Source: Hamiltosporidium tvaerminnensis FI-OER-3-3 (Eukaryota; Fungi; Microsporidia). From it: DNA of 64,000 bases. Within the stretch, counting starts at the first letter, position 1. Each line of letters starts with the position of its first letter. Both the position numbers and the translations under genes were made by a program. The stretch spans positions 496,001-560,000 of the forward strand of contig CM061254.1 in assembly GCA_022605425.2 (NCBI GenBank), given 5' to 3'. Under the pieces are notes generated by a model. The model made no database searches. It was not told the origin of the DNA and saw nothing but the letters and a program-made list of their open reading frames with translations. Of this stretch, positions 1 to 64,000 are shown piece by piece.

Positions 1-630
1 AAAGATAATGATCAAACGGATAAAAGTATAATAAATTCCTTTAATAAAATAGAAGAGAATATCAAAGATAATGATCAAACGGATAAAAGTATTATTAATT
101 CCTTTAATAAAATAGAAGAGAATATCAAATTAAATTCCATCACTCAGATTGAAAATCTAAAAAATAAATCAAAAAACATTTTTTTAAAAATACCTGATTT
201 ATCAGAAAATAGAAATTTAGAAAAATCAGAAAATAAAAATTTAGAAAAATCAGAAAATAAAAACTTAGAAGACATAAAATCAGAAAACATAAAATCAGCA
301 AACAAAAACATAAAATCAGAAAACTTAGAAAAAAAATTACTTTCACAGAAGACAAAAGATATTCTAGAAAGAATACAAGAAAAAGAAAGAAAAAGAAGAG
401 AATCTTTTATAAAACAATGCTCAGATGATGATTTATTAAAAGAAATTAAATATAAAATTGATACGTATTTTTCTACAACCAATAAAAAAAGTGTACCTAT
501 TGAAGATATTATTAGTGTTCTTTGTATATTTCAAGGATATTCTGTACTTCTTAAATTGTGTTCTAAATTTCAAGATATTTATTTTATTAAAGAAATACAA
601 GGAATAGAATATTTGATAAAAAAGAAGTAA
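1..630 (+). CDS. CDT1: 3' part of probable DNA replication licensing factor Cdt1 (5' end outside window)
   Basis: Frame 1 is open from base 1 to TAA 628-630. It reads ...KDILERIQEKERKRRESFIKQ...KIDTYFSTTNKKSVPIEDIISVL...LLKLCSKFQDIYFIKEIQGIEYLIKKK*, resembling the Cdt1 LLERIR-KE motif plus the C-terminal winged helix. Not in the ORF track because there is no start codon in the window. Confidence 0.65.
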   Translation, partial: KDNDQTDKSIINSFNKIEENIKDNDQTDKSIINSFNKIEENIKLNSITQIENLKNKSKNIFLKIPDLSENRNLEKSENKNLEKSENKNLEDIKSENIKSANKNIKSENLEKKLLSQKTKDILERIQEKERKRRESFIKQCSDDDLLKEIKYKIDTYFSTTNKKSVPIEDIISVLCIFQGYSVLLKLCSKFQDIYFIKEIQGIEYLIKKK

Positions 631-781
631 ATTTATATGAAAATAAATGTTTTAGTAGATTATTAAAGAAATACAAGGAATAGAATATTTGATAAAAAAG
701 AAGTAAATTTATATGAAAATAAATGTTTTAGTAGATTATTAAAGAAATACAAGGAATAGAATATTTGATAAAAAAGAAGTA
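585..781 (+). repeat. 76-bp tandem repeat (~2.6 copies) covering the Cdt1 stop codon and 3' flank
   Basis: tattaaagaaatacaaggaatagaatatttgataaaaaagaagtaa... starts at 585, 661 and 737. Confidence 0.9.
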
Positions 782-929
782 AAATTTAATGTAAATAATA
801 GAATATTAAGATAAAAAAGAATTATTATATGAAATATAATAATTGATATGAAAGATGTGAAAATAAATTTTTAAGATTAAAAAATGTAAACTTGGTTTTA
901 ATTTGTAGATTAGAATTTTATTTTCTTTC

Positions 930-2690
930 TAAAATATAAATCTTAAATCATTTTATAAGTAAAGTAAATGATTTGTAGATCAGTATCTTTCTTTTAATAA
1001 ATATAAATCTTAAATCATTTTATAAGTAAAGTAAATGATTTGTAGATCAGTATCTTTCTTTTAATAAATATTTTTTTATTTTTTTTATAAACTATAAATC
1101 ATTTATCATTTTATAATCTCTAAGTAAATAATTTGATAATCTCTAAGTAAATAATTTTATAATCTCTAAGTAAATAATTTGATAATCTTTAAGTAAATAA
1201 TAAAAATAATTGAAATTAAATCATATCTTAAATCATTTTATAAGAAAGTAAATAAAAATTTAAAAAAATAATAAAAATAATTGAAATTAAATTATATCTT
1301 AAATCATTTTATAAGAAAGTAAATAAAAATTTAAAAAAATAATAAAAATAATTGAAATTCAATTATATCTTAAATCATTTTATAAGAAAGTAAATAAAAA
1401 TTTAAAAAAATATTTTTAATCTATAAATTTATATAAAATATTAAGTATAAAATAATTGATTCTTACAATTTTAATTTTTTTGATTTTAAAATATTTATAA
1501 GTATATTTATAAAGATTTGTAATAATATGTAAAGGGATGCTAAGGATTAAGGATATATTTCATTTCTAAGGATTAAAGATAATATTCTATTTCTAAGGAT
1601 TAAAGATAATATTCTATCTCTAAGGATTAAGGATAATATTCTATTTCTAAGAATACAAGATATATTTCATTTCTAAGGATTAAAGATAATATTCTATTTC
1701 TAAGGATTAAGGATAATATTCTATTTCTAAGGATTAAGGATAATATTCTATTTCTAAGGATTAAGGATAATATTCTATTTCTAAGATTTAAAGATAATAT
1801 TTTAGATATTAACTAAATTAAAATCTAGATATTAAATAAATTAAAAAATACTTTAAAGAAACTTAATATAATAATAATTTAAGATTATAATTTTATATAA
1901 ATCAAAGCTTAAATATAACCTGAAATGTAAAATACTTAAAAGTAACTTAATAGAAATCAAGATATTAAATTAGAAATAAGAATCTGATAATAAAATTATA
2001 AATCATAAATTAAAATCAAGATATTAAATCATAAATAAAAATTAGAAAGAAGAATCTGATAATAAAATTATATTTAATATTCCAATTAAAATTATAAATC
2101 ATAAATTAAAATCAAGATATTAAATCATAAATTATAAATCAAGATATTAAATCAAGATATTAAAGATTAATTGATATTTAAATATTTTTTATTAAAGAAA
2201 ATGTAAAGAAAACAGTAAAAGAATTATGACTTTAATACTTCAATTGATATAAATTATTGTATAAAATTCTGAATTAAAATATTTTACCTTTTTTTATATA
2301 TTTTCTTCAATTGATATAAATTTTTGTATAAAATTCTGAATTAAAATATTTTACCTTTTTTTTATATATTTTCTTCAATTGATATAAATTTTTGTATAAA
2401 ATTCTGAATTAAAATATTTTACCTTTTTTTATATATTTTCTTCAATTGATATAAATTTTTGTATAAAATTCTGAATTAAAATATTTTACCTTTTTTTATA
2501 TATTTTCTTCAATTGATATAAATTATTATTTTATAAAAATCTTGATTTCTATTTATTTAAAAGGTAATTAATAAAACATATAAATAATTCTTATAACGAA
2601 CAAATTATGAAATAAAATATAATATTAGGTATTACAAAGGTTATTTATAAAATATAATATTAGGTATTACAAAGGTTATTTATATTAAAA
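930..2690. repeat. Intergenic mosaic of AT-rich local tandem repeats
   Basis: ~67-bp x2 (930-1070), ~23-bp ataatctctaagtaaataattt x4 (1110-1200), ~70-bp x3 (1200-1410), 27-bp ttctaaggattaaagataatattctat x~9 (1540-1800), ~67-bp cttcaattgatataaattt... x4-5 (2238-2525). Confidence 0.85.
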
Positions 2691-2784
2691 CAATAGAGGT
2701 TTATAAAATATAGGAAATAAGAAATATTACATATCCATATCTTTACTCACTACATAAAATACACATATAAATCTAATATTTTGA

Positions 2785-3797
2785 TTAATCTTCATTACAT
2801 AGAATACAACTATCACTTTTACTTAATAAAAATTTCTGAGTATAAATTTTATATTCAGAATTATAAAATATATAATCATATTCTTTATTAGATTTGATAC
2901 TTTTAATCTCTTTGAAAATTAAAGAAGCAGCAATAGAATTTATATAACATACATTAGGTATAATATCTCTTTCTATACCAATTATTTCAAATGAATTTGT
3001 AGGTTTTAGATTGTTTGATAATGCAAGTTTATTAAACTTTAGTTTTACAGATTCTATGAAATTTGAAATGTTTCTGTTATTTGAATCAATAGATATTTTA
3101 TTACTTAAATCTTTAGGCAAATTATTACTTAAATCTTTAGGTAAATTATTACTTAAATCTTTAGTTAAATCACCAGGTAAATTATTAGTTGAATAACTTA
3201 AATTATCCTTTGCTTTTTCTTTGAATTGTATAATTAAAGATAAAATAATTTGGTGTCTTGAATATTTAGAAAGATTTTTTTCTATATTTTTTATAGTACA
3301 AAACGATAAATTAACTTGTGTATTGTACATTTCTTTAATACAATACAGACAAGAAAACCCCTTTTTAACTACTTTTACATGTATTTTCATATTTTCTATT
3401 CCAGAATCAATAAAAAAAATATTTTTTACACATTTTTTTATCAAAAAATTTATATGCATCCTAGCTACAATATTATCTAAACACGATATTATTATATCAA
3501 AATGTTTTATATCTTCTTCTTTAAGTTTAAGTACGTCAGTATTAATATATTTGTATTTTTTATTTTTACGGTTATTTAAATTAGAACAAAGTACTTCTGC
3601 TTTGTTCTTTCCTATATCTTTTTTTAAATACATAAATTGTCTGTTTAGATTTGATATTTCTATTTCATCGTAATCTAAAAGTGTAATTTTGTATTCTTTT
3701 TGTGTTATTAATAGTTTTATAAGTTCTGATCCTATACCGCCACAGCCTATAAATTATTATATTTTTTTTTTCACTTACCTAAAACTAATATTTGCAT
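2785..3797 (-). CDS. UBA3: NEDD8-activating enzyme E1 catalytic subunit (ThiF family), 2 exons (3797-3779, 3746-2785), ~326 aa
   Basis: Spliced N-terminus MQILVLG|CGGIGSEL restores the GxGxxG motif. Also LLDYDEIEISNLNRQF, CLDNIVAR, IDSG, CLYC...LSFCTIKN (catalytic Cys context as in UBA3), IIPNV and terminal CILC. Confidence 0.88.
3747..3778 (-). other. 32-nt spliceosomal intron in UBA3 (phase 1)
   Basis: GTAAGT...aataatttaTAG. Removal joins the ATG at 3797 in frame to ORF 2785..3633. Confidence 0.9.
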
Positions 3798-4229
3798 TTT
3801 TAAGTTTGAGGGAGAAATGTGGTTGAATGAAAAATACTTTAATACGAAAGAATATTTTTTTATTAAAGAATATTTTGTTATGAAAGAATTATATTTTTAT
3901 TATGAGATTGGTTGTCTTATATTTATAAAAAAATGAATTTTATTTTAATTCTTTACTTTTATTGTTAGATTAATTGTCTTATGTTTATAGTATCTTGATT
4001 TTGTTTTCATACATATATTGGTAGATTGAATGTCTTATATTTATAAAAAAATGAATTTTATTTTAATTCTTAATTATTATTGTTAGATTAATTGTCTTAT
4101 ATTTGTAGTATCTTGATTTTGTTTTCTTGTTTTTTTTAAAAACTATCTCTAAAGTTTTGTTTCTTTAATACTAATTTTTTTACGATTGACTCGTATTTAA
4201 TATCTAAAAATTATTTTATTTACGAAATC

Positions 4230-4930
4230 AAAATGATGGAGAGTGAGTAACCACATAAAAAACTTTCGGTCTGGTAATGAGTAATAGGTAACTGAGGTGA
4301 AGACCATTATTTGGAGTTTTTGCGGGAATAAAAACACATTATGTCTTCGGTTGTTTCATAAGAGTTTTTATAAGAAGAGGTCTACGAAACGGCAAAACTT
4401 TTTCTACGAATTTATTTGCAGTTTTCATGTAAGTAGATTAAAGATCGTAGCTGAATTTGTAGGTATTTGCGGCGTAAAAGCATGGAAACCTAGCCCTGCT
4501 CACTCGGGTTAGAAGAGTTAGTGCATGTGTGATATAAAAAATAATATCTTAAAATCGAGAAAACTGTAGCAGGGTATACCTGTTGGTATGGCATGTCACT
4601 ATCTAGGTGGACTCCTGTAAGTCGCCGTAATATATCTTATCTAGATGTTTATTGGTTCTGGTAAGTGTATAGTATGTAAGAATCCTACATAGCTCTGGGT
4701 GAGCTTTAGTGAGGTTTAACCTACGATCTTACTCAATTAAACGGATATTAACGAACTCCCCGCAATTATTTCGCTGGTTAATCGAGTTTTACACAGTTTA
4801 AGATGAAAGGGTTTGGGATGTAGGTATTAGAAGGAGTGGCGAAAGATGATGGAGTAGCAATTATTTATGTAAACCTAGAATTGCGTTAATGTCGTGAAAA
4901 CAATATAAACTTACCACTGTCTTAAAAAGA
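4230..4930 (+). repeat. Unclassified ~700-bp dispersed repeat, copy A
   Basis: Shares ordered blocks (aactttt(t)ctacgaatttattt; gctcactcgggttagaaga; gttggtatggcat; gatgtaggtat; aaacctagaa.tgcgttaatgtc.tgaaa) with other loci in the window. Confidence 0.8.
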
Positions 4931-5315
4931 TCTAATCTTTGTATATAAAAATATTAAACGCCATAACTTTGTTGCTGGATTATGAAATTTTAATATAGAA
5001 TCAAAATCAATATATTGAAAAAAAATGTGCTATATTCTTATTTTTTAAATCTATAAATTTTTTTTATATAAGGACAAATATTTTCATTAAAGTACTTTTA
5101 TAGGCAAATTAATAATAAAAAGATACAATAAATAAAAAGATAAAATGCACATTTATAATGATTTTATGTTCCAAAATGCCAAAATATAGTATAGTCGATC
5201 TTTTCTATTCATTAAAACCATTACTGTATTTAATTAAATTAAATCTATTTTTTTAATTTAATTAATCATATCAGTAAAATAGATCAAAAATAAAAATCGA
5301 AAGAAGTCCATATAC

Positions 5316-7697
5316 ATGCCATACAATTTTAAAAAGGAAACAATGCAATTGATAAAAATTTTGAACTTCTTGAAAACGTGTACCTACTTTGTATTAAAAT
5401 ACAGCATTATGTACCTGAATATATATCTTGAGGATTTGCAATCAATTTCAATAAATTGTTGTGCTTACAGTATAAATGTTGAGTTTTTGTCAGTGAATGA
5501 AACAAATAAGGCAGATTTATATTCTAATCAAGTCGAAAATTATTTCTTAAACAAAGAAAATTTAGAATACTCGGAGAATATAACTCCTCGGAAGAGAATA
5601 GAAATGAAAACACCAAAATTATTTACTTTTTTATATCCCGATGATACTTTTCTAAAATTAGGATTCTTTGAGAAACTTATAAATGAAAATAAAACAAAAA
5701 TACAGCTTTTAGTATATGAAAAAGAATATTTTAATATTTTATATTTTTTTACGATAGCAAGAAATAGAGATGAAATTATGATGATAGACCTGGAAATGTT
5801 TTTCCACATATTGAAATATCTTAATATAATGGATGTAGATATTAATAAGAACTATCATGAATTCATAAAAAGTTTGGTATTTTATGTAAAAAATTTCAAT
5901 GAAGAGTATACTAGAAAATTCGGGCTTGAAAAACTTTTAGATTATAAACGGTATAATAGTTACCATATACTTGATATAACCAAATGTTTTTTAAAATTTA
6001 ACTTGTTTAGTAAATATAATAGTTATCTAACATTCCATGAATATAATAAAATATTATTTTCTCAATCTCGAATAATATCAGAAAATCTTAAACAATATAA
6101 AAAATTTATTACAATGCAAATCACAGACTTTAATTATATCGCGTATATACGATCAGTAAGTTCAATTTTCAATTCTACATGGAAAATTTTATGTAGGGTT
6201 CTTTATTTTGATAAACTATACATAGGGCTTTCATTTATTCATGGTCAAGACATTGATACTAATATGCTTGTTTGTAACTTGCCAAAAAATATAAGAAAAA
6301 TAGATATATTAGCATCAAATAATATATCATTGGTTGACAAGTTGTATGAATTTGGAGTTTTCACTACCATTAAAAACGTAAAAATAATTCAGAATGCTTC
6401 TCTATATTCATTTTTGAAAAGAATGAATTATTTCGATCAAACCCAAATGCTTAAATTCGAGTTAAATAGAATGTCATTTATGGAAATAAACGCTTTAGAA
6501 AAAATAAATCTTCCTCAGTCCATTAAAATTTTGAAAATTATTATCTGTAAATTTTCTGAGTTTAGAAATAGAACTCCGAATCACTATTTATTAGGAAATA
6601 TCCAAAATCTTGTGATAGATTCTTCGAGCTCGATCGAAATATCAGATGATGAAACTAATTTTGCAAAACTATCAAACGATGGATACTATAAATATTTAAT
6701 CGGAGCCGATTTTTTTTTCTATGAAAGCAAATTTAATCTACATGATTACAAAGATATATTTAAAATTGAAAAAATTATTCGCTTAAACCTAACTCTATTA
6801 AGTGCTAAAGATAATTTTCTAGAAGATTATAGCTTTTTAAGAGCATTTAAGTCTTTAAAAAATCTGTATCTGGAAAACTTTAAATTGACGAATGAACTTT
6901 TGAGGGAAATCGTAAATTGTAAAAAATTGGTTTCGCTTTATTTTATGACTTTCGAATATGATGAAAGTATTGATGCAATGAATTTGAATGTTTGTAACAA
7001 TTCTATCATATATATTAAAATAAAATGCCCGAAAAATGTTTTAGATTGTAGATTCATTTATCTTTTATCAAGATTTACTTTCTTACAACATCTAATTTTT
7101 CGCGATGTATCTTTTTCAAATAAAGAACCAGAAAATTTTAATCAGACCAAAAACCCAATTGAATTAAACCTTTTATTATCTGGTTCTGCGAGAGAACAAC
7201 TAAAAACCTTAAAAATAAAAAACAATCCGACTTTCGCTAATCGGAATACTTTTAGTATTTTAAATATATATTCGAAGTATTTTAATCTCCAATATCTTCA
7301 CCATCTTACATATGAGGTTTGTTCTTTTTACCAAGAAGATATTTATGTATTTTCTAGCTTTAAACAACTTCATCGTTTAGAACTGAATGTGAAAAGAAGA
7401 GATTCAATTTCAAATATTTTGAAGCAGATACTCCGGACAAATATTAAACATACTATCAATAGAATGCTTGTACAGTTAGATAAATTTATTGACCGAGAGT
7501 TTCTAGAAATTTTATACTTCAAAAAAATAAAAATCTTGATACTTAGAATTGAATCAATATCTGAAACAGATAAGAAATATTTGAATATATTGTATAATAT
7601 GAATTTTAATAGGCTAGAAGTATATATATTTAAGAACGAAAACGTGGAAAATTCTATAAGTAAAACTAGAAAATTGATTTACAAAAATTATAATTGA
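5316..7697 (+). CDS. Hypothetical 793-aa leucine-rich-repeat-like protein, lineage-specific family, possibly secreted
   Basis: Long intact ORF with recurring LxxLxL units (LKNLYLENF, LVSLYF, LQHLIF, LKTLKI, LHRLEL) and a moderately hydrophobic N-terminus. Exact start codon uncertain. Confidence 0.75.
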   Translation: MPYNFKKETMQLIKILNFLKTCTYFVLKYSIMYLNIYLEDLQSISINCCAYSINVEFLSVNETNKADLYSNQVENYFLNKENLEYSENITPRKRIEMKTPKLFTFLYPDDTFLKLGFFEKLINENKTKIQLLVYEKEYFNILYFFTIARNRDEIMMIDLEMFFHILKYLNIMDVDINKNYHEFIKSLVFYVKNFNEEYTRKFGLEKLLDYKRYNSYHILDITKCFLKFNLFSKYNSYLTFHEYNKILFSQSRIISENLKQYKKFITMQITDFNYIAYIRSVSSIFNSTWKILCRVLYFDKLYIGLSFIHGQDIDTNMLVCNLPKNIRKIDILASNNISLVDKLYEFGVFTTIKNVKIIQNASLYSFLKRMNYFDQTQMLKFELNRMSFMEINALEKINLPQSIKILKIIICKFSEFRNRTPNHYLLGNIQNLVIDSSSSIEISDDETNFAKLSNDGYYKYLIGADFFFYESKFNLHDYKDIFKIEKIIRLNLTLLSAKDNFLEDYSFLRAFKSLKNLYLENFKLTNELLREIVNCKKLVSLYFMTFEYDESIDAMNLNVCNNSIIYIKIKCPKNVLDCRFIYLLSRFTFLQHLIFRDVSFSNKEPENFNQTKNPIELNLLLSGSAREQLKTLKIKNNPTFANRNTFSILNIYSKYFNLQYLHHLTYEVCSFYQEDIYVFSSFKQLHRLELNVKRRDSISNILKQILRTNIKHTINRMLVQLDKFIDREFLEILYFKKIKILILRIESISETDKKYLNILYNMNFNRLEVYIFKNENVENSISKTRKLIYKNYN

Positions 7698-9059
7698 AAA
7701 TAAAACTTTATGGCTTTTCCATGTCCCAATCTATCTTTCTTTTCTTATTGTTAATCTAAATTTTTAAGATTTTAAACTATAAAATATATTCTATAACCAC
7801 ATTTGAGAAAGAAAATTTCGTTCCATCATACTTGAGATCTATATATAATCCTAAAAATATAATTTATATATTGCTGAGTATGTTCTATCGCTGTTTTTAC
7901 TTTTTATCTTTTTTCATTCGATTGTGGTAATTTTAACAACGGCATTTTTTTTTCTATGTTTAACATAAATTCTTGCATTTAGTATTTACTTCTAATTTTT
8001 GTATTTCTTTATTTTCTTCAACGTTTCTTTGTGATTATCTGAACTATAAATATGATATCTTTTGCCGTTTTGTGGCTTTAATACCATCCGAAGTGTTCCC
8101 ATTCAGCTTCATCGTAAATGCTTTTTTGTTTCAATCTTAGTATAAAATCAAAAATACCTTTTTCTTGTTTAGTAAGTATTATCGAAATTAATAGGCTTTT
8201 ATTTTTACTGAGCCGAAGCAAAATAAGATGCTTCCTACGGTACAATGTCCTATACAAACATTGTTTAAATATAAGCTATAACATGCAGGCTAACTCTACG
8301 AACAAAATACAATTCAGCTCCGCAAATAAAACGTAATTCGATTATTAATTTTAAAATATGATGCACCTCTAGTAAACTTCCTTCGATTTTATCGGGTGTT
8401 TCATATTTGTCTCATTACATATACAAGATATATAGGTTTACAATCTAAAATTTCTTAATCAGATGTTTACTGATAATTCAAATTAGGCTCCTTTAAGAAT
8501 TTATTGAATAGCGTGTTTCTCAAAACTTTTTCGATGATTGAAACCAAATATAGCTATTATTTAGAGACCCCTCATAAAAACGAAAAAAATACCACCTTAA
8601 TTCATAAATCGAGTTAGTCATTATTTTATAAATCTTTTCTTCTTTACATAAGAAAAATATTATATATAGATTTCTGCTTTATATACCACACAACTAATTC
8701 ACCTGGCATGGGCTCGTTTAGGAAATCATCATTCGTAATAAATTAAAATCAAATACGTTCCAAAAACCGGTTAAAACATAATAACTATTCAACATTTTGT
8801 AATAATTTTTCTGATATTTTTAGATATTTTACATTTTTTTTTAAAGTATTCCATTGCAAAATCATTAAATTTTATTTAATTCCTTATAATTTGTCCGGTT
8901 TGTCAAATTATATATAAAATACCATAACTGTGGGTAATATTCTAAGATTGATTCACCAGAATCGCTTGATTCATTAGAAATTAATTTAAAATGTATGTGA
9001 AAAGAATTCTCGATTGAACAATTAAGTCTTTTCATATTATTTTAATATATATTTTGTTT

Positions 9060-9265
9060 GTGTAAAATAGTTAAGGAAGGTTCACCCAAAAACCTTCTGC
9101 TCGGCAATGAATGTGTTAAACTGGTTTGAAGATCATTGTTTAGATTTTTGGTGGGAATAAACTCACACTGCATTTTCTGTTGTTCTTTGGGAGTTTGTAT
9201 GAGGAGGAGAGGGTCTAAGAAATGGCGAAACTTTTCTACGAATTTATTTTTGGTTTTATATGGAG
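9060..9265 (+). repeat. Dispersed repeat copy B, 5' part (interrupted by RTE LINE)
   Basis: Aligns by eye with 4240-4430 (e.g. gggaataaa, ggtcta.gaaa.ggc.aaactttt(t)ctacgaatttattt). Confidence 0.75.
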
Positions 9266-9270
9266 CCTGT

Positions 9271-12200
9271 CGGCTCAATGGGGCCCAGAGACATCTACTC
9301 TAAGCCTACTGGTTAATTCTTGATAGTCGCGTTCTTTCCGCGTAAAGAGGACATACAATTAGCGTGGGAGAGTAATCTTAAGAAATTACAGGATTTGAGG
9401 CTTAAGAAGGCGGGCTATTCACCAAGTTAAGTACCTATCGGCCAATCTTCTGTAATCCCGAAATTTACCAGCTTAAAAGAAACAAATGCGGAGAAAATGA
9501 AATAAAATAAAAAGAATCACCAGATGTCAAAATAAAACTATAACCTAAGAACATGTAAAATAAGAGGCTTAACGGGGAAAACAGAAGAATTTTTGATGTA
9601 ATAAGCGAAACAAAAGTAAAATATCTCGCATTGATTGAAACCAAAAAGAAAGAACATGGTTGCGCAATCATCAAAAATTGTTTCCTTCTTATGTATTCTG
9701 GTGTTTCCCATAAATAAAGGCAAAATCTGAAGTTTGATTTTGGTTCACACAGATGAATTGAAGAACATATGGAGTGTAATTTCTTCAAAGAAAGACTAAT
9801 GAGTTTAAAAAGCAAATAAAAATTATTTGTTACAACCATGATAACAGTCTATGCACCGAATGAGAACGAATCTAAAGAGATTAAGAAGGGATTTTATTAT
9901 AACCTCCAAGCACAATCGATAAAATTTACATTGATTTTATGAGACTTGGAGACCTAAATGGCACAGTAGGTAGCAAAGCCGAAAATGCAGAAAGAGTAAT
10001 AGGCACATTCGGTAAGAATTCGGAAATCAAAACGGAAGTAAATTACTACAATTCTAAGTGGCGAAAGGCATGATTCTCACTACATAACTTTACCGCTATA
10101 GAGGTCAATAAATTTACCAGGGTGAACCTCAAGAATTTTAAAGTCTATAATCGATTATATACTCGTAAAAAGAAACGACTCGAGAAGATGCAGGAACTAT
10201 AGGATTATGGGAGTCTGTGAAACAAAGATCGATCACATTTGCTAGTTCTGAAAACAGATGCCACTACACAAAAAGACAGAACGAAAAAAACTGCAAAAAT
10301 AAGAAAAATCTCAAAGCAAAAATAAATATCTCGGAACGTAAAGTATAAGAGAATCAAACTCATTGCAAAGATCTTGCCAGTTTAAAAGTAAATTTTCTGA
10401 GAAAAAAAGCCTAAGCAGAAGACCTGGAAGAGGAATGGGATATATTCAAGACAACAATACTGAATATAGCAGAAGCGATCTTTGGGAAATTCAATTCTGG
10501 TAAAAAGTAAAGACGATAAGATGGTGGTCTGAACTCATAAAAACAGAAATTTAAGAAAAGAAGAGTAGATAGAAAGAATATTTAAAAAACAGATCGAAAG
10601 AATATTATCTGGATTAGAAAACCAACAAAGTAAAGTTAAAAACTTAGTCAGAGAAGCGAAAAAAGCGGGCTGGGAAGAGTTGGGAAGGTTTTTGGAAGAA
10701 AAATTTTCAACAAATCAAAAACTCATCTACAGGATCTTAAAAAAATAAGAAATACCAAGATTGTCCTTTAAAATTTTTTCTATGCAAACAAAAGAAACTT
10801 TTAGGGGATTACAAATAAATCATAACAAGATGGAGAGAATACTTTCACGAAATTTTAAATGTCGGCTCAAAAGATTGTAACTCGCGGAGTACAACAATGA
10901 TAATAATAGCTTGAAAATGATGAAAACGAAGAGGAAATATCCGAGACGGAATTTAAGAAAGCTTAGGAAAAATGAAAATCGGTAAAGCTCCAAGAAATGA
11001 GGCTATAGCTCTCGAGTTTTAAAAATATATGGGTAAAGAGGGGTAAAACAATTTTAACTGTGATAAGAGTCGCTTTGATGGAAGCCGTTATACCGAGAGA
11101 CTGAGAAGTAGCTGACATAGCTCCAATGCACAGGGAAGGGGGAGACAGAAGCGCCAGAATCAACAGGTAAAAGCCTTACTAAGTGTTCCAGGAAAAATAA
11201 CTCAATGATATTGACATAAGAGACAAGTTGAAAATCTCTTGGAAGAAGAGCAATGTGAGTTCCTAAACAACCGAGGCACACAGGATCTAATTTTTACAAT
11301 ATGGCAGGTAACAGAAATATTATCGAATTGGTAATGATATTCACATTTGGTTTATAGATCTAGAGAAAGCATTTATGGTGTGCAGTGGAATGAGCTTTGG
11401 CAAGTTTTACACAAGAGGTGTATGATATTCTTATCAAACAAATACAAGGCTTTTATAAGATCTGCCGAAACTATGTTAGAACCAGGAACTCATTTTCAGG
11501 GGAATATATCACATCATCCGGCGTAAGACAAAGAGACATACTCTGCCCCTGTTTACTTATCATTTTAATGATAATTTAATGGAGGAACGAAAAATCTAAA
11601 CTGAACAGTTTAAACTAGGAAATAGGTACACGACAGCAATTAGGTTAACTGTATTAGCATACGCCAAGGCTCTAGTCTTGCTTTTCAAGTCAGAACAAGA
11701 TTTGCAAGAAAATCTAGAAATTTAGAATGTAAAGCTAAGAAACGAAGGCTTGAAGATAAATAAAACCAAAACCGAAACAATGGTAATATTTAAAAAATAC
11801 ACAAACGACTTAATTAGATCGGAAAAGTTCCTTCAAAACAACTGAAAAGTTTCGATACCTTAGAACAACTCATAGTGCCATTGGAAGACTTGATAAAGAT
11901 CTTAACGCCAGAATAGGACAACCAGAAGACTGTATGCGGCAATTAATGAATTGTTTTTAGCCAAAAAAGAAATATCTACTTGACCTAAAATGGCTATATA
12001 CTCTTCAATTTATGCTCCTACTCTGACATATGGCTCCGAATCATAGACACTTTCCGTAAGCAGATGAAGCAGAATAAAGTCACAAGAAATGAGATTCTAG
12101 AGACTTATGTTAGGGAAAAATAGAAGAGTCCGGATCAGAAATCTGACAATCAGTCTGTGTCGTCAAACTGAATCATCATTGGAGAAAATTTCTAAGCAAA

Positions 12201-12454
12201 AATTGCGCTGGTTTGGGCATAAAAGCAGAATATAAAGGAAAGAACCCCTTTAACGAACAACGAAGCAAGATGCGGTGGCAAACGACTAGGCTGGAGACCA
12301 AGGCGGAAATGGTTTGACTCATTGAAATCAGCTTTACACCAAAGAGGAATAGACGCAGGAAATGCCAGACATTGACCAGAGACATAATACATTGGGGTTC
12401 TATTTTGCATTCTCAATACTGAGAGATACAAGAGAACTGGAATTAGTAAGTAAG
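9271..12454 (+). mobile_element. Decayed RTE-clade non-LTR retrotransposon (APE endonuclease + RT)
   Basis: Broken frames give TCKIRGL, LALIETKKK, ITVYAPNE, LGDLNGTVG, IIDYIL (APE), then FIDLEKAF, GVRQ, LAYA.. (RT), LTYGSES, EMRF, LRWFGH. Tail tagtaagtaag. Degenerate TSD gttttatatggagc / gttttagatggaac. Confidence 0.85.
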
Positions 12455-12960
12455 TTTTAGATGGAACTGTATTCGCTTATTTCAGTTGAATTTGTAGATA
12501 ATTGCCATCCAAAAGCATAAAAACCAGATTTGCTCACTCGGGTTAGAAGAATTGGCGTTGAAAAGAACAAAAATAAAATCGTATAAAATCGAGAAAACCG
12601 GTAGCAGGTTATATATGTTGGTATGGCATTGCATTATCTAGGTAGATTCTCTATAAACCGCAATATATAACTTATCTAAAGGTCAATCAGGATCGGTGAG
12701 AGTAGTTTAATTGTGATTTTTGCAAGGTTAGGGAGCTTTAGATGGGGTTGACTTACGATCATATTCAAATCAACAGACATTAACAAACCCCTGGCGACTG
12801 CTTTACTCATTAATTAAGTTCTACATCATTTTAAGGTGAGAGACTTAAGAATTTGGGTATCGCAGAGTGTAGATGGATTGATGAGGTACAGGTTATCATG
12901 TTAAACCTAGAACTGCGTTAGTGGCATGAAAAAAAATTAACCCTTGCCACTTTTTTTGAG
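12455..12960 (+). repeat. Dispersed repeat copy B, 3' part
   Basis: Resumes homology to copy A (4440-4930): gctcactcgggttagaaga, aaaatcgagaaaac, gttggtatggcat, ttaaacctagaactgcgtta. Confidence 0.8.
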
Positions 12961-13960
12961 AAAAATGGTATAATATTACTTAAAGTTTATAGATTTCTGT
13001 AAAAAAATAAATTTATATTTTAATCCACAAAGTTTTAAGCAAATTTTATCATTGTTTCAACGCGTAAAAAAAATGTTCGTTGAAGTATAAAGCTGGCAAA
13101 AATATCTTTAAAAACGTACTGACTAACTGAAAATGTATAATTTAGTCCCGTATTATATTGATTATTTGTATTAAATTTTAACCGGAAAGATATAACACTA
13201 TCAATTTAATAAATATTCATGAGTGTAATTATTTTTTGATATTACGACAATAAAGGTTGAGTTACATATGTATTATCATATTTGATACATTTTATAACAA
13301 AACAATTAACTAAGCTAAGAACATATGTATAGATATTACGTGGAAAATTTACATTTGGATATAAACAAATCGAAAGTATTATCAAATATATCAAAAATCG
13401 TTTCATGTATCTATAAACATATTGATAAAAAAATTTTGTATTAAATATTTGAGGTAGAAATTTTATTTAAATATCACATTATACACTAGAAGCTATAAAT
13501 ATCACAGTAAAATTGAGTACTTTGAACATCTCAACGTATTAAAAGATTCTAAAGTTCATTCAAAGTCAAATTGTAGAATTTTCAATTTTTTAGAGAAATA
13601 TTTGATTTTTGTTTAGAATACAATGACATTTAATTCTAGATCAAAAAATACAACAAAATAACGGAGTAAAATGATTTAATATACATTCAAAATTGATAAA
13701 AATAGTGATATGCTAATAATATCTATAAAAATTCAGATCAGAGCATCTTTATGAACAAAATAATTATCAAAAGATTTAATTTTAAATTTAGAGACGAGAA
13801 AAAAATAAGAATCTATATGACCAAGAAAATAAAAAATTTTTCATTTTTTAGATTTGTTCCTGTAAGATAAACAAAGTGGTTTGATATTGGTTTGTATTAA
13901 ATGAATTATATGTAGTCTGACTCTTTTGTTATATTATTATTATTTTGATGAACAATTTTG

Positions 13961-13970
13961 AAATTTACCC
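13961..13970 (+). promoter_or_regulatory. Microsporidian AAATTT + CCC start-proximal signal (CAC2)
   Basis: aaatttaccc 10 nt before the ATG. Equivalent CCC motifs precede UBA3 (3810-3812), MPP6 (16990-16992), CDC23 (25519-25523), RPS26 (35280-35283), NEDD8 (43553-43555) and the Tom1-like gene (48709-48711). Confidence 0.75.
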
Positions 13971-13979
13971 TTCTTTTGA

Positions 13980-15533
13980 ATGAAAAACGTTGAAACAACA
14001 ACACATAACTTGTATTTTCACGATAATGCATCTATTTTTTCTATTGATGTTCATCATAAAGAAAATTTAATTGCAACATGTGGAAGCGATAAGGCAATAA
14101 GAATATGGAAGATGGAAATAAATTCAAAATTAAAACAAAATGAAGTTACTGTTGATGCACAGTGTCGAGCAAGCAATGAAATATCTATAAAACCAGAATT
14201 AGATAATTTTATTGAAGAAGAAATAAATTCGACGCCAAGTGATGAGAAAGAAGAATCAAGCAATGAAATATCTATAAAACCAGAATTAGATAATTTTATT
14301 GAAGAAGAAATAAATTCGACGCCAAGTGATGAGAAAGAAGAATCAAATAACGAAATATCTATAAAACCAGAATTAGATAATTTTATTGAAGAAGATAATA
14401 AAAATTCTCCGCCAAATGTGGAAATAAAGCAAGAACCGAACTCTTCCATGAATTTTTTACAATCCACTGGTTTTAAAATGAAATATTTTACTGCAGCAAA
14501 TTCTTCTTTAAGATTTGTCTATTCCAAAACACTTCTTAACCATTCTCGTAGTGTAAATTGTGTACGGTTTTCCATTTGTGGAAAATATTTAGCGAGTTGT
14601 TCTGATGGTGGTGAAATAGTTGTATATAGTATTTATGATAATGAGACAGTTATTGTGAGAGGCATTGATGGTGATGATGCCTATGATATTTGCTGGGGTA
14701 AAGATTATTTTTTTGTAGGATTTGGAAGTGGATTTGTCAGAATTTACAAAGTGAAACAAAATATTGTTTTTAATTCTCAAAATGTTAATTTAATTTTTGA
14801 AAAAACAGAAGATTCTGATAAAAGTCCCACTACAGATTCGAAAACAAACGAAGATGAAAATAAGAAAAATATTAAAAATAATAAACGTGTAAAAATTTTA
14901 CAAGAAAATCCATATTCTTTCAGTGTAACAGAAACATTTTCACAAAAAATTCATTCTGATTTAATTCAAGGCATTTCTTATAATTTGGAATTTTCTTTAT
15001 TTACAACTTTTAGTCGAGATAGATCCTGTAAAACATTTTTTTTTAATGAAAAAAAAATAAAAATGGTAGAAAAAATCGAAGGAATATTTTGTGGTGAACG
15101 AAGTAAATCTTTTTTTAGAAGAGGTTGTTACTCATCTGATGGTAAGTTTTTGTATTTATGTAGTGGATTAGTAAATTCTTCGGTATTTTCAAACGAATCA
15201 AAAAATATTCCAATAAATCCAACCCTTTCTCACATAGCAAATTTAGATGGTAAGAAAACAACCCATTGTATCTTTGTTTTACATTATCCGTTTAAATACA
15301 AATGCTTGTATGCTATCCTTGGTCCTTTCGATTCCGCAGTTACTAAAATTGTTTATTTAGAAGAAAAATTATTTGTAGTCACTAAAAAAAGTATTTATGT
15401 CTTTGAAAATCAAAATTTACTCTTCTGTGTTGCAAATATAGGCTTTCTACCCGTAACTGATGGTGTTTTCTGGAATAATTATTTTATAATTTCTAGTTTG
15501 GACGGATTTCTTTCAAGTATAAAAATTTCTTAA
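13980..15533 (+). CDS. CAC2: Chromatin assembly factor 1 subunit B (p60/Cac2), WD40 protein
   Basis: HDNASIFSIDVH, ATCGSDKAIRIW, NHSRSVNCVRFS..GKYLASCSDGG, DAYDICW, HSDLIQGISY, SFFRRGCYSSDG. Upstream aaatttaccc signal. HIRA is a less likely alternative. Confidence 0.8.
   Translation: MKNVETTTHNLYFHDNASIFSIDVHHKENLIATCGSDKAIRIWKMEINSKLKQNEVTVDAQCRASNEISIKPELDNFIEEEINSTPSDEKEESSNEISIKPELDNFIEEEINSTPSDEKEESNNEISIKPELDNFIEEDNKNSPPNVEIKQEPNSSMNFLQSTGFKMKYFTAANSSLRFVYSKTLLNHSRSVNCVRFSICGKYLASCSDGGEIVVYSIYDNETVIVRGIDGDDAYDICWGKDYFFVGFGSGFVRIYKVKQNIVFNSQNVNLIFEKTEDSDKSPTTDSKTNEDENKKNIKNNKRVKILQENPYSFSVTETFSQKIHSDLIQGISYNLEFSLFTTFSRDRSCKTFFFNEKKIKMVEKIEGIFCGERSKSFFRRGCYSSDGKFLYLCSGLVNSSVFSNESKNIPINPTLSHIANLDGKKTTHCIFVLHYPFKYKCLYAILGPFDSAVTKIVYLEEKLFVVTKKSIYVFENQNLLFCVANIGFLPVTDGVFWNNYFIISSLDGFLSSIKIS
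14171..14395 (+). repeat. 87-bp (29-aa) coding tandem repeat, ~2.6 copies, in CAC2
   Basis: SNEISIKPELDNFIEEEINSTPSDEKEES repeated. Confidence 0.95.
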
Positions 15534-16540
15534 ACACTAATTTTTTTCAGATAAAATTAAAATCAATTTCAACTTTTACTATAAATGCCTTGTATTTCAG
15601 ATATCTTATTACGGTTAAAATAACCAAACCTTTATTTAAATAGCTTTTCTTATGAAATATTTAAATCATAAATATTTTTTGTCAATTATTACAATTTTTA
15701 AAATAGACTTTTTTCAGTTACCAAATTGTAGATAATACTTAGTTTAAATTTTTTAGTTTATAAATTATAATAATTGAAAAAAAATATTTTATAATTTAAA
15801 TCTATTATTTAAATTTAAAAGAATAACTCTATATATTTTCATAAGCTAAGAAGTAAAAATTATTTTATAAAAAATTTCAATTTTATACATTTCACAATTT
15901 CTAAGGTATTGTTATTTCTAGACTTTAAAATAATTACAAATATATTTAATTTTGTATCGTTAAAATAGATTAATTCTGATTGCTTTTAATTTTATTTCTA
16001 TATAAAGTCTTAAACAAAAGTTAGTATTAAATATTTTAGTATTTTTTTCAAATTACAATCTAATTAATCTTTGAAATCCTCTATTTGAATAAATATGAAA
16101 TATTTTTCTCTTAAATCCTCTATTTGAATAAATATGAAATATTTTACTCTTACATCCTCTATTTGAATAAATACTAGAACATTTACTTTTTTTGGAAAGT
16201 AAATACAAAAATTTTAATTTTTTTGTTCAAAAAATGAAAGAGGAGAATATATGAATATGAAATTATAAATTGAACCGAATAAAAAACTATTTCTTAATAA
16301 ATTTTATACATTGAGAATTTCTAATGAATATCAATATTAGAAAATAATCTACAGAATATTAGAAAATACTTAAGAGTTAATATTTTATTTAAAATATAAA
16401 ATAAATATAAAACATTTAGAAATACTTATTTGAGCGGTTTTTTTTATTTAAAATAATAATAGATTTGTTAGTAAATTTAATAGATAGTTATGAATTATAA
16501 TTTAGAAAGAATTCAAAGATTTAAAAGAATTGTAAATACA

Positions 16541-16750
16541 AATTAAAAAATTAGAAAAAATTAAAAAATTAGAAAATTAAAAAATTAAAAAATTAAAAAA
16601 TTAAAAAATTAGAAAATTAAAAAATTAAAAAATTAAAAAATTAGAAAATTAGAAAATTAAAAAATTAAAAAATTAAAAAATTAAAAAATTAAAAAATTAG
16701 AAAATTAAAAAATTAGAAAATTAAAAAATTAAAAAATTAAAAAATTAAAA
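16541..16750. repeat. 8-bp microsatellite (aattaaaa/aattagaa)n, ~26 units
   Basis: Seen directly; lies just 3' of the Mpp6-like stop codon. Confidence 0.95.
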
Positions 16751-16785
16751 TCTTTATTATAAACATTTTTTTTTTCAATTTATCT

Positions 16786-16977
16786 TTATATTTTTTTCTT
16801 TTTTGATGAAAATGTAGAATTCTCTTTATTGCTATTACTTCTTATTCCTTTGAATTCAAATACATTTTTTGTACAAAACCATGATGTAAATGATTCTTCT
16901 ATTTCTACAAATTCTTTTTTAACAGCTTTTTGCATAAATTTTAAACCTCTTAAGTTTTTGCTAAGTTCTGTTGGCAT
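16786..16977 (-). CDS. MPP6: Miniature Mpp6 (M-phase phosphoprotein 6, nuclear exosome cofactor)-like protein, 63 aa
   Basis: N-terminal LSKNLRGLKFMQK matches the conserved Mpp6 LSKNLLRMKFMQR motif. Later W and GIRS resemble the G-R-S motif; basic tail. cccaaattt upstream of the ATG. Confidence 0.7.
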   Translation of the reverse strand: MPTELSKNLRGLKFMQKAVKKEFVEIEESFTSWFCTKNVFEFKGIRSNSNKENSTFSSKKKKI

Positions 16978-19900
16978 TTATAAAAATTTGGGTTACTTTT
17001 TAAGAAAATATTTAATGCTGAATTATTTTCTTTGTATTTGTTCGTTTATATTAATTTTTTTTTGAATTATTTGATTCGTATTTTGTATTAATTTAATTTT
17101 CATATTTTGAGTCAATGCGTTGATTTCGGTCTTTATAGCCTTAATTAGGGGTAAAAAATTGTTGTTTTCGTTGGTCAAATCTTCTTTTTCAGTAATGTTT
17201 ATATTAAGGTCGATGTAAATTGTTAAGGATTTTGAAAAATGGGATGGAACAAATAATAAATTTTATAGAAATATTTAGAGTATCGAGGCATTTAGTAATT
17301 CTGAGAATTAAATTAGCAATTTGTGAGAATTTGTATATTCTGATCCGTTAGAAACACTTTCTTTTCGAATATTCGTTAAAATTATATTTCAAATTATTTA
17401 AAACAAATTGGTTTCTTCATTTTATTCTTAGGAAGATAACTAACATTTAAAAAAGAAAGAAAAGAAAATTTTGCTTTCCTACTCAATAAACAAAAAAATG
17501 AAAGCAAATCTTAAGTCGTTGAAGGGCAAAAAGTGTCAGCGAAAAATCTATTGGATTTTAATTGACTATCAAAAATTGTAGCAGGTGCACTTTGCTAAAA
17601 GCTCTCAATTTATTGAAGTGGCCAAAAAAATGTGGGGTATTAATATTGACCGAGCAATGTAATTATGCATCCTATATTTTTTAAAATTTTAAATTTTTTA
17701 CTTTTTTAGGTTATTATTCATAAAACCTAAGATAATCAGATTAATTGTTACATGTATATGTAATAAGAATATGGGGCACTCAGATATTCTTTTAACACCA
17801 TAATAAATTCTTTCTTGCTAGTTCTTTACTCAAATCAGCAGTAGATATAAACTAATTAATTTCATCGATCAAAATAAATATTTAGATTCTCTTTTGAATT
17901 CCTAAAAATTTTATCTGAAAATATTAAAACACTAAATAAATTTAATCAGTAAACAAAAAAGTGATATCAACAGGATAAAAACTGTTTTATATTTTATCAT
18001 ACAAAGGTGTGATAAAAATATCAACAAAACTATAAAGTCAGTTTTGGATTTATTCCCAAAATCAAGATGAATGGTTTTCAAAGTATATCACGGTTTTTAA
18101 CGTTTTAAATTACAATTTAAATTTAAATTTTTATTGAACATTTAGTTGGAAAATAGATATAAATAAAAATCATTAGTTCTTTGCAAAAAAAAGTGTTAAA
18201 ATTTATAAAAAAAGAAACTTTGGGCGTGGAATCGTTACCGTACGCAATAGATTTTGCGCATTTTCTTTTCGTTCAAAATAATCTCGAATTAGCTATGGAA
18301 TCTATTTCAAACTATCTACGATGTGGAATTTCAACAAAATATGAATTAAAATTTATGGCTTTCCGCAAAATTCAGATGGTAAAAATCATGAGATCGCATT
18401 TAAAACATTTCAAATAAATATATTAAAAGAGAAAAGCTAATAAGTTCGATTGTTGATATATCTACGATTTATAAGTTAGGTTTTTCAAAGAAAACCAATA
18501 TAATCATAAAAAATAAATTCTTGAAATATTTTTTAATCTATTTTTTTGAACTATTTAAAGTTACAAAGAAATTAATGAAGATTCCGACCGTTCTGGGTTT
18601 GATCAAATGTTCTTATCTCTCAATTAATGATATCACTGGTGGGGTATCAAAAGAAATACCTGATCAATTTCAAGAATACTTTCAAACTTGTAGAATTTTA
18701 CAACTTATCTAGTATTTGTAAAAATATTTTCAGAAAACGTGATTTGTGACCTAACAATAAATAATGACATAATGGTCAACGAATTCAAAATATGATTTGA
18801 TTTAACAAAATCAAATGCATTTGTTGGATGCTATACTCATTTTTTAATTAAAAAAAAATCCGAAATACATGAAGCTAAAGGTATCAACAAACTAAGCTAT
18901 AAAACAACAATTAATGTTTATCGTATTATGTTTTGATTATTTTGATTTTAGAAAATACCGAAATGAGACTTTCATTCCTGAATGAATCATTTTTTTTTAG
19001 AAAATTTCAGAGAAATTTTGAATTTGAATATTTTTATACATTGAAAAATACGAAAGATATAGTTTATATGTTTATATATTATTTTGACGAGATTCTAAAA
19101 GATTTGAGTTTAATTATAAATGGTTTAGGAATCTCAATTATAATAAAAAGATAGTAAGATCTTTCTTTAACCTAGCAGTCGTATTAGATCAAGATTGTAT
19201 TTGATATAATTTACGGAAGACAAAAATTGTAGATATTTTGAAATTCTTAATGTCAAAAGCTACAATTTGAAAATAAGATATTTTAACAGTGAAAAAATCA
19301 TATACCGGGTGAAATATTTGGTATTAATTCTTTTCTAGGCACTTTGATTTTTTATTCAAAATATAATTGTGATTATTAAATGCCTTGTAAGTATTTGAAA
19401 AAAATTAAATAGATTTATCATGATATATCTTAACAGTTAATTTTATACTTTTTATACTGTTTTTTAAGTATTAAAAAAAAGAAATCAAATGGTTTACTTA
19501 ATAAGACTGTGAATATACTGGTAAAAATTTAAATAAATTACTTTTTAGCATTAGCAATATTTTTAGGAACTGAAATTGGTTTAAATATCGAATGCTACAA
19601 CAAACAGCTGAAGAACTCTTTGAAATTTCCCGAAAACGTAAACTTTAATTTATTATTTCAGAAGATACTAAATTAGGAATTAGTTTTAATAAATATAAAA
19701 AAAGAAAAAAAACAAAATCGATTTTAATTTACATATAATTGAACAATAAAAAAAAATCAGAATTAAAGATGCATGATATGAAACCAAAGTTATTTAATAA
19801 ATAGAAAAAAAAATTTGAAAAAAAAGAATGGGACCGAGATATACTGCAGTGATATAAAAAAACTTTTACAAATTAAAAACGTAATATTAAAAATATAATT

Positions 19901-20249
19901 TTATGAATTATTTTAATATATATTAAACCGAGAACATTGTGTCTGTGCTAAGAATTCTTCACTTCAAAATTTAATGATAACAAATTTTATATAAACTGCA
20001 TATATTAAACCATATAAGGAAGAAACGATTAAATTGGGAGTAAACGGGTTTTAATATGTATATCTTTAGCTAAAATTTCTCTTTCAACCGATGACATGTG
20101 GTCAAATCGAAAGTAGAACAAAAAATTGGTATTAAAATCAAATAAAATGTGCTATCTTTAGAGATTTAATAAAATAGTTTGGTTTTATAATTGTCAATAA
20201 GGTTTCTTTTTTTTCATATTAATAAATAATTTATATTATATGTTTTTTT

Positions 20250-21545
20250 AAACTTAACTACATCCAGGATGTAAAAAACGTCTATAACTTCCCCGCTAAA
20301 GAACTTGAAAAAAATTTAAATGGTGTTGAACTCAAAAGTAAACATATTATTTTGCAACTTTTGGATTGTTGTAGAAATTTAAAGGTAAATCTACCAGAAG
20401 AGCAGGAATCCCCAAAGGTTGAGAACAATACCAAAACTCATCTTAAACTAACAAAAAAACTTTTTAAAAGTATAATAAGGGTTATAAGAGGAAGTCCAAA
20501 TGAAGAAATTAGAAACAGTTCAACTAGCTAACGTTTATAGCGAAATATAAAACCGAAAACTACATTCAAAGAAATATAATACGTGAAATAACGAGCTGGA
20601 AGGTATAAATGATCCCTCAAACTGGTTAACGAAAGGGAATCTAAGGCCACGTGATAAAGCAGTGATTTTCTATATTCAAGATATAGAAGATGGTGTGTGT
20701 CAACACAGCAGCAAGTCTGGTAAAACTGTAGATCATCTTGCAAATCGATGTGAAAAAAGGCTAGACCATAACTATACTATACGACACAATGAGGTTTTAC
20801 AACGCATAAATTTACTTCTGCTAAATAGATATCATTTTGAGTCATCAAAACAAATTAGGAGCCATTCAGTTCAGAAAATTCTTGATAACGAGTAAGCAGA
20901 GATTAGAGTAGAACCCAGAATAAAAATTGATATCAAGATTCGGTGCAACAAACCTGATATATTTATTTGAGACAAGAGAAAAAATAAGATAGCAATCGTC
21001 GAAGTAGGAATTACTTTCCAAGATTCACTTCAAACACTTATAACAGAGAAACATAGGATTAAGGCCTTTTAGCAAATGAGTTAGGGTTGAGATAATTCCC
21101 TGTGTAGTGCCTTGGGACGGTATTGTGACAAAATATTATAAGATGTGTCTCAAAAAAATTCAAATATTCATTAATGCAGAGGAATGTATAGAATCCATAA
21201 TACTTGAGAAGATTGTCAAAACAATTTCCTTTGATCCACAAGAGGACTTGAGTTGGACTAAATGTCGAAGAAAGTTGGGAAAGATCATAATTGTGCGTTG
21301 AAGAAACCGAGATGCATAGGCAACCAACACTCCCTTTAAAGCAAGTAGACAACGATGCAAATGGTGTGCAACAAGTAAATCTAAAAACATTTCACCCTTT
21401 AGCCTAAATAGCTAAACCACTGCGGAAGAACCTGCAATTAATTCCAATGGTTAGTCGGATTTAAATGATAGAAGTGATTGGTTAAAATAATTAAAAAATT
21501 ATATAAAAGTGTGAAGATTTGTCAGCCCAGAATTTTATTAAATAC
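20250..21545 (+). mobile_element. Old 5'-truncated R4/Dong-like (RLE) non-LTR retrotransposon fragment
   Basis: Degenerate GKTVDHLANRCEK, RHNEV, RSHSVQKILDNE, PWDGIVTKY. Ends in the family terminus cccagaattttattaaata. Confidence 0.85.
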
Positions 21546-21636
21546 ATTTTTTAGGTATAATATTTGACTTTTAAAAAAATATAAAGTATAATGTATAAAA
21601 AACAATGAAAAACAAATAATAATATTTTTTTGTTTA

Positions 21637-24600
21637 ATGGGTATAAGAAAATATGTAGGCAGCGAAAAACAAAAAGAAAAAATAATAAAGGCTGCAAACA
21701 GGGCAAGTGAAGTGGATGTGGTAATTAGAGAGTGTAAAAACGACCAGGGAATTCCACAGCCAAGCTCATACACACCATCCACCATCATAAATAACACTTC
21801 TATACCACCAAGCGAAGCAAACACAAACACAAAGGTATGCTTGCTTAACACCATACCCTCGCCATCTAACCCTATGCATTCAAGCACCGTAATCCCCTGG
21901 CCAGATATAGCTGCTAATGGGCCAAACCTTTGTACCATACCTATTTCCGAAAGCCTCGTTGTACTCCGATCCATACTCAGGTCTATAGAGGCCGAGCGTC
22001 AAGAATTTATTCGATGTGTTTTTTTTGCAGTACAAACAAGGTTTGACCGAATGCCTAGAAATGGATGCAAGGGATACAGAGCTACTATAATGAGAAGTTC
22101 TCCTGTACCGAAACTATCGATGTGCTAAAAAGAATGGCACACAATAAGACGGAAGAGGAAATTAGGCAAAAAGAGAATGGAGAGCGACGTCGAATCGCCA
22201 CTTGTCTCGCCGAGCCATGTTCCTTGACCGATGCTACTCGATTTATAAGCCTGAGAGAAAAATACTTGAGTAATATCAAAAAAATATCTGAGGAGGAAAT
22301 CGGAAAAGTAGTAGTCCGAACTCGAAAGCTTCCAAATGAATTGGTTGACACTACAGTTCTTGATCTTATTAATCGAATAGTCGGTGAATATGCTGACTAT
22401 CATGTACCTATGACGATAACAGACATTGCCCGAATTATCCAGACAGCCCAGGTATGTTATGACGATGAAACACGTAAAGAGAGGCCAAGATCAGCGTGGA
22501 AAGAAAGCTTTGAGAGTAAAATTTCAGTGTTAAAACTTTCAAAAGATATCCTCGAGAATGCAAGTAGACGGGAAGAACTCTCCTCTTCTCAAACTAAAAG
22601 TCTTAAAAAAATTATGCGAGAGTTTAATTTAGACCCAAACAAAACAAATGATCTATCGGAGGCTTTAGTTAAGAAGAATGAGCTGATAACTGTTTACGAA
22701 AAAAAACTTACGATGTACGAAAGTAGGAAGCAATTCGAAAAAAGAGAATCGTATGTTTGAGCTGTTCCGAGGTAGATATTATCGTGGCCTGTCTGAGCGT
22801 GTGGAATCCGAGCATGTGGTTAATCGTGACGAAATTGTAAGTTTTTGGTCCACAATGTGAACAAAAATTATGAAATAGTTACGTATGATGAGTATCTGAT
22901 ACCTTCGTGCCAGATACTCACCAGGCCACGTTTACTTCACTTGATGGATTTGTAGATATTATCAATTGGCTTCCTAACTGGAAAGCCGCCGGAATTGATG
23001 GGATCTACAATTTTTATATCAAGAAACTTACGACTCTTCACAAATATCTTTATGATATTGTGAAAGCCATATGTTTTGAAGGAACACCACAGGCTAATTG
23101 GTTTTATCATGGGCTAACGTATCTCATTCCAAAAAGCGTACCACAAAAAGGCTCCGAATATAGGCCAATAACTTGTATGTCAAACCTTTACAAGCTGACG
23201 ACAAAGTGAGTTACAAAAGTTGTTCAGCTTGAGGTGGAGAGGCGAGGGTTACTAGCAGATAATCAATTGGGTGCTGTGAGAGGTGTGCAAGGAGCGAAGG
23301 AGCAGGCCCTGCTAAATGTTGCTCTTAATAAAGAGTATGGAAATAATCTTAAGGCAACATGGATTGATGTTAAAAAAGCTTATGATTCAATAGATCATGC
23401 TTATTTAACTCAATGCATTGAAAACCTTAATTTACCTGATTGGATCCTGAAATTTATTAAGGTAATTATATCAAAATGGAAAATTGATATATCAGTAGGG
23501 CCTGAAAAAATCATGAGCAAGAAGATTGATAGAGGGATTCTACAAGGAGATAGTCTGTCACCTTTGTTATTTGTGCTGTGTATGGATCCATTAAGCCGAA
23601 AGCTTAATGAAAAATACACAAAATTGACAGTACAAACAGATGCGGAATCCCATTCTACTAATCATCTCTTTTTTATTGATGATTTTAAGCTACTTGCAAA
23701 AGACAGCTCCACATTGAATGCTATGACAGGCGAGGCAAAGGAATTTTTAGAGGTGATTGGCTTAGAGATTAACAAAGACAAGTCAGCCACAAATGATACG
23801 TGTTGTGAAGATACTGCCACTCTTCTAGAAGGTGTTAGTGTTTACAAATATTTAGGAATAATAGAAGATAGCAGAGGAATCCCAACACGAGCTCATTTGA
23901 AGAAGTACAGAGCAAACTCATATCAAGAGTTGAAAGACTATGTCACACTAGATTAAATGTAAAAAATTTATTTTCTGCAATCAATCAACATGCGATATCG
24001 TTAATAAACTACCACATAGGAGTACTTCGACTTGAACCGGCTGACTTCTCTAAGTTAGATGATGTAGTGCGTGCGGTGTTGGTGAAGAATAAGATACATC
24101 TCCGCCCATGATGTAAAGAGCGTTTATACCTTCCTAGAACAGAACTTGGAAGAGGCCTACATAGTGTTGAGTTGCGAAGCGAACATATGCTTCTGCAACT
24201 CTTGGATTGTCTGGAAAAAAGAATAGAAATATCTACTAGACGAGTAGCAATCCTAAAAGTGGGGAATAATAATAAAACCCATCTTGCACTAATAAAAGAC
24301 TTTTTACAAGTAAAATACGGGATGGCAGAGGAAGTCACAAAAAAGAAATTGGAAGAAGCTCAACTAGCTAACCTATATAACGAAATCAAAAACCGAAAAC
24401 TACATTCAAAGTTATATAGCGCTAGAAATAACGAGCTGGTAAGTGTAAATGACTCCTCAAGATGGATAAAGAAAGGAAGTGTAAGACCACGTGATGAAGC
24501 AGTGTTCTGTTATATCCAGGATAGAAATGTATTCTGGGGTGCAGAAGGTATGTGTCAACACTGCAACCAGTCTAGGAAAACTGTTGATCACTTAGCAACG

Positions 24601-25432
24601 AGATGTGAAAAAATGCTTGGTCATGACTATACTAGACGACATAATGAAGTAGTACGATGTATACATTTACTCTTCCTGAATAAATATAAGTTTAAGTCTT
24701 CGAAACGAATTAGAAGCCACTCAGTTCAAGAAATTCTTGATAACGAATATGCAGAGATAAGAGTGGACACCAGAATAAAAACTGATGTCAAGATCCGGTG
24801 TAACAGACCAGATATATTTATTTTAGACAAGAGACAGAATAGGATAAACCTCATTGAATTAGGAATCACATCCCAAGACTCTCTTCAAATAGTTGAAACA
24901 GAGAAGCTTAGGAAGTATGACCTATTAGCAAATGAGTTAGGTCTTATTTATAAATGCAATGTAGAGATAATTCCTTATGTGATGACCTGGGACGGTATTG
25001 TGACAAAATACCATAAGACGTATGTTAAGAGACTGCAAATACCCATGAATGTAGAGGCATATATACAATCCATAGTACTCAAGAAGACAGTCGAAACAAT
25101 TTCTTTTGATCGACGAAGAGGACTTGAGTCAGGACTAAATGCTGAGGAGAGCTGGGAGAGAGCATCATTAAGTGTTATTTTAGGAGCTGAGATGCATAAA
25201 CAACCAATACCCCCTTTAAAGCAAGTAGACAACGAGGAAGATTATTTTAAAACGGAAAATACAAAAAATATTTACTCCTTATTTTGGATGGTATAACCGC
25301 AGCAAAGGAACCAACAACTAATACAAATGAAGAATTGGAGTTGGAGGAAGAAATAGAAGTGGTTGAAATGGTGGAAAGAATTATTTAAAAAGAAAAATTT
25401 GTTAACCCAGAATTTTATTAAATAAAAAAAAA
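21637..25432 (+). mobile_element. Full-length, disabled R4/Dong-like non-LTR retrotransposon (RT + CCHC + restriction-like endonuclease), copy 1
   Basis: ORF pieces 21637-25296: KAAGIDGI, YRPITC, WIDVKKAYDS, GILQGDSLSPLLF, FIDD, YKYLG, CQHC...HLATRC, RHNEV, RPDI, IELG, K..KY. 3' taacccagaattttattaaataaaaaaaa. Several stops and frameshifts. Confidence 0.95.
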
Positions 25433-25527
25433 TTAGGTTTCGCAAATCCCATTTTTTTCTATATTCATTTATATACCTCATTGGTTTTCCTTTAGCATAT
25501 TATTTAGGATCATTAAAACCCCCTTAT

Positions 25528-27195
25528 ATGTTAGAACAGAAACCATTACAACAAACTTTAATAGATCTTTATAAAAGATCTTTGAACAATTCAATTCAAT
25601 TTATTACAAAAATAGGATTCTCAACTCCAATAACAATTTCTTATACAGATAAAGAAATATATTGTAAATCATTATTTGAAGTAAAAGAATACAGAAAACT
25701 TTATGGTTTTTTATTGTGTATAGAAAGTAAAAAATATCCAGAAGAAATAATATTTTGTAATTGTTGTACTCCAATATACAACTATTATAGAAACATATCT
25801 TTATATAAAGATAGAGAGAGACAAGGTTTGAAATCATTTATTGTTCATAATACACCACCACCTACAGATTCTTACCTTCTTTATATACATGCCCTATGTA
25901 CATATAAACAGAAACATAAAGAAAAAATTTTATGTCGTTGTATTAATATAAATCCATATTTCTGGGACCCCTACTTACTTCTTTTATATAGTGATATATC
26001 TTTATTGGAAATACCACTCACCCCAATATTTCATATATTTGTACTGTATTCCTATACACATTCTATCAACCCTTCTAACCTACTTAAAAATTCTATAAAG
26101 TTTCTTATAAATTCTCTTCAACCTATTCTATCAATAAATCCATCACAAGAAAATAATAATTTTGATATAAACACATCAGAGATAAATTTTAATTTTAATG
26201 AAATGAAATATTTAGAAGAAAATTCATTAGAAATAATTGATAATAATAAAATATATTCTAATGAAGAAATGATTAATTATAATAAAGAAACAAATTATAA
26301 TAAAACGTATTCCAATGAAAAACTAGAAAAATCTAATGAATCGATTAATATAAATAACTATAATACTATTCCATTTAAAATAGCACTTCTTGCAGCCACT
26401 TTCTATTATTTAAAAGAATTTGATAAAAGTATTCTTCTATTTAATTTTATACAAAATAATTTTCCTTTAAATTTGGATTTTTACGATCTTTTTTCTAATA
26501 TTTTATATATAAAAAATGATATAAAACAACTAGCAAGTCTCACAACAAAATGTGTAGAATTAAATCCAGAAAGACCTGAAACAATGTGTGTTATAGCTAA
26601 CTATTACTCATTAAAAGGTAACCATGAAAATGCTATAGAATATTTTAAAAAGGCTATTACTTTTTCACCTACTTTTACTTCTGTTTATACCCTGATTGGA
26701 CACGAATATATGGAATTAAAAGAATATAATATGGCTATTTACAGTTACAATAAAGCATTAAAATATAATAAAACTGATTATAGAGCATGGTATGGATTAG
26801 GAAAAGTATATTTATCACTTTCTTTAAAAGAATATTCTTCATATTTTTATATAAAAGCTTCTGAATTAAAACCAGATGATTCTTATATATGGTTATGTCT
26901 TGGACAGGTAAAATTACTTTGTAATTCTATTGAAGAATCTGTTTCTTGTTTTTTAAAAGCTACCACCTTAGGGGATATTGATGGGTATTTAATGATAGCT
27001 GATCTTTATAAAAACGAAAAAAGATATTATGAAGCAGTAATTTATTATGAAAAATATGTTGATGAGTGTAAAGAAAGGAAAGAGGATATTTATAAGATTT
27101 GTGTGTTTCTATGTGAGTACTATAATGAAATAGGAAATATAAAGAAAGTAGAATTTTATACAAAAATGATGGAAGAATATGAAGGAAGATCTTAA
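25528..27195 (+). CDS. CDC23: Anaphase-promoting complex subunit 8 (Cdc23), TPR protein, copy 1 (555 aa)
   Basis: NPYFWD, DLFSNILY, RPETMCVIANYYSL..HENAIEYFKKA, TLIGHEYMELK, DYRAWYGLG. CCCCC upstream of the ATG. Confidence 0.93.
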   Translation: MLEQKPLQQTLIDLYKRSLNNSIQFITKIGFSTPITISYTDKEIYCKSLFEVKEYRKLYGFLLCIESKKYPEEIIFCNCCTPIYNYYRNISLYKDRERQGLKSFIVHNTPPPTDSYLLYIHALCTYKQKHKEKILCRCININPYFWDPYLLLLYSDISLLEIPLTPIFHIFVLYSYTHSINPSNLLKNSIKFLINSLQPILSINPSQENNNFDINTSEINFNFNEMKYLEENSLEIIDNNKIYSNEEMINYNKETNYNKTYSNEKLEKSNESININNYNTIPFKIALLAATFYYLKEFDKSILLFNFIQNNFPLNLDFYDLFSNILYIKNDIKQLASLTTKCVELNPERPETMCVIANYYSLKGNHENAIEYFKKAITFSPTFTSVYTLIGHEYMELKEYNMAIYSYNKALKYNKTDYRAWYGLGKVYLSLSLKEYSSYFYIKASELKPDDSYIWLCLGQVKLLCNSIEESVSCFLKATTLGDIDGYLMIADLYKNEKRYYEAVIYYEKYVDECKERKEDIYKICVFLCEYYNEIGNIKKVEFYTKMMEEYEGRS

Positions 27196-27369
27196 GAAAA
27201 GAATGTATAAAAAGAGTTATTAAGCCAAGAATAATGTAATTAAAGAATCGTATAAATTTTTAATGTAATAATAGCTATGTATATTATAAGAGGGTATTTT
27301 TGTACAATTATTAAGAATAAATTTTTTATAATTTTTGTATTTTTTTTATTCTATCATTAGTTTCATTTT

Positions 27370-28050
27370 ATAGAGAGAATAGCCTCGTTAAAAACGATCT
27401 GCTTGTCAATGGTTGTGTAGAATCGGTGTTAAATTGTTTTTTGACCATTAAAAGGAATGAAAACCGCAATAAATTTTCGGTTGTTGGGCTGGAATTTGAT
27501 ATGAAAGAGAAAATATACAAAACAGTTAACTTATTCCTGTAAAGATATTGGTTTTGTTTTTAAGGAACTGGATTAGGAACAACGGCTGAACTAATAGATA
27601 ATTGTCATATAAATACAAGAAAACATAGCCTTTCTCACTCGGGTTAAAATATTATCCCAATAGGAAATACGGAAAAAACTTCTTAATAGAAAACCATGAA
27701 TATTAATTAGCTGGTTATAAATGTTATTTGAAACATGAAATCGTTTCGTAAATCCTATTATTTTGCCTGGAAATATCTTAACTACAAGTCTATTTAATTC
27801 AGTTTGCATAGCTTAATTAGATGCTGCCAGTCCTCGAGAATATTAAGATATGTTTCAAAGTCTAACATACATTATTAACGGATTATAACCGACTAAGTAA
27901 CTGCCTCTCTTATTTAATGCATTCTAAATATCTTTTATGAAAAGCTTTGAGATGTAGGTATCTTTGAAGATAGCGCTGGTTTTTTAGTAAGCAGTTATTA
28001 AAGTTAAACTTAGAACAATTCAATTTTACGAAAACAGAATTTTTTATGTC
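27370..28050 (+). repeat. Dispersed repeat copy C
   Basis: aaaaacgatctgcttg.caatg, ctcactcgggtta, gagatgtaggtatc, ttaaacttagaac. Confidence 0.7.
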
Positions 28051-28089
28051 CCAGTTTTGCATCTGTGTTTATTTAAAATAGAAAATTTT

Positions 28090-29460
28090 CATTTTTTTAA
28101 AATTCTAGTTTAACAGATTTATCATCTTTGAAATGATTTCTTCTGCCCTGAACCCTCTCAATTTATTCTTCTAAAACCGACTCTTTATTTACATTAATTG
28201 TTGGCTTCTTCACGGTGGTACCGTTTTGTAAAATAAGTGCTATTTTTTTTATATTTTATGTTTTAACACCATATTTCTCAGTATTCAGTCGATTTTATAG
28301 ATTGTTCGATTTTTGTGCATCTCAGCTATTTTAATAACATCTATAGACGCTCTTTTCCACTCCATTCGGACTGTGGTCTTGAACCAAGTTCTCTTCGTCT
28401 ATCAAAGTAATTGTTTAGATTGTTTTTTTAAGTACTATGAATAGTATATATGTCTCTATTTATGGATATTTGAAGTTTCTTAAGACACATCTTATGGTAT
28501 TTTGTAACAATACCGTCACCGGGCACTACAGAGGAAATTATCTCAATATTGCATTTATAAATAAGACCTAACTCTCTTGCTAATAGGTTATACTTCCTAA
28601 GCTTCTCTGTTTTAACTATTTGAAGAGAGTATTGGGATGTGATTTCTCCTACAATGAGGATTATTCTGTTCTGTCTCTTGTCCCAAATAAATATAGCTGG
28701 CCTTTTCACCGAATATTGACATTGTTTTTATTCGAGCCTAACACTCATCTCTGTATACTCATTATATAGAATTTCTCAGACAAAGTTACACCTAATTCGT
28801 TTTAAGGCTTAAAATGAATTCTAGATAGTAGGAGTAAGTGTATGCATCGTACCCCTTTATTGTGTCATCTACTATAGTCATGACCAAGTATTTTTTCCCA
28901 TCTTGTTGCTAAGTGGTCCATTTTTTCCTAGACAGGTTGCAGCGATGACACATACTTTCTGCATCCCAGAATACATTTCAATCCTGAATATAACAGAAAA
29001 AAGTTCCATCACGTGGCTTAATATTCCCCTTCTTCAACCTTCATGAAAAGTCACTAACACCTACAAGCTCGTTATTCTAGCATTACATTTCTTTAAATGT
29101 TGTTTTAGGTTTTTGATTTTGTTAGATAGATTAGCTAGTTGAGATTCTTCCAAATTCTTTCTTTGCGACTTCTTCTTTCTACCTGTATTTTATTTTTGAA
29201 AAGTATTTTATTAGTGAAAGATGATTCTGTTATTGTGGCTCAACCTTTAGGCTCGTTGCTCTTCTGGTTGATGTATCTTTATATTTTTCCAGACTATTCA
29301 GAAGGGGCAAAAGCATATGTTAGCTATGCAACTCAAAACTACGAACGCCTCTTCCAAGTTCTGTTTTAAAAAGGTGTAAACGCTCTTTGCATCTTAGTGA
29401 AGATGTATCCTATTCGTTACCAAAACCGAAAGAACTGCGTCATAACTTTGCAAAGTCCGG
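28090..29460 (-). mobile_element. Old 5'-truncated R4/Dong-like fragment
   Basis: RPAIFIWDKRQNRI...SLQIVKTEKLRKYNLLARELG, remnants of the CCHC region and RLYLP, degenerate terminus near 28095. Confidence 0.85.
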
Positions 29461-29710
29461 AATTTGAGTAAAAATACATTTATATGCAACTTCATTAAGG
29501 ATATTGCATGTTATTGTTGCTTGAAAACTAATTCTTGCATTCAGATCCTTCGACAAAATGTCGCTATTTATTCTATAAATTTAACCAGTAGTTCACTAAA
29601 TGACCAAACGAAAATCCACATAAATATTATATTAAATAATTTTTGATGTTTTAAATGAAGAATAGATCGCTTCGTTCTGATTTCGCTTTTTGGCTCAAAA
29701 TTATTAAGAT

Positions 29711-29939
29711 TCATCCTCAGCACTACAAATCTGCACGAGCCTTGGCCTCTCTTAGCAATATCGCCGACCAGTCTTTTTTAGTGGGTAGGTTTACTTTTCT
29801 GGTTTGTAACAAGTTGGTTTAAAAGGGTGGGTTGTTAGCCCTACGCCCAACCCCGATTTGGAGAACCAGTCCATTTTATCGCTTCTTACGACAAGCAAAG
29901 AATACTCCAAGCCAATACTACTCCCGGCATGGAGAAGCG
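29711..29939 (-). mobile_element. 229-bp non-autonomous RTE-derived (bipartite, SINE-like) insertion
   Basis: Perfect 12-bp TSD aattattaagat (29699-29710 / 29940-29951); GC-richer than flanks. Minus strand ends gaggccaaggctc...tgtagtgctgaggatga like RTE 3' tails, and the 5' part carries hairpin motifs typical of RTE 5' ends (recognised from memory). Confidence 0.7.
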
Positions 29940-30409
29940 AATTATTAAGATATACTTGAAAATTAATTATATATTAACTTTCTTTGTAATTTTATCTGCA
30001 TTATGTTGATTATTAAAGATTTTTCATAAATTAAAAGCCCCTTTCTGATAATATCAAGAGAGTTGAAATATCTTAAAGTTAACCGGCTTGGCTTTCCTTA
30101 AATTTCTTCGTATAGATTTGTCGAAGAACATTCAACATTTATTTTGCAATATTGCTTAAGAAAAAATACTATAAGTATTTGTATTTCAATTGTATACTTT
30201 AAATTAAATTATTTTAATATTTTATAAGATTAGGAATTAAAAAATTAATATAATAGTTAGCTTGCATTATAAAAACAAATCTTTGTATTATACCTTTGAA
30301 AGGTTATTTTTAAAAAAATGACAAATAAGAAATTATAGAAGCAAAATAAAGCAAAGATTTTGGAATTTTTTTAAAACAGAATATTTTTATTGAGTTAAAG
30401 AGTATATCT

Positions 30410-32583
30410 CAAATTTTATTCCCCCTAGAAAAAGTTGAAGTAATCACAACCTTAAAGGCCTTATATTTTTTTAAATATATGAAACCAGTCTGATTTATGA
30501 AAATAAAACATTCTTTCAATACCAACGTTTTTAAAATTTGTATTTTTCTAAATTACTGTTTAAATTATCACAATTCTTACATCTTATATTAAAGCCAATG
30601 AGTTCAAGATATTCTACTTTAGCCAGAAGATAAAAAAACTCCTCACAGGAAATATCAATTGAATCATTATTAGTCAGAATTGAAGCCAAAATGAGTTTCT
30701 TTGGCAAGTTAAAATTATCAAATAGCTATAAAATACTAGATATTCTACTTTCAAATAAATTTTTTCCGAAATGAATTTTTAAACTTTTCAGGGCATATTT
30801 TTTCGGCTTTGAAAATCTTTTTAAATAAAAGATTGTGCTAAAATCAACTTCGAGAATCTTCAAAGTCGGTAAAAATGTAAAAAAAAGTCTTCCTTACCTT
30901 TCAAATTCAGAAGTGTAAGACTCTATAAAAATTTACCCTGTATAACTTTTCTAATCCTATATATATTTGAGCATCAAATTTATCAAAATAAAGATTTTCA
31001 AGCTTTATTTTTTTGGTTATTCGTCTTAAAATTAGGTGTGAATCAAATGAGTCTTCAATCTGACAAGATTTAAATTTGATCGATCCAATTTCTTTATGTT
31101 CCAACAAAAAAGAAAAAAATAAATGAACAGACAAAAAGTTTCGAAACTCATTTCTTTGATATCTTTAATTCCTTTTGGGGAAACCAAAACAATTTCTATA
31201 TATCTTGAAGGATCATATGCGTTTTCAAAATAAAAACTATAATGAGATTAAAAATCATCGATGATGAATTTGGCAGTATAACTTTTAATTATATATTTAA
31301 TGTTTATTCTATCCAATTTACTTGTAAATTCCCTTAAATACTTAAAATAAAACGCAGAACTTATATTATATATCACCGAAATACTTTTATTGAAAATTAT
31401 TCGTTCTAAAAAATCTACGTTAGTTGAAGCACCAATTGTATTTTCTATAATGCCTTAATCAATTATTTCCAATTTTTTGAAACGAATATTAGTTGAATTC
31501 GTGAAAGATTCGAAACTGTAAATTTCCAATATCCTTAAAGTATCTTTAAATTTATTAAAGATCGAAAAATCAAGTATAATTCTTTTTGTTGAATCAGATC
31601 GATTAATTAATATGTGTTCTAACGCCTCAAAATGAATCATTAGTGACCATATATGACAAATTTCGCAGTTATAAATTCTAAGATTTTTGATTCCTTCCAA
31701 AGGAAGCCGTAGAGAATAATAATCCTTAATCATTTTCCAGATATTAACCTTGGGTATTGAAGATTTACGCATTTTATCTAACAAGTAATCTTTTGAATCT
31801 GATATATCTATGAAAGGATTGAAATTTAGACTTTATTTACTTAATTTTTAAGAAAAGATTTTATTATGTTGAAATTGCCATATTCAAGCGCCAAATTTCC
31901 CTGAATGTTTAAAAATATCTCTAAGTGCTCATTGTTGTTTGCAACAAAAAAAATTTCAAACGCGATCTCTCACTTGATTCTTGAAATTTTATAAATGTAG
32001 TTGAAAATCTTTTATCACTACGAATTCTTTCGGGAAAACATTCAGATATTTCCTTATAAAAAGAAAAATTATATTTTGGAATGAACTCATAAAAACAAGA
32101 GCAATTTTTGAAAAGTTCCGAAAACAAAACTTCTAAACGACCCTTTTCGAATTCCAATAGTAAATGATCTATGATGCAACAAAATTTAAGCATGAAATCT
32201 TTATTAAATTTTTCAGAAATCTTTTGATAATTCAATAAATTTTTAAACAAATTGTAGTATTTAACGTTGAAGAAACACGGAAATAAAATTGGTTCTTTTG
32301 TAAAACCATTTGGCTTTAGATAGGCATTTATCATTTCTGATTTATATCCATATCTACTATCGTATTCAAATTCAACAACTGTATATATACTTAGATCCCA
32401 TGTTTTTACACACTCATATGCTTCATAATGAATTCTTGCGGTTATATTTTCAAAAAATTCTTCGTCTTGAGAATTTTTTTATTTCTGTATCTATAATTCC
32501 GAATTTTATTATCTCAGATTTAACATTATTTATCAGAACCATAATAAAAAACAAATAAAAGATTTTTTGGCTTTGTTATTCAT
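30410..32583 (-). pseudogene. Fragmented LRR-like, probably secreted protein pseudogene
   Basis: Co-oriented ORF pieces 31921-32334, 31455-31784 and 30907-31134 with IKNLRIYNC, LEHILI, LRILEI, LENLYF. Hydrophobic signal-like N-terminus after ATG 32583 (frameshifted). Confidence 0.55.
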
Positions 32584-33384
32584 CAAAAGGACTTGCATAT
32601 TCATTTTGAAAGGCACTACTACTTTATTTTAATAACGTAATTGAAATTAATTTATTTGAGTCTAAACTGTAAATTTAAAAAAATTGTTTTTTTTTAGTTC
32701 ACCGTTAATTACTTTAAAAAATTAATCTTGATTTTTTAAAAACTTAAAATAATTATAATACGACAAATTTTATTTATGGTGAATGGTATTCTGTTCTTTT
32801 TAATTAATTGAAAGTTCACAATTTTCCCTTTTTTTTCATTTAGAGTTTCGATTTTTTGAAGCAGAAATTGAATACTCGGAGTGTAAATATTCAAGACCTT
32901 AATTTCTCCTTGAGAACTAGAAAAGTAAGCTTTCCCAAATGAATTCATGATTTCAAACGATTTACATGGGGGTTATATAGTCCGATCTACACTTCGATTT
33001 TATTTTTGCGAAAATTCACAAATTTATTTCCAATCATAAGATAAAAACTTAAATTACAAAATAAAAAATACATTTAAGAATGTAAAGAACCACCGAAAAA
33101 AACCTTTAAAATAGTTACAAAATAATCGCAAAATTATAAAAAATATTTTCAAAACTCTAAAAGTCAGTCATTTCTATTTTAAGATATTCAAAATGCTTTT
33201 TTTGTTTAAATTAAATTTCTTTCTGTATTTAGAAGATAGCCATATAATTATTAGAAATGATTTCAGAATACAGTTTGTGAATGATAAAGGCAGATTTTAT
33301 ATTCAATTTATTGTACTTTATAAATCAATTTTAAATTTTTTAAATCGATCTATCTATATTTGGTCTATTTAAAGAATTTTTTCT

Positions 33385-34085
33385 ATAATAGTGGTCGAAA
33401 GTGTGACAAACATTAAAACTATCTGTTTTGAAATTTATAAGAGAAATTAGTGCGAAGCAATTATTTGAACTTGTGGTCAAATAAGTGCCAGAATGCTCTT
33501 TTGTTTCATAGGAAATATATAACGAGGAAATAATCTATAAAACAGTGCAAGGTATATTCAAAGAAGTTTGTGGTCTATTATGTAACTATATTAGAAACCA
33601 CTTCTGAAATTTTGAGTAATGGTTGTGAAAACAACATGGAATCTAATCTTGCTTACCCGGTTAGAAGACTTGGCGCTTATGAGATACAAAAAAATATCTT
33701 TCCAAATTCAGAAAAGCCGACTAGCAGGTTATATCCGTGGGTATACGATTGCAATTTCCGGGTCGATCCATCTAAATCGCTAAGATATATATGAGCCGAA
33801 ATATATTTGGTCAAGAATAGGATACCAAGTAAAATGCTGCCTAGTCTCGAGAAGCCCGGGATAGACTTCAAATACAATCATACACCATGCAACGTATATT
33901 AACGAACCCAAGGCAACTGCCTTGCCTATTAATTGGAATATACACAATTTTTAGATAAAAGGCTTATAGATGTAGGTATCGCCGGGGTAGATAGAGTGAT
34001 AAGGTGCATATTATTATGTTAAACCTAGAACCGCGTTAATGTCATGAAACAAATATAACACTGCCCCTATTTTAAAAAGATGTGA
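33385..34085 (+). repeat. Dispersed repeat copy D
   Basis: gcttacccggttagaaga, agcaggttatat, attaacgaac, gatgtaggtatc, atgttaaacctagaaccgcgttaatgtcatgaaa. Confidence 0.8.
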
Positions 34086-34916
34086 TACTTTTAAATAAAC
34101 AATTCTTTAAAATGTTTAAGTCGGGCTTGAATCTTTTTTTAAATTCTTGCAATAGAAATAGTTTAAATTTAATTGCAATGTTTTTTTCTGTGTTTAGCTG
34201 TAATGGTATACTGCTATAGAATCACGAAGCTGCAATACAGGGGAGAATTTTAAGTTTCTAACTTCTTGTTTTAACCGTTTTTTTAGCCAGCGATAGAAAA
34301 AACATATTTTAATTCACATTTATATACATTAAAAGATTTATATACCTTGAAGGATTTTCAATCTTTGCGAGTATCCGACCAAATTTCGTCTATACAGCCA
34401 AGAAAACTATTCTATGGTATTTTTGACAATTATCTTCTGATCACTAGATATATTTTGCATTAAAAAAAAAGGTTTCAGCTCTGAAAGGTATTTATTATAG
34501 AGTAGTTGTAAATTTTGCAAACATAGATTTCTGGATGATAAAGGCGTAATATAATCTCAAATGTACAAAAGAAAAACAATATTTGATTCGGTGTATTTCT
34601 TAGTCATTTTAATAAAAACTTATTTTAGTCTATACAAATAAAAGGCTCGCAGATTATTGTAACATATCTTCTTATATCAATCTTCCCTTCTTCTTCACCC
34701 CTGGTTATTTGAAATATTCTCTATTGATTTCATTTTATGCGAGCCGAATTTCTAGTTTTACCCATAACTTCATAAAAAATTGTATAAAAAATTTGAAAAA
34801 AGAAAATTGAAAAAAAATTGTAAGAAAATACAAAATCAAACAAAAAATCAAACAAAAATATATAAACCATTAATAATCTTCAAATAAAAAAACGAATAAA
34901 ATAATAATTACTTAAC

Positions 34917-35274
34917 TCATAATTTAATTGATTCTTTCATCTTAAGAAGTGGATTGATTCTCTCTTTTCTAGCATGTACCGATCTAACTCTTACTATTCT
35001 CATATGACACGCACAAGAAACACAATGCTGTTGTTTACTAAACAACTTAGGTATTTCATACGTTTCATATATAGAAGCTGCTTTTATATCATCATAAGCT
35101 GCTTGTTCAATAAGATTTCTAATTTGAAATCTTTTTATTATTTTATCCTTTGGACATGCTCTTGAACAATGGTCACATCTTATAAATGAAACGTGTCCTC
35201 GATTTTTCTTTGCTCTTCCATGATTTCTACGTTTTACAGTCTTAAATAAGAAAAATGTATTAAAAACTTACCAT
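34917..35274 (-). CDS. RPS26: 40S ribosomal protein S26 (eS26), exons 35274-35272 (ATG only) and 35240-34917, 108 aa
   Basis: M|TVKRRNHGRAKKNRGHVSFIRCDHCSRACPKDK...IPKLFSKQQHCVSCACHMRIVRVRS. Missed by the ORF track. Confidence 0.97.
35241..35271 (-). other. 31-nt intron directly after the RPS26 start codon
   Basis: gtaagtttttaatacatttttcttatttaag; acceptor is AAG. Confidence 0.9.
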
Positions 35275-35389
35275 TTTATGGGGTAAAGAAAATAAATTAT
35301 AAAAGAAGAACAGAAGTTTATAGACACATTTAAAAGGTAGGATATGATTTTAAAAAAAGGGTAATATTTAATTATAAAGTGTGTTATTT

Positions 35390-35620
35390 AATGGTAGGGT
35401 ATGATTTAAGTAAAATATTTCTAATTAAAGTGTTCTAAACTAAGGGTGTGGTAATGGTAGGGTATGATTTAAAACCAGTGTGTTATTAATTATAAAGTGT
35501 TTTAAACCAAGGGTGTGGTAATGGTAGGGTATGATTTAAGTAAAGTGTTATTTATATAAAAGTGTTCTAAACTAAGGGTGTGGTAATGGTAGGGTATGAT
35601 TTAAGTAAAGTGTTATTTAC
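35390..35620. repeat. G-rich tandem repeat (~67-bp units) upstream of RPS26
   Basis: aagggtgtggtaatggtagggtatgatttaa occurs 3x, plus a partial copy. Confidence 0.9.
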
Positions 35621-35899
35621 CAGTAAAATATGCCTGATTAAATGTTTGTTATTTAAAGGTAGGTTATTATTCAATTAATATGGTATTATCTATAAATCTA
35701 ACGAAAAATGATTTTCTTGATAATTTTTTAGTTTATAAACACCACAATTTTTTTATGAAAATTAAATATTTTATATTTTTTTGATGGCAGGAATGCATTT
35801 ATAGGGTTAATATAGTATATTACTTTCTTAATTTAACTAATATCTCTTAGATATGTGTACGTCATTAAAAATTTTCAACCAAAGGGTGTATATAACCCA

Positions 35900-36440
35900 T
35901 AATAAAGTGAGGAAGTTTTTCTGGTCTCTTAATATCATTTTTCCTGGTTTCAATCGCTAGTTGAAGCCTACCTTGGGTTTCCAAATATGTCTTACATTCC
36001 CACTTACTTCACATTTTCCAAACCAAATAGACTTTAAGCTAAGATATATCTCAGAGACCCACACAGAGTCCATCTAGACACTCAATGTCATACCACTTAA
36101 TATAATTTGCTATTTATCTTTCCTTGGGTTTCGCTAAGATTTATATTATTATCTCCCAGCGCTAAATCTTCTAGTTTAAGTGAGCAAAGCTAAGTTCCGA
36201 TAGATTTATATAATATCTAAATATGTTTTCAACCGTGGTTTCTAATATATTTTCATAGAAAACTACAATCTAAGTTTTTTAAATAATTTTTTTAATATTT
36301 TGTACATCTTCTCCTCGTTATATAATTTTCCATTTAAAACAAAAAATTTAGTGGTTATTTAATCCAGTAAGAATAAAAAAAATAGTTTTCACACCAATTT
36401 CACATATTTATTACCAAGCAAATATTTTTCGAGGTGATTT
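35900..36440 (-). repeat. Dispersed repeat copy E
   Basis: Reverse complement has tttgctcacttaaactagaagatttagcg, gtggtatgacattg..tctagatggactc and a 5' block matching copy B. Confidence 0.7.
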
Positions 36441-36546
36441 TTCTCTTTTTATAGAGAAGAAATAGATTGTAATTCAAGTAAAATATTTAAAAAAGAATTG
36501 AAGTTAAATCTAAAAAAAAGTCAAAAAATCTTTAAAAAAAACTTAC

Positions 36547-39500
36547 ATGAGTACAATGAAGAGAAGAATTGTAATTAAAAAAATAAAATTAAACAAAATA
36601 GGTTTATTTTCTTATATACGAAGATATAAATTTGTAATGTGTATAAGTGATAAGAGTAACTCATTTAGTATTTCTCTAAGTGTTAAAGATGGTTGAGTTG
36701 GGTATGTTTTTATAAGTTCAGATGAAACAATAAGAGTAAGAATTTTTATGGACGAAATACTTTTAAATGAATTTTATTTTGAAGTTAAAAATGGAAATGG
36801 AATTATAGAAATAGAAAATTCGTATTTTAAAGGATGTATGGAGTATTTGTGTGTGGATTCTTTATTTTCTTATTTGGAATTTAAAGATGAATATAAATTG
36901 GAAAATACAGTTGATAATGAATTGAAGAATAAAATTGATAATGAATTTGAATATAAATTAAAAAATAAAGTTGATAATGAATTGAAGAATGAATTTAACA
37001 ATAAAGGTGACAATAAAATTGACAATAAAGTTGATAATGAATTTGACAATAAAATTGATAATGAAATTAAATTTGTTGAAGAAATTAAATATTATAAAAA
37101 TAATTTTTGTGCATTTAAAGTTTATGATGGTCGTATTTATTATTTAGATTATTCTGATTTAAGAATATCTTGGAACAAAATAGAAAACAGATTTAAAAAC
37201 GAATTACCGTGTAGATGGGAAAAGAAGGAAAACAAAGATGGAAATATTTTTTATATAAATCATAATAATTGTACAACCACATGGAAACATCCAATTACAT
37301 CTTATAGAATGGTTAGAATTGTACAGAAAATGGAAAAATATATTTTTTATTCTAAATTACGGGATTTTTTATATCCTTTTAATTCACAAATCATTTCTTT
37401 ATCAGTTAAAAGAAATTTTTATGTTCAATCAACGGCACTCAAACTCATAGAAAGTACACAAGCAGATCTTTTAAAAAATATTTTTATAGAATTTATAGAT
37501 GAAATAGGAGAAGACCATGGTGCTTTACTTAGAGAATACTTTTATGAAACATCATTATAAATTGCACAAGATTATAGAATTCAAGATGTTGGTAGTTTTT
37601 ATGATGTAAAACCCATGACTGAACAGTATTTTAAAGACGTGGAATATTTAATTCCTGAAAATTTAATATTTTTTATTTAATAAAATTCTGGGTTAAAATA
37701 TTTTTTACCATTTTTACATGTTTTCTTCTACCTCTTTAACCACTTTTGTCTCTTCCTCCAAATCCGACTCTTCATTTATGTTATTGGTCGGTTCCTCTAA
37801 AGTGGTTCCTCCTTGTAAAATAAAGGGGGCTTTATATTTTGGTTTAAAATTTTTGGCACCATCTTCCTCTGTTTTCGCTTTTTTTAAAGGGGGTATTGGT
37901 TCCTCATGCATCTCTGATCTCATAATAACACCCATTGACGCTCTCTCCCAGCTCTCTTCGGCATTTAGTCCTGACTCAAGTCCTCTTCGTCGATCAAAGG
38001 AAATAGTTTCGACTGTCTTTTTAAGTACTATAGACTGAATGTATGCTTCTACATTCATGGGTATTTCTAGTCTTTTAAGATGAGATTTATGGTATTTTGT
38101 CACAATACCGTCCCAGGTCATCACATAAGGGATTATCTCAACACTACACTTATAAATAAGGCCCAACTCATTGGCTAGCAGGTCATACTTACTAAGTTTT
38201 TCAGTTTCAACTATTTGAAGTGAATCTTGGGAAGTGATTCCTACTTCAATTAGTGTTATCTTATTCTTCTTCTTATCTAAAATAAATATTTCGGGTCTGT
38301 TATTCCGAATTTTAACATCAGTTTTTATTCTGGTGTCCACTCTTATCTCTGCATACTCATTATCAAGAATTTCTTGAACTGAGTGGCTCCTTATTCGTTT
38401 TGAAGACTTAAACTTATATCTATTTAGAAGGAGAAGGTGTAGGCATCTAACCACTTCATTATGCCGTCTAGTGTAATCATGGCCTAGCATTTTTTCACAT
38501 CTAGTTGCTAGATGATCCACAGTCTTACCAGACTTCCCGCAATGTTGACACACACCATCTGCTCCCCAGAATACATTTCTATCCTGGATATAGCAGAACA
38601 CAGCTTCATTTCGTGGCCTAATATTTCCTCTCTTTAGCCATCTTGAAGAGTCACTAACACTCACAAGCTCATTTTTCCTTGCATTATATAACTTTGAATG
38701 GAGTTTTCGTTTTTCTATTTCGTTATATAGTTTTGCAAGTTGAGCTTCTTCTAAACTTTTTTAGTGACTTCTTCTACCAACCTGTACTTTACTTTTAAGA
38801 AGCCTTTTATTAGTGCAAGATGGGTTTTATTATTATTCTCCACCTTGAGGATTGCAGCTCGTCTAGTTGATATTTCTTTACTTTTTTCCAGACAATCCAA
38901 GAGTTGCAGAAGCATATGTTCGCTTCGCAACTCAACACTATGTAGGCCTCTTCCAAGTTCTGTTCTAGGAAGGTATAAACGCTCTTTACATCCTAGGCGG
39001 AGATGTATCTTATTCTTAACGACACCGCACGCACTGCATCATCTAACTTAGAGAAGTCAGCTGGTTCAAGTCGAAGTACTCCTATATGATAGTTTAGTAA
39101 AGAAATTTAATGTTGGTTAATGGCTTGAAATAAATTTTTTGCGTTTAATCTAGTGTGACAAAGTCTTTCAACTCTTGATATAAGTTTGCTTTGTACTTCT
39201 TCAAATAAGCTACGTGTTGGAATTCCTCTGCTATCTTCTATTATTCCTAAATATTTGTAAACACTAACACCTTCTAGAAGAGTTGCAGTATCTTCACAAC
39301 ACGTATCATTTGTGGCTGACTTCTCTTTGTTTAATCTCTAACCCAATCACCTCTAAAAATTCCTTTGCCTCGTCTGTCATAGCACTCAATGTCGAACTGT
39401 CTTTAGCAAGGAGCTTAAGATCATCAATAAACAAGATATGATTAGTAGAATGGGATTCTGCATCTGTTTGTACTGTCACTTTTGTGTTTTTTTCATTAAG

Positions 39501-42500
39501 CTTTCGGCTTAATGGATCCATACACAACACAAATAACAAAGGTGACAGACTTTCTCCTTGTAGAATCCCTCTATCAATCTTCTTGCTCATGATTTTTTCA
39601 GGCCCTACTGATATATCAATTTTCCATTTTGATATAATTACCTTAATAAATTTCAGGATCCAATCAGGTAAATTAAGGTTTTCAATGCATTGAGTTAAAT
39701 AAGCATGATCTATTGAATCATAAGCTTTTTTAACATCAATCCATGTTGCCTTAAGATTATTTCCATACTCTTTATTTAAGGCAATATTCAGTAGAGCCTG
39801 CTCTTTCGCTCCCTGCACACCTCTTACTGCTCCCAACTGGTTCTCCGCAAGCAACCCTCACATTTCCACTTCAATTTGAACGACTTTCGTTACACACTTA
39901 GTCGTTAAATTGTAGAGGTTGGACATAAAAGTGATTGGCCTGTAGTCAGAGCCTCTTCGTGGAATTCTTTTCGGTATCAAATACGTAAGCCCGCAGTAAA
40001 ACTAATCAGCTTGAGTTGTTCCTTCTAAACATATAACTTTCACAATATCATAAAGATATTTGTGTAGAGTTGTAAGTTTCTTAATGAAAAAATTGTAAAT
40101 ACCATCAATTCCAGCAGCTTTCCAATTGGGAAGCCAATTAATGATATTTACAAATTCATCAAGTGAAGGAAACGTGGTCGGATGATTATCTGATACAAAT
40201 GGAATCAAATAATCATCATACGTGACTGTGTCATCATTTTTGTTCCACATTGTAGACCAAAAACTCACAATTTCATCACGGCTAACCACATGCTCGGATT
40301 CTACACGCTCAGATAACCCACGATAAAATCGACCTCGGAAAAGCTCAAACATACGATTCTTTTTTCGGAATTGCTTCCTACTTTCATGCATCGTAATTTT
40401 TTTCTCGTAAACATTCAAAGACTCATTCTTCTTAACTAAAGCCTCAGAAAGATCAGTTACGCTGCTCAAGTTTAAATTAAACTCTCGCATGATTTTCTTA
40501 AGGCTCTTCGTTTCCGAAGTGGAGAGCTTTTCCTGCTTACGAGCCTTCTCGAGAAGATCTTTGGAAAGTACTAACTTAGAAATTTTACTTTCTATGTTTT
40601 TTTTCCAAGCGGATCTAGGCTTTTCTTTGCGTGTTGCCTCGTCATAGCATACCTGCGCAGCTTGCATGATATACGCGGCTTCCGTAATTGACTCAGGTAC
40701 ATGAGCTCCTGCATATTCACTGACTACTCGATTAATGAGATCCAGAACTTTACTATCAACCAATTCATTTGGATGTTTTCTAGTTCGGACCACCACTTTT
40801 CCAATTTCGTTCTCAGAGATTTCTTTGATTTTACTCAAGAATTTATCTCTCAGGTTTATGTACTCCGTGGTGTCGGTCAAGGTGCATGTATCAGCGAGAC
40901 AAGTGGCGATTCTACGTCGCTCTCCATTCTCTTCTGATTTTACATCCTTTCCCATCTCACTTTGTGCCAATTTTTTTAACACTTCGAGAGTTTCAGTGCA
41001 GCCGAATTTCTCATTATAGTACCTGTGAAGCTCTGTCCAGCCATTTCTTGGCATTCTTTCAAACCTTGTCTGTACTGCAAAAAAAACAATTCGAGGCCAT
41101 TCCTTCGGGTCGGCTGTTACGGAATCGAATATCGTCCGCAATGCCATTAGCCTGTTACCTTCTGGAATAGCTAGAGTACAGGGGCTTGTCATGTCGTACG
41201 ATGGCTCGCACGCAGAGACTTCAACCGAAGAGGGAACTGGTGCATTAGGCGAAGGTAAGGTGTCAAGCCCACTATTTTGCATTTTACTGCATGTTTGGCT
41301 TGGTGGTGGAGGTGTTATTGTTGTGTAGGAGGAGGAAGGTAGGGGAATCGCCGGTGGATGTAGCTTACATTTTTGTATCTCACTATCACTCTTTTTCACC
41401 TCATCAGCGTCGTTTGCAGCCTTTATTTTGGTATTATTCGATATTTCGCTGCTAACATTTTTCTTTCTACCCATCTGAAAATTTAAAAAAATATATTAAA
41501 ATTAAAAATAAACCAAAAAATAAATTCTTTTTAAAGTCTGAAATAAATGAATATAAGGGAGAAAATAAAGCTGAAGATTTGAAAAATAAAATAGAAAATA
41601 ATTATTTAGAAAATTCCGATAAATATACATGTGAAGATAAAGATGAAATAAAATATTTAGAAAATAATTTTCAAAGTCAAAAATATCATTCTTCTAACGA
41701 AATATAAGAAAAAGTAAAAAATAATTTAGAAGATGAATTCTTTAAAAATCAAAAAAAATAAGCAAAAAAATTTTTTAAACGATGAAGCTTTTTTTACTTT
41801 TATAGGAATATTTCTAGCTCTTGCCATTGAAAATAAACAATGTATTGCAATTAATTTTAGTTTAGCTTTTTATGAAAATCTATTGAACAGAAAATATAAT
41901 TTAAGACATATACAAGATATGCACATACAATCTTCTATGAAATAGCTTTTAATGAACAAATATGATATTTATGAGGATAAATATGACGACGAGGATAATA
42001 ATTCCATTAGATATAAAAATTTGAATTGTAACAATAAAAATGTGAAATTTAAGAATATAAATGATTACGAGGAAGATTCTAAAGATATTTTTGATGAAAA
42101 TTACAAAAATAATTATCAAGAAATTAATTATCAAAATAAAAATGTAAAAGATGAAAGAAAAAAATACGTGCAAAGCTTAATTAATGAAAGACTTTTTGAA
42201 TCCAAAAAATTGCCATACAATTACATTAGGAAAGCTTTTTTTTCAATTATAAGTTATGAATTTAAAGAAATATTTTCTTGCTCAAATATTTCACAAATAT
42301 TGGTTGAAATTTATGTTTTATTTGATAATTGTTCTTTAAATTCGAAAGAAATTTTTTTTTATTTGAAATTATAGAAAACAAAAATGAAATTTATCTTAGA
42401 AAATTTATTTCTTTTATTACAGGATCAGGCACAATTCCTTTTGGTTCCATTATTTTAGGACAAATAAATATTTATATTGAAAAAACCAATGGAGTAAATT

Positions 42501-42622
42501 TATTATTTCGAGCAGTATCATGTTCTAATAGGTTATTTTTAAGTAGCTATGATAGTAAAAATAAAATGGAAGAAATATTAGACTTTTCATTGTTTAACAC
42601 TGAAGGATTTCATAAAGTTTAA
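36547..42622 (+). pseudogene. Rsp5/Nedd4-like WW-HECT E3 ligase pseudogene, split by a retrotransposon
   Basis: ATG 36547, in-frame TGA, WW domain (LPCRWEKK...FYINHNNCTTTWKHP), HECT start (EFIDEIGEDHGALLREYF), FISFITGS, AVSCSNRLFL, TEGF. Frame continues across the excised element (PENL|KKY). Additional stops (37558, ~41705, 41943 TAG for W) and frameshifts. Confidence 0.88.
37667..41474 (-). mobile_element. Full-length R4/Dong-like retrotransposon, copy 2 (3808 bp), with 12-bp TSD
   Basis: TSD ctgaaaatttaa at 37655-37666 and 41475-41486. ORF pieces 40002-41474, 39306-39854 (RT) and 37714-38664 (CCHC + RLE). A few disabling mutations. Confidence 0.97.
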
Positions 42623-42645
42623 ATAAAGTATAGATTCCTCAATCA

Positions 42646-42687
42646 AAAAATGGTAAAAATATTTTAACCCAGAATTTTATTAAATAA
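42646..42687 (+). mobile_element. 42-bp extremely 5'-truncated R4-like insertion with 16-bp TSD
   Basis: aaaaatggtaaaaatattttaacccagaattttattaaataa matches the 3' end of copy 2. Flanked by atagattcctcaatca at 42630-42645 and 42688-42703. Confidence 0.92.
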
Positions 42688-43297
42688 ATAGATTCCTCAA
42701 TCAGTATTTTAAGAATTTTAAAATGAAAGATTGTAGATGAAATTCATGTTTATGACTTCTATACCGATATGAAAATAAACTCTTTATAAATAATAATATG
42801 AAATAAAAGTTCAAAAAGTTTAATAACTGCCTTTTTGTAAAAGAATAAAGTTGTTGTCTTTTTAATTATAAAATGTAGTTTAAAAAAGGTTTAAATTATA
42901 ATAAAATGTGAGAAGAAATATTACAATAATTGATAAGAATTGCTTTTGGTAAATAAATTTCCAAAACAATCAGATTTCATCAAATTTTAAATGAAATTAC
43001 AAATAATAAAAAATTTAACTTAAATTAAGAAAAAAATGCTCCAAATATTTATTTTATTACAAATATAGAATAATTAGCTTATTATTATATATTGTTTTAA
43101 AATATTTCAGTTCTTAAAATAAAAAAATGTGAGATATAAATAAAAATGTTAAACTTAATTTTAAACAATTTATTTCAAATAAAGAAATGCAAATAAAAAA
43201 TAAACAGCCTCCATAAAGAAATATTTAATTCTTATAAAGAAAGTAAAAAAATATTAAATCTGAATAAGGAAAGTAAAAAAATATTTTTTTATAGAAA

Positions 43298-43552
43298 CTA
43301 TCCACCTCTGAGAGCAAGAACTAAATGAACAACACAACCATTATTAACATTATATTCTACAAGTTTTTTAGAATCATCTGACATAATCTTACCATAATAT
43401 ATAAGTCTTTGTTGAAGTGGTGGTATCAATTCATAATCTTCTATTTTTTCTTTTAATTGGAAAACCTAATTAGAAATTACACTTACTGTTTCGTTGTGGT
43501 CTGTTTCTATTTCTATTTCTCTTCCTTCTAATGTTTTTATTTTGATTTGCAT
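43298..43552 (-). CDS. NEDD8: NEDD8/Rub1 ubiquitin-like protein, exons 43552-43487 and 43465-43298, 77 aa
   Basis: MQIKIKTLEGREIEIETDHNET|VFQLKEKIEDYELIPPLQQRLIYYGKIMSDD...VHLVLALRGG*. LALRGG distinguishes NEDD8 from ubiquitin (LRLRGG). CCC abuts the ATG. Confidence 0.93.
43466..43486 (-). other. 21-nt spliceosomal intron in NEDD8
   Basis: gtaagtgtaatttctaattag: GTAAGT donor, CTAAT branch point, TAG acceptor that is an in-frame stop if unspliced. Confidence 0.9.
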
Positions 43553-43769
43553 GGGATTACAGTTTATTATGTTTTAAGTCGCAATATAATTTAGTTTTAT
43601 AATATATTAATCTTTTTGGCTTTTAGTAGGTGTTTGTTTTTAAATATTTGTATTAGAAGTTACAATTATTTGGAATTTTAAAAAGATTTATTTCCAAGAT
43701 TCAAGAAGTATGGTAGTAAAATTAAAAATTTTTAAAGACTTTTACTTGTTTATATTAAATTCAAAAGTA

Positions 43770-43851
43770 TGGTGTGAGAGGGATTTGAACCCCCGCCCTG
43801 TTACGGACTGGAGCCTAATTCCAGCGCCTTAGACCGCTCGGCCATCACACC
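43770..43851 (-). tRNA. tRNA-Leu (anticodon TAG)
   Basis: GGTGTGATGGCCGAGCGGTCTAAGGCGCTGGAATTAGGCTCCAGTCCGTAACAGGGCGGGGGTTCAAATCCCTCTCACACCA: 7-bp acceptor stem, CTGGA/TCCAG anticodon stem, long variable arm, A and B boxes. Confidence 0.96.
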
Positions 43852-43939
43852 AATAATTTTGTAAAATACTATTTAAATAATAAATTTAAAAAACATTAAA
43901 ATGAACATTTTATGATTAAGCGAGATATAATTACATAAA

Positions 43940-46900
43940 TTTTATCAATTAAAATGATGGGTTAAACCCATTTTTACACCTTTATGCATTTTCTTCTACC
44001 TTTCTAGCACCGTCTTTTCTTCTCCTAAATCAGATTCTTCATTTATGCCTTTGTGAATTCCTCTAATGGGGTTCCTCCTTTTGAAATAAGGGGTTGTTCA
44101 TTTTTTGTTTTAACATGTTTAACATGATCTTCCTCATTCTTCGCTTGTTTTAAAGGGGGTGTTGGTTCCAGGTACATCTCGGCTTTCTCAATAACACAAT
44201 TGGCGCTTTTCCCCAGCTCTCTTCGGCATTTGGCTCAATGTCCAGTGCTCTTATTCGGTCAAAGGAAATTGTATAGAGTGTCTTCTTAAGTACTATAGAC
44301 TGAATGTATGCTTCTACATTCATGGGTATTTCTAGTCATTTAAGATGAGATTTATGGTATTTTGTCACAATACCGTCCCAGGTCATCACATAAGGGATTA
44401 TCCCAACACTACACCTATAAATAAGACCCAACTCATTGGCTAGCAGGTCATACTTCCTAAGTTTTTTAGTTTTAACTTTTGAAGTGAATCTTGGGAAGTG
44501 ATTCCTACTTCAATGAGTGTTATCTTATTCTTCTTCTTATCTAAAATAAATATTTCGGATCTGTTATTCCGAATTTTAACATCAGTTTTTATTCTGGTGT
44601 CCACTCTTATCTCTGCATACTCATTATCAAGAATTTCTTGAACTGAGTGACTTCTAATTCGTTTTGAGGACTTAAACTTATATATATTTAAGAGAAGTTG
44701 GTGTAGGCATCTAACCACTTCATTATGCCGTCTGGTATAGTCATGGCCTAGCATTTTTTCTTATCTAGTTGCTAGATGATCCACAGTCTTACCAGACTTC
44801 CCGCAATGTTGACACACACCATCTGCTCCCCAGAATACATTTCTATCCTGGATATAGCAGAACACAGCTTCATTTCGTGGCCTAATATTTCCTCTCTTTA
44901 GCCATCTTGAAGAGTCACTAACACTCACAAGCTCATTTTTCCTTGCATTATATAACTTTGAATGGAGTTTTCGTTTTTCTATTTCGTTATATAGTTTTGC
45001 AAGTTGAGCTTCTTCTAAACTTTTCTTAGTGACTTCTTCTAACAACCTGTACTTTACTTTTAAGAAGCTTTTTATTAGTGCAAGATAGGATTTATTATTA
45101 TTCTCCACCTTGAGGATTGCTGCTCGTCTAGTTGATATTTCTTTACTTTTTTCGAGACAATCTAAGAGTTCCAGAAGCATATGTTCGCTTCGCAACTCAA
45201 CACTATGTAGGCCTCTTCCAAGTTCTGTTCTAGGAAGGTATAAACGCTCTTTACATTCTGGGCGGAGATTTATCTTATTCTTCACCAACACCGCACCGCA
45301 CTGTATCATCTAACTTAGAGAAGTCAGCCGGTTATGACGAAGTACTCCTATATGATAGTTGATTAACGATATCGCATGTTGATTGATTGCAGAAAATATA
45401 TTTTTTGGGTTTAATCTAGTGTGACAAAGTCTTTCAACTATTGAAATATGAGTTTGCTCTGTACTTCTTACAATGAGCTACGTGTGAAATTCCTCTGCTA
45501 TTTTCTATCTTTCTTTAATTTTTGTCTAAACTAATACCTTCTAGAAGAATAGCAGTTTTTTCATAATACGTATCATTTGTGGCCGACTTCTCTACGTTAA
45601 TCTTTAAGCCAATCACCTTTAAAAATTCCTTTGCCTTGTCTGTCATAGCACTCAATGTGGAGCTGTATTTTGCAAGGAGCTTCAGATCATCAAAAAACAA
45701 GAGATGATTAGTAGAATGAGATTCTGCATCTGTTTGTACTGTCACTTTTGTGTATTTTTCATTAAGCTTTCGGCTTAATGGATCCATACACAACACAAAT
45801 AACAATGGTGACAAACTATCTCTTTGCAGAATCCCTCTCTCAATCTTCTTGCTCATGATTTTTTCAGGCCCTACTGATATATCAATTTTCCATTTTGATA
45901 TAATTACCTTAATAAATTTCAAGATCCAATCAGGTAAATTAAGGTTTTCAATGTATTGAGTTAAATAAGCATGATCTATTGAATCATAAGCTTTTTTAAC
46001 ATCAATCCATGTTGCCTTAAGATTGTTTCCGTACTCTTTATTTAGGGCAATATTCGGTAGAGCCTGCTCTTTCGCTCCCTGCACACCTCTAACTGCTCCC
46101 AACTGGTTCTCAGCAAGCAACCTTCGCCTTTCCACTTCAAGATCAACGACTTTCGTTACACACTTTGTCGTTAACTTGTAGAGGCTGGATATACAATGAT
46201 TGGCCTGTAGTCAGAGCCTCTTTGCAGAATTCATTTCTGTATCAAATACGAGAGCCCGCAATAAAACCAATCAGCTTGAGTTGTTCCTTCTAAACATATA
46301 ACTTTCACAATATCATAAAGATATTTGTGTAAAGTTGTAAGTTTCTTAATGAAAAAATTGTAAATGCCATCAATTCCAGCAGATTTCCAATTGGGAAGCC
46401 AACTAATAAATCTACAAACTCTTTAATTGATGGAACGAGTCCTGATCAGTATCTGGGTCGGATTTTGATGAAGGCCAGGGGGAAAATAAAAATTTTTTAG
46501 GGTTCAAATTTTTTTTATTAAAATCACTTTTTTGTCAATTTACAATAAAAAAATTAAAAATTACAAAAAATATACAACCTAATAAATTTTTAGATTTCGC
46601 AGTAAATTTCACTTAAAGGCAATTAAATTTTCTGTTTATGTGATACTTATCAACAGTGGGGAACTTTTATCAAAATCTAAAAAAATCAAATATAAAACAA
46701 CAATGATGTAGAGAAGCATTTTTATCAGAACAACACGATTTGGTTAAATCATGTTTTGTTTGTGATAGAACTCTACACGGCTTAATTTTTCTCTAGAAGA
46801 ATTCGTTTCCGCTGTACATTTTGCGATAAGAAATATACTGAATATTGCTTCGGGGCAATTACAAATTCTAAAATTGGAATTCATAGTGTAATTTATATGA

Positions 46901-48330
46901 GTTGAAGGTATACCTTTGGATTTACATAGAATGACACCAAAGCAAAGCATGGTTTTTCAGATGAACTATAGGAGACACTTTTAAAGCCCAGAGATTGTTA
47001 GTACAAAATGATTGCTTGTATTCTTTTAAGAAAAATGGTTGACCCGAAGAAATATTGGAAATAAATTAAAAGTTATAAGCAAGGGAAAGTATAATAGAGA
47101 TCGTCTCATTCGCTAGCAATGGGGTTTCGATGCTATTTTGAAGGCGATAAAGAGGGTCTATATGCAAATTGTTCGTAATAGAAGGTTCGGTGGTTTAAAT
47201 TAATGCTGTAAACAATGCTTTCTTTCCAATAAGTACAGTATATTCATATGAAAACCGTCCATACAAATCAAAATTAAGAGAGAATCAAGATTTATCTTAT
47301 AATAATGGGAATCATTCAACACATATTGTATCAGAATTGGGGTTTTATACAAACATAATCGAAAAGTTATGGTTGAGATTGTTAGGTTTAAAAAAAATAA
47401 TTTTTAAAAAAGGCTTAAGTTAAATAATTACATATGAGAATTTTTTTAGGGAGAATCATCGATTTAAGACACTAAGTAGACGGTTTTTAAAACTAATGGA
47501 ATTTTTTATTGAATAAAGAGGATATTATTTTACATGATTTTATCAAAGAAAATTAAACTTACAAAAAAGGGGTAAAAATAATTCGGTTTTTACGCCTAAA
47601 AAATTTTAAATTTTCCTCTGGCCTTTATCGAAACTTCAACCAGTATCTGACACGAAAGGTAACAATTACTCATCATGCGTAAATTTATCTTTATTTTTGT
47701 TTCACATTGTAGACCAAAAACTTAAAATTTAATCATAATTGATCACATGCTCAGATTCCACACATTCGGATAAACCTCGATAATATCTAACTCGGAACAG
47801 TTAAATACTGACAGTTATCTCTCAAAATTTCTTCCTACTTCCGTACATTGTAAGATTCTTCTCATGACCATTCAGAGACTTATTCTTCTAAAGCAAAACC
47901 TCAGAAAGATCATTTGTATGGCTAAATTCTAACTAAACACTCGAAAAATTTCTCTGCGACTTTTTTTTTGAGGGAAGAGAGTTTTTCCTGTCTATGCGCT
48001 TCTTTGAGAATATATTTTGCAAGTTTTAACACGGAGATTTAAGTCTCAATGTTTTCTTTCCACATTGATCTTGGTCTTTTTTTGCTTGTTTCTTCGTCCT
48101 AACATGCCTGCAACGCATGGAAAATCCGTGTTAAGTCAGTTATAGTCATCGGCAAAGGAGATTCAGAATGCTTGGTAATATTTTGATTAATGGGGTTCAA
48201 AAGTTTACTGTTACCAATTCACTTAGAAGCTTTCGAGTTCGGACTAGTAGATCTCCAATTTCCTTCTCCATGTGTTTTTTGACTTTACACAAGTTCCTCT
48301 CTTTCAGGTTAATCAGATTTGATAATTATG
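43940..48330 (-). mobile_element. R4/Dong-like retrotransposon copy 3, 5'-truncated, interrupted by Merlin
   Basis: RT 45515-46135 and CCHC/RLE 44440-45309. Homology resumes after 47649 up to ~48330. Degenerate 3' terminus near 43940-43965. Confidence 0.92.
46456..47641 (+). mobile_element. Merlin (IS1016/IS1595-like) DNA transposon, decayed
   Basis: 8-bp TSD agtatctg (46448-46455 / 47642-47649). GG-starting imperfect ~45-bp TIRs (aaggccag.ggaaaat..aaattttttagg). Transposase relics: two CxxC, KGKYNRDR..QWGFDAI, NHS, TNIIEKLW. Confidence 0.9.
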
Positions 48331-48712
48331 AATTTGTTATCCAATTAATTACTTACAGGTATAAACACAAGAAAGTTTAAAATATATGTATCTTTCAATG
48401 AGAAATTTTTGTTTATCATGAACGAAACGTAGGTAGGAAATACACAACATACATAATATACTATAAATTAACACTTAGCAGTCATTTTTTAAACAGACCT
48501 TCAAAAGCTTTTATGAAAATATCATAAACAAATTATAGCTTAAAAACAATTTTATTTAAAATTAGAAATAACTATTGTTTTTTTTATGTTCCAAAGCCGA
48601 TTTTTAAAATCATAATGTGATATTAAAAATATAGAACAATAAAAAAATTCTTTTTAATCAATTTTTCTATATGATAATTAAAATTTTATTAAATAAACGA
48701 AAAATTCACCCT

Positions 48713-51700
48713 ATGAATACCATAAGAAGTTACAAAGAAAGGAATAGTATGGTTAAAAGATTAATTTCGAAAACTATTGCAGAAAATCTTCCAGTAGAGT
48801 CTGTATTCTATTTATTTAATGAAAATATATTGCAAAACATAGGGAAGACGAGCTTATGTAGGTGGTCCACACTTTTAAAAATATATGAAGATAAGCTTCT
48901 ATCGTATTTAATACTTCATTTTAATAAAAATATACAGATCAAACCATTCGATATAACATATAAACATAAAATTCTCTATATTTTCAAAATATTAATTTTA
49001 ATAATGAAATATACATTTGGACATGAACTGTATGATTTCAATCAATCGATCTATGAGTATACTCATTCTCATGATTTAGATATATCATATCAAGCGCTTT
49101 TATTCTATAATGAACGTTTTACTTTTGATGAAATGAATGCACAAAAATGCATTTCCGATATTTTAAAGGAACATGATAATTCAACATATCTAGAAAGAGA
49201 TTATAGTCTAACTATATATGATGAAAAAATAAAATTTTGGTTGAATTTTCGTATGGAAATGATACAGATAGGAAAATATTGCTTGAGATTCGGGACTTAT
49301 TGACCAAAAATACCAAATTGGGTGTAAAAAATAATATATTTGAAATTCAAAATAAAATTACTAATATTACTTTAAAGATGGCGGAAATTTTAAAATTTGA
49401 GTACTACGAGGAAACCGAATTACAAAAATTACTTGCTTTAGATATTTTATTGACAAATATTCTAAATATATCATTTCACAGTTTCAATGAAAAAATACTT
49501 AGGTACGGGGTCATCTTTTTTATATATTCTGATTGTAATGAGTTTTTTACAAACGCATTATATCTACTTGTTCATGACTCTCTTTACCGTACTCAAAAAT
49601 ATAATAGAATATTTTTAAAGATGAAAATTATGCAGCATATTAGTAAAATGGTTCAAAATGAAAATTTATCCAAGAATATTCGTCATTCTAATAGAAAGAT
49701 TTTTATTTATAATTTCTTAAATATACTCAAAGATTTCCAGAGGAGTGCTCCGTTGATAATATAGAAAATCAAATTAATAAAATTTTAAATACAAGATCTT
49801 TTTGTATTGAAAATATATATCAAAAACTTAATTTAATAATTCAAAAATCAATAGAAAGAGAGATGTTGCTAATTGATTTCAATGAAACTAATTTAAATGA
49901 TTTTATAAAATCCCTTACAAACTTACTTGATACCTTAATATTTTCGCAAAAAAACCATTTGTTTTACAGAAAACTAATAGAAGAAGAAAGTTTTAATTTA
50001 ACAATTATCAATTCCTTCAGATTTCTTGAAACGTTAAGATTTATTAACGAAACTAGAAATGCCGATTTTGCAATAAAAATATTTGTTTCAATTTCCAAAA
50101 CTCTTATTAAAGTTTTGAAAAATGAAAAATGCTTTAGCAGAGATTTAATAGATTTTATAGTAAACGAAACCTTAAACTTTTCTTTAGTTCAAAAACCAGA
50201 AAAATGTAAAGTTTATGAAACAGATTTGTTTTATGAACTTTTCGAATATTAGTTTACGGATGAAATTCCAATTTCCTCATTAAGTTTTGATAACATATAT
50301 TTTTTGCTCAAAAAAATTTTAAAAATTGAAAATAATGAATACAACCTAAACATGGTCGATCATACAATCAAATTTTATTGTACAAACGTTGAATTTTCTT
50401 TGCTTCTCTATAATGACAATCTAAAAGTAAATTTTAACTACGAAATATTCAATATTTGTTTGAAAGATTTAACACATACAACCCTAGGATTAGATTATGT
50501 CATTGAATATATTTGCAATGAAAATAATCGTAAAATAGTAGATTTGGAGCTGTTTGATATACATAAATCAGCTTTTTATGCAAAAAGTTTTGTTAAAAAT
50601 ATTCATAAATATTTTGAAGATAAAAATAAGTTTTTCATTGATATTTTCTTTTATAACGAATTTCACCTGAAAAATCTTTTATCATTTTTGACGAATCTTT
50701 TTAATTATTTCGATATAAATTTGACATTGCAAAATCCAAATTGCATTTATCTATTGATAAAAAGGCCAGAATTTTTATTTTTTTCAGAAGCCAAGTGGCT
50801 TATATGGGATATTGTGAAAAACATTACGATAAAAACATCCCCATCTCAGGATGTTTACGAATTTTTCTTTAAGTTTTTAGAATATACTTTAGAAAGACTT
50901 AGTACTTGTTCATTCGATAAAAGATCCTGCTCCGGGGTTAATGAAAGGGAATTATCAAGTGTGATATGTTACATTATAGATTTTCTAATGTATCTGAATG
51001 ATAATATAAGATTTATTTATGAAATTCATAATCCTAACTCAAAAAATGAAATTCATAAGAAAATTTTCGGAATATTCAAAATAATTTATTCAGGGATTAT
51101 TTGTTGCAAAAATATACCATTTATTGAAAGAGATTTAAACTTTTTAGATCCGAAATAATACCGTGAAAATATTCATAATAGACTGAAAGCAAAAGAAATC
51201 ACAGTAAATAAATTGTACGAAATATGCTATATATCTTTGTTAGGTATTTTACCAAGATTTGGATTCCCATATACCAAGCTTTTATACCATATTTTAATTC
51301 TACCGGATACACAAAATAATTCTATTACAATGTCTAAAGACAGCGAATATGATCCAAACATACTATATTTGTATTATTTGCACATGAAATTCAATTTTAT
51401 TGCTTTGGAATTTTTTTTTAGGACTGTTTTCGATACTTTTCACAAGTTATCAAATATAGCTTTGAAATATTCTGCCGATAATAAATTTTTAGAAGCCGAT
51501 ACAGATAGTATAATATTCAAATCACTTGATCTATTCATGTTCGTAATAAATAATATGAAAGACGCAAATCTTTTGTATTCTTCTTCAAAATATTTTTTGC
51601 AATTCATCGAAGACAATATCAAGATTTTTACAGCCACAATTTTCATGGATTTATTTACCAATAAAATTTTGAAATATTTAGAATTGATAGCAGTTTTGTG

Positions 51701-54700
51701 TGATATTAGACTTTTTGATACAATTACAAGCATAGTTCATAAGATTGATAATAAATCCTTGAAATCTCTACATACGAACAATAAAATAGAAAAAAATACA
51801 CTTTTATATGATTTTTTGTATTTTTCATTTTATAAAATGAAATATTCCGGAATATTTATAAATGGTCAAAATACATGTGAATCGTTATTTTTATTTGTAT
51901 ACAATGAAATCAATGAAAATCCATTATTTATAAGAGATTTATAGTCGGATCATTAGTTAATGATGTTTATTCTCTTTATAATATTTTGATTTCAAATATA
52001 AATACTAATATATCTAAAGATAAAAAATTTCCATATAAAAAAGAAACACTATTTGGTTTTTTTGACATTTATAATTTGATTATACAAGAAGATGCATTTA
52101 TATATGCGATTTCTTTAATTCGGTTATCAGAATTTTCAAATTTATTTACAAAAATGGAATTATATCTTAATTTTGAATTTAAAAGAGTGCTGGATATTTT
52201 TTCCGATAAGAATGATACTCTCGATTTGAATGCAAATCTTTATAATTACTCATATTTGTACTTAAGGTGTATGCTAGAAGATGATATTTATGTTTTGCAT
52301 TCTTTAATGTATATTATTAGAAATTATAGTAATTTATCCGAATCTGTTTTTATATATTTTTATTCAAGACTAATTATTAGGGAAAAGCCGACAAATATAA
52401 GCGAATTTTTTTTAGATGAAAGTGAACTGGATCTAAAGAGAAAAATTATTATTGATGTTTTCAATATTGCAAAGAACGGCGATGGTTTTAAACAACCAAT
52501 ATCACTGCAAATATTAACAGAATTAATTTCAACGTTTCCACCTTTGATATATATTATAGATTTTGTTGATTTAATGAATTTATTCTATAGACTTACAGTC
52601 TATTCGGTGTTTGATGACAAGTTAAATTTTGAAAACCAAGAAATCTGGTATTTAAATTTCAAAGCTGGATATTTTTTTACAATTTTAGTTTATAGATTGG
52701 ATGAAGAGTTTATGTCGAAATTGGTTGTAGGAATTATTGAAAAGCTTTCGACTTCTAACATATATGAAATTTATTCGATCATGTCGTTTTTATACAAGCA
52801 TCTTTTATCAAAAATATGTTGCTGTGGTTATACTCAAGATATTTTTTGTTCAGCTCAAGAATTTTGTGATTCAAACTGTGAAAAATACTTTTTGGAAAGA
52901 AGACTTCGGATTATAGATAAATTTTTGACTCTAGGCTTATTGAATATGTTATTATCAGTATATAACAAACATGAAGTTTTGTATATTTATACAATGAAAA
53001 TTATTGAGTTTGTTATCAATCTAGCAGAAGACAAGAATTATATTTTTAAAAGAAAATTTCTCATGAATGATGCTTTTGTAGCCAGATCTTCAAGCAAAAA
53101 AAATATTTTTATTCCAAATTTTCTCGAAGAAAGTGTTTTAAATACAATTAAACAGATTGAATTGGATAATGATGGAAAAATAAAAGAAACAAGTGTTGTT
53201 AAAATTCGGCATAATAATTGCTCGCAGCTAGATTTTGGTTAAAAAGCAAGAAACCATCTACCCGGTTGTAATTATCGATTTCTTTATATTTTTATAACCT
53301 CTGATGCCAAAATGAGAATATCGAAATACAATTTTGTGATTAAAAAATTTGCTTCATCTGATTTATTCATAAATAAGTTTGGGCAAAACTTCGATAAATT
53401 AAAGTTCATGAAAATAATTTCGGATTATGATTTTCCCGATCTTTTTTTGCTAGATTTGGCAAAGGAACTTGGATTAGAAACGTTTATATTGCCCGGATCT
53501 AAACAACATTACAAATTTCCCCCTAAAAAAAATATTTAAGCAAAAGTTTAGCATATTATTCTGAGAATAACACAGATAGTTCTTCTTTATTAGATGAAGA
53601 CCATTTGATTTCAGAAAAACCTTCTAGATTTGCGACTATTTTAACGATAAAACAATTTGCAGAAATATTTTTATGTTTGTTAGTAAAAAATAAAAAGATA
53701 TATCACACATCTTCTATAAAAATTCTTAAAAAAATTGGTGATTTTTGCATTAGAAACAACTTAAAAGCGGAGTTCTATCTTATTCTTACTAAAAATATAA
53801 AATCTTACAAATCGGAAGTAAAAGATGAAATCACGTTAAAAAAGCTGGAAATAATCGATATTATTTTTGAAGAAATTAATTTTATAGAAATATTTAATTC
53901 AGATTTTCTTACAATTGAAATATTAATGGTGATTGTTAAAATTTTTACGCATGATAATCCGAGTATTTTTAATAAAGATTCGGATTTAAAAAATTTAATA
54001 CAATTTATTTTTATAGAAAGAGATTGTTCGAGGTGTTACTTAATCAATAATATAATCTAAACATGGATGATATTAATTTTATATATTCTAACCTTAGTTT
54101 ATATATTGCTCTTGAATCAGTCCTTTTATTTACCAAGATAATGAAAAATATGGTTTTTAGTGAACTTTTCGATTCCATTGATTACAATGCACATAACTCA
54201 AATACTTTATATCTCCAAGGTTTTGAGAACCTGGTTTGTGATCTAGAAAACTTTTTTGTTCAATTATCTTTAAATTCCGTCGATTATATACGGTCATATT
54301 TTACTGAAATATCTAGAATTCTTTTGCACAGCACCTTCATAACATTTTTAGAAGATAAAGCTTTATATTCTGATTATTTATTTAATTTATATAATAAATT
54401 AATTTTAAAAACCAGCATAGTATATATAAAAACCAGAAATAATGTATTTGAAAATGAAATTTATAGGATGAAACGAAGTAATTTTATCTTTAGCGATTTT
54501 TTATGTCTTTTATTTGATATTAAAGATCTAAATTTTAGCGGAGAAACACATTCAAGACTGGCTTTCAGCAAGTTGAATAGCTTATATTGCTTTATAGAGA
54601 AAATTTACAAACACAAAGGAAATGGGCTAAAGTCTTTGGATTTTTTTTATTCTACCGATTTGACTACGAAGTTAAGCATTATCAAGATGAAAAATATGAA

Positions 54701-55772
54701 AAACATCCATTTTAAAATACAACATTTATCTTTTGAATTAGACCGGAGAGATATATTAAATTCAACCTTGAATTCCATTTGCAAATTTGATAAAAAAAAT
54801 TTAAAAACCGATATTTGGCACATAAAATTTATATCTGAATTGGGAGAAGGTGTGGGCCTTAGTTATGATTTTTTGACTTTATTTGGAAGGGCAATTGATA
54901 AATGTCTATTTTTTGAATCATTCAAAAACTTAGATTTTTATGATATGTATAAGCTTAAACACGAAGATGACCAATATATAAAAAATTTTACTTTTATACT
55001 GGTCTAATTATGGCGAAAAGTATAATGATGAATGCAACTTTGGGATTCCAATTCATTGATTCCTTTATTTTTATCTACTCAAGGACAAATTTACAGTTGA
55101 GGATCTTAAACTCGTTGATAATGAATTCTATAGAAATATTATAAAATCTAGAGATGTAAAAAATATCTCATCACTTGAATTGACATACAGTATTTCTTTC
55201 GGTAATTCTGCAAATACTTTAGAATTTATTCCAGATGGTAGTAATATATCAGTTACCAATTCAAATATAGAAGATTATTTGCAGATAATTACAGAATTTA
55301 AACTTTTTAAGAATATGATTGTCTATTTAGAAGAATTGAAAAGAGGCTTTAAAGTTATTAGGATGATTATTTGAGTGATATTTTTACTTTGGAAGAGCTA
55401 AAACTGTTAATTGAGGGATTTGAAAAAATCGATGTTGATGCTTGGATTTCCGCGACGAAATATTCAAAAGAATTTCACATAAATCATAAAGTTATAATTT
55501 GGTTTTGGGAATTTATCCGAGAATCGTGTGTTGAAACACAGAAAAGGATTTTATATTTTGTGACTGGTCTTGAAAAAATACCAATAGGCGGATTTGATTC
55601 TTCCAAATTTCAAAGAAATCCCTTTACAATTGAATCATCAACTTCAATTAATTTACTTCCACGTTCCCAGACATGTATAAATTTACTTTTTATTCCATTA
55701 TATGAAGATAAGGAAACTTTAATTGATAAATTTCTTATCGCAATAGAATGTAAAGAATATGGCAGTATCTAA
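48713..55772 (+). pseudogene. Giant (~2350-codon) Tom1/HUWE1-like HECT E3 ligase, fragmented
   Basis: Eleven consecutive co-oriented ORFs. C-terminal HECT: IKFISELGEGVGLSYDF, FIPDGSNISVT, VIIWFWE, ILYFVTG..KIPIGGF, LPRSQTCINLL. Both in-frame stops and frameshifts. Likely start at 48713 after aaattcaccct. Confidence 0.8.
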
Positions 55773-58700
55773 AGAAAAAAAAATTGCAAAATATTTCTAA
55801 CAAAAAGAAATTGATTTGATGAAATTTTTATTAAAAATTATTTAAATTTATTTTAAATTATTTGCATCTTGAAAATCTTTTTTTTTATGAGATATAACAT
55901 TTTTATTAATACATAATCATTCTTTTAGAGTTTTTGGATTTTTGAACGTAACTGTATTTAGATATTTCTTTGTGTGTTTATTCTTCTTCTGTATTCGAGT
56001 CCGGGGTCTAATTATACTTTCGACTTATGCACTATTTAAAAAAATTTTGTAATCTGTGTACTTAATAGCTTTTCTTTTATGTATTTTTAAATCATAAACC
56101 AATGGTTTATCTATATTTTGCATTCTGATGATACACCTTCGTATTGATTGGTATTTAGTCTTAATAGAATTTTCCTCTTAGACCCAAGTTATAGATTCGT
56201 TGTTTTAAGGTACTATCGAATAAATAATTGTTTCTATTTTTAGAAGCATTCCTGTTTTTTTAGAATACACTACAAAGTATTAAGTTACAATTTCATTCAG
56301 AATATCTCAAAAATAAATATCATAAAACTTCAATTATAATAACACATAAATGTTTTTTTAGATGAAAGTGTTCTAACATCTTTCCGTTTCATTAATTGAA
56401 GCGAACTTTGGTAAGAAATCTCGATCTCGGATACTATTTCTTTTTAATTCCTTGCTCAGATCATATCAGTCTTAATAATTAAATTGTACATTTGATCTGT
56501 ATCAGTGTCACCCTTCATTTCCAGATACCAATTTTCAAAAATTGCCGAAAAATTGGCTTGTAGCGCCCATCAAACCAGGATATATTTCCTTAAAAACCCG
56601 ACATATTCAATGATTCATCTTTTGATAAATCTATTATGGTAATGTGTCAACTTACTTTTAAAAATTAAATAATCTTCTGGGTGCTTTCTTAAATTTCTTC
56701 AATGATTGCATTTTCTTTCTACCAACCGGAATTTATTTCATTATAATGCAGACATACGACTATCGAATTTAAGATATACCATTTCCTGCTTTATAATATA
56801 AATGATTTTAACTACCTCATTATTCCTAGATTTGTATGGCTTAAATGATTTTTTTGTTCTTTCGAGGTATAATTTCACTATTCTAGTAACCACTAAATCT
56901 GTCTCATAGTTATACTACGCAATTATATATTTACTTTGTTAAAAAATTTCATGTTTCCGATAAAATTAACTCTTTTTTTCTAGAATGAACCTTGCGCTTT
57001 TCCCGTAAACATTTTTCTAAAATCTTTATAGATTATCATAATAATTGTCGTATTTCAAAACATCCTCTCATTTCATAGTGCTCGCTTTAGTTTATATAAT
57101 TACTAAAACAAAAAGATCATTTATAAAAACATATAGACTTGGTCAAAAAAATTACAAACATCTATAATATCAAGTAAAATCGAATAAATTTTGAGTTTTC
57201 TGGGTTTCTGTGTATTCTGATGGAATTTTTACAATTTCCGTCTTTTTAAATACATTGAATAATCTGTTTTTTATGGTGTTCTTGAATGCCAATATTTGTA
57301 AAACAGTTTGCGTGTATAAAAAAATAAAATATTTTTGACTTAAAGTCAAAATTTTTCAGTATATTTTATTTTGTTGTGCAGTTATGTATAGCATCTTAGA
57401 ATATTATGATGCAAAAATATAACATCAAAGATTTTATAACATATTTGCAATTACTCTTTTAATCATCTCTAAATGAACGTGCGGATGAACAGAAAAGCGC
57501 ATTAAACAGAAAACGTACTCGTTTGTAGTATAAAAATGACGAATTTTTTTTTTACAAAAAACCGGATAACATAATGTTAAGAATGATTTTCATGTTGTTA
57601 TTAGCAATCAAAATGATGATTAGAACAGAGTATGGAAGTGGCTACATTTTAATCACACGTACAATTGCTCTAACAAACAAACCTACCGTTTAGTGCCACC
57701 AGGTACCGTAAATGATTATGAAAATATATAGGTAAGTGTAGAAATATGGCTCTCAAAAGAATTGAAAGCACCAATTCCCAGCATATAAATTTTGCTTATA
57801 ATAATGGAAATATGGGATAAAATTGATTTTAACTCTATTCCTATAGCTCTAAAGAATTCGTTTTGCGTATGTGCTGATGATAAAACATATATAAATAGGT
57901 TTGTTACATAACTATACTATTTTAATAGTCAGAAACATGCGAGTAAATGAAAAAACAAACATATTAGAAGAAAGAGATTAAAGAAATAGAATAATGAATT
58001 TCTATTTTTTTTGATATTTTAAGATCTTTTTCTAGATTTTATTCATTTTTCGTGTTTATCTTGACATCTTAGGTCGAATTTTTTTATTTTTTTTAAATAT
58101 TTTAACATATTGGACCTATAATTTTATTTTATCTTATTATACATTATTTCCATAGTTAGCTAATCAATTATCTTCGAATTTCCTAAAATACTCTTTCCCG
58201 CCAAAAAAATGCAAAAATACATATTTTTTCAAATTACTCTCATCTTAATACAAACAGAAAATTTCACGTTGCTTATCATTAACCAATGATTAACCAAAAT
58301 AATGGGGCCGAAATGGGGGCTCATTTTAAATTACGACATTAACTAAGACGAAACAATCGAAGATTAAAAAACATATTAGATTCTAACACGAACTAATAGC
58401 TAAAATAACACTTTATTACATTGATGCAATGAATAAATAATTGTGATGATGGGTTTTAAACAATAAAAAATATGCCTTTTATTCCCCTGATTTTTATAAA
58501 ATGAAAACAACAGTTTTGAAAGTAAAATTGCCTTGATTTCAAATATTCGAATTAATTAATGATATCAAAAAACAATAAGACAAAAACACGGATCGTTTTA
58601 CTTCTCGTCAAATATGTTATTTTCTGCGTAAAAAAACTAATTATAATTTCATGAAAAATAAATTCTTCCTTAAATATATTCTAAACTCGATAAAATATTT

Positions 58701-58809
58701 ATACATCAGAAAGAATTTTATTTACAAACTACAGTTCATACGAAAAGTAATTTTTTAAAGCATTCTATCTCATAAACCAATTCAATGACTATACAAATTT
58801 TGAAAACCT

Positions 58810-59495
58810 AACAGTGTAATCTATTCCTACATGACATAAATGCAGTTCTAACCTTAACATGAGAAAGTGATCCCCTGAATCTCCATCAGTATCTCCTAAG
58901 ATACTACATCTCAAACCTTTTCATCCAAAAAGTGGGTGGAACCGGAAAATGTGCGAAACATTTGCCTAGAGTTCGTTAATGCATGTTACATAGAGTATGA
59001 TCACAGGCTAAAACCTACCCTGAATCCCTCTAGATTATGCAGTATTCCCGCCTGCTCAAAAATTTCCGAACTAAATATACTTTAATTTATGATGCATCTC
59101 GGCGACTTAAATAGATGTATCAAGATGCTCATTATCATGCCAACATTTATAACCAGCTACTTAATATTTATGGCTTTCTATAAAGAAGTTTTTTCCGTAT
59201 TTCCTATTGGGATAATATTTTAACCCGAGTGAGAAAGGCTATGTTTTCTTGTATTTATATGACAATTATCTATTAGTTCAGCTGTTGTTCCTAATCCAGT
59301 TCTTTAAAAACAAAACCAATATCTTTACAGTAATAAGTTAACTGTTTTGTATATTTTCTCGTTCATATCAAATTCCAACCCAACAACCGAAAATTTATTG
59401 CGGCTTTCATTTCTTTTAATGGTCAAACAACGATCTAACACCGATTCTACACAACAATTGACAAGCAGATCGTTTTTAACGAGGCTATTCTCTCT
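58810..59495 (-). repeat. Dispersed repeat copy F
   Basis: catgacataaatgcagttcta, actacatctcaaaccttt, taacccgagtgagaaagg. Proximal half near-identical to copy C. Confidence 0.75.
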
Positions 59496-61449
59496 TCAAA
59501 ATGAAACTAATGATAGAATAAAAAAAATACAAAAATTATAAAAAATTTATTCTTAATAATTGTACAAAAATACCCTCTTATAATATACATAGCTATTATT
59601 ACATTAAAAATTTATAAGATTCTTTAATTACATTACTCTTGGCTTAATAACTCTTTTTATACATTTTTTACTTAAGATCTTCCTTCATATTCGTCCATCA
59701 TTTTTGTATAAAATTCTACTTTCTTTATATTTCCTATTTCATTATAATACTCACATAGAAAAACACAAATCTTATAAATATCCTCTTTCCTTTCTTTAGA
59801 CTCATCAACATATTTTTCATAATAAATTACTGCTTCATAATATCTTTTTTCGTTTTTATAAAGATCAGCTATCATTAAATACCCATCAATATCCCCTAAG
59901 GTGGTAGCTTTTAAAAAACAAGAAACAGATTCTTCAATAGAATTACAAAGTAATTTTACCTGTCCAAGACATAACCATATATAAGAATCATCTGGTTTTA
60001 ATTCAGAAGCTTTTATATAAAAATATGAAGAATATTCTTTTAAAGAAAGTGATAAATATACTTTTCCTAATCCATACCATGCTCTATAATCAGTTTTATT
60101 ATATTTTAATGCTTTATTGTAACTGTAAATAGCCATATTATATTCTTTTAATTCCATATATTCGTGTCCAATCAGGGTATAAACAGAAGTAAAAGTAGGT
60201 GAAAAAGTAATAGCCTTTTTAAAATATTCTATAGCATTTTCATGGTTACCTTTTAATGAGTAATAGTTAGCTATAACACACATTGTTTCAGGTCTTTCTG
60301 GATTTAATTCTACACATTTTGTTGTGAGACTTGCTAGTTGTTTTATATCATTTTTTATATATAAAATATTAGAAAAAAGATCGTAAAAATCCAAATTTAA
60401 AGGAAAATTATTTTGTATAAAATTGAATAGAAGAATACTTTTATCAAATTCTTTTAAATAATAGAAAGTGGCTGCAAGAAGTGCAATTTTAAATGGAATA
60501 GTATTATAGTTATTTATATTAATCGATTCGTTAGATTTTTCTAGTTTTTCAGTTGAATACGTTTTATTATAATTTGTTTCTTTATTATAATTAATCATTT
60601 CTTCATTAGAATATATTTTATTATTATCAATTATTTCTAATGAATTTTCTTCTAAATATTTCATTTCATTAAAATTAAAATTTATCTCTGATGTGTTTAT
60701 ATCAAATTTGTTTTTTATTTCAAAATTATTATTTTCTTGTGATGGATTTATTGATAGAATAAGTTGAAGAGAACTTATAAGAAACTTTATAGAATTTTTA
60801 AGTAGGTTAGAAGGGTTGATAGAATGTGTATAGGAATACAGTACAAATATATGAAATATTGGGGTGTGTGGTATTTCCAATAAAGATATATCACTATATA
60901 AAAGAAGTAAGTAGGGGTCCCAGAAATATGGATTTATATTAATACAACGACATAAAATTTTTTCTTTATGTTTCTGTTTATTTGTACATAGGGCATGTAT
61001 ATAAAGAAGATAAGAATCTGTAGGTGGTGGTGTATTATGAACAATAAATGATTTCAAACCTTGTCTCTCTCTATCTTTGTATAAAGATATGTTTCTATAA
61101 TAGTTGTATATTGGAGTACAACAATTACAAAATATAATTTCTTCTGGATATTTTTTACTTTCTATACACAATAAAAAACCATAAAGTTTTCTGTATTCTT
61201 TTACTTCAAATAATGATTTACAATATATTTCTTTATCTGTATAAGAAATTGTTATTGGAGTTGAGAATCCTATTTTTGTAATAAATTGAATTGAATTGTT
61301 CAAAGATCTTTTATAAAGATCTATTAAAGTTTGTTGTAATGGTTTCTGTTCTAACATATAAGGGGTTTTTAATGATCCTAAATAAAATGCTGAACGAAAA
61401 CCAATGAGGTATATAAATGATTATAGAAAAAAATAGGATTTGTGAAACC
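59143..61449 (-). repeat. ~2.3-kb inverted segmental duplication of ~25436-27725
   Basis: Near-identity covers the CDC23 promoter, CDS, 3' flank and half of the dispersed repeat. Confidence 0.92.
59672..61357 (-). CDS. CDC23: Anaphase-promoting complex subunit 8 (Cdc23), copy 2 (561 aa)
   Basis: Differs from copy 1 by ~7 substitutions and a 6-aa indel (EIKNKF). Confidence 0.93.
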   Translation of the reverse strand: MLEQKPLQQTLIDLYKRSLNNSIQFITKIGFSTPITISYTDKEIYCKSLFEVKEYRKLYGFLLCIESKKYPEEIIFCNCCTPIYNYYRNISLYKDRERQGLKSFIVHNTPPPTDSYLLYIHALCTNKQKHKEKILCRCININPYFWDPYLLLLYSDISLLEIPHTPIFHIFVLYSYTHSINPSNLLKNSIKFLISSLQLILSINPSQENNNFEIKNKFDINTSEINFNFNEMKYLEENSLEIIDNNKIYSNEEMINYNKETNYNKTYSTEKLEKSNESININNYNTIPFKIALLAATFYYLKEFDKSILLFNFIQNNFPLNLDFYDLFSNILYIKNDIKQLASLTTKCVELNPERPETMCVIANYYSLKGNHENAIEYFKKAITFSPTFTSVYTLIGHEYMELKEYNMAIYSYNKALKYNKTDYRAWYGLGKVYLSLSLKEYSSYFYIKASELKPDDSYIWLCLGQVKLLCNSIEESVSCFLKATTLGDIDGYLMIADLYKNEKRYYEAVIYYEKYVDESKERKEDIYKICVFLCEYYNEIGNIKKVEFYTKMMDEYEGRS

Positions 61450-63429
61450 CAAAAATATTAAAATTATGATAGAAAGCAAAAAACTGTATAAAAGTTGGAA
61501 TATAATGAAAAACCATTATGAATGCATAATGAAGAATCCCCTATCTTTCTTCTATTACGTATAAAAAACACATTCATTTAACTTCAAACATGTAATAACA
61601 CAAATAATTATAACATTGACACCTTCAAATTGTTTGAAACATATCCCCTCGCTTCTCTCAAAGTCTTTTTGTCAAGCTATGTGTGATATAAGAACCATCT
61701 ATTACTATGTTCATTCTTGAAGATAACAGGTTAATATAATTACAAAAAATAATTGATTTTTTAACGCGATATGTACGATTAAGTTCGATTTGTGTTTATT
61801 GAGACCAGAACTGCTTTTAAAAAACCAGAAAGAGCCGCAGTAAGATCTAAATTCGATTCAATAAGAAATTTTCATCTGAAGTAATTGTAGTATGGTAAAA
61901 AGATATATCATAAAATTGATCAAAAATGAATATGGATTAGATATAAAATGAAGAACGACGTAAATTAGTAATTATTTAAATTTACCATATAACCAATCGA
62001 TACCGCTTATACATACTCTTAAGTGATAAGTATTTAAGAAATAAAAATAATCGCTATAAAAATAATTGGAAATGTGGCGGTCAAAACTCAAAGGTCTCTT
62101 CTTAACGAGTTTGAACTTAGTAAAGGTTCAAATTTCATTGATCAAATGGCCTATAAAAATACAAACTTTCATAATTCTGGATTAATTGCGCTTACCCGCA
62201 TATTATAAAAGCTGAGCAATATTTCTATAACGAAAAGCAAATTACGAGAGTTTAGATAGGCTCGGAAAGAAAAATCCAAAGAAAAATTTCCAGTTAGTTC
62301 TTATTTAGGCTTTAAATGGGATTCGGAAAAGAGAAGACATAGGCTATAGTTAAACCGAATGGCTTCTAGAAAATACTCCAAGAGTTAGAGTCAATTTCTA
62401 TTCAGAACAATACGATTTCTGTAGAATGATACCAAAATGAATATAGTTTGAATTTTTATGTTAAAAGCATATATTTAAGAGTTTTAAATGCCGCCTAAAC
62501 GAAAATTGAAAGTTTGGGCTATTTCTGGATTTATATTTTTGTTAGCTATCTGATAATTTCAAACCATAGAATATGCTTGATTTTGATGAAATTGTGTGTT
62601 TTTGAAAAATATAATCAAACGTTCTAATATGATGAGGAGAAATACATTTCATATTAGATGATTAACTATCAACATTTTCACCAGTTGATGAGTTTAGAAA
62701 TATCATTAGTCAGATTATCACTAATTAGCTACGTGAATTAATGTTATTTTAAACATTTAAATCAAGAAACCTAGTAATTTTCACAACTGTCTTTATGATA
62801 TTGTAACAGTTATATGTTTATAAAGCCCCTGTTTCTTTCTAGCTCTACTGCTGTTTTGTATTTTATACAAAGTAACATGAAAAAAAGCTCTGAATATAGA
62901 CCAAACACATAGATTTCAACCTTCTATAAATTGATTTTAAAGTATGAAACAGAAGCGTTTGGTTAAGAGGAAAGGTGAAAATAGTTTAGATAAAATAAAT
63001 CTGTAACGTTAAAAACTATCCAATGGTACAACTGAACAAGATATCTTACAAAATCTTCGAAATTGCCGACTTCGAGACTAGATTAGCATGCATCTTATTT
63101 TTTGAATAATATTAGATGGTGCTGCTTAAAAAATTCTCAATTGAAATAAAAATGCCTTGAAAACTAGATAAATCGGCGAAGTTTTAATTCAACCGTGGGT
63201 TGTTTTCTCTCCTGCAAGGAAAGGAAGAAGCTATAAAAAAAGGGTTTTCGAGAATATTAAGATGTTTTAAGGCAAAATTATTCCCTTTGTAATCATATTA
63301 AAGCAAATTAAGGTGAAAACTTAATGTCTTGAAAAAAGGCTGTTCAATTTATCATCCATATTTTATAAAATTTTCTGAAATCTTGAACCTTTCTGATATA
63401 ATTCTGAAATTTGTTGATGCAGTCTTATA

Positions 63430-64000
63430 TAGGGTTTTTAGATCAATATAATAATCCTTGCAATCAATATAATAATCTTTTTTAAAAAATAATAATTGGA
63501 AAAAAAAATTTAAAAAATAGAAATTTAAAAAATAAAATTTTAAGTAGTACTTTAGATTTATTATTCAAGAATCACTTGCCTTACTTCAGCCTTTTGCGAA
63601 TATCCTAACATTTTACGGTAAAAAGAACTACAATGTTCTCCCGTGATCTCATTAAATTTTTCACAAATTAATATTCTCAAATGAGGCTCAGTACGAGCAC
63701 CACCTCGAATTACTTTATTTTTCTAGACTGATAATACATTCTCAATTGGATTAAGAAATGGAGAGTAAGGTGGAAGATATTTTATTCGATACGAAGCAAT
63801 TTCCTCATCATCATTCAATCCACGATAGTGATGAATTCTCGCATTGTCCATTACAAATATTGGAGTCAAAATTCCTTGCCTTTGACAGCTTTCATAAATC
63901 TCTTTAATAAATAATTTGAAATCCTCACCATTTACGGCTCTCTCATGAATCTTATGGTATATCATACCATATTTGTTCATTGCTGCGACTACTGAAATAT
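63430..64000 (-). mobile_element. Tc1/IS630-family DD34E transposon, 3' end (runs out of window)
   Basis: FVMDNARIH...YLPPYSPFLNPIE with 34 residues between D and E. Premature TAG (W expected) at 63723; frame continues to TAA 63561. Probable TIR with repeated atcaatataataatc near 63432-63478. Confidence 0.88.

What the first reader, a model, noticed from the sequence alone, without database searches (positions are those of the whole stretch)
37655..41486. Leaderless non-LTR retrotransposon: the element begins exactly at its ATG
Seen: the 12-bp TSD abuts the initiator ATG (41474) with no intervening base, and excision restores the host HECT frame. Copy 1 also begins ATGGGTA at 21637, with unrelated AT-rich sequence upstream. 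Known: RLE-type elements normally have a 5' UTR with a promoter or ribozyme, and microsporidian mRNAs have very short leaders. Inference: this family dropped its 5' UTR and uses a promoter inside the ORF or borrows flanking signals; here the target supplies ttAAATTTtcag right before the ATG. This would be an unusual adaptation of a retroelement to host transcription.
Basis: partly seen in the sequence, partly recalled or inferred. Interest (0 to 1): 0.8.

Follow-up and report, generated by a model that had tools for sequence, protein, structure and literature searches.

The report
Retrotransposon that starts at its ATG
A young, abundant jumping gene of the Daphnia parasite Hamiltosporidium has no leader sequence of its own: every copy begins at its start codon, and in a few daughter copies a short piece of a parent copy's neighbouring DNA sits in front of that codon, which suggests that its RNA starts a few bases upstream, in whatever DNA it landed in.

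Summary
The window copy (37667-41474, minus strand) is a dead 3.8-kb member of a single-ORF, R2-type-endonuclease non-LTR family of Hamiltosporidium tvaerminnensis. At least 149 copies keep the 5' end. In 52 of 52 distinct flanks examined, similarity starts exactly at ATGGGTAG. Intact copies are 99% coding: a 1253-codon ORF from base 1 and a 3' UTR of about 38 nt. Two other subfamilies in this genome also begin at the ATG, and so do three lineages from other organisms (41-53% protein identity), so the trait belongs to the whole clade.

The mRNA is probably not strictly leaderless. Only 4-5 of 18 duplications abut the ATG; the rest have 1-13 extra bases. Two extras equal the 5' flank of another copy, and in one of these pairs the elements are identical over 3790 nt. 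A third pair, in an older subfamily, shares 16 nt. I read these as small 5' transductions: RNA starts 0-16 nt upstream, in flanking DNA. Three other extras have no source copy in this assembly.

Flanks are very AT-rich and depleted in the host-type CCC/GGG signal, so capture of that signal is not general. No ribozyme was found. No RNA data were usable, so the promoter (internal or flank-supplied) remains inferred. The scan noted this UTR-less family before on another piece of this genome (s1-605134).

The parts
41475..41486 (-). 5' copy of the 12-bp target-site duplication (ttaaattttcag on the minus strand), directly abutting the ATG
37667..41474 (-). the retrotransposon copy (3800 nt to the conserved ...TTATTAAAT end plus an 8-nt A-rich tail). 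It is a dead copy, about 2% from its relatives, with 3 indels and many stops
41472..41474 (-). start codon ATG, which is the first three bases of the sequence shared by all copies
41415..41474 (-). first 60 nt of the ORF (MGRKKNVSSE...KIKAAN): an island of 67-83% nucleotide identity between three subfamilies, followed by about 330 nt at 25-60%. Candidate internal signal or conserved basic N-terminus
40002..41474 (-). first open stretch of the broken ORF (490 codons) in this copy. Intact relatives read 1253 codons from the same ATG
39306..39854 (-). reverse-transcriptase piece (Pfam RVT_1, E 4e-20). In an intact copy RVT_1 covers residues 504-743
37714..38664 (-). C-terminal piece with a CCHC zinc knuckle and an R2-type restriction-like endonuclease (RHN...PD...E...K), then an acidic tail and the stop at 37714-37716
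37675..37713 (-). 39-nt 3' UTR ending ...TTAACCCAGAATTTTATTAAAT. The terminal 22-mer occurs 744 times in the genome
37667..37674 (-). short A-rich tail (aaaaaata)
37655..37666 (-). 3' copy of the 12-bp target-site duplication
36748..37666 (+). left part of the interrupted host WW-HECT gene (WW domain at residues 153-182; in-frame stop at 37558-37560). The element lies antisense to it
41487..42622 (+). right part of the host WW-HECT gene, in several frames (HECT profile positions 25-84, 128-187, 218-304), so a decayed gene
21637..25432 (+). 'copy 1': a member of a second subfamily (about 85% identity from element position 393 on; 5' 390 nt diverged apart from the first 60 nt). It also begins at ATGGGTA and is degenerate

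Best explanation
This is a compact, single-ORF non-LTR retrotransposon with an R2-type C-terminal endonuclease. Its transmissible unit begins at the A of its own start codon. It has zero 5' UTR, a 1253-codon ORF, a 3' UTR of about 38 nt and a short A-rich tail. It inserts by target-primed reverse transcription into very AT-rich, non-specific sites and makes 11-16-bp duplications.

Its RNA is made by initiation at or just upstream of the ATG (0 to about 16 nt), inside whatever flanking DNA the copy sits in. The mRNA therefore carries a tiny, copy-specific leader that is not part of the element. That leader is sometimes copied into the daughter, where it appears as extra bases between the duplication and the ATG.

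Shown: the 5' boundary at the ATG; intact ORFs; duplications; extra bases; identity of two or three extras with another copy's flank; conservation of the architecture in three subfamilies and three foreign lineages.

Inferred: that the extras mark transcription starts. Also inferred: that the start site is positioned by signals inside the element (the conserved first 60 nt, with an invariant GGGT next to the ATG) acting together with the AT-rich DNA that the endonuclease's target choice places upstream.
For: Boundary:
- 149 copies carry the 5' 28-mer.
- 52/52 distinct flanks are unrelated up to the ATG.
- 15 of the 20 fetched copies read 1253 codons from base 1 (translation).

Other subfamilies and lineages:
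- The copy-1 subfamily starts at the ATG in 12/18 and 11/15 matches.
- The MGRRKK subfamily does so in 30/40.
- Clusters P0020, P0028 and P0039 (53, 49 and 41% identity) have two, three and three contigs each, with unrelated flanks up to ATGG.

Leaders:
- Extras of 0-13 nt occur in 18 copies.
- L045 carries aagcaagt between its own 16-bp duplication and the ATG. The same 8 nt are the end of L039's duplicated target.
- L039 and L045 differ at 0 of 3790 positions, while other lineage members differ from L039 by 7-28. Only these two copies in the genome have that junction.
- L036 carries tctattttt, the end of L034's flank, and three copies share it.
- L057 and L058, from an older subfamily and each other's nearest relatives at 1.9%, share 16 nt and then diverge.
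- Shared suffixes of 9 nt or more: 3 pairs at the junction, against 3 pairs summed over 10 control offsets.

Other points:
- No transduction is longer than 16 nt in the main family, which argues against distant promoters.
- Microsporidian leaders are known to be tiny (under 7 nt in E. cuniculi by RACE, PMC2803860).
- Host genes in this window show the AAATTT...CCC signal before the ATG; the element's flanks do not.
- The first 60 nt are a conservation island.
Against: No RNA evidence: the four RNA runs laid gave 0 reads, which is no test.

Three of the longer extras (gttagg, agaatta, tttgatt) have no second copy in this assembly. They may be filler or non-templated additions, as known for R2-type reverse transcriptases, rather than leaders.

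Short extras (1-4 nt) are uninformative.

The 9-nt match is within the range seen at control offsets in this low-complexity DNA. The duplication of L034 is ambiguous because its target is a local repeat.

If initiation were always upstream, leaders should be inherited and shared by many copies. Leader-sharing groups have only 2-3 members.

The conservation of the first 60 nt can equally be explained by a conserved basic N-terminal peptide.
Confidence: 0.6

Rival explanations
1. Truly leaderless mRNA. Transcription starts exactly at the A of the ATG from a promoter wholly inside the ORF. The extra bases at 5' junctions are non-templated or filler additions made during integration.
For: 4-5 of 18 duplications abut the ATG. 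Three long extras have no source copy. The shared boundary is exact in 52/52 flanks. The architecture is conserved across the clade.
Against: L045's 8-nt extra is identical to the parental flank of L039, and the two elements are identical over 3790 nt. The 16-nt leader shared by L057 and L058 is hard to produce without a template.
Confidence: 0.15
2. There is no promoter in the element at all. Expression depends on the flank: the endonuclease's preference for extremely AT-rich DNA puts a TATA-like or AAATTT-like tract upstream of every new copy, and that tract alone drives and positions initiation.
For: The 40 nt upstream have 12.5% GC against 22.5% further out. TATAWA occurs in 27% against 12%, TTTAAA in 37% against 17%, AAATTT in 25% against 12%. 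GC is 14% upstream of the duplication against 21% downstream. Peyretaillade et al. propose that AT-rich/AAATTT tracts act like TATA boxes in microsporidia (PMC2803860).
Against: No motif sits at a fixed distance. The host-type CCC/GGG signal is depleted (4%). Foreign relatives sit in less AT-rich flanks (22-39% GC) yet keep the same architecture. The inferred starts stay within 16 nt of the ATG whatever the flank, which suggests an element-borne positioning signal.
Confidence: 0.2
3. Co-transcription plus self-cleavage. Copies are transcribed by read-through from neighbouring genes, and an HDV-like ribozyme encoded in the first part of the ORF cuts at its own 5' edge, as in R2, RTE and L1Tc. 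This gives an RNA that begins at the ATG.
For: It would explain an exact boundary that is independent of the flank. HDV-like ribozymes at the extreme 5' end are documented for R2 and L1Tc (PMC3774820, PMC4035085). Transcriptional overrun is known in microsporidia (PMC2803860).
Against: No Rfam ribozyme family matches at E of 5 or less on an intact copy. The first 200 nt fold no better than shuffles (z -0.98). Flank-derived leaders of 8-16 nt do not fit cleavage at position +1.
Confidence: 0.07
4. Artefact: a real 5' UTR exists, but the copies sampled are all truncated at the same place, or the real start codon lies further downstream and the first part is untranslated.
For: 5' truncation is common in this family: 744 3' ends against 149 5' ends, and a 44-nt copy at 42646-42689.
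Against: Random truncation cannot pile 149 copies on one base. The ORF is open from that base in intact copies. The ATG and the MG-K-K...SE N-terminus are conserved in relatives down to 41% identity, and the frame stays open through the variable region in three subfamilies.
Confidence: 0.02

Closest known systems
R2 elements (insects, birds, turtles; solved structures 8gh6, 8iby, 9dou, 9nl2)
   Same: Single ORF with a reverse transcriptase followed by a CCHC knuckle and a PD-(D/E)xK restriction-like endonuclease. The modelled C-terminal 261 residues match R2 chains at Foldseek E 3e-8 to 8e-6, TM about 0.6, and the RT matches at E 3e-13. It uses target-primed reverse transcription and shows variable 5' junctions.
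   Different: R2 is specific for one 28S rDNA site. It has a 5' UTR with an HDV-like ribozyme and is co-transcribed with rRNA (PMC3774820). This family inserts at many AT-rich sites, has no 5' UTR and shows no detectable ribozyme. No N-terminal zinc-finger or Myb Pfam match was found.
Other endonuclease-bearing early-branching non-LTR clades (R4/Dong/Rex6, Hero, NeSL, CRE/SLACS). This entry is from my own knowledge and was not tested here
   Same: Same domain order. Dong, Rex6 and Hero are not strictly site-specific. CRE/SLACS elements have no promoter of their own, and their transcripts start in the interrupted spliced-leader gene, so they carry target-derived 5' bases. That is functionally like the flank-derived leaders inferred here.
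   Different: CRE/SLACS borrow one defined promoter by site-specific insertion, whereas here the flanks are all different. Clade assignment by RT phylogeny could not be done because no reference sequences were available in the tools. Earlier notes of this scan call the family 'R4', which is unverified.
Drosophila jockey / I / F-type internal RNA polymerase II promoters, and L1Tc Pr77
   Same: These elements carry the promoter downstream of the start site, so a full-length copy keeps it after retrotransposition (summarised in PMC2861651). L1Tc has its promoter and ribozyme in the first 77 nt (PMC4035085). The conserved first 60 nt here would play that role.
   Different: Those signals lie in a non-coding 5' UTR and start transcription at element base +1. 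Here the candidate signal would lie inside the coding sequence, and initiation appears to fall outside the element.
LINE-1 5' transduction (established knowledge)
   Same: Flanking DNA upstream of a source copy is carried to the daughter and lies between the daughter's duplication and the element's 5' end. This allows parent-daughter assignment, as for L039 to L045.
   Different: L1 5' transductions arise from occasional upstream promoters and are tens to thousands of nt long. Here they are at most 16 nt, and they may reflect the normal start site.
Giardia GilM/GilT (Arkhipova and Morrison 2001; recalled from memory, paper not held)
   Same: Non-LTR elements in another protist whose mRNAs have leaders of a few nt. 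As I recall, they have a very short 5' UTR.
   Different: They are telomeric head-to-tail arrays in which the upstream copy's long 3' UTR may supply the promoter. The family here is dispersed, with unrelated flanks and a 38-nt 3' UTR. This is a lead only, not checked.

Membership tests
non-LTR (LINE-type) retrotransposon | reverse transcriptase of the non-LTR type | tested here: met
   Pfam RVT_1 E 1.3e-27 at residues 504-743. phmmer hits to LINE-1 ORF2p (4e-18) and R2 proteins (3e-13).
non-LTR (LINE-type) retrotransposon | hallmarks of target-primed reverse transcription: target-site duplications, A-rich 3' tail, 5'-truncated copies, no LTRs | tested here: met
   Duplications of 8-18 bp (mostly 11-16) in 18 of 19 copies with both ends. 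Tails of 1-8 nt. A 44-nt 3'-end-only copy with a 14-bp duplication. 744 3' ends against 149 5' ends.
restriction-like-endonuclease (R2-type) group of non-LTR elements | C-terminal CCHC motif followed by a PD-(D/E)xK nuclease (RHN...PD...E...K) | tested here: met
   Invariant C47, C50, H59, C64, R75, H76, P132, D133, D138, E161, K164 in 18 relatives. Model pLDDT 82.7. Best PDB matches are seven R2 chains, E 2.6e-8 to 7.5e-6.
restriction-like-endonuclease (R2-type) group of non-LTR elements | no apurinic/apyrimidinic-type endonuclease domain; single ORF | tested here: met
   Only RVT_1 passes in Pfam, with no Exo_endo_phos. One 1253-codon ORF fills 3762 of 3800 nt.
R2 proper | insertion at one specific 28S rDNA site | tested here: not met
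   52 different AT-rich flanks, one of them inside a HECT gene.
R2 proper | 5' UTR carrying an HDV-like self-cleaving ribozyme | tested here: not met
   No 5' UTR exists. No ribozyme family matches at E of 5 or less. The 5' 200 nt fold at z -0.98. Covariance models can miss divergent ribozymes.
R4/Dong clade | placement within the clade in an RT phylogeny with reference elements | not tested
   No reference R4/Dong/Hero/NeSL sequences were reachable. The word search returned only unnamed relatives and 'reverse transcriptase' of Hamiltosporidium.
leaderless mRNA | the RNA 5' end is the A of the AUG | not testable with these tools
   No RNA run contained the organism. DNA junctions give mixed signals: 4-5 of 18 have no extra base, and 2-3 carry templated flank-derived leaders.
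5' transduction (as defined for LINE-1) | sequence between the daughter's duplication and the element's 5' end is identical to the 5' flank of another copy, which is the daughter's closest relative | tested here: met
   L039 to L045: 8 nt, elements identical, unique pair in the genome. L034/L036/C6:149940: 9 nt. L057/L058: 16 nt. Not met for three other extras.

The most novel reading that the evidence does not exclude
The core promoter of this whole retrotransposon clade lies entirely inside its coding sequence (the conserved first 60 nt or so, with the invariant GGGT beside the ATG). It makes RNA polymerase II start outside the element, a few bases into arbitrary flanking DNA. The element thus needs no non-coding 5' sequence at all, and each of the roughly 150 copies is a natural reporter of how a microsporidian start site is positioned from downstream.
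Probability: 0.35. Interest if true: 0.75.

Novelty: new variant of a known kind. Interest (0 to 1): 0.62.

Why it matters
Non-LTR retrotransposons must carry their transcription signals with them. The known solutions are an internal promoter in a 5' UTR, a ribozyme that trims a co-transcript, or site-specific insertion behind a host promoter.

This clade shows a fourth layout: no 5' non-coding sequence at all, conserved down to 41% protein identity. DNA-level traces suggest that the RNA begins in the neighbouring DNA.

The papers I could search describe Hamiltosporidium LINEs only as repeat classes (PMC4202319, PMC7313128, PMC12449221), not their anatomy.

Practically, about 150 near-identical copies behind 150 different upstream sequences form a natural promoter-trap series. 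In a phylum without genetic tools and with poorly understood core promoters, one 5'-end-resolved RNA data set from infected Daphnia would show what positions a microsporidian start site. It would also show whether downstream (coding) sequence suffices.

The tiny transductions also allow parent-daughter tracing of recent insertions between parasite strains.

Tried and rejected
RNA evidence. The look-up of sequencing runs found only four DNA holders from one study, plus RNA runs that carry a species label of another organism. Laying four of these from four studies gave 0 reads on 4.2 kb, which is no test.

More copies. I did not try to extract flanks another way. The later pattern searches were specific junction queries only. 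The duplication table therefore rests on 19 copies and the flank set on 52 of 149.

Ribozyme idea. No Rfam match and no significant fold.

Captured host signal. The CCC/GGG and AAATTT counts do not support it as a general mechanism.

Source copies. None found for the extras gttagg, agaatta and tttgatt.

Upstream extensions in other subfamilies. These reach 6-43 nt for copy 1 and 10-28 nt for MGRRKK. In the copy-1 set three of the four extended matches are only 79-83% identical overall, so they may be chance in low-complexity DNA or old shared leaders. Three of the MGRRKK cases are one 14-kb tandem duplication. I left them unresolved.

Host gene. The excised, joined sequence was only checked for open frames inside a script and was not sent to any search tool. 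Its pieces were searched separately by reference.

Script consensus. A column-majority string was computed inside a script only to count differences. It was not printed or saved, and no copy is proposed for any use.

Literature. No paper in the held library describes this anatomy. The Giardia GilM/GilT paper is not held. Two searches failed on syntax.

The large representative protein search was not used.

Full report
WHAT IS AT THE COORDINATES

On the minus strand of 37655-41486 lies one copy of a non-LTR retrotransposon. It is bounded by a perfect 12-bp duplication, ttaaattttcag, at 41486-41475 and 37666-37655. The upstream duplication copy touches the ATG at 41474.

At the other end the ORF stops at 37716-37714. 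A 39-nt 3' UTR follows, ending ...TTAACCCAGAATTTTATTAAAT at 37675, and then an 8-nt A-rich tail.

This copy is dead. It differs at 74 positions from the column majority of 21 aligned copies, has 3 indels, and its first stop is at codon 490.

It sits antisense inside a WW-HECT ubiquitin-ligase gene on the + strand:
- WW domain, E 5.5e-8.
- HECT pieces, E 2.4e-7, 6.6e-3 and 1.5e-12.

Removing the element and one duplication copy gives a 108-codon open frame across the junction. The host gene is itself decayed, however. It has a stop at 37558-37560, and its HECT pieces lie in different frames. The joined sequence was examined only in a script; its pieces were searched separately by reference.

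THE FAMILY

The genome is 21.6 Mb in 17 contigs and AT-rich. Protein hits name it Hamiltosporidium tvaerminnensis.

The first 28 nt of the element occur 149 times with at most 2 mismatches, against 0 for the reversed control. The last 22 nt occur 744 times.

Of 20 full-length loci fetched, 15 have one uninterrupted ORF of 1253 codons that starts at base 1 of the shared sequence. The element is therefore about 99% coding.

The protein has the following features:
- An RVT_1 domain.
- RT similarity to LINE-1 ORF2p and R2.
- No AP-endonuclease domain.
- A C-terminal CCHC plus RHN...PD...E...K module that is invariant in 18 relatives. A model of this module (pLDDT 82.7) matches seven R2 chains best (E 2.6e-8 to 7.5e-6, TM about 0.6).

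So this is an endonuclease-bearing (R2-type) element. It is not R2 itself, because it is not site-specific. I could not place it in a named clade.

WHERE THE ELEMENT BEGINS

In 52 distinct 5' flanks, similarity begins at the A of ATGGGTAG. Upstream positions show only base composition; position -1 is A 46% / T 44%.

The same holds elsewhere:
- Copy-1 subfamily (window 21637): 12 of 18 and 11 of 15 matches start within 1-2 nt of the ATG. A paralogue of its flank stops matching at 21638.
- A third, older subfamily (MGRRKK...; locus L084): 30 of 40 matches start within 3 nt of the ATG.
- Three related lineages from other, unidentified organisms. Clusters P0020 (53% identity, 2 contigs), P0028 (49%, 3 contigs) and P0039 (41%, 3 contigs) all have unrelated flanks right up to ATGGGT or ATGGAGGGT. 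Their flanks have 22-39% GC, so the sharp boundary is not an artefact of AT-rich DNA.

The N-terminus MG-(K/R)-K...SE recurs in these relatives. Between the three Hamiltosporidium subfamilies the first 60 nt are 67-83% identical and the next 330 nt or so only 25-60%, while the frame stays open. The ATG is thus the real, conserved start, and the absence of a 5' UTR is an old trait of the clade.

IS THE RNA LEADERLESS?

The duplications say: not strictly. In 18 copies with both ends, duplications are 8-18 bp, mostly 11-16. The number of extra bases between the duplication and the ATG is 0,0,0,0,1,1,2,4,4,4,6,6,7,8,8,9,9,13. L034 is ambiguous because its target is a local repeat; read by eye, it has none.

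Three sets of extras are templated:
- L045 has aagcaagt between its own 16-bp duplication and the ATG. In L039 the same bases are the end of the 13-bp duplicated target, present on both sides of the element. L039 and L045 are identical at all 3790 compared positions, whereas other members of that lineage differ from L039 by 7-28. No other copy has this junction.
- L036 has tctattttt, which ends the flank of L034. A third copy, at C6:149940, shares it.
- L057 and L058 belong to an older subfamily and are each other's nearest relatives at 1.9%. They share 16 nt before the ATG and then diverge.

Shared suffixes of 9 nt or more were found in three pairs at the junction, against three pairs in total over ten control offsets.

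I read these as small 5' transductions: the parental RNA began 8-16 nt upstream, in flanking DNA.

Against generalising this, three other extras (gttagg, agaatta, tttgatt) have no second copy in the assembly. They may be filler. Leader-sharing groups are also small.

No flank similarity longer than 16 nt was seen in the main family. This argues against distant promoters and against random read-through.

WHAT POSITIONS THE START?

Host genes in the window show the microsporidian AAATTT...CCC arrangement just before the ATG (13980, 25528 and 59672). This matches what Peyretaillade et al. described, together with leaders under 7 nt in E. cuniculi (PMC2803860).

The element's flanks do not show it:

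| Feature | 40 nt upstream | -100..-61 |
|---|---|---|
| CCC or GGG | 4% | 21% |
| AAATTT | 25% | 12% |
| GC content | 12.5% | 22.5% |

The base just 5' of the duplication is T in 14 of 18 copies. GC is 14% upstream of the duplication against 21% downstream.

Capture of a host-type CCC signal is therefore not the rule, and the AAATTT of the window copy is incidental. Two sources remain and cannot be separated without RNA or reporter data:
- An element-borne signal in the conserved first 60 nt. An invariant GGGT lies beside the ATG in all seven lineages aligned.
- The AT-rich tract that target choice places upstream.

A ribozyme at the 5' end, as in R2 or L1Tc (PMC3774820, PMC4035085), finds no support. 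It also does not fit the templated leaders.

LIMITS

No RNA run contained the parasite. The junction statistics therefore rest on 18-19 copies, and the flank set on 52 of 149.

VERDICT

'Leaderless' should be replaced by 'tiny, flank-derived leaders, at least in some source transcripts'. Borrowing of AAATTT/CCC is not general.

This is a new variant of a known kind of element. It is of moderate to good interest, because it offers a natural series of one coding sequence behind about 150 different upstream sequences.

Noticed in passing
window 42646-42689 (+), duplications at 42632-42645 and 42690-42703: A 44-nt copy consisting only of the 3' UTR end and tail of the same family, with a perfect 14-bp target-site duplication (agattcctcaatca). 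It lies about 10 nt after the stop of the HECT gene. This is an extreme 5' truncation.
   Followed up: partly
window 2171-2564: A tandem array of five 67-nt units whose unit resembles the last 55 nt or so of the element (82-84% to element positions 3759-3814). It is either a satellite derived from the 3' end or repeated abortive insertions.
   Followed up: no
window 20266-21544 (+) and 28075-29457 (-): Two 5'-truncated copies (3' 1.3-1.4 kb) of more distant families (72-73% identity). The first ends 92 nt before the ATG of copy 1.
   Followed up: no
window 43929-46455 and 47644-48313 (-): A third large copy: 90% identical in its 3' 2.5 kb and 69% in an upstream piece, with about 1.2 kb of unrelated sequence between the two pieces. 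It is full of stops.
   Followed up: no
genome-wide and loci L081, L083, L085-L090: The 3'-terminal 22-mer occurs 744 times against 149 main-family 5' ends. A similar short 3' UTR motif (AACCC...TTAAAT + A) recurs in relatives from other organisms, which suggests a conserved recognition site for the reverse transcriptase. Earlier notes of the scan propose SINE-like partners of about 730 nt that share it.
   Followed up: no
window 25433-27725 and 59142-61452: A 98% identical inverted duplication of about 2.3 kb carrying a 555-561-codon ORF. Its start is preceded by a host-type signal (...aaaaccccttat|ATG).
   Followed up: no
G000 C4:483711, 497786, 511861: Three copies of the MGRRKK subfamily with identical scores, spaced exactly 14,075 nt apart on one strand. 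This looks like a tandem segmental triplication that includes the element and at least 28 nt of its flank.
   Followed up: no
loci L031-L050: The main family splits into at least two young lineages. One has eight of the sampled copies 0-2 differences apart over 3.8 kb. The other has copies 5-28 apart. This indicates very recent bursts.
   Followed up: partly
window 16451-16786: A long array with an 8-nt period (28 overlapping 120-nt matches).
   Followed up: no
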